IMG/VR virus record: IMGVR_UViG_3300020045_006153
Location: 243,550-307,549 of that record
DNA from: a virus
Lineage: Duplodnaviria > Heunggongvirae > Uroviricota > Caudoviricetes
DNA: 64,000 nucleotides
Strand: one strand, 5' to 3'
Made by a program: the position numbers and the translations under genes. Positions 1 through 64,000 of this stretch are shown here, one piece after another; positions within the stretch are counted from its first letter, which is position 1; every line of letters begins with the position of its first letter. The notes under the pieces are model-generated. The model made no database searches. It had not been told where the DNA came from and was given only the letters and a program-made list of their open reading frames with translations.

Positions 1-7294: not shown

Positions 7295-10000
7295 ATGGCA
7301 ACTGTAACAGGCTTTATAGGCAATGATAATGTAGAATTAGATAATGCAGCAACGGAAGAAACGTTAAGACGATTGTTGACCGCTGTTACAGGGATGAACC
7401 AAAGCATCCTTCGTACTGCTCAAAATAATGGCGGTGGTGCTGGCGCAGCACAAACGACTCAACAAACTGCGGCACTGAATCAAGGGTTACAGCGATTAAC
7501 TAATGGTGGAGTTAGTGCAGCAGGCGCAGCATTATCTGGATTAACGGGAACAATTGGATTAGTTGCTAGCGGCTTAGGGAGAATGGCAGGAGTAGTTGCA
7601 GGAGTCGGCGGCGCAATGAACGGGCTTGCAACTACAATGCTTGACGGCAAAGGAAATGTAAGTGATTTTTATAATTCATTAAAAGATCTTCCTCTTGGAA
7701 TAGGGTTAGTTGCACAATTATTTGGAAAACTTGCACAAATGCAAGAGGACGAATTAGCAATATATCGTAAGTTAACTACTGCTGGTGTTAACTTCGGAGG
7801 TGCATTAACTGATATTAGAAAAAATGCACTCAATTTAGGCCTAGACTTACAACAATTTGGTTCTATTTTGCACGATAATGCAAAAACATTTCAAATGATG
7901 GGGACTACTGTGAATGATGGTGCTGAGTCATTTACTAAATTAGCAACTAAAATGCGTAATGATCCTGTCGGAATACAATTGCGTAGTTTAGGAATTACTA
8001 GTGAACAAGCAACTGCTGGGCTGGCCTCTTATATTGCAATGACAGGTGGAAGAAATAGGCAAGAATTACAAACAATCGAAGGACAGACAAAATTAACAAA
8101 AAGTGCCGCTGATTACATGATTCAACTCGATGCACTTGCTGCTATTACTGGTGAATCAAAAGATGAGCAAGAGAAGAAATTAAAAGCAGAACTGGAAGAA
8201 GCAAGTTTTAGTGCCTTTATGGCAACTAAATCAGATCCCGAACGCAAAGCAATTCAAGCAGCAATGACATCTGCAAGTGCATTATATGGAAAAGCAGGAA
8301 CTGATATTGTTAAAGCAACTGCTATGGGAGTAGCAGTGCAAGGCGAAGCGGGCCAAAAATTAACCGCATTAAGCAGTGATACAGCAAGAGCCATTCAACG
8401 AGATTTAGAAATTAGAAAACGTGGAGGAGACCAAAGTGCTGCATTAAATGTTAATGAAGCACAAGGTCGCTCAGCAGCAGGCCGCGATCTATTACGATAC
8501 GCTGGTGCTGTTGGAACATTTGGCAATGCACTAACAGGAATGGATACTACTATAAAAAATGTATCAGCATCGCATCAAGCAGGTCTAGTTTCTGAAAAAG
8601 ATTTCTTAAATCAACGTAAAGAAGTTGAAACTTCGCAAATTGATCGTACTAAGTCCTTAGCAAGTCAAGCCGCTGAGGCTGAAAAGGCATTTAAGGAAGC
8701 AGGAGCCGCAATATACGACGCATTAAAACCTGCAATCGAAGTGTTATCACCATTAGTTAATAAATTAGCAATTTCTATTATGAATTTTGTTAGTGATAAT
8801 ATGCCTAAGATCACAGATATGCTTACTAAAGTAGTTAAATCTATTGCAACATTTGTACAAAATGTGTTTAGTGACGAAGGTAGATTAGTAATTCAAAAAC
8901 GTTTTGAAATTTTTATTGACAGAATGGTATTAGGAATACGAGAGCATCTCGGTAAATCTTGGTTAGGACAAATGTTAGGTGGAATAGATTCGTCAAAAGG
9001 GCCACGCGGCGGAAAGAGCGATGCTGACAAAGAACGTGAAAACATTGATAAGCGGGCAAAACAACTAGATGACGAGCAAATTAACATTGATAAAAAACGA
9101 GAAACAGTAGCAGAAGAGAAAGCAATTGCCCGATCTAACAGGCCAGGGGTTAAGGGAATGCTCGACCAGATTGCAAAAGGTGAAGGAACTGACGATATTT
9201 CTGCAAAGAAGAAAGGTTTAAAATCTGGGTACGATGTATCGTTAGGGTATGGTGCATATGGCGGCGGACCAAATAAAGATATTAGTACTATGTCAATGGC
9301 CGAAGTTAAAGCATATCAGAAAAAAATGCTTGCAGATCCTAAGAATACATTAAATTCGTCAGCTGTGGGAAAATATCAGTTTATATCAGGGACGCTGGCT
9401 GAGCTACAAAAAGAAGCAGGACTAAAAGATACAGATACGTTCGATGCTGCTACGCAAGATCGGTTTGGCGAAATGCTATTAAAACGTAGGGGATTAGACA
9501 AATATCAAAAGGGACTAATGTCGCCGGATGCGTTTCAAGGAGGGATTTCAAAAGAATGGGCATCTGTTGCAGATCCTACTACTAAAAAAAGCTATTACGG
9601 GCAACATACAGGAACAAGTGATGCTGATATAAAAGCCGCACTAGAAGGGATCGCTAGGCCTTCACCTAAAGCAGCAACAGGTGGATTTTTCTCAGGTCCA
9701 GGCACAGGATATAATGTTCAACTTCATGGAAAAGAATTAGTTATTCCTATGAATAACGAATCTCAAGTTAGTAAAGCGGCAATTTCTCCAGGTGGATTAA
9801 CAATGGATGCTGCAAAACAAACAGGAAAAACTGATGACGGCTTAGTAAACGGCATTAGCAGCAATGAAATGTTATTAAGCGAACTGCAGACATTAAATAA
9901 GAATACTGAAGAAATGCTGAGATGGGTGCGCGAAACTGCTGTCCACTCTGAAAGAAACGTAGACGCAACAAAGGCGTTAAACGGCAATTTATTTGCATAA
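7295..10000 (+). CDS. Tape measure-like protein with a C-terminal lambda-R-type lysozyme/lytic transglycosylase domain
   Basis: Long Ala/Gly-rich helical region; LDQIAKGEGT..GYDV..SAVGKYQF..FDAATQD..EWASV mirrors lambda R motifs; C-terminal ATGG..GPxxGY..LHGxE.V.P motif. Confidence 0.8.
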   Translation: MATVTGFIGNDNVELDNAATEETLRRLLTAVTGMNQSILRTAQNNGGGAGAAQTTQQTAALNQGLQRLTNGGVSAAGAALSGLTGTIGLVASGLGRMAGVVAGVGGAMNGLATTMLDGKGNVSDFYNSLKDLPLGIGLVAQLFGKLAQMQEDELAIYRKLTTAGVNFGGALTDIRKNALNLGLDLQQFGSILHDNAKTFQMMGTTVNDGAESFTKLATKMRNDPVGIQLRSLGITSEQATAGLASYIAMTGGRNRQELQTIEGQTKLTKSAADYMIQLDALAAITGESKDEQEKKLKAELEEASFSAFMATKSDPERKAIQAAMTSASALYGKAGTDIVKATAMGVAVQGEAGQKLTALSSDTARAIQRDLEIRKRGGDQSAALNVNEAQGRSAAGRDLLRYAGAVGTFGNALTGMDTTIKNVSASHQAGLVSEKDFLNQRKEVETSQIDRTKSLASQAAEAEKAFKEAGAAIYDALKPAIEVLSPLVNKLAISIMNFVSDNMPKITDMLTKVVKSIATFVQNVFSDEGRLVIQKRFEIFIDRMVLGIREHLGKSWLGQMLGGIDSSKGPRGGKSDADKERENIDKRAKQLDDEQINIDKKRETVAEEKAIARSNRPGVKGMLDQIAKGEGTDDISAKKKGLKSGYDVSLGYGAYGGGPNKDISTMSMAEVKAYQKKMLADPKNTLNSSAVGKYQFISGTLAELQKEAGLKDTDTFDAATQDRFGEMLLKRRGLDKYQKGLMSPDAFQGGISKEWASVADPTTKKSYYGQHTGTSDADIKAALEGIARPSPKAATGGFFSGPGTGYNVQLHGKELVIPMNNESQVSKAAISPGGLTMDAAKQTGKTDDGLVNGISSNEMLLSELQTLNKNTEEMLRWVRETAVHSERNVDATKALNGNLFA

Positions 10001-10016
10001 CCGGAAAAAATCAAAC

Positions 10017-11720
10017 ATGTCATGGAAACGCTATTTTCAACCTGTTCAAACAGGTACAATGAGTCCGCTAAGCCAGTCTAATAGACTATCTGCTTCGCGA
10101 ACTAACTATTCATCTTACTTGCCTGATGTATATTCCGGTCATCCTAATCGCCTTGAACGGTATTCACAGTACGATACAATGGATATGGACCCCGAAGTTA
10201 ATGCAGCATTTGATATTTTAGCAGAGTTTTGCACACAAATTAATGATGAAAACGGTACACCATTCCATACTTTCTTTAAAGATAAGGCAACTCCTACTGA
10301 AATTAAACTTATTAAAAAGTATATGCAGCAATGGAGCAAGTTAAACAAGTTTGGAACTAAGATTTTTAAAATTGTTCGCAATACATTCAAATATGGCGAC
10401 TGTTTTTTCATTCGTGATCCAGAAACACAAGCATGGTTCTATGTTGATCCGAGCAAAATTGATCGTATTATTGTAAATGAGTCAGAAGGTAAGAAACCTG
10501 AACAATATGTTATTCGTGATATTAATGTTAATTTTCAAGATCTTGTAGTTACACAAATTAATCCTGCAAATCAAGGCGGCACCGGCGCTAGTACCTATAA
10601 TCAAGCAACTGGTAGCGGCCGCGGTGGCTCAGGCGCATACGCGCAAGGTAGTGGTAATCGATTTGCTATAAATCAAAACCAATGGGCTATTGATGCAGAA
10701 CATGTTATTCATTTAAGTCTAAGTGAAGGTATTGATAATAATTTTCCTTTTGGAAATAGTTTAATGGAAACTATTTTTAAAGTTTACAAGCAAAAAGAGT
10801 TACTAGAAGACGCTATTATTATCTACCGTGTGCAACGGGCACCAGAACGTCGAGTATTTTACATCGATGTTGGTAATATGCCAAGTCACTTGGCAATGAG
10901 TTTTGTAGAACGAGTTAAGAACGAGGTAAATCAGCGTCGAATTCCAAGTGTAACTGGCGGCGGGCAAAGTGTTATTGACTCGGGCTACAATCCTTTAGGT
11001 ATTAACGAAGATTATTTCTTTCCACAAACCAGTGAAGGCCGCGGGTCTAAGGTAGATATTCTACCCGGCGGAACCAATTTAGGCGAAATTAGTGACTTAC
11101 TATTCTTTACTCAAAAGTTAATGAGGGCATTACGTATTCCTTCTAGTTATTTGCCAACAGGCGTAGACGATTCACAAGCATCGTTTAATGACGGTCGTGT
11201 TGGTACTGCATATATTCAAGAACTACGATTTAATAAGTATTGCGAACGTTTGCAAAGTCTTATCAACGAACAGTTTGATACTGAATTTAAACGTTATCTA
11301 TTCCGTAAAGGTATTAATATTGATCCTAACTTGTTTGATTTGCAGTTCAATCCACCGCAAAATTTTGCATCTTATCGTCAAGCCGAGATGGATACTGCCC
11401 GTGTAACAGTGTATGGAAGTATTGCAGAAGTGCCTTACATTAGTAAACGATTTGCATTGAAACGTTTCTTAGGATTAACTGCTGAAGAAATTGCTGAAAA
11501 CGAACAATTATGGCGTGAAGAAAATATCGATGCGAGTACAAATTTAAGTGCGCAAGCAGAAATGCGTTCGATGGGTGTTACTACTGGTGGTCTAAGTGAT
11601 GATATGGATTCACTCGGCCAGAGCGATTTAGGCCCCGAAGATATGGAAGACGGTGACATGCCTGCGGCAGCGCCAGGCATTTCATCTGACACAGGTGCTG
11701 CGCCGACCTCTCCGGCATAA
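10017..11720 (+). CDS. gp20: Portal protein
   Basis: IIIYRVQRAPERRVFYIDVGNMP, EDYFFPQ, LPGGTNLGEISD, ALRIPSSYL, ELRFNKY; likely start MSWKRYF at 10017. Confidence 0.95.
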   Translation: MSWKRYFQPVQTGTMSPLSQSNRLSASRTNYSSYLPDVYSGHPNRLERYSQYDTMDMDPEVNAAFDILAEFCTQINDENGTPFHTFFKDKATPTEIKLIKKYMQQWSKLNKFGTKIFKIVRNTFKYGDCFFIRDPETQAWFYVDPSKIDRIIVNESEGKKPEQYVIRDINVNFQDLVVTQINPANQGGTGASTYNQATGSGRGGSGAYAQGSGNRFAINQNQWAIDAEHVIHLSLSEGIDNNFPFGNSLMETIFKVYKQKELLEDAIIIYRVQRAPERRVFYIDVGNMPSHLAMSFVERVKNEVNQRRIPSVTGGGQSVIDSGYNPLGINEDYFFPQTSEGRGSKVDILPGGTNLGEISDLLFFTQKLMRALRIPSSYLPTGVDDSQASFNDGRVGTAYIQELRFNKYCERLQSLINEQFDTEFKRYLFRKGINIDPNLFDLQFNPPQNFASYRQAEMDTARVTVYGSIAEVPYISKRFALKRFLGLTAEEIAENEQLWREENIDASTNLSAQAEMRSMGVTTGGLSDDMDSLGQSDLGPEDMEDGDMPAAAPGISSDTGAAPTSPA

Positions 11721-11727
11721 ATATTTC

Positions 11728-11970
11728 ATGTTACTAAAAGAATTTATTAATTTTAAAGATGATCAGGAAGAAATGACCGATGACGGTCGTTATGACCCTG
11801 ATCATGATACTAGTGTAATCCGCTCTACTGATCTTAGAAAAAGTAGGCTAACGTTACGTATGTTAAATGATTTACGTAAAGCAGGTGATGCAAGAGAACG
11901 CGAATCAAAAGAAGAACTAGAACTAGTTCGTACTATGTACGCTACTCCTGAGCCTGAAGAACAAATGTAA
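11728..11970 (+). CDS. Small head-module protein (80 aa), probably leaderless
   Basis: TAAATA at 11718-11723, ATG 4 nt later; MLLKEF...RKSRLTLRMLNDLRK...MY; lies between the portal and the core protein. Confidence 0.7.
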   Translation: MLLKEFINFKDDQEEMTDDGRYDPDHDTSVIRSTDLRKSRLTLRMLNDLRKAGDARERESKEELELVRTMYATPEPEEQM

Positions 11971-12114
11971 AGACTAAGGTTATTCATAAAACTGAATCAA
12001 TTTTTAGTAGTTTGTCAGAAACAGACCGTTTTTGGCCTATTTCGCATAACTATATCTGAACGGCTGTAAATATACACACAACAGCCTTGCCAACTTAATT
12101 AAGGAGAACCCGCA

Positions 12115-13062
12115 ATGTCTACAAAGTTTGAACAACTTTTAGATCTTCTAGTCAACGAAGAAATGGATGCAGCAAATGCATTATTCCATGATATCGTTGT
12201 TGAGAAATCTAGAGAAATATATGAAACCATGATCGCTGAAGAAACTGAAGAAGAAGACGAAGATGTCGAAGAATCTACAGACGAAGAAGATGATGAAGAA
12301 TCCGTTGAAGAAGGATTTGGAAATAATGAAGAAGAAAGTATGTATGAAATCGGCGGCGATTCTGCAGACGACCTTATGGGCGATACAGAAGATCCATTAG
12401 CATCTGGTGATAGCGAAGATGATAGTGAAGATGACGAATTCGGTGCTCCAGAAGGTGACTTTGGCGGTGATGCTGAAGGTGGATCTGAACCTGCTACAAA
12501 AGACGACGTACTTGACCTTGCACAAGCAATGGATGAAATTAAAGCAACTTTTGCAGCACTTCTAGCAGGCGAAAAGCATGAAGAAGAAGGTAATCCAGAT
12601 GTACACGGCGGCGCTTTAGATGATATTGAATCCGACAGTGAAGAAGAAACTGAAGACGAGCCAGAAGAAGTACCTGCAGATACAGAAGCAGACGAACAAT
12701 TTATGCGTGAGTATAAAGAAGTTGTAGGCAAGCCTTATGGCGGCGGAAAAGTTGCAGGTAAGACCGAAGATGCAAGTACTCACAAGGTAAGTCCTGTAAG
12801 TTCTGCTAAAGGACGTCCTACAACATCTGCGACTGCTGGCAATATTGCACAAGCAGGCAAAGGCGACCAAAATGAAAAAGGTAAAGCAGGCGGATTAGTA
12901 GGCAATGTTAAAGGTGAGTTCACTGGCAACCATTTAAATAAGGTTGGCGGTTATAAAGGTGATGCATTCACTAAAAACTCATCTGGTCACGGTCCTGAGA
13001 AAAAGGGAACTGGCGAAGGTCCTGTTAATGACAAGATTTTAGTTAAGCCTTATAAGCAATAA
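12115..13062 (+). CDS. Highly acidic prohead core/scaffold-associated protein (gp67/gp68 position)
   Basis: TAAATA at 12067 and AAGGAG SD; Asp/Glu-rich with many xxE sites; sits between portal and protease. Confidence 0.65.
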   Translation: MSTKFEQLLDLLVNEEMDAANALFHDIVVEKSREIYETMIAEETEEEDEDVEESTDEEDDEESVEEGFGNNEEESMYEIGGDSADDLMGDTEDPLASGDSEDDSEDDEFGAPEGDFGGDAEGGSEPATKDDVLDLAQAMDEIKATFAALLAGEKHEEEGNPDVHGGALDDIESDSEEETEDEPEEVPADTEADEQFMREYKEVVGKPYGGGKVAGKTEDASTHKVSPVSSAKGRPTTSATAGNIAQAGKGDQNEKGKAGGLVGNVKGEFTGNHLNKVGGYKGDAFTKNSSGHGPEKKGTGEGPVNDKILVKPYKQ

Positions 13063-13074
13063 TAGGTTATTGAG

Positions 13075-13713
13075 ATGAATAAACTTCAATACTTAAGAGA
13101 GAATCTTAGTTTTACTGAGGCTAAGGTTGTTCTAGAGAATGACTCTACAGACGGTAAGAGCCTTTATTTAAAGGGCATTGCTATTCAAGGCGGCATTCGC
13201 AATGCTAACCAACGTGTTTATCCCGTTCGTGAAATTGCAAATGCAGTTAAGACTCTTAACGATCAAATTGTTAACGGATATTCTGTCTTAGGTGAAGTTG
13301 ATCATCCAGATGATCTTAAAGTAAATTTAGACCGTGTGTCACACATGATTACTGAAATGTGGATGGACGGTCCTAATGGCTACGGAAAGATGAAAGTCCT
13401 TCCTACTCCGATGGGCAATTTAATTCGTACTATGCTCGAAAGTGGCGTAAAACTTGGTGTTAGTTCTAGAGGTAGCGGCAACGTTAACGATGGAACTGGC
13501 GAAGTAGCCGACTTTGAAATTATTACAGTTGATATTGTTGCCCAGCCTTCTGCACCCGGAGCTTACCCTACACCGGTCTACGAGCATCTTATGAATATGA
13601 GAGGCGGGAATAGAGCGATCAAGGTGGCGCATGAAGTTCAACAAGATCCAAAAGCACAGAAGCATCTTCGCGAGGCGATGCTAAAAATAATCAACGGCCT
13701 TAAAGCCGGTTAA
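13075..13713 (+). CDS. gp21: Prohead core protease
   Basis: NANQRVYP, LGEVDHP, VSHMI, LGVSSRGSG, DIVAQPSAPGA. Confidence 0.95.
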   Translation: MNKLQYLRENLSFTEAKVVLENDSTDGKSLYLKGIAIQGGIRNANQRVYPVREIANAVKTLNDQIVNGYSVLGEVDHPDDLKVNLDRVSHMITEMWMDGPNGYGKMKVLPTPMGNLIRTMLESGVKLGVSSRGSGNVNDGTGEVADFEIITVDIVAQPSAPGAYPTPVYEHLMNMRGGNRAIKVAHEVQQDPKAQKHLREAMLKIINGLKAG

Positions 13714-13723
13714 GGAGAAAGCG

Positions 13724-14815
13724 ATGATGGACGCATTCAAGAATCTAGTAGAAAGTGGAGTCATGTCAGAAGACGTACAGTCTGTGATTGAAACTGCATT
13801 TGCTAGCAAAATTCAAGAAAATCGCGACCAAGTCACTGCTCAACTTCGAGAAGAGTTTGCTCAAAAATACAGTCATGATAAGTCTGTAATGGTTGAAGCA
13901 ATTGACAAGATGTTAAGCGAGAGATTGGCCGCAGAAATGGCTGAACTTGCTGCTGATAAGAAAGCCCTTGCAGAAGCAAAGGTTGCATATCACCACAAGA
14001 TGAGCGGAGATTCGAAAGTTATGGAATCCTTCGTTCTTAGTCAGTTAGGAAAAGAGTTAGTCGAATTCCAGAACGATCGTATGAAAGTTTCTGAGAATTT
14101 TTCAAAGATGGAACAATTTATTGTTCATGCATTGGCAAATGAAATTAATGAATTCGCCCAAGATAAGAGAGACATTGCAGAAGCAAAGGTTAAACTTGTT
14201 AAGGAAGCCAAAGCACGTTTTGAAGGAATTAAGAGTCAGTTTATTAAACGCAGTGCTGCTGTAGTTGAAAACGTAGTTACTAAACAATTAACTTCTGAAA
14301 TCAAGCAATTGAAAGAAGATATTGATAGTGCACGTTCCAGCGACTTCGGTCGTCGTTTATTTGAAGCATTTGCACAAGAATATTCTTCGAGTTATCTAAA
14401 CGAAAAATCTGAAACAAGTAAATTGTTAAAGGTTCTAGAAAAGAAAGACTTAGAATTATCCGAAGCAAAGCAAGCCCTACGCAAGCATAGCACTATTGTT
14501 GAATCTAAGAACCGCGAAATTCGTGTTGCAAAAGATTTAGCAGAACGCAAGGCAGTTATGGGAGAACTATTAGCACCATTAGGTGTTGATAAAAAGGAGT
14601 TAATGAGCAGTCTATTAGAAAGTGTACAAACACAAAAATTGGCTGTTGCATTTGACAAATACCTACCAGCAGTAATGGAAGGTGCTCAAAGAAAGTCTCC
14701 TGCAAAGGCAGCACTTACAGAAAGCAAGTCAGTTACCGGTGATCGCGCAAGTAAACAGCCACAGGTAGGCTTAGATAACATTTTAGATATCCGCAAATTA
14801 GCGGGTTTAAAATAA
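13724..14815 (+). CDS. gp22: Prohead scaffold protein
   Basis: Coiled-coil protein between protease and major capsid protein; FGRRLFEAFAQEY. Confidence 0.85.
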   Translation: MMDAFKNLVESGVMSEDVQSVIETAFASKIQENRDQVTAQLREEFAQKYSHDKSVMVEAIDKMLSERLAAEMAELAADKKALAEAKVAYHHKMSGDSKVMESFVLSQLGKELVEFQNDRMKVSENFSKMEQFIVHALANEINEFAQDKRDIAEAKVKLVKEAKARFEGIKSQFIKRSAAVVENVVTKQLTSEIKQLKEDIDSARSSDFGRRLFEAFAQEYSSSYLNEKSETSKLLKVLEKKDLELSEAKQALRKHSTIVESKNREIRVAKDLAERKAVMGELLAPLGVDKKELMSSLLESVQTQKLAVAFDKYLPAVMEGAQRKSPAKAALTESKSVTGDRASKQPQVGLDNILDIRKLAGLK

Positions 14816-14836
14816 TTTAAATTCAAGGAGACGTAA

Positions 14837-16012
14837 ATGTCACAACTATTAAACGAAAGATGGTCCGAGACCAAAGAAGCTCTGCTTGAAGGCCTAATTG
14901 GCACTCGCCGCAGTTCTATGAATGTGTGTTTAGAAAACACACGCCGTTACTTGGGCGAAGCCGCTACAGCAGGCGCTACAAGCTCCGGTAACGTTGCAAC
15001 ACTTAATCGTGTTATTCTTCCAGTAATCCGTCGTGTTATGCCGACTGTTATTGCTAATGAAATTATTGGTGTTCAACCAATGACTGGACCTGTTGGTCAA
15101 ATCCATACTCTACGTGTGCGTTATGCAGACAGCGGAGATGGCGTAGTAGCAGGTGAAGAAGCTCTTAGCCCATTCAAGATTGCTGCTGCTTACTCTGGTA
15201 GTAACATTGATTCTAATCCAAAGGCTGCTTCTACAGCACAATTGGAAGGTCAACCAGGTAAGAGAATGAGCATTCAAATCTTGAAAGCACCTGTTGAAGC
15301 AAAGAGCCGTAAACTATCTGCTCGTTGGACTTTTGAAGCCGCTCAAGATGCACAAGCCCAACAAGGTATTGACATCGAAGCAGAAATCATGGCTGCACTA
15401 GCACAAGAAATTACTGCTGAAATCGACCAAGAAATCCTAGCATCCCTACGTGGATTGGCATCTGTTGAAGAAACATATGACCAGGCTCTAGTTTCTGGTA
15501 CAGCAACTTTCGTTGGTGACGAACACGCTGCTCTAGCAATCCAGATCAATCGCGTAAGCAACTTGATCGCACAACGCACACGTCGTGGTGCTGGTAACTG
15601 GGCTGTTGTTTCTAACCAAGCATTAACAATTCTTCAATCTGCTACTACTTCTGCGTTTGCACGTACTACAGAAGGAACTTTTGAAGCACCTACAAACACA
15701 AAGTTTGTTGGTACACTAAACGGTGCTATGAAGATTTATGTTGACAGTTACAAGGCTGACACAGATACAAACAACCAAATCCTTATTGGATACAAAGGCG
15801 GATCGGAAGCTGACGCTCCTGCATTTTATTGCCCATACATTCCTCTAATGAGTTCTGGTGTTGTTCTAGATCCAAACACCTTTGAACCAGTAGTTGGTTT
15901 CTTGACCCGTTACGGATATGTGGAATTGTCAAATACTGCGTCTTCCTTAGGAAACGCCGCAGATTATTTGGGCAAGGTAGCAATCAATAACGCAACTGTT
16001 TCTTTTAAATAA
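14837..16012 (+). CDS. gp23: Major capsid protein
   Basis: IGVQPMTGPVGQI, SRKLSARWTFEAAQD, AEIDQEIL, FYCPYIPL, TRYG; likely maturation site LGE/A. Confidence 0.97.
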   Translation: MSQLLNERWSETKEALLEGLIGTRRSSMNVCLENTRRYLGEAATAGATSSGNVATLNRVILPVIRRVMPTVIANEIIGVQPMTGPVGQIHTLRVRYADSGDGVVAGEEALSPFKIAAAYSGSNIDSNPKAASTAQLEGQPGKRMSIQILKAPVEAKSRKLSARWTFEAAQDAQAQQGIDIEAEIMAALAQEITAEIDQEILASLRGLASVEETYDQALVSGTATFVGDEHAALAIQINRVSNLIAQRTRRGAGNWAVVSNQALTILQSATTSAFARTTEGTFEAPTNTKFVGTLNGAMKIYVDSYKADTDTNNQILIGYKGGSEADAPAFYCPYIPLMSSGVVLDPNTFEPVVGFLTRYGYVELSNTASSLGNAADYLGKVAINNATVSFK

Positions 16013-16040
16013 AAAACACTGTATCTTTATTGATAACATA

Positions 16041-16064
16041 AAAAGGCTCTTCGGAGCCTTTTTT
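16041..16064 (+). terminator. Intrinsic terminator with C(UUCG)G loop, possibly bidirectional
   Basis: AAAAGGCTC-TTCG-GAGCCTTTTTT after gp23. Confidence 0.9.
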
Positions 16065-16065
16065 G

Positions 16066-16094
16066 TTGACTATCTTTCATATCTATTTTATAAT
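16066..16094 (+). promoter_or_regulatory. Near-consensus sigma70 promoter upstream of the HNH gene
   Basis: TTGACT-17 nt-TATAAT. Confidence 0.7.
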
Positions 16095-16123
16095 ATGTCG
16101 AACTCATCAACATAAATAAGTAT

Positions 16124-16804
16124 ATGAACAAATATGAAAAATGGTATTATAATATAACAGAACGCGGAAAGCATCGTACATTAACTGAGTATGTAGAACG
16201 ACATCATATTGTTCCGCACAGTCTCGGCGGTTCCGATGACGCATCTAATCTTGTAAGTTTAACTGCGCGAGAACATTTTATTTGCCATTGGCTATTAACA
16301 AAGATGCACATAGGTGAATCTAGGAGTAAAATGATAAACGCATTGTATATGATGCAAGGAAATAGTACATATCAGAAACGATATGAATCTAAAATAACTT
16401 CTCGAATTTATAAAAATTTACGAGAAGAGTATGCTGCTTATATATCAAAGTTAAACACAGGAAGAATACAACCACCGGATGAAAAAGCAAAACAAATAGC
16501 AGCAATGACAGGAAGAAAACGCGAACCATTTAGTGATGAATGGAGAGCAAAACTATCTGCTGCAAAGTCTGGAGAAAATAATAATAGATATGGTGTTGTG
16601 TTTAGTGAAGAAACTAGAAAGAAAATTGGTTCTGCTGCAAAAGGTCGAAAATATAGTTCTGATGTAGTTGAAAAACGAGCAGAAAAAATTAGAGGAAGTA
16701 AAAGAGAAAAACTTCTCTGCCCTCACTGCAAACAACTTATTGCGGTAAACACATATCCGAGATGGCACGGTGATAACTGTAAACAAAAGTCTCCCAATAT
16801 ATAA
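16124..16804 (+). mobile_element. Free-standing HNH homing endonuclease (Mob-like) with NUMOD3-type repeats and a C-terminal Zn finger
   Basis: ERHHIVPHSLGGSDDASNLVSLTAREHFICHWLL; SEETRKKIG repeat; CPHC..WHGDNC. Confidence 0.88.
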
Positions 16805-16885
16805 ATACACTGTTCGCCCACAACGGGTTTTATGCGGTACCATCCGCGTAGATCATAGAACGATTCATATATAAGGAGAAACAAA
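16800..16885 (+). promoter_or_regulatory. Late promoter TATAAATA plus structured 5' UTR (three-way junction)
   Basis: TATAAATA 16800-16807; stems 16812-16815/16858-16861, 16816-16819/16825-16828, 16829-16837/16844-16852; then the SD AAGGAG. Confidence 0.6.
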
Positions 16886-17536
16886 ATGGGACGTCCAATT
16901 AAAAAGAAATATTTTGGTAATACAAATGCAGGTGGAACAGGTGGTGAAGGTGTTGCTACTATTGTAAAAAATAATACTGGTACATTGTATACAACTAGTA
17001 CTACTATTGCATTAGCATTTACCGCACCTCAAATCTCAAACGGAGTTGCGCCGACTGGCAGCGTTACAACTAATGGGATAGGTAATGTCGCAACTGTAAC
17101 CTTGTTAACACCTGGTTCAGGTTACACTTCTATTCCTACTGCAACAGTAGTAGGCGGAACAACTGGTACTACTGCAACATTTACTGTTGCGTTATTGGCT
17201 TCTGCACAAAATGCAATTGCAGGATTAGCATGGACTACACCTGCTGGAAGTGCTAAAGCATTTGATATTGAAAAACAAGAATCTAGTCGCCGTTATCGTG
17301 TTAAAACTGCAGACGGCCAAGGAACTTGCAAATTAGTAACAGCAGCCCCAGCAGTCGGTGAAATGACAATTATTGCAACTGATTCCGCTGGTGGAACATA
17401 CTATGTTCAGAAGTTAACTGCACGTAGAGTAGTATTAGTACCAATTGATGGATTGCAATTTGCATCAAACAACATTGCAAATTGGAACCTAACTGGTGCA
17501 GTAGCAAATGTTTCAGTTATGTTAGCAAACGTTTAA
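16886..17536 (+). CDS. Putative virion structural (head decoration-like) protein
   Basis: Own late promoter, strong SD and terminator; Thr/Gly/Ala-rich beta-type sequence with GSGYTSIPT; follows the capsid gene. Confidence 0.6.
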   Translation: MGRPIKKKYFGNTNAGGTGGEGVATIVKNNTGTLYTTSTTIALAFTAPQISNGVAPTGSVTTNGIGNVATVTLLTPGSGYTSIPTATVVGGTTGTTATFTVALLASAQNAIAGLAWTTPAGSAKAFDIEKQESSRRYRVKTADGQGTCKLVTAAPAVGEMTIIATDSAGGTYYVQKLTARRVVLVPIDGLQFASNNIANWNLTGAVANVSVMLANV

Positions 17537-17550
17537 TAATATAAACTTAT

Positions 17551-17576
17551 ATAGCACCTTCGGGTGCTATTTTTTT
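17551..17576 (+). terminator. Intrinsic terminator with C(UUCG)G loop
   Basis: ATAGCACC-TTCG-GGTGCTAT followed by a T run. Confidence 0.9.
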
Positions 17577-17589
17577 GAGTAAATACATC

Positions 17590-18105
17590 ATGCCTACACA
17601 ATGGACTTATCCTACTATTATCTCACAATATGCTGAAGTTGAGCAGCATATTCCATGGACTGAATCAAAATTTGATCTAATTAAAAGCAATGACGGACAG
17701 TATCTAACTACTACTAAAGAGTTATTGCATATTTCAAACTTTACAACAAATGATATTAAAATGAAAACTCACTATTTGTTTGTATCAGGGTTTAACTTCG
17801 TAGGGTTACCTAATATTATTAATGGAATTGAGGCAGAAATTAGTATACTACGTGGCGGCAGAATTACAGACGAAACAGTACAATTAATGTTTAATAATGA
17901 GTTTATTAGTGACAATAAAGCAGATTTTCAACTGGATTCTGTAAAAATATACGGTAGTAATATTGATATGTGGGGAACAGAAAATACTATAATTCCTGAT
18001 TTTTCTGATCCATTATTCGGTATCGGAGTTCGGTATCAAAGCCATCCGAGTTGGCCCCATCGTGAAAGTCCTAAACTAGATTACATAAGACTTCGCGTTT
18101 GGTAA
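17590..18105 (+). CDS. Hypothetical late protein (leaderless)
   Basis: TAAATA 17580-17585, then ATG at 17590 (preferred over the TTG at 17575). Confidence 0.7.
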   Translation: MPTQWTYPTIISQYAEVEQHIPWTESKFDLIKSNDGQYLTTTKELLHISNFTTNDIKMKTHYLFVSGFNFVGLPNIINGIEAEISILRGGRITDETVQLMFNNEFISDNKADFQLDSVKIYGSNIDMWGTENTIIPDFSDPLFGIGVRYQSHPSWPHRESPKLDYIRLRVW

Positions 18106-18133
18106 TGGACTAAATACTCTATAAGGACTTGAT

Positions 18134-18424
18134 ATGAGAGCCAGAGAATTTACAATTAACATTCCAATTAACATTAAGATAAACGGAGACGGTGAACCGG
18201 AAATTTCCGCTGATCAAGATGTGGGGACTTTTTCATCTCCTCTTCAACAAAAGTTGGATCTCCTAAAACAGGCCGCAGTGCAATCACAAGATAAAGATGA
18301 CGGCGAACCTGGCACATTTGTTCCACCGTTGCAACAAAAATTAGAATTAATGAAACATGCCGCTGGAAAGAATAGTCCAGTAATTGATCAAATAAAAGCA
18401 GACGACGATAACGAGGCTTCGTAA
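18134..18424 (+). CDS. Small late protein with a duplicated GTFxxPLQQKLxLxKxAA motif
   Basis: TAAATA 18111, SD AAGGA; internal 2x repeat. Confidence 0.7.
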   Translation: MRAREFTINIPINIKINGDGEPEISADQDVGTFSSPLQQKLDLLKQAAVQSQDKDDGEPGTFVPPLQQKLELMKHAAGKNSPVIDQIKADDDNEAS

Positions 18425-18448
18425 CGCCTTAATTAGGAGTAACGGCCC

Positions 18449-21400
18449 GTGCCCATTCAAAAAATAAAATCCGGTAGAATAGTAAAAGTAGATGTTAGCA
18501 CCTATGTAGGTGAATCTGGCATGATTTTCTATGATGAAAAGATTGCAGAACTTCGACTTTCTGACGGTGTAACACCTGGGGGCATTCCGTTTGCATCAGG
18601 TACAAGCACTAGTACCTTTATTGCAGTTACTGCAACTAACACTATATTAGGATTAATAAGAGTAGGTGATGGATTATCAATAGATGGTGATGGAATATTA
18701 TCTGCTATTTCTACTTCTTCATATGTATTACCTATTGCATCTACATCTACATTAGGCGGTTTTAAGTTAGGAGCAAATTTAGTCATTGAGTTAGATGGTA
18801 CCCTCAATGCTTATGCAACCGGCGCAACTGGATATACTGGTTCACAAGGAGATACTGGTGATTTAGGATATACAGGATCACAGGGCACAGGGTTTACTGG
18901 TAGTGCAGGTAGTGGTTTTATCGGCTCGCAAGGCACAACTGGCTTCGTGGGAAGTACTGGCTTTATCGGTTCACAAGGCAATATCGGCTTTGTAGGTTCA
19001 CAAGGCACGACTGGCTTTATCGGCTCGCAAGGAAATATCGGCTTTGTGGGTAGTACTGGCTTTATTGGTAGTACTGGCACAACTGGCTTTATTGGCTCAC
19101 AAGGAACAACTGGTTTCGTGGGATCACAAGGAAATATTGGATTTGTAGGAAGTATTGGCTTTATTGGCTCACAAGGCACGACTGGTTTTGTAGGTAGTAC
19201 TGGCTTCGTAGGTTCACAAGGTGATATTGGCTTTGTTGGAAGTATTGGCTTCGTGGGTTCACAAGGCACAACTGGTTTCGTAGGTAGTACTGGTTTTATT
19301 GGTAGTACTGGTACAACTGGTTTCAATGGCTCACAAGGCACAACTGGATTTATTGGTAGTACTGGTACAACTGGCTTTGTAGGGTCACAAGGAAATATTG
19401 GATTTGTAGGAAGTATTGGCTTTATTGGCTCACAAGGAACAACTGGTTTCGTGGGATCACAAGGCACTACTGGCTTTATCGGTTCACAGGGCGATATTGG
19501 CTTTGTTGGAAGTATTGGCTTCGTGGGATCACAAGGAACAACTGGTTTTATCGGTTCACAAGGAAATATTGGCTTTGTAGGAAGTACTGGTTTCGTAGGT
19601 TCACAAGGAACAACTGGTTTTAATGGTTCACAGGGCGATATTGGCTTTGTTGGAAGTATTGGCTTCGTGGGATCACAAGGCACTACTGGCTTTATCGGTT
19701 CACAGGGTGATATTGGCTTTATTGGTTCACAAGGAAATATTGGTTTTGTGGGAAGTATCGGCTTTGTCGGCTCACAAGGCACTACTGGTTTTATCGGCTC
19801 ACAAGGCACTACTGGTTTTGTAGGTAGTACTGGATTTATTGGTAGTACTGGTACAACTGGTTTTATCGGCTCACACGGCACTACTGGTTTTGTAGGTAGT
19901 ACTGGTTTTGTAGGAAGTACTGGTTTCGTAGGAAGTGTTGGCTTTGTGGGTTCACAAGGCACTACTGGTTTCGTAGGTAGTACTGGTATAACTGGTTTCG
20001 TGGGATCACAAGGCACTACTGGCTTTATTGGCTCACAGGGAACAACTGGTTTCAATGGATCACAAGGAACAACTGGTTTCAATGGATCACAAGGCACTAC
20101 TGGTTTTGTAGGTAGTATTGGCTTTGTTGGTAGTACTGGCTTTGTGGGTTCACAAGGCGATATTGGTTTTATTGGCTCACAAGGAAATCTTGGCTTTGTA
20201 GGTAGTACTGGCTTTATTGGTAGTACTGGTACAACTGGTTTCGTAGGTTCGCAAGGAACAACTGGATTTGTAGGATCACAAGGAAATATTGGATTTGTAG
20301 GTAGTACTGGATTTGTAGGCAGTACTGGTACAACTGGATTTGTAGGATCACAAGGAAATGTTGGCTTCGTAGGATCACAAGGAAATATTGGATTTGTAGG
20401 TAGTACTGGATTTATTGGCAGTACTGGTAGTACTGGTTTCAATGGATCACAGGGCACAACTGGTTTTGTAGGTAGTATTGGCTTCGTAGGTTCACAAGGA
20501 ACAACTGGCTTTGTAGGTAGTACTGGTTTCGTAGGTTCACAAGGAACAACTGGCTTTATTGGCTCACAAGGAAATATCGGCTTTGTAGGTAGTACTGGTT
20601 TCAATGGTTCACAAGGAACAACTGGCTTTGTAGGTAGTACTGGTTTCGTAGGTTCACAAGGAACAACTGGCTTTATTGGCTCACAAGGAAATATCGGCTT
20701 TGTAGGTAGTACTGGTTTCAATGGATCACAGGGCACAACTGGTTTTGTAGGTAGTATTGGCTTTGTAGGTTCACAAGGAACAACTGGCTTTGTAGGTAGT
20801 ACTGGTTTCGTAGGTTCACAAGGAACAACTGGCTTTATTGGTAGTACTGGTTTCGTAGGTTCACAAGGAAATATTGGATTTGTAGGTAGTACTGGTTTCA
20901 ATGGATCACAGGGCACAACTGGTTTTGTAGGTAGTATTGGCTTTGTAGGCTCACAAGGAAATATCGGATTTGTAGGTAGTACTGGTTTTAATGGTTCACA
21001 GGGAACAACTGGTTTCGTAGGTAGTTTAGGATATACTGGATCTGCTGCTGAAAACAGTACAGCAACTAACGGAATGGCAATTACATTACAACAGCCTGGT
21101 GGATTACCTACTGTTGGTACATGGACCGGAGCAATTAATATATCTGACACAACATTAGTAACTGATGCTATAGAAAGTTTTAATCAGTTATTGGGGTTGT
21201 TAGTTCCAACTGCGCCACCTGATTTGAGTACAGGTATTATTTCTATTACATCAGTTGGTTCTTCTCCGTTAAAAGCATCTGGATCTGCTCCTGATAACAC
21301 AAGTGGAGGAACTATTCCAACTTCACCTAATACTGCTGGCAATACTGTAATTGTTTCAAATGTATCTGGAAGATTAACTGCTGCCTCGGCCCTTACTAAT

Positions 21401-22711
21401 GTACTAACCTTAAAAGGGTCAGGCTCTCAAGGAACACTTGCAGTTTCTGTTAACGGAAGCACTATTGGAAATACATTAACTCCATTTACTTTATCTACTG
21501 CAACGAGTTCTCAATCAGTTGGAGCCGCATTAATGACAGTAAGGGCATGGTATCCAACTACTACTCCTGGATTTTGGATATCATTTAGTATACAAGCAGC
21601 ACCTACTACATTTGCACAAGGGTGGAATCGTGTACAAATTACTCATACTATTTCTGGTAATACAAATGAATTTTATGTCCTACGAGATAATATCACCGCC
21701 ACACCTGTGTTAAATGGAACTGTTACGTTAGTCGAAGTAGGAACACCAACATATGCATATTCGTCAAATGTTCCGCATTATGGAGATACCACCGCAGCAT
21801 TAACAATCAGCGGATCAGTTATGTCAAATATTGCAGGAGAGACATATTATAACGGAAATCCGTTATCACTACTCGGTACAAATTCAATCACAACAACCCA
21901 GGCTAAATCATATGCTACTATAGGAGTTACTACTCCTGTTGCAAGACAAACTATTTCAACAACATTAACAGATCAAACTATTAATATTGATGGAACAAAT
22001 GTACATACTTCTGGAACTATTCAAGGTACTGCAACTAATGTAAACGGCTCAAGTGCTGCGACTAACATGACAACTACAGTAGTAAACGTTATGAGAGGTA
22101 CTGCTACTAGTAAACTTAATGAACAATCTATCACAGTTAGTGGATTAGGTACTTCGCCTAATTCGTTACCTGCAAAGCGAATAGGCGGGCTAACAAATGC
22201 TGATCAACCTTCCATGTCAACTGGCACTACTTGGATTAGTTCGGCAACGATAAATACTTATGATGCTGCGATAGTAGCCGGAATATTGAGTGCAAATCAG
22301 ACAAATTATTCTACAGGATATCTGCCTGTAGGTCCTAATTTAAGTGCAAGACAAGCAGCGCAATATGTAACATTTAATTTCCAGAGAGATTCTCGCAGTA
22401 ATTTTAATATTGTTATTACCGGAACATATGCTGGGTGCTGGATAGGGTTACCTGGTATATCCAGCGCAACATCAACAACAGGATGGTGGAATATGTTTGT
22501 AGCGTATAGTGGATCAGGAGTACCGGGCGACTCAGTAGGCGGAAACGGAAGTAATGGATGTGCATCAGGTACAGTAATGGCTGGTGCAAGCGGAACATAC
22601 TTGTGTACATTTGGCACACAAAGTTCTACAAATAGCACAGGAAATAATATTGTTGTAAGATTTAAATTGAATGCAGGTCAGAGTATTACTGCCCTAAGCT
22701 TCACTAACTAA
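18449..22711 (+). CDS. Collagen-like fibre protein (~740-residue Gly-X-Y tract) with N-terminal attachment domain and Ser/Thr-rich C-terminal beta domains
   Basis: GTG start with AGGAG SD; GESGMIFYD..LRLSDGVTPGG N-terminal motif seen in phage fibres; Gly-X-Y repeat at 18821-21043. Confidence 0.8.
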   Translation: MPIQKIKSGRIVKVDVSTYVGESGMIFYDEKIAELRLSDGVTPGGIPFASGTSTSTFIAVTATNTILGLIRVGDGLSIDGDGILSAISTSSYVLPIASTSTLGGFKLGANLVIELDGTLNAYATGATGYTGSQGDTGDLGYTGSQGTGFTGSAGSGFIGSQGTTGFVGSTGFIGSQGNIGFVGSQGTTGFIGSQGNIGFVGSTGFIGSTGTTGFIGSQGTTGFVGSQGNIGFVGSIGFIGSQGTTGFVGSTGFVGSQGDIGFVGSIGFVGSQGTTGFVGSTGFIGSTGTTGFNGSQGTTGFIGSTGTTGFVGSQGNIGFVGSIGFIGSQGTTGFVGSQGTTGFIGSQGDIGFVGSIGFVGSQGTTGFIGSQGNIGFVGSTGFVGSQGTTGFNGSQGDIGFVGSIGFVGSQGTTGFIGSQGDIGFIGSQGNIGFVGSIGFVGSQGTTGFIGSQGTTGFVGSTGFIGSTGTTGFIGSHGTTGFVGSTGFVGSTGFVGSVGFVGSQGTTGFVGSTGITGFVGSQGTTGFIGSQGTTGFNGSQGTTGFNGSQGTTGFVGSIGFVGSTGFVGSQGDIGFIGSQGNLGFVGSTGFIGSTGTTGFVGSQGTTGFVGSQGNIGFVGSTGFVGSTGTTGFVGSQGNVGFVGSQGNIGFVGSTGFIGSTGSTGFNGSQGTTGFVGSIGFVGSQGTTGFVGSTGFVGSQGTTGFIGSQGNIGFVGSTGFNGSQGTTGFVGSTGFVGSQGTTGFIGSQGNIGFVGSTGFNGSQGTTGFVGSIGFVGSQGTTGFVGSTGFVGSQGTTGFIGSTGFVGSQGNIGFVGSTGFNGSQGTTGFVGSIGFVGSQGNIGFVGSTGFNGSQGTTGFVGSLGYTGSAAENSTATNGMAITLQQPGGLPTVGTWTGAINISDTTLVTDAIESFNQLLGLLVPTAPPDLSTGIISITSVGSSPLKASGSAPDNTSGGTIPTSPNTAGNTVIVSNVSGRLTAASALTNVLTLKGSGSQGTLAVSVNGSTIGNTLTPFTLSTATSSQSVGAALMTVRAWYPTTTPGFWISFSIQAAPTTFAQGWNRVQITHTISGNTNEFYVLRDNITATPVLNGTVTLVEVGTPTYAYSSNVPHYGDTTAALTISGSVMSNIAGETYYNGNPLSLLGTNSITTTQAKSYATIGVTTPVARQTISTTLTDQTINIDGTNVHTSGTIQGTATNVNGSSAATNMTTTVVNVMRGTATSKLNEQSITVSGLGTSPNSLPAKRIGGLTNADQPSMSTGTTWISSATINTYDAAIVAGILSANQTNYSTGYLPVGPNLSARQAAQYVTFNFQRDSRSNFNIVITGTYAGCWIGLPGISSATSTTGWWNMFVAYSGSGVPGDSVGGNGSNGCASGTVMAGASGTYLCTFGTQSSTNSTGNNIVVRFKLNAGQSITALSFTN
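18821..21043 (+). repeat. Coding tandem repeat of 18- and 27-nt units (GF[VIN]GS[TI] / GF[VIN]GSQG[TND][TI])
   Basis: Directly visible degenerate array, e.g. ggttttgtaggttcacaaggaacaact. Confidence 0.95.
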
Positions 22712-22721
22712 GGATTAGCAG

Positions 22722-25700
22722 ATGGCAATTAGTACACTTACACAAGTTGACTACTTATGGAAAAAGGTTATTTATGGAGTTTCAAAGTCTGATTCAGCGA
22801 CTGCAAAATCTGGTAGTAACGAAACAATCCCTAGTCCAATTACTGTATACTCGTCTAGTATATGGACTCAATCAGATAGTGCAAGCATTCCGCCAACACC
22901 TCCAGCAAGCACATCTACTACTGTTATATTGTATCAAGGCGCTAATAGAATACAAGCAATTGCAGATGCTACATCTGGTACTACAGGTAACAGACCAACA
23001 TGGAATACAAATTTAACTAATTGGGTTCCTCCTACTTTTGGGTCAGGGTATGCAGTTGCAGTATTCTTAGGAGATCCTCAAACAACCGGTGTACAAATAT
23101 TTCCAGACACTACTAATAATGAATGGGTATTTGATTACACCGCTGGTGTATTAAACTTTGCAGCATCATTGCCTACTGGTAATGCACAATGGGTAAACGG
23201 AGTATACATTCGTGGATATAGATATATCGGTAATACAGGAGTAGGCCATACTGTATCAGTTACTAATACATCAACTTCTCAATATATTTCATTTATAAGT
23301 ACATCAACCGGTACTCATTCTGCTGAATTTATTAGTACTGGTTTAACATTTAATCCTGCTACTAATGCATTATCGATTAATGGAGCAGGATTATATATAA
23401 ATGGTTGGCAAATTAGTACAGCAACAGGATTTACTGGTAGTATCGGCTTTGTTGGATCACAGGGAACAACTGGTTTCGTAGGATCACAGGGAAGTACTGG
23501 CTTTATTGGATCACAGGGAAGTACTGGTTTCGTAGGTTCACAAGGAAGTACTGGTTTCGTAGGATCACAGGGAAATATTGGCTTTGTAGGAAGTACTGGC
23601 ACAACTGGATTCGTAGGTAGTATCGGCTTTGTAGGAAGTACTGGCACAACTGGCTTTGTTGGATCACAAGGAACAACTGGATTCGTAGGTAGTATCGGCT
23701 TTGTAGGAAGTACTGGCACAACTGGCTTTGTTGGATCACAAGGAACAACTGGATTTGTAGGAAGTACTGGTTTCAATGGATCACAAGGCACAACTGGATT
23801 TGTTGGATCACAAGGAACAACTGGATTCGTAGGTAGTATCGGCTTTGTAGGAAGTACTGGCACAACTGGATTTATTGGTAGTACTGGCACAACTGGTTTT
23901 GTAGGTTCACAAGGAACAACTGGTTTTGTAGGAAGTATCGGCTTTGTTGGATCACAAGGAACAACTGGATTTGTAGGTTCACAGGGAAATATTGGCTTTG
24001 TTGGATCACAAGGAACAACTGGATTCGTAGGTAGTATCGGCTTTGTAGGAAGTACTGGCACAACTGGATTTATTGGTAGTACTGGCACAACTGGATTTGT
24101 AGGTTCACAAGGAACAACTGGTTTTGTAGGAAGTATCGGCTTTGTTGGATCACAAGGAACAACTGGTTTTGTAGGAAGTACTGGATTTATTGGTAGTACT
24201 GGCACAACTGGATTTGTAGGTTCACAAGGAACAACTGGTTTTGTAGGTTCACAAGGCACAACTGGATTTGTAGGTTCACAAGGCACAACTGGATTTGTAG
24301 GAAGTACTGGCTTTGTGGGTTCACAGGGAACAACTGGTTTCGTAGGTAGTATTGGCTTTATTGGTAGTACTGGTACAACTGGTTTCGTAGGTTCACAGGG
24401 AACAACTGGTTTTGTAGGAAGTATTGGTTTTGTAGGTTCACAAGGAACAACTGGTTTTGTTGGTAGTACTGGCTTTATTGGTAGTACTGGCACAACTGGC
24501 TTTGTTGGTTCACAAGGCCCTACTACCCCTGCTACACCGTATGTAATTGGTGCTATATTTGGATATACTCCGCCCGCTATTACTACTGGAACAGTTACAT
24601 TAGGATATCAGGCAGGCAATGTGTCAATGACTGGTGTACACAACATTGCACTTGGTGTATGCTCTTTAATAAGTAATTCTAGTGGTTGCGGTAATGTTGC
24701 TATAGGATTTCGTGCACTAAGTGACACTACTCTTGGATCATTGAACACTGCAATAGGATGTTATGCCCTTGCTAATAATACAACTGGCGGGAACAATATT
24801 GCTATTGGACCATATGCATTATGTGGAAACAATAACGGATCTGGCAATGTTGCAATGGGATATGGTGCACTTCGAAGCAACACGATTGGTAGTAATAATT
24901 TTGCAGTAGGTACTGTTGCGTTGGCTGTTAATACAAGCGGCCGAAACAACGTTGCAATTGGATATTGTGCACTTCGATGCAATTCTAGTGGTTGTAATAA
25001 TGTTGCTATTGGATATGGTACAATGTGTTCAAACACTACTGGCAGTAGTAATTTTGCAGTAGGTATTAACGCTCTTGCTTTTAATACAGCAGGCGGCGGC
25101 AATGTTGCATTGGGACCAGGCGCATTAAGCGGTAATTCGTTAGGAAATAATAATGTTGCAATTGGCGGGAGCGCACTAGGAGGTAACACATCAGGAAGTA
25201 ATAATGTTGCAATTGGGTCTAACTCTCTTCGATGCAATTCGAGTGGAAATAATAATTTTGCAGCAGGCTATTGCGCTCTTAGATGCAATACATCAGGAAG
25301 TAATAATGTTGCAATTGGTTATGGTGCAATGTGTGCAACTACTTCGGGAATCAACAATTTTGCAATAGGTGTATATTCTCTTGCTAATAATTTAACTGGT
25401 GTTAGTAACATTTCGATTGGTGCATATTCATTAAATAACAATTCTTTTGGAAACAATAACGTAGCATTAGGCGACGGCGCCTTAACATGCAACATAACAG
25501 GTAATAACAATATTGCAGTAGGAGTAGCAGCACTACGAAATAATGCAAGTGGTATTAATAATATTGCAATAGGTATTAACGCAGGGTGTTTATTAATTAC
25601 CGGTAATAATAATACTGTTATTGGTATATTGCCGGCAGCAGCAGGGTGTGTATGCACTGTATTAATCGGCGCTGGTGCATGCGAACGTGTGCGAGTTGAT

Positions 25701-26627
25701 GATAGCGGATTATATGTTAATAATTCATTATGGTGCAATACCGGATTTGTAGGTTCACAGGGCACAACTGGTTTTGTAGGAAGTACTGGTTTCAATGGAT
25801 CACAGGGCACAACTGGATTTGTAGGTTCAATTGGATTTGTGGGATCACAAGGCACAACTGGATTTGTAGGTTCAATTGGATTTGTGGGATCACAAGGCAC
25901 AACTGGATTTGTAGGTTCAATTGGTTTTGTAGGTTCACAAGGAACAACTGGTTTTGTAGGAAGTACTGGTTTCAATGGATCACAGGGAACAACTGGTTTT
26001 GTAGGTTCAATTGGATTTGTGGGATCACAAGGCCCGTCTACTGCAATTAATGCAACTAACGATAATACATCTACTATATTATATCCAGTAATGCTCAATG
26101 CTGCTGGATCTAATCAAACTCCCAAAGTTGACACAAGTGCATTAATATTTAATGCTCTTAGCAATGTGTTAACAGTTAATGGTACATCGACTTCTACTAG
26201 TACAACTACTGGTGCATTAATTGTTTCTGGAGGAGTTGGAGTTGGCGGCAACTTAACAGTAGGCGGCACCGGTTCATTTACTTCTAATGGTGTTATTGTC
26301 GGTAATAGTTTAATAAGTTCATTTACTAGCACTGTAATTGCTTCATCATCGACTCAAAATTTAGATACATTTACAACGTCAACTTATCGGACTGTGCGCT
26401 ATATATGGCAAATTGTTGATGGTATAAAAGTTCATATAAGTGAGATGACAATGTTTCACAATAATACTATCGTGTTTAAAAATGAATACGGTGTTAGTTC
26501 AAGTGTAGGCGAACTAGGAACATTTGATGCAACTCTTGCTGCAGGAATAATTACATTAACATTTACACCGAATTATCTACCAACATCTATGATTATAAAA
26601 GGTAACAGAGTATCAATTACTACTTAA
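22722..26627 (+). CDS. Fibre protein with two collagen-like tracts, NxAIG beta-roll (YadA-head-like) repeats and a C-terminal adaptor domain
   Basis: Gly-X-Y at 23427-24518 and 25743-26033; 14-residue NxA[IV]GxxAL repeats at about 24590-25630. Confidence 0.8.
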   Translation: MAISTLTQVDYLWKKVIYGVSKSDSATAKSGSNETIPSPITVYSSSIWTQSDSASIPPTPPASTSTTVILYQGANRIQAIADATSGTTGNRPTWNTNLTNWVPPTFGSGYAVAVFLGDPQTTGVQIFPDTTNNEWVFDYTAGVLNFAASLPTGNAQWVNGVYIRGYRYIGNTGVGHTVSVTNTSTSQYISFISTSTGTHSAEFISTGLTFNPATNALSINGAGLYINGWQISTATGFTGSIGFVGSQGTTGFVGSQGSTGFIGSQGSTGFVGSQGSTGFVGSQGNIGFVGSTGTTGFVGSIGFVGSTGTTGFVGSQGTTGFVGSIGFVGSTGTTGFVGSQGTTGFVGSTGFNGSQGTTGFVGSQGTTGFVGSIGFVGSTGTTGFIGSTGTTGFVGSQGTTGFVGSIGFVGSQGTTGFVGSQGNIGFVGSQGTTGFVGSIGFVGSTGTTGFIGSTGTTGFVGSQGTTGFVGSIGFVGSQGTTGFVGSTGFIGSTGTTGFVGSQGTTGFVGSQGTTGFVGSQGTTGFVGSTGFVGSQGTTGFVGSIGFIGSTGTTGFVGSQGTTGFVGSIGFVGSQGTTGFVGSTGFIGSTGTTGFVGSQGPTTPATPYVIGAIFGYTPPAITTGTVTLGYQAGNVSMTGVHNIALGVCSLISNSSGCGNVAIGFRALSDTTLGSLNTAIGCYALANNTTGGNNIAIGPYALCGNNNGSGNVAMGYGALRSNTIGSNNFAVGTVALAVNTSGRNNVAIGYCALRCNSSGCNNVAIGYGTMCSNTTGSSNFAVGINALAFNTAGGGNVALGPGALSGNSLGNNNVAIGGSALGGNTSGSNNVAIGSNSLRCNSSGNNNFAAGYCALRCNTSGSNNVAIGYGAMCATTSGINNFAIGVYSLANNLTGVSNISIGAYSLNNNSFGNNNVALGDGALTCNITGNNNIAVGVAALRNNASGINNIAIGINAGCLLITGNNNTVIGILPAAAGCVCTVLIGAGACERVRVDDSGLYVNNSLWCNTGFVGSQGTTGFVGSTGFNGSQGTTGFVGSIGFVGSQGTTGFVGSIGFVGSQGTTGFVGSIGFVGSQGTTGFVGSTGFNGSQGTTGFVGSIGFVGSQGPSTAINATNDNTSTILYPVMLNAAGSNQTPKVDTSALIFNALSNVLTVNGTSTSTSTTTGALIVSGGVGVGGNLTVGGTGSFTSNGVIVGNSLISSFTSTVIASSSTQNLDTFTTSTYRTVRYIWQIVDGIKVHISEMTMFHNNTIVFKNEYGVSSSVGELGTFDATLAAGIITLTFTPNYLPTSMIIKGNRVSITT
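23427..24518 (+). repeat. Collagen-like coding tandem repeat (same units as 18821-21043)
   Basis: Directly visible. Confidence 0.95.
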
Positions 26628-26630
26628 TAT

Positions 26631-29387
26631 ATGGCAACTCAAACTGATTTTTTAGTTAAGAAAGGATTAGTTGTACGTAATACTACAACATTTTCTACAA
26701 TCGATTCAGTATTGACTACTGATACTAATTCGCCTATGGGATTGCCTTCTCTTGATTTAGATTTTACACAAGGAATACTAGATCCTAGAGTAACATTTTT
26801 ACGCACTGGAAAAGGATCATATGTAGGGAAAGACGGATTAGTTGAATTTTCAGGTGATAACACTCCAAGATTTGATTATAGTTCAACTAGTACAGGAACT
26901 TGTTTAGGGTTGTTAATAGAACCTGCTAGTACTAATTATTTTATAGACAGTTCGAACTTATATATTAATTGGAGTATGACTAACGGTTCTATAATTTCAC
27001 AACAAGGTATTTCACCTACTGGAAATTTTGATGCAATTAAGTTAGTAGAAGCAATAACTACTAATAATAAAGAAGCATATCAAACTGGCTTTACTGTTTC
27101 GTCTGGTACATCGTATACAATAAGCGTTTATGCAAAAGAGTCAGGTCGATCACAATTTAGATTTGGATTAAGTTCTGGATATTTTTCTCTTGGAACAAAT
27201 GCATATTTTGATTTATCAAATGGCACAACAAACGGAATTTCCGGAGGATTTACAACTTCAACTATTTCTATTATAGGAAATGGTTGGTATCGTTGTTCAG
27301 CAACTTATGTTCCGATTGTATCCGGATCAACGTTAGCAATTTATTTTACATTATCCCAAGGTCTAAATACAAATTATACAGGTGACGGAATATCGAGTAT
27401 TCTATTTTGGGGACCACAACACGAGCAGCAACCTTATCCTACTTCGTATATTCCGACTACTAATAGTGCAGCAATTAGAGGTGATGACATTGCTCAATTA
27501 AATGGTTCAAATTTTACATCATGGTATAATAATGCACAAGGCACTATATATGCAGAATTTCAACAATATACTTCTCCCAATTTATCATTAAAGGGAGTAT
27601 TAGCAATATCTGACAATACATCAAATAATATATCTTCACATGTTTGGATTAATTCTCCTTCTTTAATTGTAGGGGAAGTATTTTTAAATAATGTAGGCTC
27701 GGGAAACCCTGCATTAACTAATTATGTCGGCGGCCAGGTAACTAAAGTTTCTCAATCAGTAAATGGAATTTCTAACACGTTGTTTGTAAATGGACAGAAT
27801 GCAGTCTCTGCATTAACTGGTTTTCCTAAAAAAGTTAATACATTGACAATAGGTAGTGCTAGATTTCTAGCACCATTAACTGGATGGATGCGTAGAATAA
27901 AATATTTTCCGTCAATGTTAACGGCAACTCAAAATAGAATATTAACATCGTCAACTATGTTTATTGGAAATAATTTTCCAAATGTTATTGCAGCATCTAC
28001 ATCGACTGTAATTAACGATTTTATTGTACAGCAAGGCATAGAAGTATCTCATAATTTTGAAATACCACATGTTGACTCTCTATATGTAACATTATTAGAT
28101 CGTCCTATATCGTCACCTAGTTTAACATTAAACTTTTTAAATGGAATTTTAGATTCTAAAATATCGTACACAAGATCAGGGCCAGCAACTTATGTCGGAC
28201 CATCTGGAAATATACAATATGCAACAGACAATCAGCCGAGATTTGATTACAGTGTAATCAATACAGGTACTTGTTTGGGGTTATTAATAGAAGAAAATAG
28301 AACAAACTTATATACGTATAGTACTGCATTTGAAAATACTTCAATTTGGAGTTCACCACCTGGCTCAATTATTCAACCAGGTTATGTGGGACCTGACGGA
28401 CAAACTAGTGCATACAAAATAAAAGAGACACCGGTTAGTGGAAATTTTGGAATAACTCGTCTTTCATCTTTTAATTTTACTACTAGCACTGTATATACGT
28501 TATCTGTATATGTTAAAGCAGTTGAAAATCGATATGCATATATGTGGTGGGATCAAGCATCAGGTGATGGTGCTACTATGGAAATAGATTTATTTACAGG
28601 TGCAACTAGAGTAACTAGAGCATTTGGTGCAAATTATTCTAATGTAACTTATTCGGTTGAGAATAAAGGAAATGGATGGTATAGGGGTATTATTAGAGCA
28701 AGTACTAGTAACAATGTTATTCAATTACGTATGTATATGTCTAATACTCCTTGGGTATCTGGAAATTTTGGAACACCTACATATACCGGAATTGCAGGTA
28801 ACGGAATTTTAATATGGGGTGCTCAATTAGAACAAGGGGCATTTCCGACATCGTATATTCCGTCTGGATCTTCTGTAATTACACGAGGTGCAGATACTGC
28901 ATCAATTGTAGGTAACAATTTTAACAATTGGTATAATCCAAATGAAGGGACATTATATGTAGAAGCAGATATAACTGCTGATGCAATTGCAATGGATTCG
29001 TACAGATGGCCTGTTGCTATTAAAAACATTAATGGCGGAAAAACATTAATCGGATTTTACAAAATGCCAAACAGTATGTCTTTAAGGAATAAAGCAAATA
29101 CTATGCCAAATCCGGTGGGTGCATCGAGCGTATTGTTTGAAACTGAACTAGGTACTATAACTACTGGTACTTATTTTAAATCTGCAATTGCAGTTTCATC
29201 GGGTGATAGTGCAGCAATAATGAATACTAATCCTATAACTACTTCGACTGGTTTATATATTCCGTCACCGTACGCAAATATATTAACAATAGGTCTCGGA
29301 GATATACATTGGATTGGTCATATTCGTAAAATAATATATTATCCTATTAGATTATCTAACACCGAACTACAAACCTTAACGGTATAA
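26631..29387 (+). CDS. Spike/fibre-associated protein with two tandem lectin-like (LamG/CBM-like) modules
   Basis: Two copies of PSLxLxF..PRFDYS..TGTCLGLLIE..TN..GNGWYR..WGxQxEQ..PTSYIP..W.N..GT.Y.E. Confidence 0.7.
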   Translation: MATQTDFLVKKGLVVRNTTTFSTIDSVLTTDTNSPMGLPSLDLDFTQGILDPRVTFLRTGKGSYVGKDGLVEFSGDNTPRFDYSSTSTGTCLGLLIEPASTNYFIDSSNLYINWSMTNGSIISQQGISPTGNFDAIKLVEAITTNNKEAYQTGFTVSSGTSYTISVYAKESGRSQFRFGLSSGYFSLGTNAYFDLSNGTTNGISGGFTTSTISIIGNGWYRCSATYVPIVSGSTLAIYFTLSQGLNTNYTGDGISSILFWGPQHEQQPYPTSYIPTTNSAAIRGDDIAQLNGSNFTSWYNNAQGTIYAEFQQYTSPNLSLKGVLAISDNTSNNISSHVWINSPSLIVGEVFLNNVGSGNPALTNYVGGQVTKVSQSVNGISNTLFVNGQNAVSALTGFPKKVNTLTIGSARFLAPLTGWMRRIKYFPSMLTATQNRILTSSTMFIGNNFPNVIAASTSTVINDFIVQQGIEVSHNFEIPHVDSLYVTLLDRPISSPSLTLNFLNGILDSKISYTRSGPATYVGPSGNIQYATDNQPRFDYSVINTGTCLGLLIEENRTNLYTYSTAFENTSIWSSPPGSIIQPGYVGPDGQTSAYKIKETPVSGNFGITRLSSFNFTTSTVYTLSVYVKAVENRYAYMWWDQASGDGATMEIDLFTGATRVTRAFGANYSNVTYSVENKGNGWYRGIIRASTSNNVIQLRMYMSNTPWVSGNFGTPTYTGIAGNGILIWGAQLEQGAFPTSYIPSGSSVITRGADTASIVGNNFNNWYNPNEGTLYVEADITADAIAMDSYRWPVAIKNINGGKTLIGFYKMPNSMSLRNKANTMPNPVGASSVLFETELGTITTGTYFKSAIAVSSGDSAAIMNTNPITTSTGLYIPSPYANILTIGLGDIHWIGHIRKIIYYPIRLSNTELQTLTV

Positions 29388-29420
29388 ATATACTTGCTAT
29401 GAAGTGGAAAGGGAAGCAGA

Positions 29421-30728
29421 ATGGCAACAAGCACTGATTTTATCGTTAAGAGCGGCCTTCTGATTAAGGCAAATACAACAATCCCCGATAGTACAAATTT
29501 TGTAACAACGGATATTGTTCGTGCGGTTGCTGTTCCGAGTTTAGATATAAATTTTTCCAAAACTACTTCACTTGATTCAAGGATTCAATTTAGTAGAGCA
29601 TCAATTGGATCGTATGTAGGGAAAAACGGATATATTAATTTTGCACAAGTTAATGAACCTCGTATTGAATATAGTACAACAGGTACATGCCTTGGCTTAT
29701 TAATAGAAGACCCTAGAACAAATTTATTTCTTTACTCTCAACAATTCACTAATTGGAATAAAAATAGTATATCAGTAATTGATAATGCAGGAATATCACC
29801 ATCTGGTCAATTTGATGCCTCGGTAGTTACCTGTATACCTGGTAGTGGTGCACACTTATCTCAATCAAGCATATCTCTTAATTTAGGAGTTACATATACT
29901 CTTAGTGCATTTGTAAAAGCAGGAACAACTAGTACTTTTATTGTCGAACGATATGATAATAATGGATTAGGCGGTACGGGTTATTTTACTACATTTTTTA
30001 ATGTAGCAACTGGTACTATTATTAGTAATTCTGGCAATAATATTGTTGATATTCGTCCATACCCTAACGGGTGGTTTCGAATAAGCGTTGGACGCCAAAA
30101 CGCATTAGCAGGAGTTACTCCTGGTACAATGTACATTGGTGCATATGGTCCTTCTTCAGGTAACATGTATATATGGGGCGCACAACTAGAAGCCAGTACT
30201 TTCCCTACATCTTATATACCAACTACTACTACTAATATTGCACGCCAAGGAGATGCCGTTACATTACAATATGATTCATGGTGGCCTGTTCCATCTCAAG
30301 GTTCTATGATTATTAAATTTGATAGTTTTGGTATCCCAGCAGTGCAGCGCGGCTGGTTATTTAATTACAGTGATACTGGAAATTATAGGTTATCTCTGCG
30401 AGGAAATGCAAGTTCTAATGTTTCTCAAATTGTTGCAGGTGACGGTACTGGTTCTATTGTTACACTTACTTCACTAATGACTATGACAAATTATGTAGCA
30501 TATACTGTAGGAGCATCATTTGGAGGCAATACAGTATCAATTTGTACAAATGGATCTACGGTTGCTAACGGATCAGTTACCAACAACATATTTCCTAAAT
30601 CTGCTAATCCATATGTAGAAATTGGACAAAGCGCCGCTAACAATAGCATAAACGGACATATATCTAGAATTAGGTTCTGGCCAACTCGAGTATCTGATGC
30701 TCAATTAAAATTTTTAACAACGATATAA
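29421..30728 (+). CDS. Paralog of the preceding protein (one lectin-like module)
   Basis: TATAAATA 29383-29390; the same motifs (GTCLGLLIE, NGWFR, WGAQLE, PTSYIPT). Confidence 0.7.
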   Translation: MATSTDFIVKSGLLIKANTTIPDSTNFVTTDIVRAVAVPSLDINFSKTTSLDSRIQFSRASIGSYVGKNGYINFAQVNEPRIEYSTTGTCLGLLIEDPRTNLFLYSQQFTNWNKNSISVIDNAGISPSGQFDASVVTCIPGSGAHLSQSSISLNLGVTYTLSAFVKAGTTSTFIVERYDNNGLGGTGYFTTFFNVATGTIISNSGNNIVDIRPYPNGWFRISVGRQNALAGVTPGTMYIGAYGPSSGNMYIWGAQLEASTFPTSYIPTTTTNIARQGDAVTLQYDSWWPVPSQGSMIIKFDSFGIPAVQRGWLFNYSDTGNYRLSLRGNASSNVSQIVAGDGTGSIVTLTSLMTMTNYVAYTVGASFGGNTVSICTNGSTVANGSVTNNIFPKSANPYVEIGQSAANNSINGHISRIRFWPTRVSDAQLKFLTTI

Positions 30729-30732
30729 TATT

Positions 30733-33700
30733 ATGACATATAAATTAATAGGGCCTGAGCCGTACCAAGTTCCAACTAACGCAGATTTAGGATCACTAGC
30801 ATATCAAAATAGTGACGGATTGACTTTAGGGCAATTACTTGTATCTAATACTGCTACTATTCAAGGTATTATTACTACTATTCCGGTTGCACAAAGCCAA
30901 CCGGCTACTGGACAATTAATATTATTACAACAAGTTCCTACAAATATTGCAGTAGGTCAATTAGTTTCTGGATCTACGCTTGCTGCTAATACTGTAATTT
31001 CGTCAGTTGTATCGGGTTATTCAACTGTGCAACAAACATTTACGGCAACTACTGCAACAACAATAGTTGCAATGACTGCTACTTATGGAATATCCGCCGG
31101 GCTAGTTGCATATGGTACCGGAATAACATATGGAACAACAGTTAATTCTGTTAGTTCACAATATGCGGTAACAAATTATGCAATTTCTACTTCTACTTCT
31201 AGCGGAAACGTAATATACATTAGCAATACTACAGGAATTGTTGCTAATAGTATGATTATAAATCATCCTAATATTGTTACAGGTACTATTGTTACTAGTG
31301 TAGTTAGTAACTATTCTATCACATTAAACAATGCAGTGTTAGGATCAGTTACATCGGGAGAAATTATTAATGTTGCTCCTACTGTAACATTAAGTTTGCC
31401 TATTACTGCAAATACATTAACGCAATATCTATTACTATATCCGTCAATTACTTTAAATGTAGCATCGTCTAGCCCGGTTCAACAAAATACTATATTAACA
31501 TTTTATCCTAATCCAACATCATACGACAATGCAGCATTAGTTGTAAAAAATGGTGGATTGGGAGTTGCAGGAAAAACATATTTTGCAAACACTGTTACTA
31601 TTACTTCAAATGTAAATGCAGTGAGTACTACTACTGGTGCGTTTGTAGTTGCCGGCGGCGCCGGTATAGGACGAGATTTATACGTTGGCGGAAATATATA
31701 TAAAAATGGTATAAGTATTGGGTTTGGATATAATGGGTCGTTGGGTTTCACTGGTAGTATCGGCTTTGTAGGTTCACAAGGAACAACTGGCTTTGTTGGA
31801 TCACAGGGAACAACTGGTTTTGTAGGAAGTACTGGCTTTATTGGCTCACAGGGAACAACTGGTTTTGTAGGAAGTACTGGCTTTATTGGCTCACAGGGCA
31901 CAACTGGTTTCAATGGATCACAGGGCACAACTGGCTTTATTGGCTCACAAGGAACAACTGGTTTTGTAGGAAGTACTGGCTTTATTGGCTCACAAGGAAC
32001 AACTGGTTTTGTAGGAAGTACTGGTTTCAATGGATCACAGGGCACAACTGGCTTTGTAGGTTCACAAGGAAATATTGGCTTTGTAGGTAGTACTGGCTTT
32101 ATTGGTTCACAAGGCACAACTGGTTTTGTAGGAAGTATTGGCTTTGCAGGTTCACAAGGAAATATCGGTTTTGTTGGATCACAAGGAAATATTGGCTTTG
32201 TAGGAAGTACTGGATTTATTGGTAGTACTGGCACAACTGGTTTTGTAGGTTCTAGAGGTTTTAATGGTAGTACTGGTACAACTGGTTTTGTTGGATCACA
32301 GGGAAATATTGGCTTTGTAGGTAGTACTGGCTTTATTGGTTCACAAGGCACAACTGGTTTTGTAGGAAGTATTGGCTTTGCAGGTTCACAAGGAAATATC
32401 GGTTTTGTTGGCTCACAAGGCACAACTGGTTTTGTAGGAAGTATTGGCTTTGTTGGATCACAGGGAAATATTGGCTTTGTAGGTTCACAAGGAACAACTG
32501 GTTTTGTAGGAAGTATTGGCTTTGTTGGATCACAGGGAAATATTGGCTTTGTAGGTTCACAAGGAACAACTGGTTTTGTAGGAAGTATTGGCTTTATTGG
32601 TAGTACCGGTACAACCGGATTCGTAGGTTCTAGAGGTTTTAATGGTAGTACCGGTACAACTGGTTTCAATGGCTCACAGGGAAATATTGGCTTTGTTGGT
32701 TCACAAGGCCCTACGGTATCAGCCTCACCTACTGCACTAGGCGCAGTATTTGGATATACTACTGGTAATGGAAATACTGCAATTGGGTGCAATGCGGGAA
32801 ATATTACAATGTCTGGTGCTGATAACATTGCAATTGGTAAATGTACATTGCGTGTTAACACTGTTGGATACGGTAATGTTGCAGTCGGCGCATGCTCATT
32901 ATCATGTAATACAACAGGTAATGGAAATACTGCTTTTGGTTCTTGTGCATTAGTGTGTAATTCTACGGGATATTGCAATACTGCAATTGGTATTAGTGCA
33001 TTATATGGTAACGTTGGTGGATACTATAATACTGCTATTGGTTCTAGTTCATTAGAAAATCATGAGTGTGGATTCAATAACGTTGCAGTCGGCTCGTTCT
33101 CATTAAGGTTAAATTCTTCTGGATGTAATAATACTGCTATTGGCTATAGTTCATTATGTTCAAATAGAACCGGATGTGGAAATATTGCAATTGGATCCTG
33201 CTCATTAACAGCAAATTCTTCGGGCATTAATAATACTGTCATTGGTTATCAAGCATTGGTTCTTAATATTACGGGAAATAATAATACTGCTATTGGTTAT
33301 CAAGCAGGATGCTCTGCCAACAACACAACTTTATCTGTATTTCTTGGCGGCTGGCGCGGAACAAGTTTACCTACATCGTGCATGGTTGTGTTATCAGATG
33401 GAACCGGTACAATTAAAATGTTGTTTACTGCCACCGGCGCATTAAGTATTGGCAATACTACTACTAATTTTGGATCAATTGGACAAGGGTTAGTAAGTCA
33501 AGGACCTAACACAGCACCTATTTGGTCTAACAATCCTGGCTTTACTGGTTCAAGTGGTACAGGCTTTACTGGTTCAAGTGGTACAGGCTTTACTGGTTCT
33601 GGCGGTACAGGATTTACCGGTTCAATTGGCTTTACCGGTTCTACAGGGGCAGGGTTTACTGGAAGCAGTGGCGCCGGCGGATCCTCTGCTACTCCTTCCT

Positions 33701-35085
33701 CTTTAGGTAGTGTATTTGGATATACAACAGGTAACGGAAATACTGCAATTGGATGCAATGCGGGAAATATTACAATGTCTGGTGCTAATAATATTGCAAT
33801 CGGGTATGCGGCATTGTGCTCAAATACTACAGGTGCTTGCAATATTGCAATCGGGTACGGTTCATTAAGATGGAATCTTGTAGGTGCATGTAACTTTGCA
33901 TTCGGGTCAAAATCGTTACAAGAAAATCTTACAGGCGATGCTAATATTGCAATAGGATACGGTGCTTCACAATATTCACAAGGTGCAAATGCAAATTTTG
34001 CGCTGGGAGCACGAGCATTAAATAATAATTTAACAGGTGATAATAATATTGCTATCGGCAATTGTACATTAAATTCATTATATGGAGCGTATGGAAATGT
34101 TGCAATTGGCACTAATTCAATGTACGGTAATATTACAGGAGCATGTAATGTAGCAATTGGAATTAACAGTCTTAATAATGCACTAGGTAGCAATAATACT
34201 GCTATCGGATATTGTGCAGGTCGATTAATTACTACTGGTAATAATAATACAGTTATTGGCTCATTGCCCGGCGCACCAGGCTGTGTATGTACTGTATTAA
34301 TTGGAGCAGGTACATGTGAACGTATACGTGTTGATAATAGCGGATTGTATGTTAATAATGCGTTAGTTAGTGCACTTCCTGCTACTACTGCAACATTTGG
34401 AACAGTGGTAGGTTGTACAGAAATTAGTGTATCAGGTAGTACTTTATTAGGATTAAACGCCGGTGCAAATAATAGTAGTAATAGTGGTAATGTTGCAATT
34501 GGGGTTTTAGCATTGTGTAACAATACTGCAGGATTGTATAATGTTGCAGTAGGATCAATGGCATTACTAAACAATATTACAGGGAATCTTAACGTTGCAG
34601 TAGGACAATATGCATTAAAAGATAACTGTAGCGAATTTAATGTTGCAGTAGGAGCAGCATCCTTGAGCACAAATACTCTTGGTATTGGTAATGTTGCAGT
34701 AGGGTATCTTTCTCTTTATAGCAACGTAACAGGGTCATGCAATGTTGCAATTGGCCCCGTGGCGCTCGGCGCTAATATTACAGGAAATTCTAATATTGCG
34801 ATTGGAGATTCTTCATTATACGGAAGTTTAGCAACTAGCAATATAGGAATAGGGAGCCAGTCCGGCTGTGATATCACTACTGGTAATAATAATACAGTTA
34901 TTGGCTCATTGCCCGGCGCACCAGGCTGTGTATGTACTGTATTAATTGGAGCAGGTACATGTGAACGTATACGTGTTGATAATAGCGGATTATATGTTAA
35001 TAATGCGTTAGTATCCGGGGGATCAGGCGGTGGCACAAGTTTAGGATTATCTATAGTTGCATCCGCAGGCTGGTTATTACCGTAA
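30733..35085 (+). CDS. Long fibre protein: Ser/Thr-rich N-terminus, collagen-like tract and three Cys-rich NxAIG beta-roll modules
   Basis: Gly-X-Y 31726-32709; repeated VFGYTTGNGNTAIGCNAG linker and GCVCTVLIGAGTCERIRVDNSGLYVN cap. Confidence 0.8.
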   Translation: MTYKLIGPEPYQVPTNADLGSLAYQNSDGLTLGQLLVSNTATIQGIITTIPVAQSQPATGQLILLQQVPTNIAVGQLVSGSTLAANTVISSVVSGYSTVQQTFTATTATTIVAMTATYGISAGLVAYGTGITYGTTVNSVSSQYAVTNYAISTSTSSGNVIYISNTTGIVANSMIINHPNIVTGTIVTSVVSNYSITLNNAVLGSVTSGEIINVAPTVTLSLPITANTLTQYLLLYPSITLNVASSSPVQQNTILTFYPNPTSYDNAALVVKNGGLGVAGKTYFANTVTITSNVNAVSTTTGAFVVAGGAGIGRDLYVGGNIYKNGISIGFGYNGSLGFTGSIGFVGSQGTTGFVGSQGTTGFVGSTGFIGSQGTTGFVGSTGFIGSQGTTGFNGSQGTTGFIGSQGTTGFVGSTGFIGSQGTTGFVGSTGFNGSQGTTGFVGSQGNIGFVGSTGFIGSQGTTGFVGSIGFAGSQGNIGFVGSQGNIGFVGSTGFIGSTGTTGFVGSRGFNGSTGTTGFVGSQGNIGFVGSTGFIGSQGTTGFVGSIGFAGSQGNIGFVGSQGTTGFVGSIGFVGSQGNIGFVGSQGTTGFVGSIGFVGSQGNIGFVGSQGTTGFVGSIGFIGSTGTTGFVGSRGFNGSTGTTGFNGSQGNIGFVGSQGPTVSASPTALGAVFGYTTGNGNTAIGCNAGNITMSGADNIAIGKCTLRVNTVGYGNVAVGACSLSCNTTGNGNTAFGSCALVCNSTGYCNTAIGISALYGNVGGYYNTAIGSSSLENHECGFNNVAVGSFSLRLNSSGCNNTAIGYSSLCSNRTGCGNIAIGSCSLTANSSGINNTVIGYQALVLNITGNNNTAIGYQAGCSANNTTLSVFLGGWRGTSLPTSCMVVLSDGTGTIKMLFTATGALSIGNTTTNFGSIGQGLVSQGPNTAPIWSNNPGFTGSSGTGFTGSSGTGFTGSGGTGFTGSIGFTGSTGAGFTGSSGAGGSSATPSSLGSVFGYTTGNGNTAIGCNAGNITMSGANNIAIGYAALCSNTTGACNIAIGYGSLRWNLVGACNFAFGSKSLQENLTGDANIAIGYGASQYSQGANANFALGARALNNNLTGDNNIAIGNCTLNSLYGAYGNVAIGTNSMYGNITGACNVAIGINSLNNALGSNNTAIGYCAGRLITTGNNNTVIGSLPGAPGCVCTVLIGAGTCERIRVDNSGLYVNNALVSALPATTATFGTVVGCTEISVSGSTLLGLNAGANNSSNSGNVAIGVLALCNNTAGLYNVAVGSMALLNNITGNLNVAVGQYALKDNCSEFNVAVGAASLSTNTLGIGNVAVGYLSLYSNVTGSCNVAIGPVALGANITGNSNIAIGDSSLYGSLATSNIGIGSQSGCDITTGNNNTVIGSLPGAPGCVCTVLIGAGTCERIRVDNSGLYVNNALVSGGSGGGTSLGLSIVASAGWLLP
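31726..32709 (+). repeat. Collagen-like coding tandem repeat
   Basis: Directly visible; same units as in the other two fibre genes. Confidence 0.95.
34231..35012 (+). repeat. 137-bp direct repeat (34231-34367 and 34876-35012) with one synonymous mismatch
   Basis: Base-by-base comparison; the only difference is ttg versus tta. Confidence 0.9.
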
Positions 35086-35112
35086 ATAAATATTTAATAA
35101 AGGAAATTCAAA

Positions 35113-35856
35113 ATGGCAGGAAATTCAAGTCCTATTTTTTCAAGAGTAGGTGATATACAAGGCGGCGTTTTACTTGTTGCAGCAGCAACATTAGACTATA
35201 GTGGACAAAGTGTAAATAATAATGTGTTATTTACGGCTGATGCAACTAACGGGGGATTTGTACAAAAAATTAGATTTAAATCTACGGGTACAAATGTAGC
35301 AACAGTTGCCCGTATATACCATAATAATGGAAATCAACGGATTGCAACTGCGATTGCTGCACCAGCGGGCACACCTACTGGAACTCCGTCTACTACCGGC
35401 GGAACATTGTATGCTGGAAACTTTTTTGCAAAAATAGTAGCAGTTGATCAATATGGCGGATTTACTGTGCCATCTACTGAATCTGCATCTGTAGCAATAA
35501 CCGGTCAAACTGGATCTATTACATGGGCATGGACTGCATCAACCGGCGCTGTGAGTTATAGAGTATATACTGGACCTGTTACTGGCGGTCAAGTTACATA
35601 TTTTACAACTACGTCTAATTCATTAGTTCAAACAACTACAATTGGCACACGAGATTCTATCAGCAATATTCAAAATAACAATACATTAATCGGTGAAGTT
35701 TCACTACCTGCAACTACTGCAATTGCAACCGCAGCAACGGTTGATATTGACTATACGTTAAATATTGCATTGCCACCTTCTAACAGACTATTAATTGGTA
35801 TAGGAACTGCGGTAGCAGCAGGTTGGTTTGCAACAGCAATCGGTGGAGCATATTAA
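35113..35856 (+). CDS. Fibre-tip/accessory structural protein
   Basis: TAAATA 35083, SD AAGGA; Thr/Ala/Gly-rich with an FN3-like WTASTGAVSYRVY stretch. Confidence 0.6.
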   Translation: MAGNSSPIFSRVGDIQGGVLLVAAATLDYSGQSVNNNVLFTADATNGGFVQKIRFKSTGTNVATVARIYHNNGNQRIATAIAAPAGTPTGTPSTTGGTLYAGNFFAKIVAVDQYGGFTVPSTESASVAITGQTGSITWAWTASTGAVSYRVYTGPVTGGQVTYFTTTSNSLVQTTTIGTRDSISNIQNNNTLIGEVSLPATTAIATAATVDIDYTLNIALPPSNRLLIGIGTAVAAGWFATAIGGAY

Positions 35857-36815
35857 TGTTAGATTTTAGCCATGTCCCAAACAATCCTAATGTAGATATT
35901 CAAGTATTTCAAGGAGGGGCTTCTGTTAATTTTACACAATGGAAGCAATGGACCAAGCCTCGCGGTGTAAACATGGTTTACATGCTAGGTGTAGGTGGCG
36001 GTAGTTCTGGAGGAGTTGGGTTAAATTCAGCAACTACTTCTGGTGGCGGCGCAGGTGGCGGATCAGGTGCACAATCTTCATTGCTTATTCCGGCAATGTT
36101 TTTACCTGATCGATTATATATACAAACCGGCCAAGGTGGTAAGCAACCAACAACGTTAGTGTCTGCTGCATTAGGAGTAGCCGGGGTAGCCACATATGTT
36201 TCAATTGAACCTGGATTAGCATCAGTACCTGCAACATATGTGTTAGTAGCAGCGGGCGGCACAGTCACTGGTGCAGCAGCAACTGCTACTACAGGTGGCG
36301 CTGCAGGCGGCGCAGCGGCAGCACCTACATTAGCCGGTCAACCATTATCTGGTCGAGGACAATATAGTTTTATAGCAGGACAGGTCGGCGCAGCAGGTGG
36401 CACAAGTACTGCTGGCGGTGGCTCTATTACTCCACCTACTACTGGATTAATGGTAACGGCCGGCGCCGGCGGCGCAGGAACAGGTGGCGCAACTCCATTT
36501 ACTGGAGGCGGATTTTTACAACCTACTAGTAGTCTAGGGACCTATTTCCCTCCAATTATAGGTGGCGCAGCAGCGTCTGGTGCTGTTCCTGCAGGTAACG
36601 GCAGCGGAGGATTAATTGTACCAAATTATATTATGCATTACGGCGGTGCAGGAGGCGGATCTGCAAATGCCACAGCAGGCGGAAATGCTGGTTGGGGCGG
36701 AAATGGCGCGCCGGGCGCAGGTGGTGGAGGTGGCGGCGGCGCAAACACCACCAATGTAACATTAGGTAGACCTGGAAACGGTGGCGACGGATTTCTAATT
36801 ATATATTGCTGGTAA
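35856..36815 (+). CDS. Glycine-rich adhesin-like protein (polyglycine runs)
   Basis: ATG at 35856 overlaps the upstream TAA; WTKPRGV..GGG..GG and terminal GNGGDGFLIIYCW. Confidence 0.65.
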   Translation: MLDFSHVPNNPNVDIQVFQGGASVNFTQWKQWTKPRGVNMVYMLGVGGGSSGGVGLNSATTSGGGAGGGSGAQSSLLIPAMFLPDRLYIQTGQGGKQPTTLVSAALGVAGVATYVSIEPGLASVPATYVLVAAGGTVTGAAATATTGGAAGGAAAAPTLAGQPLSGRGQYSFIAGQVGAAGGTSTAGGGSITPPTTGLMVTAGAGGAGTGGATPFTGGGFLQPTSSLGTYFPPIIGGAAASGAVPAGNGSGGLIVPNYIMHYGGAGGGSANATAGGNAGWGGNGAPGAGGGGGGGANTTNVTLGRPGNGGDGFLIIYCW

Positions 36816-36877
36816 TAAAATATTTCCTAATATAAAACTTACACTAAATTATAGTGTAAACTAATCCTAAAGGAAAT

Positions 36878-37813
36878 ATGAAAACAATAATTTATATAGA
36901 TGGCGGCGCTGGCCGAGTTATTGCTGCTATCCCAGCATTATTAAAATATGCAAAATTAAATCCAATTGCTGACTGGAGTATTATTATTCCAGCATGGGAT
37001 AATCTTCTTTGGAGTATTCCAGAGTTGCAAGATCGGACATATGGTGCAGATACTAAAGGTATTTGGGATAATTTAATATCAAAGGCCGACTTGCTATTAT
37101 CTCCGGAACCATATCGCTTGCCTGCATATTATAAACAAGAAATTAGTTTAGTCGAAGCATTTGATAGAGAAATTAATAAAACAACTGATCATTCTGATCT
37201 CGGCACCCCTGTTATGAAATTTAACAAAGCCGAAGAAAAATGGGCAGTTAACACTATTGCTGATGTTAAAACACAACAACAAAAAGCAAAGACTATTGTT
37301 ATTCAACCATTCGGTAGGGGAGCAACATTAGACAGAGCAGATATTGTTGATACAGCAAGTCGTTCACTTAGTGCTGATGCATACATTAACTTAGTAAAGA
37401 AGTTATCCGTAAAATATAATATGATATTTTTTGGCGAGCCACAATTTCAAATTGTAACTGATAGTTATACTGTTAAATTGCCTCCTCAGACTGATCTAAG
37501 AATGTGGGCTGCACTTATTGATGCTGCTGATTATTTTGTAGGAGTCGACTCTGTTGGCCAGCATATGGCCCGTGCAACTAACACTCCTGGTACTGTGATA
37601 TTTGGAAGCACTTTTCCAATTAACACAAGTTTTCCGAACTTTTTTCAAATCCTTGAAAAAGCAGGAAATAAAAAATATAGCCCTATCCGTATTACTGGAT
37701 TAGATTCTGTTCTTGCAGATCGTGCCAATGACACTATGATGGATTTTAACAATGCAGAACTTGATCACATATACAATCAAATTGTGCAAGATATTGAACG
37801 TAAGGTAAGATAA
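36878..37813 (+). CDS. GT9-like (heptosyltransferase superfamily) glycosyltransferase
   Basis: IVIQPFG and ALIDAADYFVGVDSVGQHMARATNTPGTVIFGST match the GT9 C-terminal DS..H.A motif. Confidence 0.7.
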   Translation: MKTIIYIDGGAGRVIAAIPALLKYAKLNPIADWSIIIPAWDNLLWSIPELQDRTYGADTKGIWDNLISKADLLLSPEPYRLPAYYKQEISLVEAFDREINKTTDHSDLGTPVMKFNKAEEKWAVNTIADVKTQQQKAKTIVIQPFGRGATLDRADIVDTASRSLSADAYINLVKKLSVKYNMIFFGEPQFQIVTDSYTVKLPPQTDLRMWAALIDAADYFVGVDSVGQHMARATNTPGTVIFGSTFPINTSFPNFFQILEKAGNKKYSPIRITGLDSVLADRANDTMMDFNNAELDHIYNQIVQDIERKVR

Positions 37814-39525
37814 TGTCGTATTCTGTAATGGGGATAAATCCGGGGCATAATGGCTCCGCAGCACTGGTTATTGACGGAAAAACAGTCTATTATTGCGAAG
37901 AAGAGCGCATAAGTAGGCAGAAATACGACGGCAATCCATTTCGTGCTATGTTGCACATATTAGAAAATTATAAAGTAGACGAAATTATTATAGGTGGCAC
38001 AAGTCCGCATCTTCCTATCCTTCCGTGGACACAAGAAGATCCGTATACTGCGCTTGCACGTAAATTTAATCCAAAAATTAAATCTACAAATATGGGAGAT
38101 CAACATCATATAGGTCATGCTGCTAGTGCATTTTATAATTCTGGATTTAAAAAAGCAACGGCAATTATAGTTGACGGTGCAGGCTCTATTCATTCTGCTA
38201 AGGTAAATGATCAAGGAAATACTGTAGACGGTTATGAAACTGAAAGTGTATATGAATGCAGTTATCCTGCGGTATTTACGGCTTTATATAAACGATATGC
38301 AAATAATAATATTCGTTATTTTAGAAACAGTGTGCAAGAATTTGATAATAGCGTAACACTTACTAAATCGTTTGAAGCAGTTAGTCAACATCTTGGATTT
38401 GGATTTATTGAAGCAGGCAAAACAATGGGCCTTGCTCCTTACGGGAAACCTGATATTAATATTCCTAGTATTTTTTCTGAAGGGAAAGGCAATAAAAATT
38501 TATTAATTCCTCATTATCCAGCAGGTGCACTAATCGATACTTCTCGTTACCCGCAATTGCATCAATCTCGAGATCCTAAAGAATGGCATAAAGATTTTAC
38601 TAAGATTACTGAGATTGAAAAAAATCTAGCATGGAAAGTGCAACAAGAAACTCAACAATTACTTGGTAATTTAATTCAAAGTGTCATTGATATAACTGGC
38701 GAAACTAATTTTGTAATCGCTGGAGGATATGGTTTAAATTGTGTTGCTAATTATTACTTAAAAAGCAGATTTCCTAACATTAATTTATTTGTTGATCCAG
38801 TTGCACATGATGGCGGCACGGCATTAGGTCTTGCAAAACTAGCGTGGTTTAATTATAGCAAATCTGAAATACCTGAACCTCTAGATACGCTATACCTCGG
38901 CACTGAAGATGATTTAACAAAATTAGATAATATAGACCAACTTGCTCAATTAGGTTTATCTACTATTTCGACAACACCTATTGAAATTGCTAAACTAATT
39001 GCTGCCGGGCATATTGTTACAATTTTTCAAGGTAAAGCAGAAGCAGGTCCTCGGGCACTAGGTAATCGCAGTATATTATTTGATCCACGTGTTAAAGATG
39101 GCAAAGCGTATGTTAATCAAGTAAAAGGGCGCGAATGGTTTAGGCCTTTTGCAGGCTCAGTCCTAGAAGATCAAGCAAGTACTTGGTTTGATTTAAAAGG
39201 AATGAAACAATCGCCGTTTATGATGTATGCAGTAGATTTGCAATCGTCGAAGTTGGGAGAACTTCCGGCTATTACTCACGTAGATGGAACATGCCGTGTA
39301 CAAACTGTTGCCCTTACTGATAATTTTCATTATTATACTTTAATAAATGAGTTTTATAAACTAACTGGTGTTCCTGTATTGTTTAATACTAGTTTTAACT
39401 TAGCAGGAGAACCGTTAGTTGATACAATCGAAGATGCAATTAATACTATTCTTAATTGTGATATTAATTATTTGTATTTTCCTGAAATTGGAAAATTAAT
39501 TAGTAAGACTAATCGCAAAATCTAA
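37813..39525 (+). CDS. Carbamoyltransferase (NodU/CmcH/TobZ family)
   Basis: HNGSAAL, EEERISRQK, HHIGHA, DGAG, GKTMGLAPYG, GGYGLNCVAN, EAGPRALGNRSIL, REWFRPFA, HVDGTCRVQTV, NTSFN. Confidence 0.93.
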   Translation: MSYSVMGINPGHNGSAALVIDGKTVYYCEEERISRQKYDGNPFRAMLHILENYKVDEIIIGGTSPHLPILPWTQEDPYTALARKFNPKIKSTNMGDQHHIGHAASAFYNSGFKKATAIIVDGAGSIHSAKVNDQGNTVDGYETESVYECSYPAVFTALYKRYANNNIRYFRNSVQEFDNSVTLTKSFEAVSQHLGFGFIEAGKTMGLAPYGKPDINIPSIFSEGKGNKNLLIPHYPAGALIDTSRYPQLHQSRDPKEWHKDFTKITEIEKNLAWKVQQETQQLLGNLIQSVIDITGETNFVIAGGYGLNCVANYYLKSRFPNINLFVDPVAHDGGTALGLAKLAWFNYSKSEIPEPLDTLYLGTEDDLTKLDNIDQLAQLGLSTISTTPIEIAKLIAAGHIVTIFQGKAEAGPRALGNRSILFDPRVKDGKAYVNQVKGREWFRPFAGSVLEDQASTWFDLKGMKQSPFMMYAVDLQSSKLGELPAITHVDGTCRVQTVALTDNFHYYTLINEFYKLTGVPVLFNTSFNLAGEPLVDTIEDAINTILNCDINYLYFPEIGKLISKTNRKI

Positions 39526-40146
39526 TAGTGTTTCGAACGTTTTAACTTTAGGACGCAACATCATATAAACAGGGGACTTTAGTTTTTCTAAAGTCCTTTT
39601 TCCGTTTCCAGAGAGAATTAATACAGGAGTTGCACCCGCGCGATCTGCCATTAGCAAGTCTTCAATTGAATCACCTACATATACTCCATCTTTAAATTTT
39701 ACTCCTTGAATAGTTGCTTCTGCGTGTTGAAATAATCCTAATTTAGGTTTTGCGTAAATATCTTCTTTTTTATTTGAAGTACTATAATAAATTCCATCAA
39801 TAGAAGTGCACCCTGCTTGACCTAATAAATTAAGCATATGTTGATTTATTGTTTCTACTTCTTGAATAGTAATTTTCTTTTGAGAAATTAATGGCTGATC
39901 AAATAGTACGCACACTTTATGCCCTAATGATCGTATAATTGCAACCGCTCTCATTGCATTTACAATCGGAATAAATTTTTCAGGAGAATTAATAACTCCA
40001 TTTTCTTCATTTAATATGCCGTCTCGATCGAGCCCTATTGTATATTTTTCGAATGTTAATGGAAAAGTTAATTGGCTAGTTAGTAATTGTAGAGGCTGGA
40101 TGTTCTCTGGTGTTACCATATTTTTTTCAACGCTAAATCTTGACAT
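39496..40146 (-). CDS. gmhB: HAD phosphatase, D,D-heptose-1,7-bisphosphate phosphatase-like
   Basis: LDRDGILN motif I, KP motif III, VGDSIEDL motif IV; late promoter TAAATA on - at 40175-40180. Confidence 0.75.
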   Translation of the reverse strand: MSRFSVEKNMVTPENIQPLQLLTSQLTFPLTFEKYTIGLDRDGILNEENGVINSPEKFIPIVNAMRAVAIIRSLGHKVCVLFDQPLISQKKITIQEVETINQHMLNLLGQAGCTSIDGIYYSTSNKKEDIYAKPKLGLFQHAEATIQGVKFKDGVYVGDSIEDLLMADRAGATPVLILSGNGKRTLEKLKSPVYMMLRPKVKTFETLLDFAISLTN

Positions 40147-40196
40147 AGATACCTTTGTGTGATAATTATATGCATATTTAATAAGAACATACTCCT

Positions 40197-41024
40197 ATGA
40201 AAAAAATGCATTTTATTTCTGGTTTACCGAGATCGGGCTCGACGTTGTTGTCTGCAATTTTGAAACAAAATCCAAAATTTACAGCAGGCATTAGTGATCC
40301 ACTACTTGATTTTACAAAAGGGTATATCACTGCTATTGCTGGTTCAGTAGGAATGGCTTCGCAGGTGCCTCGTGAAAAACAAAAAGATCTTATATTAGAT
40401 TGCTTTCATTCATTTTATAAGAATAATAACGACATATGTTTTAATACAAATCGAGGATGGGCATCTCATACACCGTTAGTTAAACAATTATTCCCACAGG
40501 CAAAAATGATATTATGCATAAGAGAAATTCCTTGGATACTTGATAGTTTTGAACAATTAAATGTTAAGAATCCGTTTACAATTAAGCCATTATATAATCA
40601 TCAAGATTTAGGTACAGTATATGATCGATCTAAAATGTTAATGGGCGACATGCCTAATTTCGGAGGATATGTTATGAGTCCGCTTGCAAATACTAAACAA
40701 GCAATGTATTCAAACGAGAAAGATATGTTATGTATAATTGAATATAACACATTAGTGAATCACCCAAAAGAAGTAATGCAGTCATTGTATAAATTTTTAG
40801 ATGAAGAATGGTTTGAGCATGATTTTGATAATGTAGAAGATAGTTATGATGAGTTTGATGACCAAGCAAAAATTGTAGGATTGCATACTGTAAAACGTAA
40901 GGTGCAATACTATCCTAGAAAACCAATATTACCTGAAGATTTATGGCAACATTATGCAAATCAATCGTTTTGGAAAAATAATTTTGAACATATGAAACGA
41001 CAATTATATTGGATCGGTCAATGA
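40197..41024 (+). CDS. PAPS-dependent sulfotransferase
   Basis: 5'-PSB loop GLPRSGSTLL; R..S 3'-phosphate motif (IREIPWILDS); YxxLVxxP. Confidence 0.85.
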   Translation: MKKMHFISGLPRSGSTLLSAILKQNPKFTAGISDPLLDFTKGYITAIAGSVGMASQVPREKQKDLILDCFHSFYKNNNDICFNTNRGWASHTPLVKQLFPQAKMILCIREIPWILDSFEQLNVKNPFTIKPLYNHQDLGTVYDRSKMLMGDMPNFGGYVMSPLANTKQAMYSNEKDMLCIIEYNTLVNHPKEVMQSLYKFLDEEWFEHDFDNVEDSYDEFDDQAKIVGLHTVKRKVQYYPRKPILPEDLWQHYANQSFWKNNFEHMKRQLYWIGQ

Positions 41025-41944
41025 GGCCGTTGGGCGGCAGCGAATTAGCAATGCATGAACTTATCACTCATGTTGACGTTAATTGGCAACCCAATATTAA
41101 TTTAATATTATCTACATGTCAACCGGAATTAATTGACCCTACTAAAATTAACGTAGTTTGGCAACAACTAAGTTATGACCAAGACAATGTTAAATTAATG
41201 GCAGATCAAACGTTTGTTGATCAAATTGATTATTTTGTATATGTATCTAATTGGAATCATGAAAAATTCAGGTATCATTATAATACTCCGGGCAATAAAT
41301 CATTAGTAATTAAAAATGCAACTCGTGGCTTTAATAAATTTACAAAACCGAATAATAAAAAATTAAAATTAATTTATACATCTACACCATGGCGTGGCCT
41401 TGAAATACTACTTCCCGCATTTGAATTACTGAATAGAGATGATGTAGAACTTGAAATTTATTCGTCTTCGATTATATATGGATCTGGGTTCCATCAATTA
41501 TACGGAGACAAGTATACTGAATTATTTGATTATGCTAAATCTTTAAAAAATGTAAAGTACATGGGGTATTCTTCAAATACTGGAGTAAGAAAAGCATTAG
41601 AGACTGCCCATATTTTTGCATATCCGTGCATTTTTGAAGAAACAAGTTGTATGTCAGCAATAGAAGCAGCAGCAGCCGGCTGTCAACTAGTTACTACTAA
41701 TTATGGTGCATTGTATGAAACATGTGCAGAGTGGGCAACATACGTTCCGTTTAATCCTAATCGTGTGCAATTAGTTAAAGACTATGCTAACATACTAAAT
41801 GATGTAATTGATAACTATTGGACATTAGAAAATCAAAATAAATTAGAATCACAGGTAGAATATTACAACAAATTTTATTCATGGAATGTTCGAGCAACAC
41901 AATGGGGAGATTTTTTTGACAGAATTATTAAAGAAAAAACGTAA
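41021..41944 (+). CDS. GT-B (GT4-like) glycosyltransferase
   Basis: GGSE, YTSTPWRGL, YPCIFEETSCMSAIEAAAAG (E-x7-E); ATGA overlap with the sulfotransferase stop. Confidence 0.85.
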   Translation: MRPLGGSELAMHELITHVDVNWQPNINLILSTCQPELIDPTKINVVWQQLSYDQDNVKLMADQTFVDQIDYFVYVSNWNHEKFRYHYNTPGNKSLVIKNATRGFNKFTKPNNKKLKLIYTSTPWRGLEILLPAFELLNRDDVELEIYSSSIIYGSGFHQLYGDKYTELFDYAKSLKNVKYMGYSSNTGVRKALETAHIFAYPCIFEETSCMSAIEAAAAGCQLVTTNYGALYETCAEWATYVPFNPNRVQLVKDYANILNDVIDNYWTLENQNKLESQVEYYNKFYSWNVRATQWGDFFDRIIKEKT

Positions 41945-42659
41945 AGTAATGATTGGATCACCGTCATATGACGGTAATATTAATGTTTGGTACGCAAACA
42001 GTTTAATGCAAACTATTAAATTAGCAGAAAGTCTTGATATAGAAATTATTCCGATTTGGATAAGTTTTGATGCATTAATACAACGTGCACGAAATGATAC
42101 TATTGCAATTGCAATTGAGCAAGATGTTGATGACTTAATATGGATAGATACTGATATAGAATGGAAACCAGAATGGTTTTTTAAATTATTAGATTATCCT
42201 GTCGATGTTGTCGGTGGTACTTATCCTAAAAAAGGAGATAACGAAATGTATGTCGTTAATTTAGGTAATTATAATGGACACCGAGATCCAATTACAGGCC
42301 TTATACAAGTAGCAGGATTAGGTACTGGATTTTTACGATTTAGTAAAAAAGCATGCAAGTGGTTATGGGAAAATAGCCCGCCTTATAATGAACCTGAAAA
42401 AGGCAATTCGCATAAACGATGGATTTTTGAGGTAGTTATTAAAAATGCAGACTTAATAAGTGAAGATATTTGGGTATGTAAACGGCTAACTGAAGAAGCT
42501 GGTATATCAGTTTATCTTGATCCGACTATTACATGTAATCATGTAGGTGGAAAGAAATATACAGGCGACTTTTTAACATGGGTTACTAATTCTAGAACTC
42601 CTAATATTTCACCAAGGATTGATTCAGGAATTAAATACTTGACTAACTATTTAAAATAA
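41886..42659 (+). CDS. GT-A (GT2-like) glycosyltransferase; start codon uncertain
   Basis: IQRARN, WIDTD (DxD), GTGFL, SEDIWVC, CNHVG. Confidence 0.7.
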   Translation: MFEQHNGEIFLTELLKKKRKVMIGSPSYDGNINVWYANSLMQTIKLAESLDIEIIPIWISFDALIQRARNDTIAIAIEQDVDDLIWIDTDIEWKPEWFFKLLDYPVDVVGGTYPKKGDNEMYVVNLGNYNGHRDPITGLIQVAGLGTGFLRFSKKACKWLWENSPPYNEPEKGNSHKRWIFEVVIKNADLISEDIWVCKRLTEEAGISVYLDPTITCNHVGGKKYTGDFLTWVTNSRTPNISPRIDSGIKYLTNYLK

Positions 42660-42660
42660 T

Positions 42661-43365
42661 ATGCAAATTCAATCAACACCTACAACACGAACAGTCATAA
42701 TTGCAACTCATTGTCCAAATAATACAGTAGAATCGTATTACGCACATAGTCTTGCAGATAGCATTTATGTATTCGCTCAACATAATATTCGAATTATTCC
42801 ATTATTTATTAATGATATTCAGTTATCAGTGGTTGCTAAAAATGAAATAATTCCAGTTGTACTAGAAAATGAATGTGAATCAGTAATATTTGTAGATTAC
42901 AATTTAGCGTGGGATCCGTATACATTGCTTGATATTGTTAATTCTAAATATGACGCAGTTGCTATACCGGTTACTAAAAAAGTTCCAGGAAATGTAATTT
43001 TTGATTTAGACATTGGATTAGACTACAAAACAGATAATAATGGTTATATTAGTGTAAACTATGCAAGCCTTGCAATGTTTAAATTAAGTTATTCATTATT
43101 GACTGCGCTAACTGATTCAAGTATATCGATTACTAATCCGTCAGGTAAGGAAGTAAAAAACGTTTTTGAATACGATACATCTCGAGGAAAATTCTTTAAT
43201 GATAGTATTGTATTATGTAATAAAATTAAAAATTTAGGATTTACAGTATGGATTAATCCTAAAACTACATGTGCAAATATTGCCGATAATATATATGCGG
43301 CTGATTTTGCAGCAACACTTATTAATATTCCTAAATCTGATCAAATTCGATCATTATACGAATAA
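42661..43365 (+). CDS. Divergent paralog of the preceding GT-A protein
   Basis: AKNEI, IFVDYNLAW, NDSIVLC..G..VWINP align with the upstream ORF, but the DxD and ED motifs are degenerate. Confidence 0.55.
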   Translation: MQIQSTPTTRTVIIATHCPNNTVESYYAHSLADSIYVFAQHNIRIIPLFINDIQLSVVAKNEIIPVVLENECESVIFVDYNLAWDPYTLLDIVNSKYDAVAIPVTKKVPGNVIFDLDIGLDYKTDNNGYISVNYASLAMFKLSYSLLTALTDSSISITNPSGKEVKNVFEYDTSRGKFFNDSIVLCNKIKNLGFTVWINPKTTCANIADNIYAADFAATLINIPKSDQIRSLYE

Positions 43366-43397
43366 ATATATAAGTTAATTTTCATTAGGAGAAATAT

Positions 43398-43697
43398 ATG
43401 ACAACAATTACAGACGTATCAACACTAACCACAGAAATTGTTATTACCCCTCGAGTAGTATCAACTGAATTTAAAATTGTAGAAATAACTGAAAATATTG
43501 CAAATCGAGTAGTTCGAGTAGAAATTGAACTTGGACCATTTACATCTGATAATTCAGATAGTGATAATTCTACAATGAGGGGATTAGGTCGCCGTTCAGT
43601 TGTAGCATGGAGAGGTGACGAGTATGATGCTGTTCGTGATACATGGAAAAATGCAGATCTTATTGCGCAAGTAACTGCGAAATTGCAAGTAATTTAA
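43398..43697 (+). CDS. Hypothetical late protein
   Basis: TAAATA 43363, AGGAG SD. Confidence 0.7.
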   Translation: MTTITDVSTLTTEIVITPRVVSTEFKIVEITENIANRVVRVEIELGPFTSDNSDSDNSTMRGLGRRSVVAWRGDEYDAVRDTWKNADLIAQVTAKLQVI

Positions 43698-43755
43698 CGG
43701 CTTATTTCTTTATACTAGGAACCTCTTGTATATTCATATATACTAATAAACATAT

Positions 43756-45087
43756 ATGAATAATACTAACAGAGTATTTGGTATGGTAACATCCAAATCA
43801 TCGGAATTTTACACAGATTGGGCATTGAAAAGTTTATTTGAAAATACTCGATTTCAATCAACTGATTCTATCTTCTTAATTGATAACGATAATTCGTATT
43901 GTCGTAACTCTCACGGTAAACTTAAAGTATTAAGAAATCAACATCCATTAACATTTGCTGAAAATGTTAATCAATTGATTCGACTTGCAAAAGAAAAGGA
44001 TGCTGATTTAATCTTTTTAAGTAACGATATTATTCTAACTCCGGGGTGGTTAGATCCCCTTGAACAAATAGAGAATGCAATAACAATTCCATCCTGTAAT
44101 CAAACTCACCAATACAGTTGGTTAAAACCTAATATGAGTTGGGAAGAATACGATGATAACTTTGTAGGCTTATGTGATATTTCGAATCACCATACACAAC
44201 AGGTTACTGGATATTATGATTTATTGTTAATGGCATTTTATGTATTTCGCCTACCTAAATCAGTATATACTGTATTAGGTGAAATGGATACTACGTTTGT
44301 AAACGGCGGAGAAGATTTGGATTACAGGATTCGCGCAATACTTGCGGGAGTAGATGTAAAATATGCTGCTCAAAGTTATGTCTTGCATTTTAATGGAATA
44401 TCAACTTGGCGTAAAGAAGATCCAATTAAACTTGCGCAACATAATAACGCATACCGAAATCAATTATCTAATAAATGGGGTAATGATTTAATGAATTTGT
44501 TAGTAGTAAGCGGTAATCCAAATGCTGTACTAACTAAGCATAATTTAATGAGTTTCAACCAAACAACTGATTCTCATAATGAATTAATTAAAAATATTTA
44601 CTTGTTAACTAGAAATAATATAGCATTTAAATTGAGTGTGGTGTATCATAAATTAACATCTGAAGTTAGACAAGAAATTATATCAATGTGGTTAACTGAA
44701 GGAGCATTAGATATAAAAGAAGCAACTCGCAGGGTCGACGAAGTAGTAGTAATTGCTAGAAACGAGCAAAATCAACTAGTAGGAGTAACGTCGGTTCAAA
44801 TAGATATGATCAACAATACTCCTTATTACTTTTTTAGAATGTATGTAAGGCAACAAAATCGCAATAGATCAATTCCTCGTTCATCACCTGTTATGTCGAA
44901 TCTAACTGTTGATTTTTTATCAACATATGAAGTAACACCTAAACCGACAGGTGTTGTCTCTATATTAGATAATCCAAAATTGAGTAATCGAATTATGGAA
45001 ACGTTTGGGTGGAATTATTACGGCATTAGTCCAATTGGTAAATCTATTTGGTATAAGAATTTTGATGGATCTAAAAATGACTTGTAG
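43756..45087 (+). CDS. GT2-family glycosyltransferase with a C-terminal GNAT-like domain
   Basis: IDND, FAENVN, LSNDI, GGEDLDY..R, VLHF; C-terminal VIARNE..LVGV..FFRMYV is GNAT-like (weaker call). Confidence 0.7.
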   Translation: MNNTNRVFGMVTSKSSEFYTDWALKSLFENTRFQSTDSIFLIDNDNSYCRNSHGKLKVLRNQHPLTFAENVNQLIRLAKEKDADLIFLSNDIILTPGWLDPLEQIENAITIPSCNQTHQYSWLKPNMSWEEYDDNFVGLCDISNHHTQQVTGYYDLLLMAFYVFRLPKSVYTVLGEMDTTFVNGGEDLDYRIRAILAGVDVKYAAQSYVLHFNGISTWRKEDPIKLAQHNNAYRNQLSNKWGNDLMNLLVVSGNPNAVLTKHNLMSFNQTTDSHNELIKNIYLLTRNNIAFKLSVVYHKLTSEVRQEIISMWLTEGALDIKEATRRVDEVVVIARNEQNQLVGVTSVQIDMINNTPYYFFRMYVRQQNRNRSIPRSSPVMSNLTVDFLSTYEVTPKPTGVVSILDNPKLSNRIMETFGWNYYGISPIGKSIWYKNFDGSKNDL

Positions 45088-45502
45088 AATTTTAATTATG
45101 GGGTTGCCCGGATCAGGTAAAACAACGTTGGCAGCAGTATTGGCCTCTCATTTATCAGCATTTTGGATCAATGCTGATGAAATTAGAAATCAATATAACG
45201 ATTGGGATTTTAGTGAAGCAGGTAGACTACGTCAAAGTCAACGTATGCGTACATTATGTGATTTAAGTCCGTTGACTTTTCAAGTCGCAGATTTTGTTGC
45301 ACCTATACCTGAAATGCGTAAAATATTTGCAGCAGATTATACTATTTGGGTCGACACTATTAAATCTGGACGCTACGAAGATACTAATAAGTTATTTGTC
45401 CCTCCATTTGAAGATGAATATGACTTTAGAATAAAACAACAAAATGCGAAGATTTGGGGCAGAGCAATTGCTGAAATTATATTAGAAGATTGTAGTGAGT
45501 GA
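45077..45502 (+). CDS. cysC: Short adenylylsulfate (APS) kinase-like P-loop kinase
   Basis: MGLPGSGKTTLA, NADEIR, DFSEAGR, DFVAP..R, F.PP; followed by DUF2061. Start at 45077 or 45065. Confidence 0.7.
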   Translation: MTCRILIMGLPGSGKTTLAAVLASHLSAFWINADEIRNQYNDWDFSEAGRLRQSQRMRTLCDLSPLTFQVADFVAPIPEMRKIFAADYTIWVDTIKSGRYEDTNKLFVPPFEDEYDFRIKQQNAKIWGRAIAEIILEDCSE

Positions 45503-45701
45503 TCGCCCTGTTCGTAGTCTTGCAAAAGCAGTTAGTTGGAGAATAACTGGCACAATTGATACATTTCTAGTATCTTGGCTCGTTACTGGAGAACCACTAA
45601 TTGCTAGTGGAATTGCATTGGCTGAAATTATGACAAAGGTATTTTTATTTTGGTTACACGAACGTGTATGGAATAAAATTAAATGGGGTAGATTAAATTA
45701 A
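45495..45701 (+). CDS. DUF2061 small membrane protein
   Basis: RSLAKAVSWRITGTIDT...HERVWNKI; GTG start. Confidence 0.85.
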   Translation: MSDRPVRSLAKAVSWRITGTIDTFLVSWLVTGEPLIASGIALAEIMTKVFLFWLHERVWNKIKWGRLN

Positions 45702-46133
45702 TTCTAACAACAGTTCTAATTTAGTTTTAATAATTTTATTCCCTAAACTAGAACGAACTCCACGATGTAACGGCTTGGGCCAAGATCCGATATCACACCA
45801 TGCGTATCCACTATGTTCATCATTAAGTAATGGAGTAAACTCTTTATCGACTAGCATTACATACGTATTGTATTGAAATTTTTCATCGTTGCTAGTAAAT
45901 AATTCAAGTGGTATAACTTTTTTAATAGGTGGAGTTCTGCCTACTTCTTCGGATATTTCTCTCATTAATGTATCATACGGAGTTAAGTCGTGCGGCTCTT
46001 TTTTGCCTCCAACTAATCCCCAAGTTCCTGCAGTCTTTGCTTGAGTCCTAAGTAAGAATAAAAATCTTTTAGTATCTTTTGCTAAAAACAATCCCCCAGA
46101 ACATATAATTTCTGTTATAGAATTAAACGCCAT
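45693..46133 (-). CDS. Nudix hydrolase
   Basis: WGLVGGKKE...LMREISEEVG Nudix box; LNDEHSGYAW. Confidence 0.88.
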   Translation of the reverse strand: MAFNSITEIICSGGLFLAKDTKRFLFLLRTQAKTAGTWGLVGGKKEPHDLTPYDTLMREISEEVGRTPPIKKVIPLELFTSNDEKFQYNTYVMLVDKEFTPLLNDEHSGYAWCDIGSWPKPLHRGVRSSLGNKIIKTKLELLLELI

Positions 46134-47500
46134 TTTTCTTTATCGTAAATACCTTCAAACGACTTGGCCCATTCTTGCCCGTTCCATTTGTATTGTATGC
46201 CTGTATATGCATTAGTTATATAAGTGGTGTTACTAATTGTAATTGAATTGAATATAATAACCCAACTAGTTCCGTTGTATTCAATAATGTCGTTTGCAGA
46301 AGCACTGAAAGTAGAACCCCATGCATCTGTTCCTATTCCGATATCTTCTAAAATAAGATAACGAGTACCGGCGGTAATTGAAGTAGGATTAACCGTTTGT
46401 GGATTTATAATTGCGTTAATTGTTCCGCTAGTTATGATCGGCCCTACTAGTGAAGTATTTGTTGAGACAGTATCTTGGTCAATGTTTAAACTCATTAACG
46501 ATTCGTTAGTTGGGTTTAAAGTTAAGTAAGCAACAATTTCGTGACCGTCTGTTTTTGCTAATCTTAACTGGCTTAACCCTGATGTAAACTTGCCGGGATA
46601 TAAATCGAGCAATTCTAACCAAGAAGGGCGATTAGGAACATTGTCAACGCTTGTCCAACCTTCGCTAACATTTTGTTCACCCGCAGGCACTAGAACAGCA
46701 ACATTATTCAAAACAAGTAAATCGTAATCCATTGGGGTTACTACTATTTTAGCAACAGGCGTAGATCCACTAAAGAAATCAGATCCATTAATAGCATCTT
46801 CATATCCACCGCTTGATCCTGTATTAATTGGTTCTGCAAAAACATTTGCTATTATTTTAGTAATAATACCTAGTTTTTTTACTTTAACTGGAGTTGAAAT
46901 CCATGCCGGTGCAGTAAATTGTAGAGTAGCAATGCTCAAATCGTTTGTTGCGCCTTGGGGAATAGTTCTAGATTCAAATACGCAATTATCTGTTAGTTCT
47001 AAGACACTTAAACTGCTCCAATCGATATAATTATCCGAGGTTTGAAATTCAATACTTGGATTAAACAATACTGTAATTTGTTCCCATAGTTGTAATTTTT
47101 GATCTAAACTAGTTGTCCAAATATCTACATTAAATGTAATAATATACGGAGTTGGCATTAACTTTTCAACTGTATAATTTGCACCTTGAGTGTTTAAATA
47201 TTCTTTACCTTGTGAATCGTATGCGCGTTCTCTGAAACTTTGTGACTGCACAAATGTAGGATCTTGAATTCGAGTGCGATCAAACTTTAAATCCTTTATG
47301 TACACTGCAATAAACGGTGCACTTTGCATTATATTTTCGGAATTTTTATTAACAATGCTTGCAACTTGTTTGTTCATATCGCCAAATCGTACAGGCACTT
47401 GAACTAATTGCCCTTTTGCATCTTTGTAACTAAAGTTACTAAAGAAGCGCATTACTTGTGTTAAGTAACGTTTGATTTGTCCATCATAAAAGAAGTCCAT
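46115..47500 (-). CDS. gp15: Tail terminator/sheath stabiliser with C-terminal extension (T4 gp15-like)
   Basis: FFYDGQIKRY, VPVRFG, MPTPY, QKLQLWEQI..LFNP; follows gp14. Confidence 0.75.
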   Translation of the reverse strand: MDFFYDGQIKRYLTQVMRFFSNFSYKDAKGQLVQVPVRFGDMNKQVASIVNKNSENIMQSAPFIAVYIKDLKFDRTRIQDPTFVQSQSFRERAYDSQGKEYLNTQGANYTVEKLMPTPYIITFNVDIWTTSLDQKLQLWEQITVLFNPSIEFQTSDNYIDWSSLSVLELTDNCVFESRTIPQGATNDLSIATLQFTAPAWISTPVKVKKLGIITKIIANVFAEPINTGSSGGYEDAINGSDFFSGSTPVAKIVVTPMDYDLLVLNNVAVLVPAGEQNVSEGWTSVDNVPNRPSWLELLDLYPGKFTSGLSQLRLAKTDGHEIVAYLTLNPTNESLMSLNIDQDTVSTNTSLVGPIITSGTINAIINPQTVNPTSITAGTRYLILEDIGIGTDAWGSTFSASANDIIEYNGTSWVIIFNSITISNTTYITNAYTGIQYKWNGQEWAKSFEGIYDKEKWRLIL

Positions 47501-47501
47501 T

Positions 47502-48665
47502 TTAATTATCTGCCTTTGGTTTTAGCGCCTTACTTAATGCTTGACGTTCTACTATTACTTCTCCTGCAATGGTAGCAGTATTTGTATTGTTGATAAAACT
47601 AGTTTTCAACGTCTTTCTATCAGCCGTATTTGTCATAGTCATCCGTACATTTTCTTCGTAATTAATCCAGTGCGTTCCGTCCCATCTAAACAATCTATTT
47701 GGAAAATAGTCAGTACGTAAATGAAATTGTCCTCGAACATTTCCTACTGGAAATGCATCCCCGGATGTAAATACTGCTCCATTTGGAGGAACTCCGTCAC
47801 CGGTCATATATCCTACATAGAAATTTCTGTTAGGTGAATTAAGTATCATACTTGCATCCATTGCCGCAGTTTCGATGTCAACAGTAAGATCAACACTACT
47901 AGCATCTGCTAAATCTACAATACCTGATTCCCTAGTTGGAATTACATAGAAACTGCGAGTATTATATCCACTTAACAGCGCATCTGATTCGGCTTGTGCA
48001 ACAATTGCATTATTAATTTCAATACTTTTATTGTAAGTGCTCATTATATCACGTATTGTACTGTTACCGTCGCCGGACGGTGCGTCAAGGATTTCTTTAA
48101 ATTCTTGGCTGTCTACTAGCGGAGTGCATTTTGCTCTAAGTAAATGAGGATACCATGTTGCACTATACCCGGTAGATGGGCGGGTTACTTCAGAAATAAC
48201 ATAAAATCTTTTTAATGCGACCATTGCATCGTCTAATGCATACTCGTCTTTCTGGTGTGGTAATTCAATCACATCGCCTGCCATTAACTTTCTACCAATT
48301 GATTCAACGGTACCTCGCAAATGAAAGTGTATCATTAACTCGTCGTTTTGTAAAAACAATCCAAACTGTGCTAAGTTAAATACCGAATCAATCATTGTAT
48401 AAACACCGCGCAAACAGTATACATCTGGATCGTAATGTCTGTCACGATTTTCCATAAAGATTAAATCTTGTATGCCTAATTCAGGAATAGGATTAGAATT
48501 AATTGGGTTTCCTGGCGAACTTGTTCCAGCAGTTGGATCAACTGGACCTAAATACTTGTGTATCATACAATCTGTTCCGCCAACTTGGAATTGCTCATTG
48601 ATTAACCGATCAATAAGTTTAAAATCGTTGCCCTTTTCCGGGCGGTAGAGTGAAAGTCTAGGCAT
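47502..48665 (-). CDS. gp14: Neck protein (T4 gp14-like)
   Basis: LAQFGLFL, GDVIELPH; divergent from gp13; leaderless start 8 nt after TAAATA. Confidence 0.7.
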   Translation of the reverse strand: MPRLSLYRPEKGNDFKLIDRLINEQFQVGGTDCMIHKYLGPVDPTAGTSSPGNPINSNPIPELGIQDLIFMENRDRHYDPDVYCLRGVYTMIDSVFNLAQFGLFLQNDELMIHFHLRGTVESIGRKLMAGDVIELPHQKDEYALDDAMVALKRFYVISEVTRPSTGYSATWYPHLLRAKCTPLVDSQEFKEILDAPSGDGNSTIRDIMSTYNKSIEINNAIVAQAESDALLSGYNTRSFYVIPTRESGIVDLADASSVDLTVDIETAAMDASMILNSPNRNFYVGYMTGDGVPPNGAVFTSGDAFPVGNVRGQFHLRTDYFPNRLFRWDGTHWINYEENVRMTMTNTADRKTLKTSFINNTNTATIAGEVIVERQALSKALKPKADN

Positions 48666-48676
48666 AGTAAGTGTAT

Positions 48677-49315
48677 TTATGGCTGTTTTGTTTTACAGTT
48701 ATCACCATGCCATCTAAAGAAATTAGTGCCAGCAACTGCTTTGCTGCAATGAATGCATGTATATTTTGTCCTATTTTGTGCCTTCTCTCGTATCTTGTTT
48801 AATGTTATGAGAGAATGCGATTTACCTTGATTCCATGTACCTACTGTATCAGCGACTGCTTTACGACGAATAGACATTAATTCTTTTTCTTCTGATGTTC
48901 TAGGTATACCTTTATTCCAAGCAACATTTCCAGTATTTGCTTTTGATATTTTTTGTTTTGTTTCTGCAGATGTAACTACCCCTTGTCTAGTGGATCCGAA
49001 TTGCTTTCTTAAAAATTCATAAGTGTGCGAACACGGGTAATACCTGTCTTGAAAATCTGCACCTTTAACGGTCATTCTCCATACTGCACGTTTCATTTTT
49101 ATTAGACTAAGACCTTCGGTCATTTTAGTTAATAATCTATGACAAATAAAATGTTCTCGCGCAGTTAATTTTACTAAATTATCTTTGAAGTTGCTTCCTC
49201 CTATGCTTTTAGGAATAATATGATGTTTTTCAGAATATCCAATAATAGATGATCGACTTTGAGCGCGATTAATAATTTGAGTATACCAAGTGGTATACTT
49301 GTTAGGTAAATACAT
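48677..49315 (-). mobile_element. Free-standing HNH homing endonuclease, paralog of 16124-16804
   Basis: EKHHIIPKSIGG..NLVKLTAREHFICHRLL; SAETKQKISKA and WNKG repeats; CIHC..WHGDNC. Confidence 0.88.
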
Positions 49316-49380
49316 TGCTGATGCTCCGTTAAAGCGTTAGAGTAGTTAGGCCTGCACGCCGTGAACTACAACTATTTATA
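49316..49380 (-). promoter_or_regulatory. Late promoter TATAAATA (49373-49380) and structured leader of the HNH gene
   Basis: GTAGTT/AACTAC stem, a loop able to pair downstream, GGAG SD. Confidence 0.55.
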
Positions 49381-49391
49381 AGAAACTTTTT

Positions 49392-50153
49392 ATGGCCAAT
49401 GATCTCGACAACGAACGTCAAAATGTAATAACATATATTCAAACCTTCTTAGGCGCAGGCCTTGTTGATGTGGAATTAGATCCTATCCATTATAATACTG
49501 CTATTGATAAAGCACTTATGCGATATCGCCAGCGTAGTCAAAATTCAACTGAAGAAAGTTACGGGTTTGTTACGCTACAAGTTGATCAAAACGAATACTT
49601 TTTACCTAAAGAAGTAATGGAAGTCAGACAAGCATTTAGGCGTAGCATTGGTTCTCGAAGTGGCGGTGGTGACGGCGGCAGTTTGTTTGAACCATTTAAC
49701 CTTGCGTATTCTAATACATATTTGATGTCAAGTTCTAACATGGGCGGGCTTGGCACATACTTTGCATTTGCAAGTTATCAAAACTTAGTAGGTAAGATGT
49801 TTGGAAGTTTTATTAATTTCTCGTTTAATCCCACTTCTCACAAACTAACAATTATGCAACGTCCTAGAACAGAAGAAAGCGTATTATTGTGGATGTATAA
49901 TTATCGTCCGGATTTTAATTTATTTCAAGACTCGTATGCAGGTCTATGGATTAAGGATTATGCACTTGCTAATGCTAAAGTTATGCTAGGCGAAGCACGT
50001 GAAAAGTTTGCATCTATTGCCGGTCCACAGGGGCCTACTACTTTAAACGGTACTGCATTAAAAGCAGAAGGGCTGGCTGCTATTGAAAAACTAGATTTAG
50101 AATTGATCAATAATTACGACAACCAAAAGCCTATGACATTTGTAATTGGCTAA
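49392..50153 (+). CDS. gp13: Neck protein (T4 gp13-like)
   Basis: LGAGLVDVELD, WIKDYALA..K..LG..R.KF, GPQG..LNG. Confidence 0.85.
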   Translation: MANDLDNERQNVITYIQTFLGAGLVDVELDPIHYNTAIDKALMRYRQRSQNSTEESYGFVTLQVDQNEYFLPKEVMEVRQAFRRSIGSRSGGGDGGSLFEPFNLAYSNTYLMSSSNMGGLGTYFAFASYQNLVGKMFGSFINFSFNPTSHKLTIMQRPRTEESVLLWMYNYRPDFNLFQDSYAGLWIKDYALANAKVMLGEAREKFASIAGPQGPTTLNGTALKAEGLAAIEKLDLELINNYDNQKPMTFVIG

Positions 50154-50161
50154 TAAAAATA

Positions 50162-50195
50162 TTGACCTATTTGGCGCAATGCTATAAATTATAAT
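50162..50195 (+). promoter_or_regulatory. Possible sigma70-type promoter for the dNMP kinase gene
   Basis: TTGACC (50162-50167) with TAAATT at 17-nt spacing; TATAAT also nearby. Confidence 0.45.
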
Positions 50196-50211
50196 ATCGC
50201 TAGGGGATAAT

Positions 50212-50919
50212 ATGATTGTAGGTTTCGTTGGATTAATTGGTGCCGGCAAAGACACCGCAGCAGACTATTTGGTTAACTTCCATGGGTTTAGACGTGACAG
50301 TTTTGCAGGAACTCTTAAAGATGCAGTAGCAAGTGTATTCGGATGGGATAGAACACTTTTAGAAGGCCGCACTAAAGAATCTAGAGAGTGGCGTGACCAA
50401 GTAGATACATGGTGGGCAGATAGATTAGATATTAAAAATCTAACGCCGCGATGGGTGTTACAAAATTGGGGTACTGAAGTATGTCGACATGGATTCCACG
50501 ATGATATATGGATTGCCTCTTTAGAAAATAAAATGCGCAAAACCACCGATAATATTGTTATTAGTGATGTTCGATTTACAAATGAAATCAAAGCAATACA
50601 TGATGCAGGTGGAATTGTAATTCGCGTAAAACGAGGTAATGAGCCTGAATGGTTTGATGCAGCAATTGCATACAACAAAGGACCAAACGGTAATACAGAA
50701 TGGGCATTAGGTAAAGCCAAACTAGACCGATTTCATGTTCATGCGAGTGAATACTCGTGGGCTGGTGGCAATATCGATATCGTAATCGATAATAACTCGT
50801 CGATCGACGAGTTATTTGAAAATATTAGGATTGCTACTCGAGATCCGCTTAGAGATCAGGCGATAAAGCGCCTTGGCGCCATGGCATTTGAAGAGTATGC
50901 AGAAGGCGCTGACAATTAG
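50212..50919 (+). CDS. gp1: Deoxynucleoside monophosphate kinase
   Basis: GLIGAGKDT, FAGTLKD, TPRWVLQNWGTE, ISDVRFTNE, HASE. Confidence 0.92.
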   Translation: MIVGFVGLIGAGKDTAADYLVNFHGFRRDSFAGTLKDAVASVFGWDRTLLEGRTKESREWRDQVDTWWADRLDIKNLTPRWVLQNWGTEVCRHGFHDDIWIASLENKMRKTTDNIVISDVRFTNEIKAIHDAGGIVIRVKRGNEPEWFDAAIAYNKGPNGNTEWALGKAKLDRFHVHASEYSWAGGNIDIVIDNNSSIDELFENIRIATRDPLRDQAIKRLGAMAFEEYAEGADN

Positions 50920-51184
50920 CACATACTGATTTTAGATTGTTAAATCGGCAATTCTTTAAATTGCCATCAACATGAAACACATTAAATTGTTCCACATGCT
51001 TACTTGTAAATCCGCATTTATCACATTTAGGCTTTAATCTATATCCTGCTCTAAACCACGTCGGAATTCCGTCTTGTGATACCCTTGAACAATGATCACA
51101 CTGCGATCTATAGTGTGCATTTCCGTTTTTATAGTAGTTAATTGCTACTGGCCTGCATCCGCATGTCTTACATAATTGTCTCAT
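50849..51184 (-). CDS. Small zinc-binding HNH-fold protein
   Basis: Four CxxC pairs; HVDGNLKNC..NNL..VCANC; leaderless start 4 nt after TAAATA. Confidence 0.7.
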   Translation of the reverse strand: MRQLCKTCGCRPVAINYYKNGNAHYRSQCDHCSRVSQDGIPTWFRAGYRLKPKCDKCGFTSKHVEQFNVFHVDGNLKNCRFNNLKSVCANCQRLLHTLQMPWRQGALSPDL

Positions 51185-51288
51185 ATTGTATTTACGCCCT
51201 TTGTCGCGCCCTTTAAACTGTTGTTTAGTTCCTTAAAAACGGTATTGGTGCTAAATAAAAACAAGTAATCCATTAAGGAGATTTAACA

Positions 51289-54200
51289 ATGGCAACACTA
51301 CAATCACCAGGCGTACAAGTTAGCGTAATCGACGAAAGCTTCTACACACCTGCTGCCCCAGGAACAGTTCCTCTAATATTTGTGGCTTCTGCTTCAAATA
51401 AGTCAAATGCTAGCGGCACAGGAACCGCACCAGGCACACTTGCAATTAATGCAGGAAAAGTTTGGACTATCACAAGTCAACGCGATCTTACAGATACATT
51501 TGGTACTCCATTGTTCTATACAGACGCAAGTGGTAATCCAGTAAACGGCGGAGAACTAAATGAATACGGCTTACAAGCAGCATACAGTTTGTTAGGCGTA
51601 AGTTCAAAAGCATACATTACTCGTGCAGATATTGATCTAGGTCAATTATTGCCTCAAGCAAGTGTACCAGAAGGTGATCCAGTTAGTGGCACCTATTGGA
51701 TTGATACAAATGATTCGTTGTATGGTGTAAGTCAATGGGATGCAATTAACAAAGTATTCACCCAAGTTACTCCTTTATTAATCGATAATACTAATAAATT
51801 AAGTGTTGCTGATTTATCATCTAACGAATGGACACCTAAGGATAGTTTCGGAACAGTTGGTTCTTACGCTATGGTTGTTACTAGCGAAAACACAAATCAA
51901 TTATGGTTTAAAAATACAGATAATGCATGGGTTGTTGTTGGGTCTAATGAGGAATCAAATTTTAGTGCAACTGGATTTGTTAGTTCTGCATGGCAATCGA
52001 GCTGGCCTGTAGCAGTTAGCGCAGGATTAGGTACTATTACTACTGGTACTATTACGATTAATACTCTTTCTGTATCTATTGCAGCAGCGGCTTCTGTATC
52101 AGATATTGTTTTAGCAATTAATACCGCAGCAGGATCTACACACGGAGTTAATGCAAAAGTGTTAGGTGGCAAAGTTGCAATTTATGCAGATGCTACTGCA
52201 ACATCTAATGGTACGCTAGCAGACGGTAAACTTACACTAGCAGATGGAACAATCACTGTTGCATCCATTGGCCTTATTGCTCAAACTTATGGCGCAGTTG
52301 CGTTATCTGTTCAATCTCACACACAATACCCGCAATACGGTACTGGTAAGAATCCAAGTGGAAGTGTATATGTTAAAACTACTGCACCTAATTATGGAGC
52401 CAGTTGGTTAGTTAAATATTTCAACGGTGCGACTCAAACATGGGGAACAGTTTCTGCTCCAATTTATTCGAGTAGTGCAGTTGCAACTAACACGTTAGAT
52501 GCAGCAGGTGGAAAAAATATTGCTACAGGAACTTTGTTCATTGAAGCAAATTATGATCACGGTATTGGTTCTGATAGTGCACCTAAGTTAGCAGAGTTTA
52601 AAGTATACCGTCGTACTGCTGTAAGTCCAACTACTATTGTAGGAACATACAGTACATCAACATTTGCTTCTACTGCAACTTTCCAAATTAGTGAAACTGT
52701 TGCTGGAAGTGCAATTTATGCAAATACTTCGACTATTACTATTCCTGCAGGAAGTGCAATTGCTGATGTTGTAACTAAAGTTAGTGCAGCCGGATTAACA
52801 AATGTATCTGCTGTATATAATACAGACGCTGGAACATTTACTTTAAAACATGCACTCGGCGGCGACTTCAAGTTAACCGACGGTTCTAATACACCATTGC
52901 TTACACTTGGATTTAGTGCATACAATATGACTACTAAATTAGGTACTGCAAACTTATACAATACCGGTAGTTTTGATGCAGAAGAGTTTATTGCAAGTAA
53001 TTGGAAACCTCTAGTATATGAAGCAAAAACAACTGCTCCATTCTCTACACCGATTGATGGTCAACTATGGTATAGTTCGGTTGTTGACCAAGTTGATATT
53101 ATGTATCACAATGGCGATACATGGGTTGGTTATAAAACAGCGTTTCCATTAAGTGATCCTGCTGGTCCACAAGTATCTGCACTTGCTCCTGCTACACAGA
53201 GCGACGGCACTGATTTAGTAACTGGCGATATTTGGATTAGTACTGCCGATATTGAACTATACGGACAAGCGATTTATGTATGGGACGGCGATCTATTAAA
53301 ATGGATTCAACAAGATCCTACAGACCAAACTACTCCAGATGGATGGTTATTCCGTGATGCGCGTTGGGCAACTGCCGGTGACTTAACCGAGTCTTCTACA
53401 ATTATTCAATTACTAAGCAGCGATTATTTAGATCCAGATGCTCCTGATCCAGCACTTTATCCACAAGGTATGCGTTTATGGAATCTACGTCGTTCTGGAT
53501 TCAACGTAAAGCAATATGTAAGTAATTACATTAATGTTTATGATAATGATGGTAAGAATGCACGGTTTGGCAATGATCCTATGGATGATTACGCAGCAGA
53601 TCGTTGGGTTTCTGTTAGTCCTAATAATGCTAACGGCAGCGGCACATTTGGACGTTATGCACAACGCGGATTCTTGGTAAAAGGATTTAAGGCACTTATT
53701 GATACAAATGCAGCAATTAGAGATACTGATACATTAGTGTTTAATTTGATTGCATGCCCTGGTTACTCTGAAGCAATTCAAAACATGATTGCATTCAACA
53801 CTGATCGTGGACTAACTGCATTTGTTATCGGCGATACTCCGTTCCGTTTAAAACCAACAGGTACTGATTTATCTGCATGGGGATTTAACACAAACAGTGC
53901 AGTTGATAATAACGATGTCGGTGGTGTTAGTTATGACGAGTACATGGCTATGTTCTATCCAAGTGGATTTACAAACGATAATACTGGAAACTATATTGTT
54001 GTTCCGCCAAGCCACATGATGCTACGTACTATCGCTAACAGTGATGCAAAGAGTTATCAATGGTTTGCTCCTGCAGGTACACGTCGTGGCGGTGTTGACA
54101 ATGCTACTTCGGTAGGGTATATATTAGATGGTGAATTTAAACCAGTTGCATTACACGAATCTATTCGTGATGTAATGGCTTCTGTTAAAATTAACCCTAT

Positions 54201-54591
54201 TACAACTTTCCCAGGTGTTGGTATTGTAAATTATGGCCAATATACTCGCGCAAGAAATGCAAGTTCTTTAGATAGAATTAACGTTGCTCGCTTAGTATGC
54301 TACTTACGTAGACAATTAAGTATTCTTGCTCGTCCGTTCTTGTTTGAACCGAATGACAAGATTACACGTAATGAAATCAAAGCGGCCGCAGAAAGTCTAT
54401 TACTAGAATTAGTAGGACAACGTGCACTATACGACTTTATTGTGGTATGTGACAGTTCTAATAATACAAGTGCTAGAATTGATCGAAGCGAATTGTGGAT
54501 GGATATTGCTATTGAACCAGTTAAGGCTGTAGAGTTTATCTACATTCCACTTCGCTTGAAGAATACTGGCGCGATTGCTGCCGGTCTATAA
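51289..54591 (+). CDS. gp18: Tail sheath protein with large insertion domains
   Basis: LQSPGVQVSVIDES, VPPSH, WFAPAGTRRG, INPI, LDRINVARL, FLFEPND, IEPVKAVEFIYI; TAAATA 51252 plus AAGGAG. Confidence 0.95.
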   Translation: MATLQSPGVQVSVIDESFYTPAAPGTVPLIFVASASNKSNASGTGTAPGTLAINAGKVWTITSQRDLTDTFGTPLFYTDASGNPVNGGELNEYGLQAAYSLLGVSSKAYITRADIDLGQLLPQASVPEGDPVSGTYWIDTNDSLYGVSQWDAINKVFTQVTPLLIDNTNKLSVADLSSNEWTPKDSFGTVGSYAMVVTSENTNQLWFKNTDNAWVVVGSNEESNFSATGFVSSAWQSSWPVAVSAGLGTITTGTITINTLSVSIAAAASVSDIVLAINTAAGSTHGVNAKVLGGKVAIYADATATSNGTLADGKLTLADGTITVASIGLIAQTYGAVALSVQSHTQYPQYGTGKNPSGSVYVKTTAPNYGASWLVKYFNGATQTWGTVSAPIYSSSAVATNTLDAAGGKNIATGTLFIEANYDHGIGSDSAPKLAEFKVYRRTAVSPTTIVGTYSTSTFASTATFQISETVAGSAIYANTSTITIPAGSAIADVVTKVSAAGLTNVSAVYNTDAGTFTLKHALGGDFKLTDGSNTPLLTLGFSAYNMTTKLGTANLYNTGSFDAEEFIASNWKPLVYEAKTTAPFSTPIDGQLWYSSVVDQVDIMYHNGDTWVGYKTAFPLSDPAGPQVSALAPATQSDGTDLVTGDIWISTADIELYGQAIYVWDGDLLKWIQQDPTDQTTPDGWLFRDARWATAGDLTESSTIIQLLSSDYLDPDAPDPALYPQGMRLWNLRRSGFNVKQYVSNYINVYDNDGKNARFGNDPMDDYAADRWVSVSPNNANGSGTFGRYAQRGFLVKGFKALIDTNAAIRDTDTLVFNLIACPGYSEAIQNMIAFNTDRGLTAFVIGDTPFRLKPTGTDLSAWGFNTNSAVDNNDVGGVSYDEYMAMFYPSGFTNDNTGNYIVVPPSHMMLRTIANSDAKSYQWFAPAGTRRGGVDNATSVGYILDGEFKPVALHESIRDVMASVKINPITTFPGVGIVNYGQYTRARNASSLDRINVARLVCYLRRQLSILARPFLFEPNDKITRNEIKAAAESLLLELVGQRALYDFIVVCDSSNNTSARIDRSELWMDIAIEPVKAVEFIYIPLRLKNTGAIAAGL

Positions 54592-54626
54592 TTAATAAAT
54601 ATAGTAAAGAAAAAGGAACACTTAAC

Positions 54627-55253
54627 ATGGCAATTTCCAGTCTAAGTAAATTAGGTGTCCCCCTTCAAGGGGACCAAAGCGCAGGCAATCAAGGCCTACT
54701 AATGCCAAAGCTGCAATATCGCTTTCGTGTGCTATTTGAAAATTTTGGTGTGAGCAAACCGACTACAGAACTAACAAAACAAGTTATTTCTACTACTCGC
54801 CCTTCTCCAGAATTTGAACAAATTACTCTTGATGTTTATAACAGCAAGATTAAGATGCCCGGCAAGCCAAAATGGAACGATATTTCTGTTATTGTACGCG
54901 ACGATGTTACTGGCGCAGTTAGTAAACTAGTCGGCGAACAAATTCAGAAACAATTTGACTTCTTTGAACAGTCTAGTGCTGCATCTGGCATTGATTATAA
55001 GTTCACTGCTAAGATTGAATTGCTTGACGGTGGTAACGGCGCGTATGAGCCAGGTGTTCTTGAAACATTTGAACTATATGGTTGCTATATTACTAAAGCA
55101 GAATATAAGTCTGCTGAATATAAAACAAGCGATGCAATGGATATTACAATTGGTATCTCGTATGATAATGCTATCCAAGTTAATCAATCTGGTGTCAACA
55201 CTGGTATTGGTGCAAACGTTGGACGTACTATACGTACACTTGCTACAGGCTAA
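54627..55253 (+). CDS. gp19: Tail tube protein
   Basis: Follows the sheath; PKLQYRFRV, GKPKWNDI, ISYDNA. Confidence 0.88.
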   Translation: MAISSLSKLGVPLQGDQSAGNQGLLMPKLQYRFRVLFENFGVSKPTTELTKQVISTTRPSPEFEQITLDVYNSKIKMPGKPKWNDISVIVRDDVTGAVSKLVGEQIQKQFDFFEQSSAASGIDYKFTAKIELLDGGNGAYEPGVLETFELYGCYITKAEYKSAEYKTSDAMDITIGISYDNAIQVNQSGVNTGIGANVGRTIRTLATG

Positions 55254-55267
55254 TAACCAGAGTGCAG

Positions 55268-55295
55268 AAAAAGGGCGTAATTTACGCCCTTTTTT
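55268..55295 (+). terminator. Intrinsic terminator, possibly bidirectional
   Basis: AAAAAGGGCGT-AATTT-ACGCCCTTTTTT. Confidence 0.85.
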
Positions 55296-55312
55296 AATGA
55301 CTAAATAATAGC

Positions 55313-56515
55313 ATGTCTAATCCTTTTGTAAACTTTCTCTCTAGCATGGCCGACGGGTCAGGCGATATGCGTGATTATCAACATGCTTCTAGGTTGTATG
55401 TAAACAACACATACGAGTTAGCACCTAAAGCAGGTTGGATTTATTATGTTGTGTTGAATATAAATCCAGCAGTTGCATCTGCTATGTTAGATTCTAAAGT
55501 AGCAGCACAGTTTGCTACATGGCAATCTAGATACAAAGGCTCGGTAGGGCTATTAGCAAAGATGATCGATCTTCCTAAGTTTACAATTCAAACAGAAACA
55601 CTAAATCAGTATAATAAAAAAACAATTATACAGAAACAAATTATGTATAGTCCTATATCAGTTACATTTCATGATGATATGGCTAATTCAACAACTGATA
55701 TGTGGAAATTTTATTATCAATATTATTTTGCAGACAGCATAAATTCTGGAGTAACTTCGTCTCCACTTAGTATTTTACCTAAATATATGGATTCGAAATA
55801 TGCAGACAGTCAATCCGCGTATGGATTAAACAATAAACAATCAGTTCCTTTTTTTACATCAATTGATGTGTATCAATTACATAAGAAAAAATTTACTTCA
55901 TTTAAAATTGTTAACCCTATTATTAAAGAATGGGCGCACGATAGTCTTGATCAAACACAAGGTAATCGAACATTAACAAGTAAGATGACGGTTGATTATG
56001 AAACTATCATTTATAATACAAGTGCTGCAAATAAGTCAACTGAACAAAATCCTGGTTTTGGAACAGATCACTATGATAATACTCCAAGCCCTATTAGTGT
56101 TGGGGGAAACGGTGCTGTAAGTTTATTAGGTGGCGCGGGTGTGCTTGCTGGTGCAGATGATATTTTTGGTGATTTACAGAACTTAGATTCAATGAGTCCA
56201 TTAGACATGATGAATACGGCACTAAAAGCAAATTCATTATTAAAAAATGTTAAGAACTTATCAGTTGCAGGATTAAAACAAGAAGGAGTAGGAGTAATCA
56301 ATAATGCATTAGCAGGAATGGTATCATCTCCGTCTTCAGTAGTTGGGTTAGATGGCACCGTTACAAAAGTCCCTACTTCTGATCGAATAGGCGCTGGTGT
56401 AAGTTCTGCAATATCTGGTATTGCTGCTTCTTTTTCTCCAATTGGCATAAAACTTTTCAGTGGTGCAGGATCATTTGTAAATAATACAACAGCAGCATCT
56501 CAAACAAAAACTTAA
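55313..56515 (+). CDS. Tube-like baseplate/tail tube initiator protein (gp54/gp48 type)
   Basis: Tube-fold motifs IDLPKF..ETLNQYN..YSPISVTFHDD..VDYE; Gly-rich tail; follows gp19. Confidence 0.6.
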   Translation: MSNPFVNFLSSMADGSGDMRDYQHASRLYVNNTYELAPKAGWIYYVVLNINPAVASAMLDSKVAAQFATWQSRYKGSVGLLAKMIDLPKFTIQTETLNQYNKKTIIQKQIMYSPISVTFHDDMANSTTDMWKFYYQYYFADSINSGVTSSPLSILPKYMDSKYADSQSAYGLNNKQSVPFFTSIDVYQLHKKKFTSFKIVNPIIKEWAHDSLDQTQGNRTLTSKMTVDYETIIYNTSAANKSTEQNPGFGTDHYDNTPSPISVGGNGAVSLLGGAGVLAGADDIFGDLQNLDSMSPLDMMNTALKANSLLKNVKNLSVAGLKQEGVGVINNALAGMVSSPSSVVGLDGTVTKVPTSDRIGAGVSSAISGIAASFSPIGIKLFSGAGSFVNNTTAASQTKT

Positions 56516-56518
56516 TAT

Positions 56519-56893
56519 ATGACAACACTTAGCAATTTGCCCAAACCAAAATCAACATCAAATTCTGATGCTACGTTGAAAGTATTCAATCAATATTTTG
56601 ATCTTCCTATTGAATTAAATAATACTGAACTAGTTGCAATGACTGGGTTTTTTGCTGCACGAGGGTTTGATGAAGTTGCTGCCGAATCTACAGCAATTAC
56701 TATATTAACACAAGCAAAGAAAGATAATTTTAGTGGTATGCAAGTTATGGACACATTATCTGGTCTTGATACAGTGAGTATTAGTAATCTAGTTGCAGAA
56801 ATATTAAATTTTAATAGATTTAAAACTAGTATAATCGGAGTTACACAATTAAGCACTCCTTCTGCAGAAGTAATTCGGAATATAGTTGCATGA
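56519..56893 (+). CDS. Hypothetical late protein
   Basis: Tightly packed ORF between neighbours; ATGA overlap with gp4. Confidence 0.7.
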   Translation: MTTLSNLPKPKSTSNSDATLKVFNQYFDLPIELNNTELVAMTGFFAARGFDEVAAESTAITILTQAKKDNFSGMQVMDTLSGLDTVSISNLVAEILNFNRFKTSIIGVTQLSTPSAEVIRNIVA

Positions 56894-57327
56894 GTTTAAA
56901 ATTTAGTCAAGGTAACTATACAGTTAAGAATCCTGAGAAATATATCGGCCTAGGAGTTCCGCGATATCGTTCATCTTGGGAACTTTCTGTTATGCGTATG
57001 TGCGATGAAAATCCTGCAATTAATCAATGGGCTAGCGAAAGCGTAAAGATTCCGTATAAGGACCCATTGACTGGTAAAGCAACTGTATATGTTCCAGATT
57101 TTCTTGTAGTGTTTATTGATAAAAATCAAAAGAAACGTGCTGAACTTTGGGAGATTAAGCCTGCTAATCAAGCATTCAAAGAAAACGTCGGCAAGAATAA
57201 GTATAATCAAGCACAGTTTATTCGTAATCAGATAAAATGGGCAGCGGCTCAAAATTGGTGCAAACAAAATAATGTCCAATTTAGAATTATAACGGAGAGA
57301 GATCTCTATCATACAGGCAAGAAATAA
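56890..57327 (+). CDS. gp4: Head completion nuclease (TnsA-like PD-(D/E)xK)
   Basis: NPEKYIG, YRSSWE, WASE, YVPDF, EIKP, KWAAA, FRIITE. Confidence 0.9.
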   Translation: MSLKFSQGNYTVKNPEKYIGLGVPRYRSSWELSVMRMCDENPAINQWASESVKIPYKDPLTGKATVYVPDFLVVFIDKNQKKRAELWEIKPANQAFKENVGKNKYNQAQFIRNQIKWAAAQNWCKQNNVQFRIITERDLYHTGKK

Positions 57328-57800
57328 TGACAAAACGATTAGAAGAGATTTTAAATATTGAACCAATTACTGAGAAAATAATTCTTCCAGTAGATGCTCC
57401 TCAATTGAAACCTATTAATTTACAAGATAAGTTAGAAGAATTTGATAAAATTGCAGCCGCCCTGCCGCGTGTTAAAGGCCTTGGGGATATGGCTGACGAC
57501 GAACTCGATACACTTGCAAAAAAAGCAGAACAAGCATACGACGATCTTATGGATTTAGGAATGAATGTTGAAGCAAAATACGGTTCAAGGATGTTCGAAG
57601 TTGCAGCAAGTATGATGGGCCAGGCAATTGCTGCAAAGAGTGCGAAAATAGATAAAAAACTTAAGATGGTAGAATTACAACTTAAAAAACTTGCGATTGA
57701 TAAGAAAAACGGTACAACCGACGAGAATGAAGTGCAAGGAGAAGGGTATATTCTTACTGATCGTAACAGCATACTTGAAAAACTTCGCAACTTGAAATAA
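57327..57800 (+). CDS. gp16: Terminase small subunit
   Basis: AYDDLMDL..SRMFEVA helical pattern; lies upstream of gp17. Confidence 0.65.
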   Translation: MTKRLEEILNIEPITEKIILPVDAPQLKPINLQDKLEEFDKIAAALPRVKGLGDMADDELDTLAKKAEQAYDDLMDLGMNVEAKYGSRMFEVAASMMGQAIAAKSAKIDKKLKMVELQLKKLAIDKKNGTTDENEVQGEGYILTDRNSILEKLRNLK

Positions 57801-57823
57801 ATAAAGCATAGGATATTAACATC

Positions 57824-58417
57824 ATGAACAAACAGTTTAAAGACTACTTAACAGAAAGTGCAAAAAAATACGAGTTCCGTATTAAAATTGCTGGCCCTGT
57901 TACATCTGAACAAGAAAAAACAATGGAAGCATTGTTAGGAAAATTTCAAGTTTCTGGATTTAAAAAAGCCGGAGTTACTCCAATACAGGAATTGCCTTTA
58001 GATTTTCCTAAAATTAAAAATTCCGAAGTACACATTTACGAAGTTACTTTAGATTATCCAAGTACACAATGGGAACTACACGAATATCTTTGCTCAAATT
58101 CAAATATTGCAAAAGAATCGTTAGTAGTACGTCGCCCTGGCGAACCATTAGAAGAATATCAAAAACCTGTTGAAAAGCGAGAAGGTGCGTTGTTAACAGA
58201 TAGCGAATACAAAGAATCTCCAAATGCAAATATGGACGATTATTATGGTGACAAATATAACACCGGATTTGTAAAAGAATTAAACGATATTTTAAAATTA
58301 CAACGTAAAGCACAAGGACAGGTAATTCCTGAAACGGCTGATGTAAAATATAGCACTGATGCTGCTATTAATTCCTCTAGTTTGCTAAAGCAAGCACAAA
58401 ATCCAAGAAAGAAATAA
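57824..58417 (+). CDS. Hypothetical late protein with capsid-targeting-like N-terminus
   Basis: TAAATA 57798; N-terminus MNKQFKDYLTES. Confidence 0.7.
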   Translation: MNKQFKDYLTESAKKYEFRIKIAGPVTSEQEKTMEALLGKFQVSGFKKAGVTPIQELPLDFPKIKNSEVHIYEVTLDYPSTQWELHEYLCSNSNIAKESLVVRRPGEPLEEYQKPVEKREGALLTDSEYKESPNANMDDYYGDKYNTGFVKELNDILKLQRKAQGQVIPETADVKYSTDAAINSSSLLKQAQNPRKK

Positions 58418-58418
58418 T

Positions 58419-60065
58419 ATGAACATGATTAATTTAATGCAACGTCTTGCAGAATTAGACGCAAAAAATCCTAAAATTGTTAAAGAGGCCGCATGGGAAT
58501 CTCCTGAAGAAAAAGATGAAATTGCAAAACATACTCAAAATTTTAAAACAGCACATGCATCAGGTGATACAGCAGGCATGGAACAACATCGTAAAGCAGT
58601 ACAAGTTGCCCGCGAAAAAGCAAGAGTAGCAGCCGGCCCGCGCGACTACAAGTCTGGTGGACCACCAGAGGGCTGGCCATTAGATGAAAATACTCCAGGG
58701 CGCATTAAATATGACGAAATGCGAAATAAGATTGTTAACGTAATTATTAAATTATATGATCAACCAGGCGCAACAGCAGAAACTATTAAACAGATGGGGG
58801 ATCGTGTTGCAACTCACTTAGGTTATGATCCTGAAGATCCTATTTTTCAAGATGCATGGATTGAGTCATTTACTGATGCAGATTTATCTGGTGCGTTTGA
58901 TAAAGAGCCAGAAGATGATTATACTGATTACAGCATGCGTCAAGGCGAAAGAGGCAATCCGGATCAACGAGATAGATGGAACGGCGATGAACAAGGCGAC
59001 GACATGTACGAAACAAAAGGAAATCAAATGGAAAATTTAAATTTAGCAAGTCTAAGAATGCTATCAGGCATTAAAACAAAAATGAAAGAATGTGGTATTC
59101 CTATGTTAGGCGGCATGTCGGGTCAGTCGAGTATTCCTGCAAGTATTACTGCAACTGCTGGATCTGGCCGCGAACTTAGTGATATGCTTAAGGACATTAT
59201 GTCATTAGCGGGTGTTAAGCCGGTTACTCAAAATGATATGCCTATTGAACCAACTGCAACTTCGACGCCTGTAGCAAAAGTTGGCCAACCTGATATGAAA
59301 GATTTAATGGCAATGGTTACTGACGAGCCGGACGCAGAAATCGATGGGATGAATGACGGTGATGATTTTAGTCAAGACAATGAACCCGAAGATGAAAGTT
59401 TAAGCGGTTCTATTGCAGGCGGCACAATTGGTGCAGCAGCAGGTGGACCAATCGGTGCAAAAATTGGATCAGAGATCGGTGATGAATTAACTGACGAAGA
59501 CTGGACAATGGATAACGATGTCGAAATGACAGGCAAGATTGAAATTAACCATGGCAACCGCCCGTATGATAATAGTCCAAGCGAGAAAATGGGGCAAGAC
59601 GGAGTTCGCCAATTTGGTGATATGGGGGCCGGCGGAACAGGCGATAGAATGGACGGCAATGCTCCTAAAGCACAAGCAACTGATATGGCAGAATCGTTAT
59701 TTGCACAGTATAAGAAATTTGTTGCAGAAGCAGGTCCTGATAAGAAAGATGTTCCAGCATGGAAACGTAAGGAAAAAGGCGGTGATTGGAAAGTTTCTAA
59801 ATCTGATTTAGAAAAAGAAAAAGATAGTCGTATTAGTGATCCTAAAACACTTGCAAAGAATAGTGGTAAGAAAGTAGATGAAGCGGCTGATAAACGTGCA
59901 GCAATTCAGGCTAAGTTAGATAACGCAAAAGCAAAAGCAGAAGCAAATAGGAAAGCCGGTGGTAGATTATACCCAATTGAAGATACTGATGCAGAAATTA
60001 AAAAGCATACAGCGGCACTAAAGGCATTAGGCGAAAGTAAAAAATCGACACAAGGTAAACTATAA
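58419..60065 (+). CDS. Acidic, modular putative internal head protein
   Basis: Many hydrophobic-x-E sites (VKE, LDE, MYE, MKE, MAE, VAE, VDE, LGE) and two L[AS]G[IV]K motifs. Confidence 0.6.
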   Translation: MNMINLMQRLAELDAKNPKIVKEAAWESPEEKDEIAKHTQNFKTAHASGDTAGMEQHRKAVQVAREKARVAAGPRDYKSGGPPEGWPLDENTPGRIKYDEMRNKIVNVIIKLYDQPGATAETIKQMGDRVATHLGYDPEDPIFQDAWIESFTDADLSGAFDKEPEDDYTDYSMRQGERGNPDQRDRWNGDEQGDDMYETKGNQMENLNLASLRMLSGIKTKMKECGIPMLGGMSGQSSIPASITATAGSGRELSDMLKDIMSLAGVKPVTQNDMPIEPTATSTPVAKVGQPDMKDLMAMVTDEPDAEIDGMNDGDDFSQDNEPEDESLSGSIAGGTIGAAAGGPIGAKIGSEIGDELTDEDWTMDNDVEMTGKIEINHGNRPYDNSPSEKMGQDGVRQFGDMGAGGTGDRMDGNAPKAQATDMAESLFAQYKKFVAEAGPDKKDVPAWKRKEKGGDWKVSKSDLEKEKDSRISDPKTLAKNSGKKVDEAADKRAAIQAKLDNAKAKAEANRKAGGRLYPIEDTDAEIKKHTAALKALGESKKSTQGKL

Positions 60066-60081
60066 GTAGGTTTACTATCAG

Positions 60082-60107
60082 ATAGCCTCTTCGGAGGCTA
60101 TTCTTTT
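60082..60107 (+). terminator. Intrinsic terminator with C(UUCG)G loop
   Basis: ATAGCCTC-TTCG-GAGGCTAT-TCTTTT. Confidence 0.85.
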
Positions 60108-60121
60108 CTGTAAATAACAAT

Positions 60122-61711
60122 ATGGCAACAAGATCACTCGATGGCAATTTAATAAAAAAAGCCAATATTAACTATCGCTGGACAGCACAGCAAGTTGAAG
60201 ATTTAGCAAAATGTCAGGATCCCGAAACAGGACCTGCGTATTTTCTTGAAAACTTTTTCTTTATTCAGCATCCTACTAAGGGTAAAATTCAATATCAAGC
60301 GTTTGATTATCAAAAGGATTTACTAGACAGTTACCATACAAATCGTTTTAGTGTAAACATGCTAGGACGTCAGATGGGTAAAACGACCACTGCGGTAGGT
60401 TACTTGTTATGGTATGCAATGTTTGTAGATGATAGTACGATCCTAATTGCAGCGCACAAATATACAGGCGCTCAGGAAATTATGCAACGTTTACGTTATG
60501 GATATGAAACATGCCCGGATCATATTCGTGCTGGTGTGACTGAATATAATAAGCAAAGTTTAACATTCGAAAACGGATCGCGTATTGTTGCACAAACAAC
60601 AACAGAAACAACTGGACGGGGTATGTCTGTTTCTATGTTATATTGTGACGAGTTTGCATACGTAGAACCAAATATTGCAGTTGAATTCTGGACTTCTATA
60701 TCGCCGACACTTGCAACTGGTGGTAAAGCAATTATTACATCTACTCCAAACAGTGACGAAGATCAATTTGCTCAAATTTGGAATGAAGCAAACAAAAGAT
60801 TTGACGAACATGGAAATTCCACACACTTAGGCAAAAACGGATTTCATCCATTTATTGCAGTATGGAGTCAACATCCAGATCGTGACGAAGAATGGGCAAA
60901 CGCAGAACGTAGTCGTGTCGGTGTTGAACGTTTTGAACGTGAACACGAATGTAAATTCTTAATCTTTGATGAAACTCTTATTAATGCTATAAGTTTGTCG
61001 GATTTAGAAGGTGACGAACCTATTATGAAAATGGGGCAAGCACGTTGGTATAAAAAAATTAACCCTTTATCAACTTATATCGTTAGTCTTGATCCATCGT
61101 TAGGCACCGGCGGCGACTATTCTGCAATACAAATCCTCGAAATTCCTTCAATGGAACAAGTATGTGAATGGCATCATAATATGACTCCTGTACAAGCGCA
61201 AGCTCGTATTCTTCGAGATTTATTAAAACAAATTGATATGAAATGTTCTGATGCAGGGGTAACTCCTAGTATATATTACTCTGTGGAAAATAATACAATT
61301 GGTGAAGCAGCATTAGTTGCAATTAACGAGTTAGGGGAAGAAACATTGCCTGGCTTATTTCTAAGCGAACCAATTAAGAAAGGACATGTACGTAGATTCC
61401 GCAAGGGATTTAATACTACGCATGCGGCTAAAATTAGTGCTTGTGCAAAATTAAAACAACTAATTGAAACCCATAGTTTAAAGATACATAGTAAGTCGCT
61501 AGTAAGTGAACTTAAGACTTTTGTTGCAAATGGCCTTACATATAAAGCCAAAACCGGGCAGCATGATGATTTAGTTGCTAGTTTATTACTTGCAATTCGT
61601 ATGATTATGATGTTACAAGATTGGGATCCGAGCATTTACGATAAAATGAGAGATCACACCGGGTTAGAAGAGCACGATTTACCGTTGCCTATATACTTTA
61701 GTTCTTATTAA
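60122..61711 (+). CDS. gp17: Terminase large subunit
   Basis: RQMGKTT, GRGMS, LYCDEFA, ITSTPN, LDPSLG, VENN, HDDLV; no intein or intron seen. Confidence 0.97.
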   Translation: MATRSLDGNLIKKANINYRWTAQQVEDLAKCQDPETGPAYFLENFFFIQHPTKGKIQYQAFDYQKDLLDSYHTNRFSVNMLGRQMGKTTTAVGYLLWYAMFVDDSTILIAAHKYTGAQEIMQRLRYGYETCPDHIRAGVTEYNKQSLTFENGSRIVAQTTTETTGRGMSVSMLYCDEFAYVEPNIAVEFWTSISPTLATGGKAIITSTPNSDEDQFAQIWNEANKRFDEHGNSTHLGKNGFHPFIAVWSQHPDRDEEWANAERSRVGVERFEREHECKFLIFDETLINAISLSDLEGDEPIMKMGQARWYKKINPLSTYIVSLDPSLGTGGDYSAIQILEIPSMEQVCEWHHNMTPVQAQARILRDLLKQIDMKCSDAGVTPSIYYSVENNTIGEAALVAINELGEETLPGLFLSEPIKKGHVRRFRKGFNTTHAAKISACAKLKQLIETHSLKIHSKSLVSELKTFVANGLTYKAKTGQHDDLVASLLLAIRMIMMLQDWDPSIYDKMRDHTGLEEHDLPLPIYFSSY

Positions 61712-61723
61712 TATAAATACAGA

Positions 61724-63856
61724 ATGATGAACGCAATTGAACTTATTTCCCAAGACCTGTTTGATAAAGTTAGAAGCCGTTATTCAAACCTAGAAATGGG
61801 CGACGAAGATGGAAATTCTACTTCAGATCCTAGAGGCGCAAGATTTTTTGATTTTGATTATACAATCGAAGGTAACAACTTAGGCCGTGTAAGCATTTCA
61901 ATTAATGAACGTGGAGCATTAAAAGTATTTTATGGACAAGGCATATTAGAAGATGCTGATCCTATTACACAAGAAATGTGGTTTAATTTTTTAAAAGAAA
62001 TGCGTAATTTTGCTAAACGTAGACTATTGCGATTCGACACACGCGATATTACTAAAGCAAATCTAGATAAAACCGATTTTCAATATCTCGCCTCAACTGG
62101 CTCTAAGGAAGACACTATGTCAGAAAATAAAATGTTTGGTAGCAGCAAAAGTAGTTACTTACCAATGGAAAAAACAAAATTAATCATTCGCCATAATAAA
62201 GCAGTTGATGAAGAACAGCGTGGCGCTCGCAGCCGCGGCAATAATATTAGTTCGATTTATATTGAAAATGCAGAAGGTGAACGTTTTAAATATCCGTATG
62301 TACATTTAGCAGGGGGCAAGGCTATGCAACGTCACGTTGCTAACGGTGGCCGCCCGTATGATGAGCATGGCCAAGCAATCATTAAGATGAGTGAACAAAT
62401 TGCTCAATTAACTGCATTTAAGCGGCACGTTGGTCACCATGATTCAATGCACAATGAAGCAAATGATATTATGGAGAAAGCATCAGTAAAGTTAGAAACA
62501 TTACGTGGGCACATTAACAATTTAAGTAAGCAAGGGCATTACCAAGCATGGAAAGAGTCGTTTGCTTCAAATGGTGAAGCAGAAGAAATGGTAATGGATC
62601 AGGCTACTATGGAAAATTACAAAAGTAAGTTTACAGTTAGCACATTTTCAGAAGATTTAACTCAATATTTTCCATTAATTTATTCTATCATGCATGAGGC
62701 CGGCGATGTAGATTTAGATGATTATGTAGGTGAAAGTGGTCACGGCGCCGAATGTAAAAAATGCAATTGTGATCCATGTGAATGCAATAAAAAGAAAGTT
62801 GACGAATTTGCATCATTTGAATCATGGGCAAATGCATTAGCAGAAGGAACAATCGGACCTGATACTATTGCTGCATTAAAAGAATTACTAGGTAATGAAA
62901 AATTTACTTTAGGAGTTGATGGTACAAGTGCAATCGAAGCACTCGAAGGCATTGGAATTACTGATAATGAATTAAATGATGCACTAATCAAACTAGCAAC
63001 ACTTAACCCTAAAGCAGATCCTATTCCTACTATTAGCGCATGGATTACTACAGTTGATCCAGCAGCAGCGCAGCAATTAGGATTAGATCAAGATCAAGCA
63101 ACTGCTGAAGAACCAGCAGAGGATATGGCCGATAGTCAAGAACAGCGCCCAGAGCCTAGCATACGCGAGATTGCTGAAATGGTAAAATCATTTTATGATA
63201 GAGAAACTGGTAATTTTCCATTAGGCGAAACTGGTGTTATTACTAAGATTAAGAAAGAATTAGGCGATAGAGCAGGAGCATTGGCCGAGAGATTAGTACA
63301 ACATTTAGCAGCACAATCTGGGCAACAATCTAATGATCACGAAGTTGAAGAAAGCGGACCTTGGGACCATGTTGAATATGCACCCGGCGACCGCGCAAGA
63401 TTATCACCAGATGATATCAATAGACAAAATAGAGCAGGTTCCCCAGACAATTCTAAAGTTCCTATGATACGTGATAAACACGGTCGAATGATACCTGATC
63501 CATTTGCAGCAAAGAAAGCAGCAATGGCACATGGTCGCGTAGGGCAATATGAAGGAGCAGTTAACGAAATGTCTCCTGAGAAATTAGGCAAATATGTTAA
63601 CAAAGCACAATGGCAACATGATTCATTAGAACGCAGAAATGCAATGAGCACTAAGAATCCAGGCCCTGGCAGTCTTGGAAAGTTCTCTAAGAATGAGAAA
63701 AAGCAAATGAAACGTAAATCTGGAATTGAACAGGCTAAGAATAAAATTGCAAATAAGGTATCTGAATCAGTTGACACAACTAAGGCTGCATTAACTGAAA
63801 GCATTGATAATAAATTGTTTAACGACATAATGAAGTTATCCGGATTAAAGAAATAA
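61724..63856 (+). CDS. Large hypothetical late protein, putative head-associated
   Basis: TATAAATA 61712-61719 with ATG 4 nt later; C-terminal DIMKLSGLKK resembles the gp22 C-terminus. Confidence 0.7.
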   Translation: MMNAIELISQDLFDKVRSRYSNLEMGDEDGNSTSDPRGARFFDFDYTIEGNNLGRVSISINERGALKVFYGQGILEDADPITQEMWFNFLKEMRNFAKRRLLRFDTRDITKANLDKTDFQYLASTGSKEDTMSENKMFGSSKSSYLPMEKTKLIIRHNKAVDEEQRGARSRGNNISSIYIENAEGERFKYPYVHLAGGKAMQRHVANGGRPYDEHGQAIIKMSEQIAQLTAFKRHVGHHDSMHNEANDIMEKASVKLETLRGHINNLSKQGHYQAWKESFASNGEAEEMVMDQATMENYKSKFTVSTFSEDLTQYFPLIYSIMHEAGDVDLDDYVGESGHGAECKKCNCDPCECNKKKVDEFASFESWANALAEGTIGPDTIAALKELLGNEKFTLGVDGTSAIEALEGIGITDNELNDALIKLATLNPKADPIPTISAWITTVDPAAAQQLGLDQDQATAEEPAEDMADSQEQRPEPSIREIAEMVKSFYDRETGNFPLGETGVITKIKKELGDRAGALAERLVQHLAAQSGQQSNDHEVEESGPWDHVEYAPGDRARLSPDDINRQNRAGSPDNSKVPMIRDKHGRMIPDPFAAKKAAMAHGRVGQYEGAVNEMSPEKLGKYVNKAQWQHDSLERRNAMSTKNPGPGSLGKFSKNEKKQMKRKSGIEQAKNKIANKVSESVDTTKAALTESIDNKLFNDIMKLSGLKK

Positions 63857-63893
63857 TCGGCTAAACGACTCCTATAATTAGCAGCCATTTATG

Positions 63894-63940
63894 TTGCGAT
63901 GATAAATAAAACTGTGCATAATAATGTTATGCACAGTTTT
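63894..63940 (+). promoter_or_regulatory. Overlapping sigma70-like and late promoters with a perfect 14-bp inverted repeat
   Basis: TTGCGA-17-CATAAT (63894-63922), TAAATA 63903-63908, AAAACTGTGCATAA-TAATG-TTATGCACAGTTTT; SD AAGGA at the window end. Confidence 0.55.
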
Positions 63941-64000
63941 TCTTTTAGTCAGTTGGCTTTAAGAGAGCGGCACATAAAATTAAATTATTAAGGAAAATCA

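What the first reader, a model, noticed from the sequence alone, without database searches (positions are those of the whole stretch)
36878..46133. Phage-encoded glycan synthesis and tailoring system (heptose-type GT, carbamoyl, sulfate) within the virion module
Seen: between the Ser/Thr-rich fibre genes and the neck genes lie a GT9-like enzyme, a NodU-family carbamoyltransferase, a GmhB-like phosphatase, a sulfotransferase, a GT4-like enzyme, two GT-A paralogs, a GT2-GNAT fusion, an APS kinase, DUF2061 and a Nudix gene; several have late TAAATA promoters. Established: GmhB feeds nucleotide-heptose synthesis and GT9 uses ADP-heptose; APS kinase makes the PAPS used by sulfotransferases; carbamoylation, sulfation and APS kinase are the NodU/NodH/NodQ activities of Nod-factor tailoring; bacterial heptosyltransferases modify autotransporter adhesins; giant viruses glycosylate their fibrils. 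Inference: the phage builds a sulfated, carbamoylated glycan coat on its collagen/beta-roll fibres. Alternatives are host LPS remodelling for superinfection exclusion, or DNA base hypermodification (phage carbamoyltransferases acting on 5hmC are known).
Basis: partly seen in the sequence, partly recalled or inferred. Interest (0 to 1): 0.85.

Follow-up and report, generated by a model that had tools for sequence, protein, structure and literature searches.

The report
Phage sugar-coating gene cluster beside tail fibres
A 353-kb uncultured T4-like phage carries, between its tail-fibre and neck genes, a conserved set of soluble enzymes that should build a carbamoylated and sulfated sugar chain, most likely on one of the phage's own particle proteins; neither the sugar nor its target has ever been observed.

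Summary
Window 36878-45701 encodes a GT9-fold transferase, a NodU-type carbamoyltransferase, a GmhB-like phosphatase, a sulfotransferase, a GT4, two GT-A paralogs, a GT2-like/GNAT-like fusion, a short APS kinase and DUF2061.

Corrections:
- The Nudix gene belongs to the ancestral Nudix-gp15-gp14 neck block, not to the cluster.
- The genome has no GmhA, HldE or ATP sulfurylase.
- A small, unnoticed gene (orf99) sits inside the cluster. It has a late promoter in 14 of 14 related loci scored.

The core is the transferase-carbamoyltransferase pair, adjacent in 74 of 84 related viral loci. It matches the uncharacterised "LPS gene" cassette known in cyanophage P-SSM2 since 2005-2010. This window is a sulfation variant of it in a different, jumbo-phage lineage. 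This scan has already flagged similar cassettes in several other genomes.

The target is unproven. I favour virion-protein decoration (about 0.45): all the enzymes look soluble, no exporter is present, TAAATA motifs occur as often as before neighbouring structural genes, and the cassette sits in tail or fibre modules in three phage lineages. The transferase family also carries Arg where GT9 enzymes have their catalytic Asp.

The parts
36878..37813 (+). GT9-fold glycosyltransferase of a small, mostly viral family (phrog_8954). It is the core enzyme and probably transfers heptose.
   Evidence: At 81-84% identity it is the most conserved gene of the region among relatives. The donor motif D224-S225-x3-H229 is invariant. 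Arg13 occupies the position of the GT9 catalytic Asp.
37813..39525 (+). NodU/CmcH/TobZ-family O-carbamoyltransferase. Its start overlaps the stop codon of the GT9-like gene.
   Evidence: It lies 0.9 kb downstream of the GT9-like start in 74 of 84 related loci and next to it in P-SSM2, S-CAM1, S-CAM3 and S-SSM7.
39496..40146 (-). HAD-IIIA phosphatase, GmhB-like, convergent with the carbamoyltransferase gene.
   Evidence: NF006506 E 4e-24, below cut-off; TIGR01662 above cut-off. Present in 51 of 84 loci. L021 holds a minimal cassette of the GT9-like gene plus this gene.
40147..40196 (.). Divergent intergenic region between the GmhB-like and sulfotransferase genes, holding the conserved sequence TATTTAATA (TATTAAATA on the minus strand).
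40197..41024 (+). PAPS-dependent sulfotransferase (Sulfotransfer_3); the only one in the genome.
   Evidence: A PRSGST 5'-phosphosulfate-binding loop is visible in the sequence.
41009..41944 (+). GT4-type (GT-B) glycosyltransferase.
41886..42659 (+). GT-A glycosyltransferase (phrog_1574) with an intact D-x-D motif (D88, D90).
42661..43365 (+). Diverged paralog of the GT-A enzyme. Its D-x-D motif reads D-Y-N, so it may be inactive or altered.
43398..43697 (+). orf99: a small protein of unknown fold with a variable Ser/Thr/Asp-rich loop, its own late-type promoter (AATAAATA at about -35) and a GGAG ribosome-binding site. Candidate structural partner or acceptor.
   Evidence: TAAATA lies upstream in 14 of 14 homologous loci scored (background 2.8%). 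No family or PDB match.
43756..45087 (+). Fusion of a GT2-like GT-A domain (about residues 1-280) with a GNAT-like acyltransferase domain (about residues 285-443).
   Evidence: Homologs in 11 of 84 loci.
45077..45502 (+). Short (141 aa) APS-kinase-like P-loop kinase, the presumed PAPS supply.
45495..45701 (+). DUF2061 small hydrophobic protein, partner of the APS kinase.
   Evidence: It is fused to the kinase in relative L010 and carries an APS_kinase domain in 12 of 22 longer homologs, with the two domains in either order.
45693..46133 (-). Nudix hydrolase. It marks the boundary and belongs to the conserved Nudix-gp15-gp14-like neck block, not to the glycan cluster.
   Evidence: 44% identical to the Nudix gene next to gp15 in Pseudomonas phage Paride.

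Best explanation
This is a phage-encoded cytoplasmic system that builds and tailors a glycan.

Its conserved core is a GT9-fold transferase and an O-carbamoyltransferase, usually with a GmhB-like phosphatase. In this lineage the core is extended by a GT4, two GT-A enzymes, a GT2-GNAT fusion and a sulfation module made of a sulfotransferase and a short APS kinase with DUF2061.

Proposed mechanism (inferred, not shown):
1. The GT9-like enzyme places a heptose, or a closely related sugar, on the acceptor. The donor would be host-made ADP-heptose, with the phage phosphatase boosting the bisphosphate-to-1-phosphate step.
2. The carbamoyltransferase O-carbamoylates that sugar, as WapO is proposed to do on heptose II of the Pseudomonas LPS core.
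3. The other transferases extend the chain and the GNAT domain acylates it.
4. The kinase converts host APS to PAPS, and the sulfotransferase uses PAPS to add sulfate.

The most likely acceptor is a protein of the phage particle in the tail-fibre/neck region, modified in the cytoplasm before assembly. The late small protein orf99 is a further candidate partner or acceptor.
For: Shown here:
- Enzyme identities.
- Conservation. Six close relatives keep the cluster at 47-84% amino-acid identity, and the GT9-like gene (81-84%) is more conserved than gp15 (56-64%). At least 594 IMG/VR stretches encode the transferase, and the carbamoyltransferase follows it in 74 of 84 loci.
- The core recombines with either an ADP-heptose gene set (HldE adenylyltransferase 23, kinase 21, cupin 27, epimerase 26 loci) or the sulfation set (sulfotransferase 24, GT4 23, GT-A 23, kinase 18 loci).
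- No cluster enzyme has a membrane-spanning segment on a hydropathy scan, and no flippase, polymerase, ABC exporter or priming transferase was found among the cluster genes.
- Position in virion modules in three lineages. In this jumbo lineage the cluster lies between fibre genes and Nudix-gp15-gp14. In cyanomyoviruses it lies among tail-fibre genes, and in S-CAM1 next to gp13-15. In the 79-kb Aeromonas phage HJ05 it lies between a fibre-like gene and the tail sheath gene.
- The largest upstream ORFs of 42 loci mostly match virion, tail-spike or tail-fibre PHROGs.
- TAAATA occurs upstream of 3 of 11 cluster genes, the same rate as the neighbouring genes (13 of 38), against 2% background. It occurs upstream of orf99 in 14 of 14 loci.
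- The GT-A model's best PDB match is A197 of the virus STIV. Collagen glycosyltransferases (COLGALT1, LH3) and the PBCV-1 capsid-glycosylating enzyme also match.

From the literature:
- GT9-fold TibC heptosylates autotransporter proteins (PMC4358343).
- Mycobacteriophages glycosylate capsid and tail-tube proteins (as cited in PMC12619734).
- Cyanobacterial LPS lacks heptose and Kdo (PMC4515613), so cyanophage members of the family cannot be using the canonical LPS-core acceptor.
Against: - No glycan has been detected on any such phage.
- Conserved position may only reflect a hyperplastic insertion site of T4-like genomes.
- No acceptor could be pinned down by co-occurrence. GFxGS repeats are absent from complete relative G003, and the beta-roll fibre module is generic.
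- Relatives L009, L010 and L019 have a sigma-70-like hexamer pair directly upstream of the transferase gene, hinting at earlier expression there. Consensus promoter scans are not above chance.
- The family has Arg, not Asp, at the GT9 catalytic-base position (52 of 57 sequences), so the chemistry and the acceptor may be unusual.
- The donor sugar is inferred. This genome lacks GmhA, HldE and ATP sulfurylase.
Confidence: 0.45

Rival explanations
1. The enzymes remodel the host envelope. They would act at the cytoplasmic face on the host's LPS core or another glycolipid, adding a carbamoylated, sulfated heptose-type unit, and the host's own machinery would export it. The benefit would be blocking superinfection or stopping progeny from sticking to cell debris.
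For: - GT9 plus a NodU-type carbamoyltransferase plus heptose genes is the gene content of the Pseudomonas inner-core region, where WapO/PA5005 is the putative 7-O-carbamoyltransferase of heptose II (PMC8005017).
- By sequence, the nearest named families are LPS heptosyltransferases III/RfaQ/I and WaaF/WaaC.
- The literature calls these 'LPS' or 'cell-wall modification' genes (PMC3037559; PMC12801897).
- LPS core assembly needs no dedicated exporter.
- There are sigma-70-like sites upstream of the transferase gene in some relatives.
Against: - Cyanobacterial LPS lacks heptose and Kdo, the GT9 acceptors (PMC4515613), yet cyanophages carry the same core pair.
- The catalytic Asp of LPS heptosyltransferases is replaced by Arg.
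- All scores are far below the equivalog cut-offs.
- TAAATA motifs occur at the same rate as before neighbouring structural genes.
- The cassette sits inside tail operons, even in a compact 79-kb phage.
- These appear to be lytic T4-like phages, for which newly made LPS would be a small part of the cell surface (inference).
Confidence: 0.22
2. The enzymes make a soluble small molecule, or modify some other cytoplasmic acceptor: for example a sulfated, carbamoylated glycoside acting as a signal, inhibitor or storage compound, or direct sulfation of protein tyrosines.
For: - Carbamoyltransferases of this family tailor antibiotics and Nod factors (family names).
- The sulfotransferase's nearest solved relatives are protein-tyrosine sulfotransferases (E 1e-4).
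- Arg at the catalytic-base position fits an anionic or otherwise atypical acceptor (inference).
- No acceptor could be assigned.
Against: - Nothing in the cluster makes an aglycone or a scaffold.
- The cluster is consistently embedded in virion modules.
- The match to tyrosine sulfotransferases covers mainly the PAPS-binding motifs, and those enzymes are simply the Sulfotransfer_3 members that have structures.
Confidence: 0.12
3. The cluster hypermodifies DNA. The enzymes would glycosylate, carbamoylate or sulfate modified bases in phage DNA, as phage carbamoyltransferases do on 5-hydroxymethylcytosine.
For: Phage glycosyltransferases that modify DNA are described in reviews cited.
Against: - The genome's only thymidylate-synthase-family gene is a true ThyA, at 342 bits and above the equivalog cut-off, so there is no hydroxymethylase to make the substrate.
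- Earlier notes of this scan place a separate 7-deazaguanine (DpdA-type) DNA-modification cluster, with its own glycosyltransferase, about 46-50 kb upstream of this window (not tested by me).
- The cluster lies in the late structural region, not among replication genes.
- The GT9 fold is not known to act on DNA.
Confidence: 0.06
4. The cluster is non-functional 'stuffer' DNA picked up from hosts.
For: Raised as a possibility in PMC3037559.
Against: - The frames are intact and conserved at 47-84% amino-acid identity across relatives whose neighbouring fibre genes have been replaced.
- Catalytic and donor-binding motifs are invariant across 57 family members.
- The gene pair is conserved in 74 of 84 loci.
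- The family is small and, in the collections searched, mainly phage-borne: only 352 representative clusters among 1.84 billion proteins.
Confidence: 0.03

Closest known systems
Cyanomyovirus 'LPS gene' cassette (P-SSM2 PSSM2_307-313, T4-GC 302-308; also in S-SSM7, S-SM2, S-CAM1, S-CAM3)
   Same: The same GT9-like gene (35% identity) is followed directly by the same carbamoyltransferase (44%), among tail-fibre genes. Function is unknown in the literature (PMC3037559).
   Different: The cyanophage version carries ADP-heptose synthesis genes (HldE adenylyltransferase, kinase, GmhA, epimerase, cupin). This window has none of these except a GmhB-like gene. Instead it has a sulfotransferase, an APS kinase with DUF2061, a GT4, GT-A paralogs and a GT2-GNAT fusion. 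The carrier is also different: a non-cyanophage jumbo lineage whose gp15 is closest to Phosso, Atu_ph07 and PA5oct, with no psbA.
Pseudomonas LPS inner-core genes (WaaC/WaaF heptosyltransferases plus WapO/PA5005 carbamoyltransferase)
   Same: A GT9-fold enzyme and a NodU-family carbamoyltransferase occur together. The expected product there is 7-O-carbamoyl-heptose (PMC8005017).
   Different: The phage transferase has Arg at the catalytic Asp position and scores far below the equivalog cut-offs. No Kdo or lipid A context is present, and the phage cluster adds sulfation, which the Pseudomonas core description read here does not mention.
Bacterial autotransporter heptosyltransferases (TibC/TibA, Aah/AIDA-I)
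   Same: They share the GT9 fold (Z 21.3, rmsd 2.9 over 265 residues), are soluble enzymes that add heptose to a repetitive surface protein, and are encoded next to their substrate gene (PMC4358343).
   Different: The phage enzyme has no N-terminal beta-barrel (the alignment starts at TibC residue 97) and no cysteines, hence no iron finger. Asp110 of TibC is replaced by Arg. No heptosylated phage protein is known.
Virus-encoded virion glycosylation (mycobacteriophage capsid/tail-tube glycans; PBCV-1 and STIV capsid glycosylation; mimivirus fibrils)
   Same: Soluble virus-encoded glycosyltransferases are encoded near structural genes. The GT-A model's best match is STIV A197, and it also matches PBCV-1 A64R and mimivirus R699.
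   Different: Those systems have chemical proof and this one has none. None of them is known to combine heptose-type, carbamoyl and sulfate chemistry.
Nod-factor tailoring (NodU, NodH, NodQ)
   Same: The same three activities are encoded together: carbamoylation, sulfation and APS kinase.
   Different: The relationship is only at family level (NodU model 138 bits against a 1000-bit cut-off; NoeE E 2e-4). There is no chitin-oligomer synthase, and the kinase is a short form paired with DUF2061.

Membership tests
CAZy GT9 / Pfam PF01075 (heptosyltransferases) | GT-B fold closest to solved GT9 structures | tested here: met
   Z 20-25 to 3TOV, WaaF, TibC and WaaC, against at most 12 for other GT-B folds. 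The first 30 Foldseek ranks shown are all GT9 enzymes.
CAZy GT9 / Pfam PF01075 (heptosyltransferases) | Donor-binding motif D-[ST]-G-x-x-H in the C-terminal domain | tested here: met
   D224, S225 and H229 are invariant or nearly so in 57 sequences and align to the WaaC/WaaF motif.
CAZy GT9 / Pfam PF01075 (heptosyltransferases) | Catalytic-base Asp at the start of helix 1 (WaaC Asp13, TibC Asp110) | tested here: not met
   The aligned position is Arg13 (Arg in 52 and Lys in 2 of 57 sequences). The equivalence comes from sequence alignment and aligned ranges, not from a superposition I could inspect.
LPS heptosyltransferases I/II/III (NCBIfam equivalogs) | Score above the curated equivalog cut-off | tested here: not met
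   22-33 bits against cut-offs of 170-467.
BAHT (TibC/Aah protein heptosyltransferases) | N-terminal beta-barrel and four-cysteine iron finger | tested here: not met
   The protein has no cysteine, and its alignment to TibC begins at residue 97. The features are as described in PMC4358343.
NodU/CmcH/TobZ carbamoyltransferases | Both Pfam domains (Carbam_trans_N and Carbam_trans_C) above their cut-offs | tested here: met
   81 and 198 bits. An HHxGH motif is visible in the sequence. The NodU equivalog cut-off is not reached (138 against 1000 bits).
GmhB (heptose 1,7-bisphosphate 7-phosphatase) | Score above the equivalog cut-off | tested here: not met
   It is the best match, but at 85 bits against 178. 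The general HAD-IIIA domain model is passed (64 against 44.6 bits).
PAPS-dependent sulfotransferases (PF13469) | Pfam score above cut-off, and a 5'-phosphosulfate-binding loop | tested here: met
   54.6 bits against 27. A PRSGST loop is at residues 11-16.
APS kinase (PF01583 / CysC) | Family-level similarity beyond the P-loop | tested here: met
   With the profile of 13 orthologs, nearly all of the best 24 PDB matches are APS kinases or PAPS synthetases, best E 3e-10 over residues 6-87. An ortholog scores 50 bits on PF01583. DUF2061 is fused to canonical CysC-type kinases as well.
APS kinase (PF01583 / CysC) | NCBIfam equivalog cut-off and full length | tested here: not met
   TIGR00455 scores 18 bits against 139. 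The protein is 141 aa, whereas the solved stand-alone APS kinases it matches are about 175-211 aa.
Cyanophage 'LPS gene' cassette | GT9-like gene directly followed by the carbamoyltransferase, inside the fibre region | tested here: met
Cyanophage 'LPS gene' cassette | Phage-encoded ADP-heptose synthesis genes | tested here: not met
   P-SSM2 heptose proteins give no tblastn match in this genome. SIS_2 gives no match. The two nucleotidyltransferase matches are NadM-Nudix and an unassigned protein.
Virion glycosylation systems | Glycan chemically detected on a virion protein | not testable with these tools
   Needs particles and mass spectrometry.

The most novel reading that the evidence does not exclude
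T4-like phages of several lineages may decorate a tail-fibre or neck protein with a heptose-based glycan. In this lineage the glycan would be both O-carbamoylated and sulfated, using PAPS made by a phage kinase-DUF2061 pair. The transferase would be a phage-specific branch of GT9 that has swapped the catalytic Asp for Arg, and the always-late small protein orf99 would serve as a dedicated acceptor or adaptor. That would be the first sulfated glycoprotein and the first protein heptosylation described on a bacterial virus.
Probability: 0.3. Interest if true: 0.8.

Novelty: new variant of a known kind. Interest (0 to 1): 0.55.

Why it matters
These genes have been listed as unexplained 'LPS genes' of marine phages for about twenty years. 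If they modify the particle, sugar, carbamoyl and sulfate groups on fibres would affect host recognition, particle stability and stickiness in water for an abundant group of aquatic phages. The conserved transferase-carbamoyltransferase pair would also define a new protein-glycosylation system. The findings here make the question directly testable on cultured cyanophages: the core and its interchangeable accessory sets, a PAPS-supply module, the Arg-for-Asp change and a late small partner protein. If the target turns out to be host LPS, this would instead be surface remodelling by what appear to be lytic phages.

Tried and rejected
- Megablast of the cluster against 50,697 phage records gave no match.
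- Single-sequence PDB searches with the GT9-like protein and with orf443 were uninformative.
- The GT-A family profile found nothing in the PDB by sequence. Only the fold search worked.
- The search for related loci with the 57-sequence alignment failed because no stretch was conserved enough. A 12-sequence alignment worked.
- GFxGS co-occurrence: rejected as a specific link. A looser link to 'any collagen-like protein' stays open: 3 of 4 genomes have one and the fourth is only 54% complete.
- Beta-roll fibre co-occurrence: rejected.
- The full TATAAATA late promoter does not occur in the cluster. Consensus sigma-70 and terminator scans were not above shuffles.
- A search for a phage HldE found only NadM-Nudix and an unassigned 445-aa protein.
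- A literature search on DUF2061 gave nothing useful.

Full report
**Setting**

The window is bases 243,550-307,549 of a 353,233-bp IMG/VR virus record that CheckV rates 99% complete. It is a T4-like phage. Window 46115-47500 (minus strand) is a gp15-type tail sheath stabiliser, followed by a gp14-like structural gene and an HNH homing endonuclease. By gp15, the closest isolates are the jumbo phages Phosso, Atu_ph07 and the PA5oct group, at 33-36% identity. There is no psbA, so this is not a cyanophage. Upstream lie three giant fibre genes. Each has a collagen-like tract of GFxGSx triplets: 90, 58 and 47 GFxGS units. At least the last of them also has a Cys-containing beta-roll region of NTAIG-type repeats.

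**Checking the observation**

- *GT9-like protein.* It matches Pfam GT9 only over its donor-binding end, but it belongs to PHROG 8954. An AlphaFold model built on 57 homologs is excellent, with pLDDT 97.7. That model matches only GT9 enzymes strongly: Z 24.9 for Veillonella GT9, 22.2 for WaaF, 21.3 for TibC and about 20 for WaaC, while the next GT-B folds reach at most 12.
- *Clear Pfam members.* The carbamoyltransferase, sulfotransferase, GT4, DUF2061 and Nudix are all clear.
- *Phosphatase.* It is a HAD-IIIA enzyme whose best named match is GmhB, but it scores below the cut-off.
- *The two unassigned ORFs.* They are paralogs (E 1e-18). The model of the first (pLDDT 86) has a GT-A fold. Its best match is the STIV viral glycosyltransferase A197, followed by collagen galactosyl- and glucosyltransferases, mimivirus R699 and the PBCV-1 capsid-glycosylating enzyme. 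The second paralog has D-Y-N where the family has D-x-D.
- *orf443.* Its N-terminal half is weakly GT2-like and its C-terminal 160 residues are GNAT-like. This rests on protein-atlas leads (feature score 0.97, TM 0.85) and a weak Pfam match.
- *Kinase.* On its own the 141-aa kinase is only marginally an APS kinase. However, its ortholog in L007 scores 50 bits on PF01583. A profile of 13 orthologs finds APS kinases or PAPS synthetases as nearly all of its best 24 PDB matches, best E 3e-10.
- *DUF2061.* It is fused to the kinase in relative L010. Of 22 longer homologs, 12 also carry an APS_kinase domain. The domains occur in both orders, and some of these partners are canonical CysC-type kinases, one of them on a 1.8-Mb contig.

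**Corrections to the observation**

1. The Nudix gene overlaps gp15 on the minus strand. It is 44% identical to the Nudix gene that follows gp15 in Pseudomonas phage Paride, whose annotated stretch shows no glycan genes. It therefore belongs to the neck block, and the cluster proper is 36878-45701.
2. The genome has no GmhA, no HldE and no ATP sulfurylase. ADP-heptose and APS would have to come from the host.
3. TAAATA lies within 45 nt upstream of 3 of 11 cluster genes. That is the same rate as the surrounding genes (13 of 38), against 2% of random windows. The full TATAAATA motif is absent from the cluster.

**What the cluster is**

Six close IMG/VR relatives keep the cluster at 47-84% protein identity. 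The GT9-like gene (81-84%) is more conserved than gp15 (56-64%) or the gp14-like gene (57-76%). The gene order is rearranged in one subgroup. This rules out 'stuffer' DNA.

A wider scan found at least 594 viral stretches encoding the transferase. Among 84 loci examined:

- the carbamoyltransferase starts 0.9 kb after the transferase start in 74;
- a GmhB-like gene is present in 51;
- the pair is then joined by one of two accessory sets. One is ADP-heptose genes: HldE adenylyltransferase 23, kinase 21, cupin 27, epimerase 26. The other is a sulfation set: sulfotransferase 24, GT4 23, GT-A 23, APS kinase 18, orf99 14, orf443 11;
- one locus (L095) has both sets, and one (L021) is a minimal transferase plus GmhB-like gene next to Nudix-gp15-gp14.

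The heptose version is the cassette of P-SSM2 (PSSM2_307-313), S-CAM1, S-CAM3 and S-SSM7. Sullivan et al. listed these as co-occurring 'LPS genes' of unknown function, possibly stuffer (PMC3037559). Later papers call such genes cell-wall modification genes without testing them (PMC12801897).

The window is therefore a new accessory variant of a described but uncharacterised cassette, in a different phage lineage. Earlier notes of this scan had already flagged related cassettes in several other genomes. I treated those notes as leads only.

**The transferase family**

The family is small: only 352 representative clusters among 1.84 billion proteins match at E ≤ 0.001. The GT9 donor motif is invariant (D224, S225, H229). 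At the position that aligns with the catalytic base of GT9 enzymes (WaaC Asp13; TibC Asp110, PMC4358343), the family has Arg in 52 and Lys in 2 of 57 sequences. The protein has no cysteine and none of TibC's N-terminal barrel, so it is not a TibC-type enzyme either. I therefore file it as GT9-fold, not as a member of either functional subfamily. The Arg is unexplained. It might bind an anionic acceptor, or another invariant acidic residue (D158, E77, E119) may act as the base.

**The target**

*Virion protein (favoured, about 0.45).*

- On a hydropathy scan no cluster enzyme has a membrane-spanning segment; only DUF2061 is borderline. No exporter, polymerase or priming enzyme was found among the cluster genes.
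- The cassette lies in tail or fibre modules in three separate phage groups: this jumbo lineage, the cyanomyoviruses, and 78-79-kb Aeromonas and Vibrio myoviruses. In the last group the transferase gene sits alone between a fibre-like gene and the tail sheath gene.
- The largest ORFs upstream of the cassette in 42 loci mostly match virion, tail-spike or tail-fibre families.
- TAAATA motifs occur as often as before the neighbouring structural genes.
- orf99 has TAAATA upstream in 14 of 14 loci scored and mostly an AAGGAG-type ribosome-binding site, which suggests an abundant late protein. It also has a variable Ser/Thr/Asp-rich loop between conserved ends.
- Cyanobacterial LPS lacks heptose and Kdo (PMC4515613), so the canonical GT9 acceptor is missing in the hosts of the cyanophage members.

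*Against, or neutral.*

- I could not identify the acceptor. G003, a complete relative with the same cluster, has no GFxGS repeats. It has only classical GPK-GDT-GTQ collagen tracts, about 100 kb away. G001 uses GYxGSx.
- The fibre genes next to the cluster differ between close relatives: S74-chaperone fibres in L010; RCC1 proteins, methyltransferases and a second sulfotransferase in L007.
- The beta-roll module is common in fibres of phages that are not among the listed GT9-like carriers.
- Some relatives have a sigma-70-like site before the transferase gene.

*Rivals.*

- Host LPS or glycolipid remodelling is a serious rival (about 0.22). The gene content mirrors the Pseudomonas inner core, with its carbamoylated heptose (PMC8005017).
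- DNA modification is unlikely (about 0.06). The only ThyA-family gene is a true thymidylate synthase, and other notes place a separate 7-deazaguanine system elsewhere in this genome (not tested by me).
- A soluble metabolite or direct protein sulfation cannot be excluded (about 0.12). The sulfotransferase's nearest solved relatives are tyrosine sulfotransferases, but that match covers mainly the cofactor-binding motifs.

**Verdict**

This is a new variant of a known but unexplained kind, of moderate interest. It becomes high interest if particle glycosylation is shown, and that can be tested on cultured cyanophages carrying the core pair.

Noticed in passing
window 43398-43697 and homologs (e.g. 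L005:14101-14397, L029:13529-13825): orf99 is a roughly 100-aa protein of unknown fold embedded in the sulfation-type cluster. TAAATA lies upstream in 14 of 14 loci scored, mostly with an AAGGAG-type ribosome-binding site. Its ends are conserved (ELGPF ... RRG..VW..YDAVRDTW) and flank a variable Ser/Thr/Asp/Pro-rich loop. A second form in L008-L010, L019 and L030 has an insertion.
   Followed up: partly
window 36878-37813, residue 13: In the phage GT9-like family, near-invariant Arg occupies the position of the catalytic Asp of WaaC and TibC. Invariant D158 and near-invariant E77-P78-Y79 and E119 are candidate replacements.
   Followed up: partly
window 48677-49315 (-): An HNH/NUMOD3 homing endonuclease sits between the gp14-like gene and the next structural gene. 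It has no counterpart at that position in any of the six close relatives, so it is probably a recent insertion.
   Followed up: partly
G000:C1:48092-48544 (outside the window): A GT2 glycosyltransferase domain (E 4e-22) lies inside a 1580-aa open frame, about 8 kb from another set of GFxGS collagen-like repeats at 38-40 kb. It may be a giant protein with a built-in sugar transferase.
   Followed up: no
G000:C1:38-40 kb and 172-174 kb (outside the window): More GFxGSx collagen-like genes lie elsewhere in the genome; there are 244 pattern matches in all. Relative G001 uses GYxGSx, and G003 uses classical GPK-GDT-GTQ tracts at 300-304 kb.
   Followed up: partly
G000:C1:110.7-113.2 kb, 154.5 kb, 164.5 kb (outside the window): Five NAD-dependent epimerase/dehydratase genes suggest further nucleotide-sugar clusters. 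These could supply donors for the GT4, GT-A and GT2 enzymes of this cluster.
   Followed up: no
L007:734-9917: In relative G001 the cluster is extended upstream by three RCC1-repeat proteins, a DUF4376 protein, two methyltransferases, a CxxCxxCC protein, a GT2 and a second sulfotransferase.
   Followed up: partly
window 39571-39599: A 12-bp-stem hairpin reads as a terminator on both strands just past the carbamoyltransferase stop codon. It lies inside the 3' coding part of the convergent GmhB-like gene.
   Followed up: no
L009, L010, L019, about 40-70 nt upstream of the GT9-like start: A conserved sigma-70-like pair (TTGACT, 17 nt, TATATT; TTGATC, 17 nt, TATAAT in L019) lies directly upstream of the transferase gene in these relatives. 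It is not in the window itself, which has a short palindrome there (ACACTA..TAGTGT).
   Followed up: partly
window 30733-35085 and 22722-26627: The beta-roll (NTAIG-repeat) part of the fibre protein read here (30733-35085) is studded with cysteines. The two fibre proteins have 2.2% and 1.4% Cys overall, against 0-0.5% in most neighbouring proteins.
   Followed up: no
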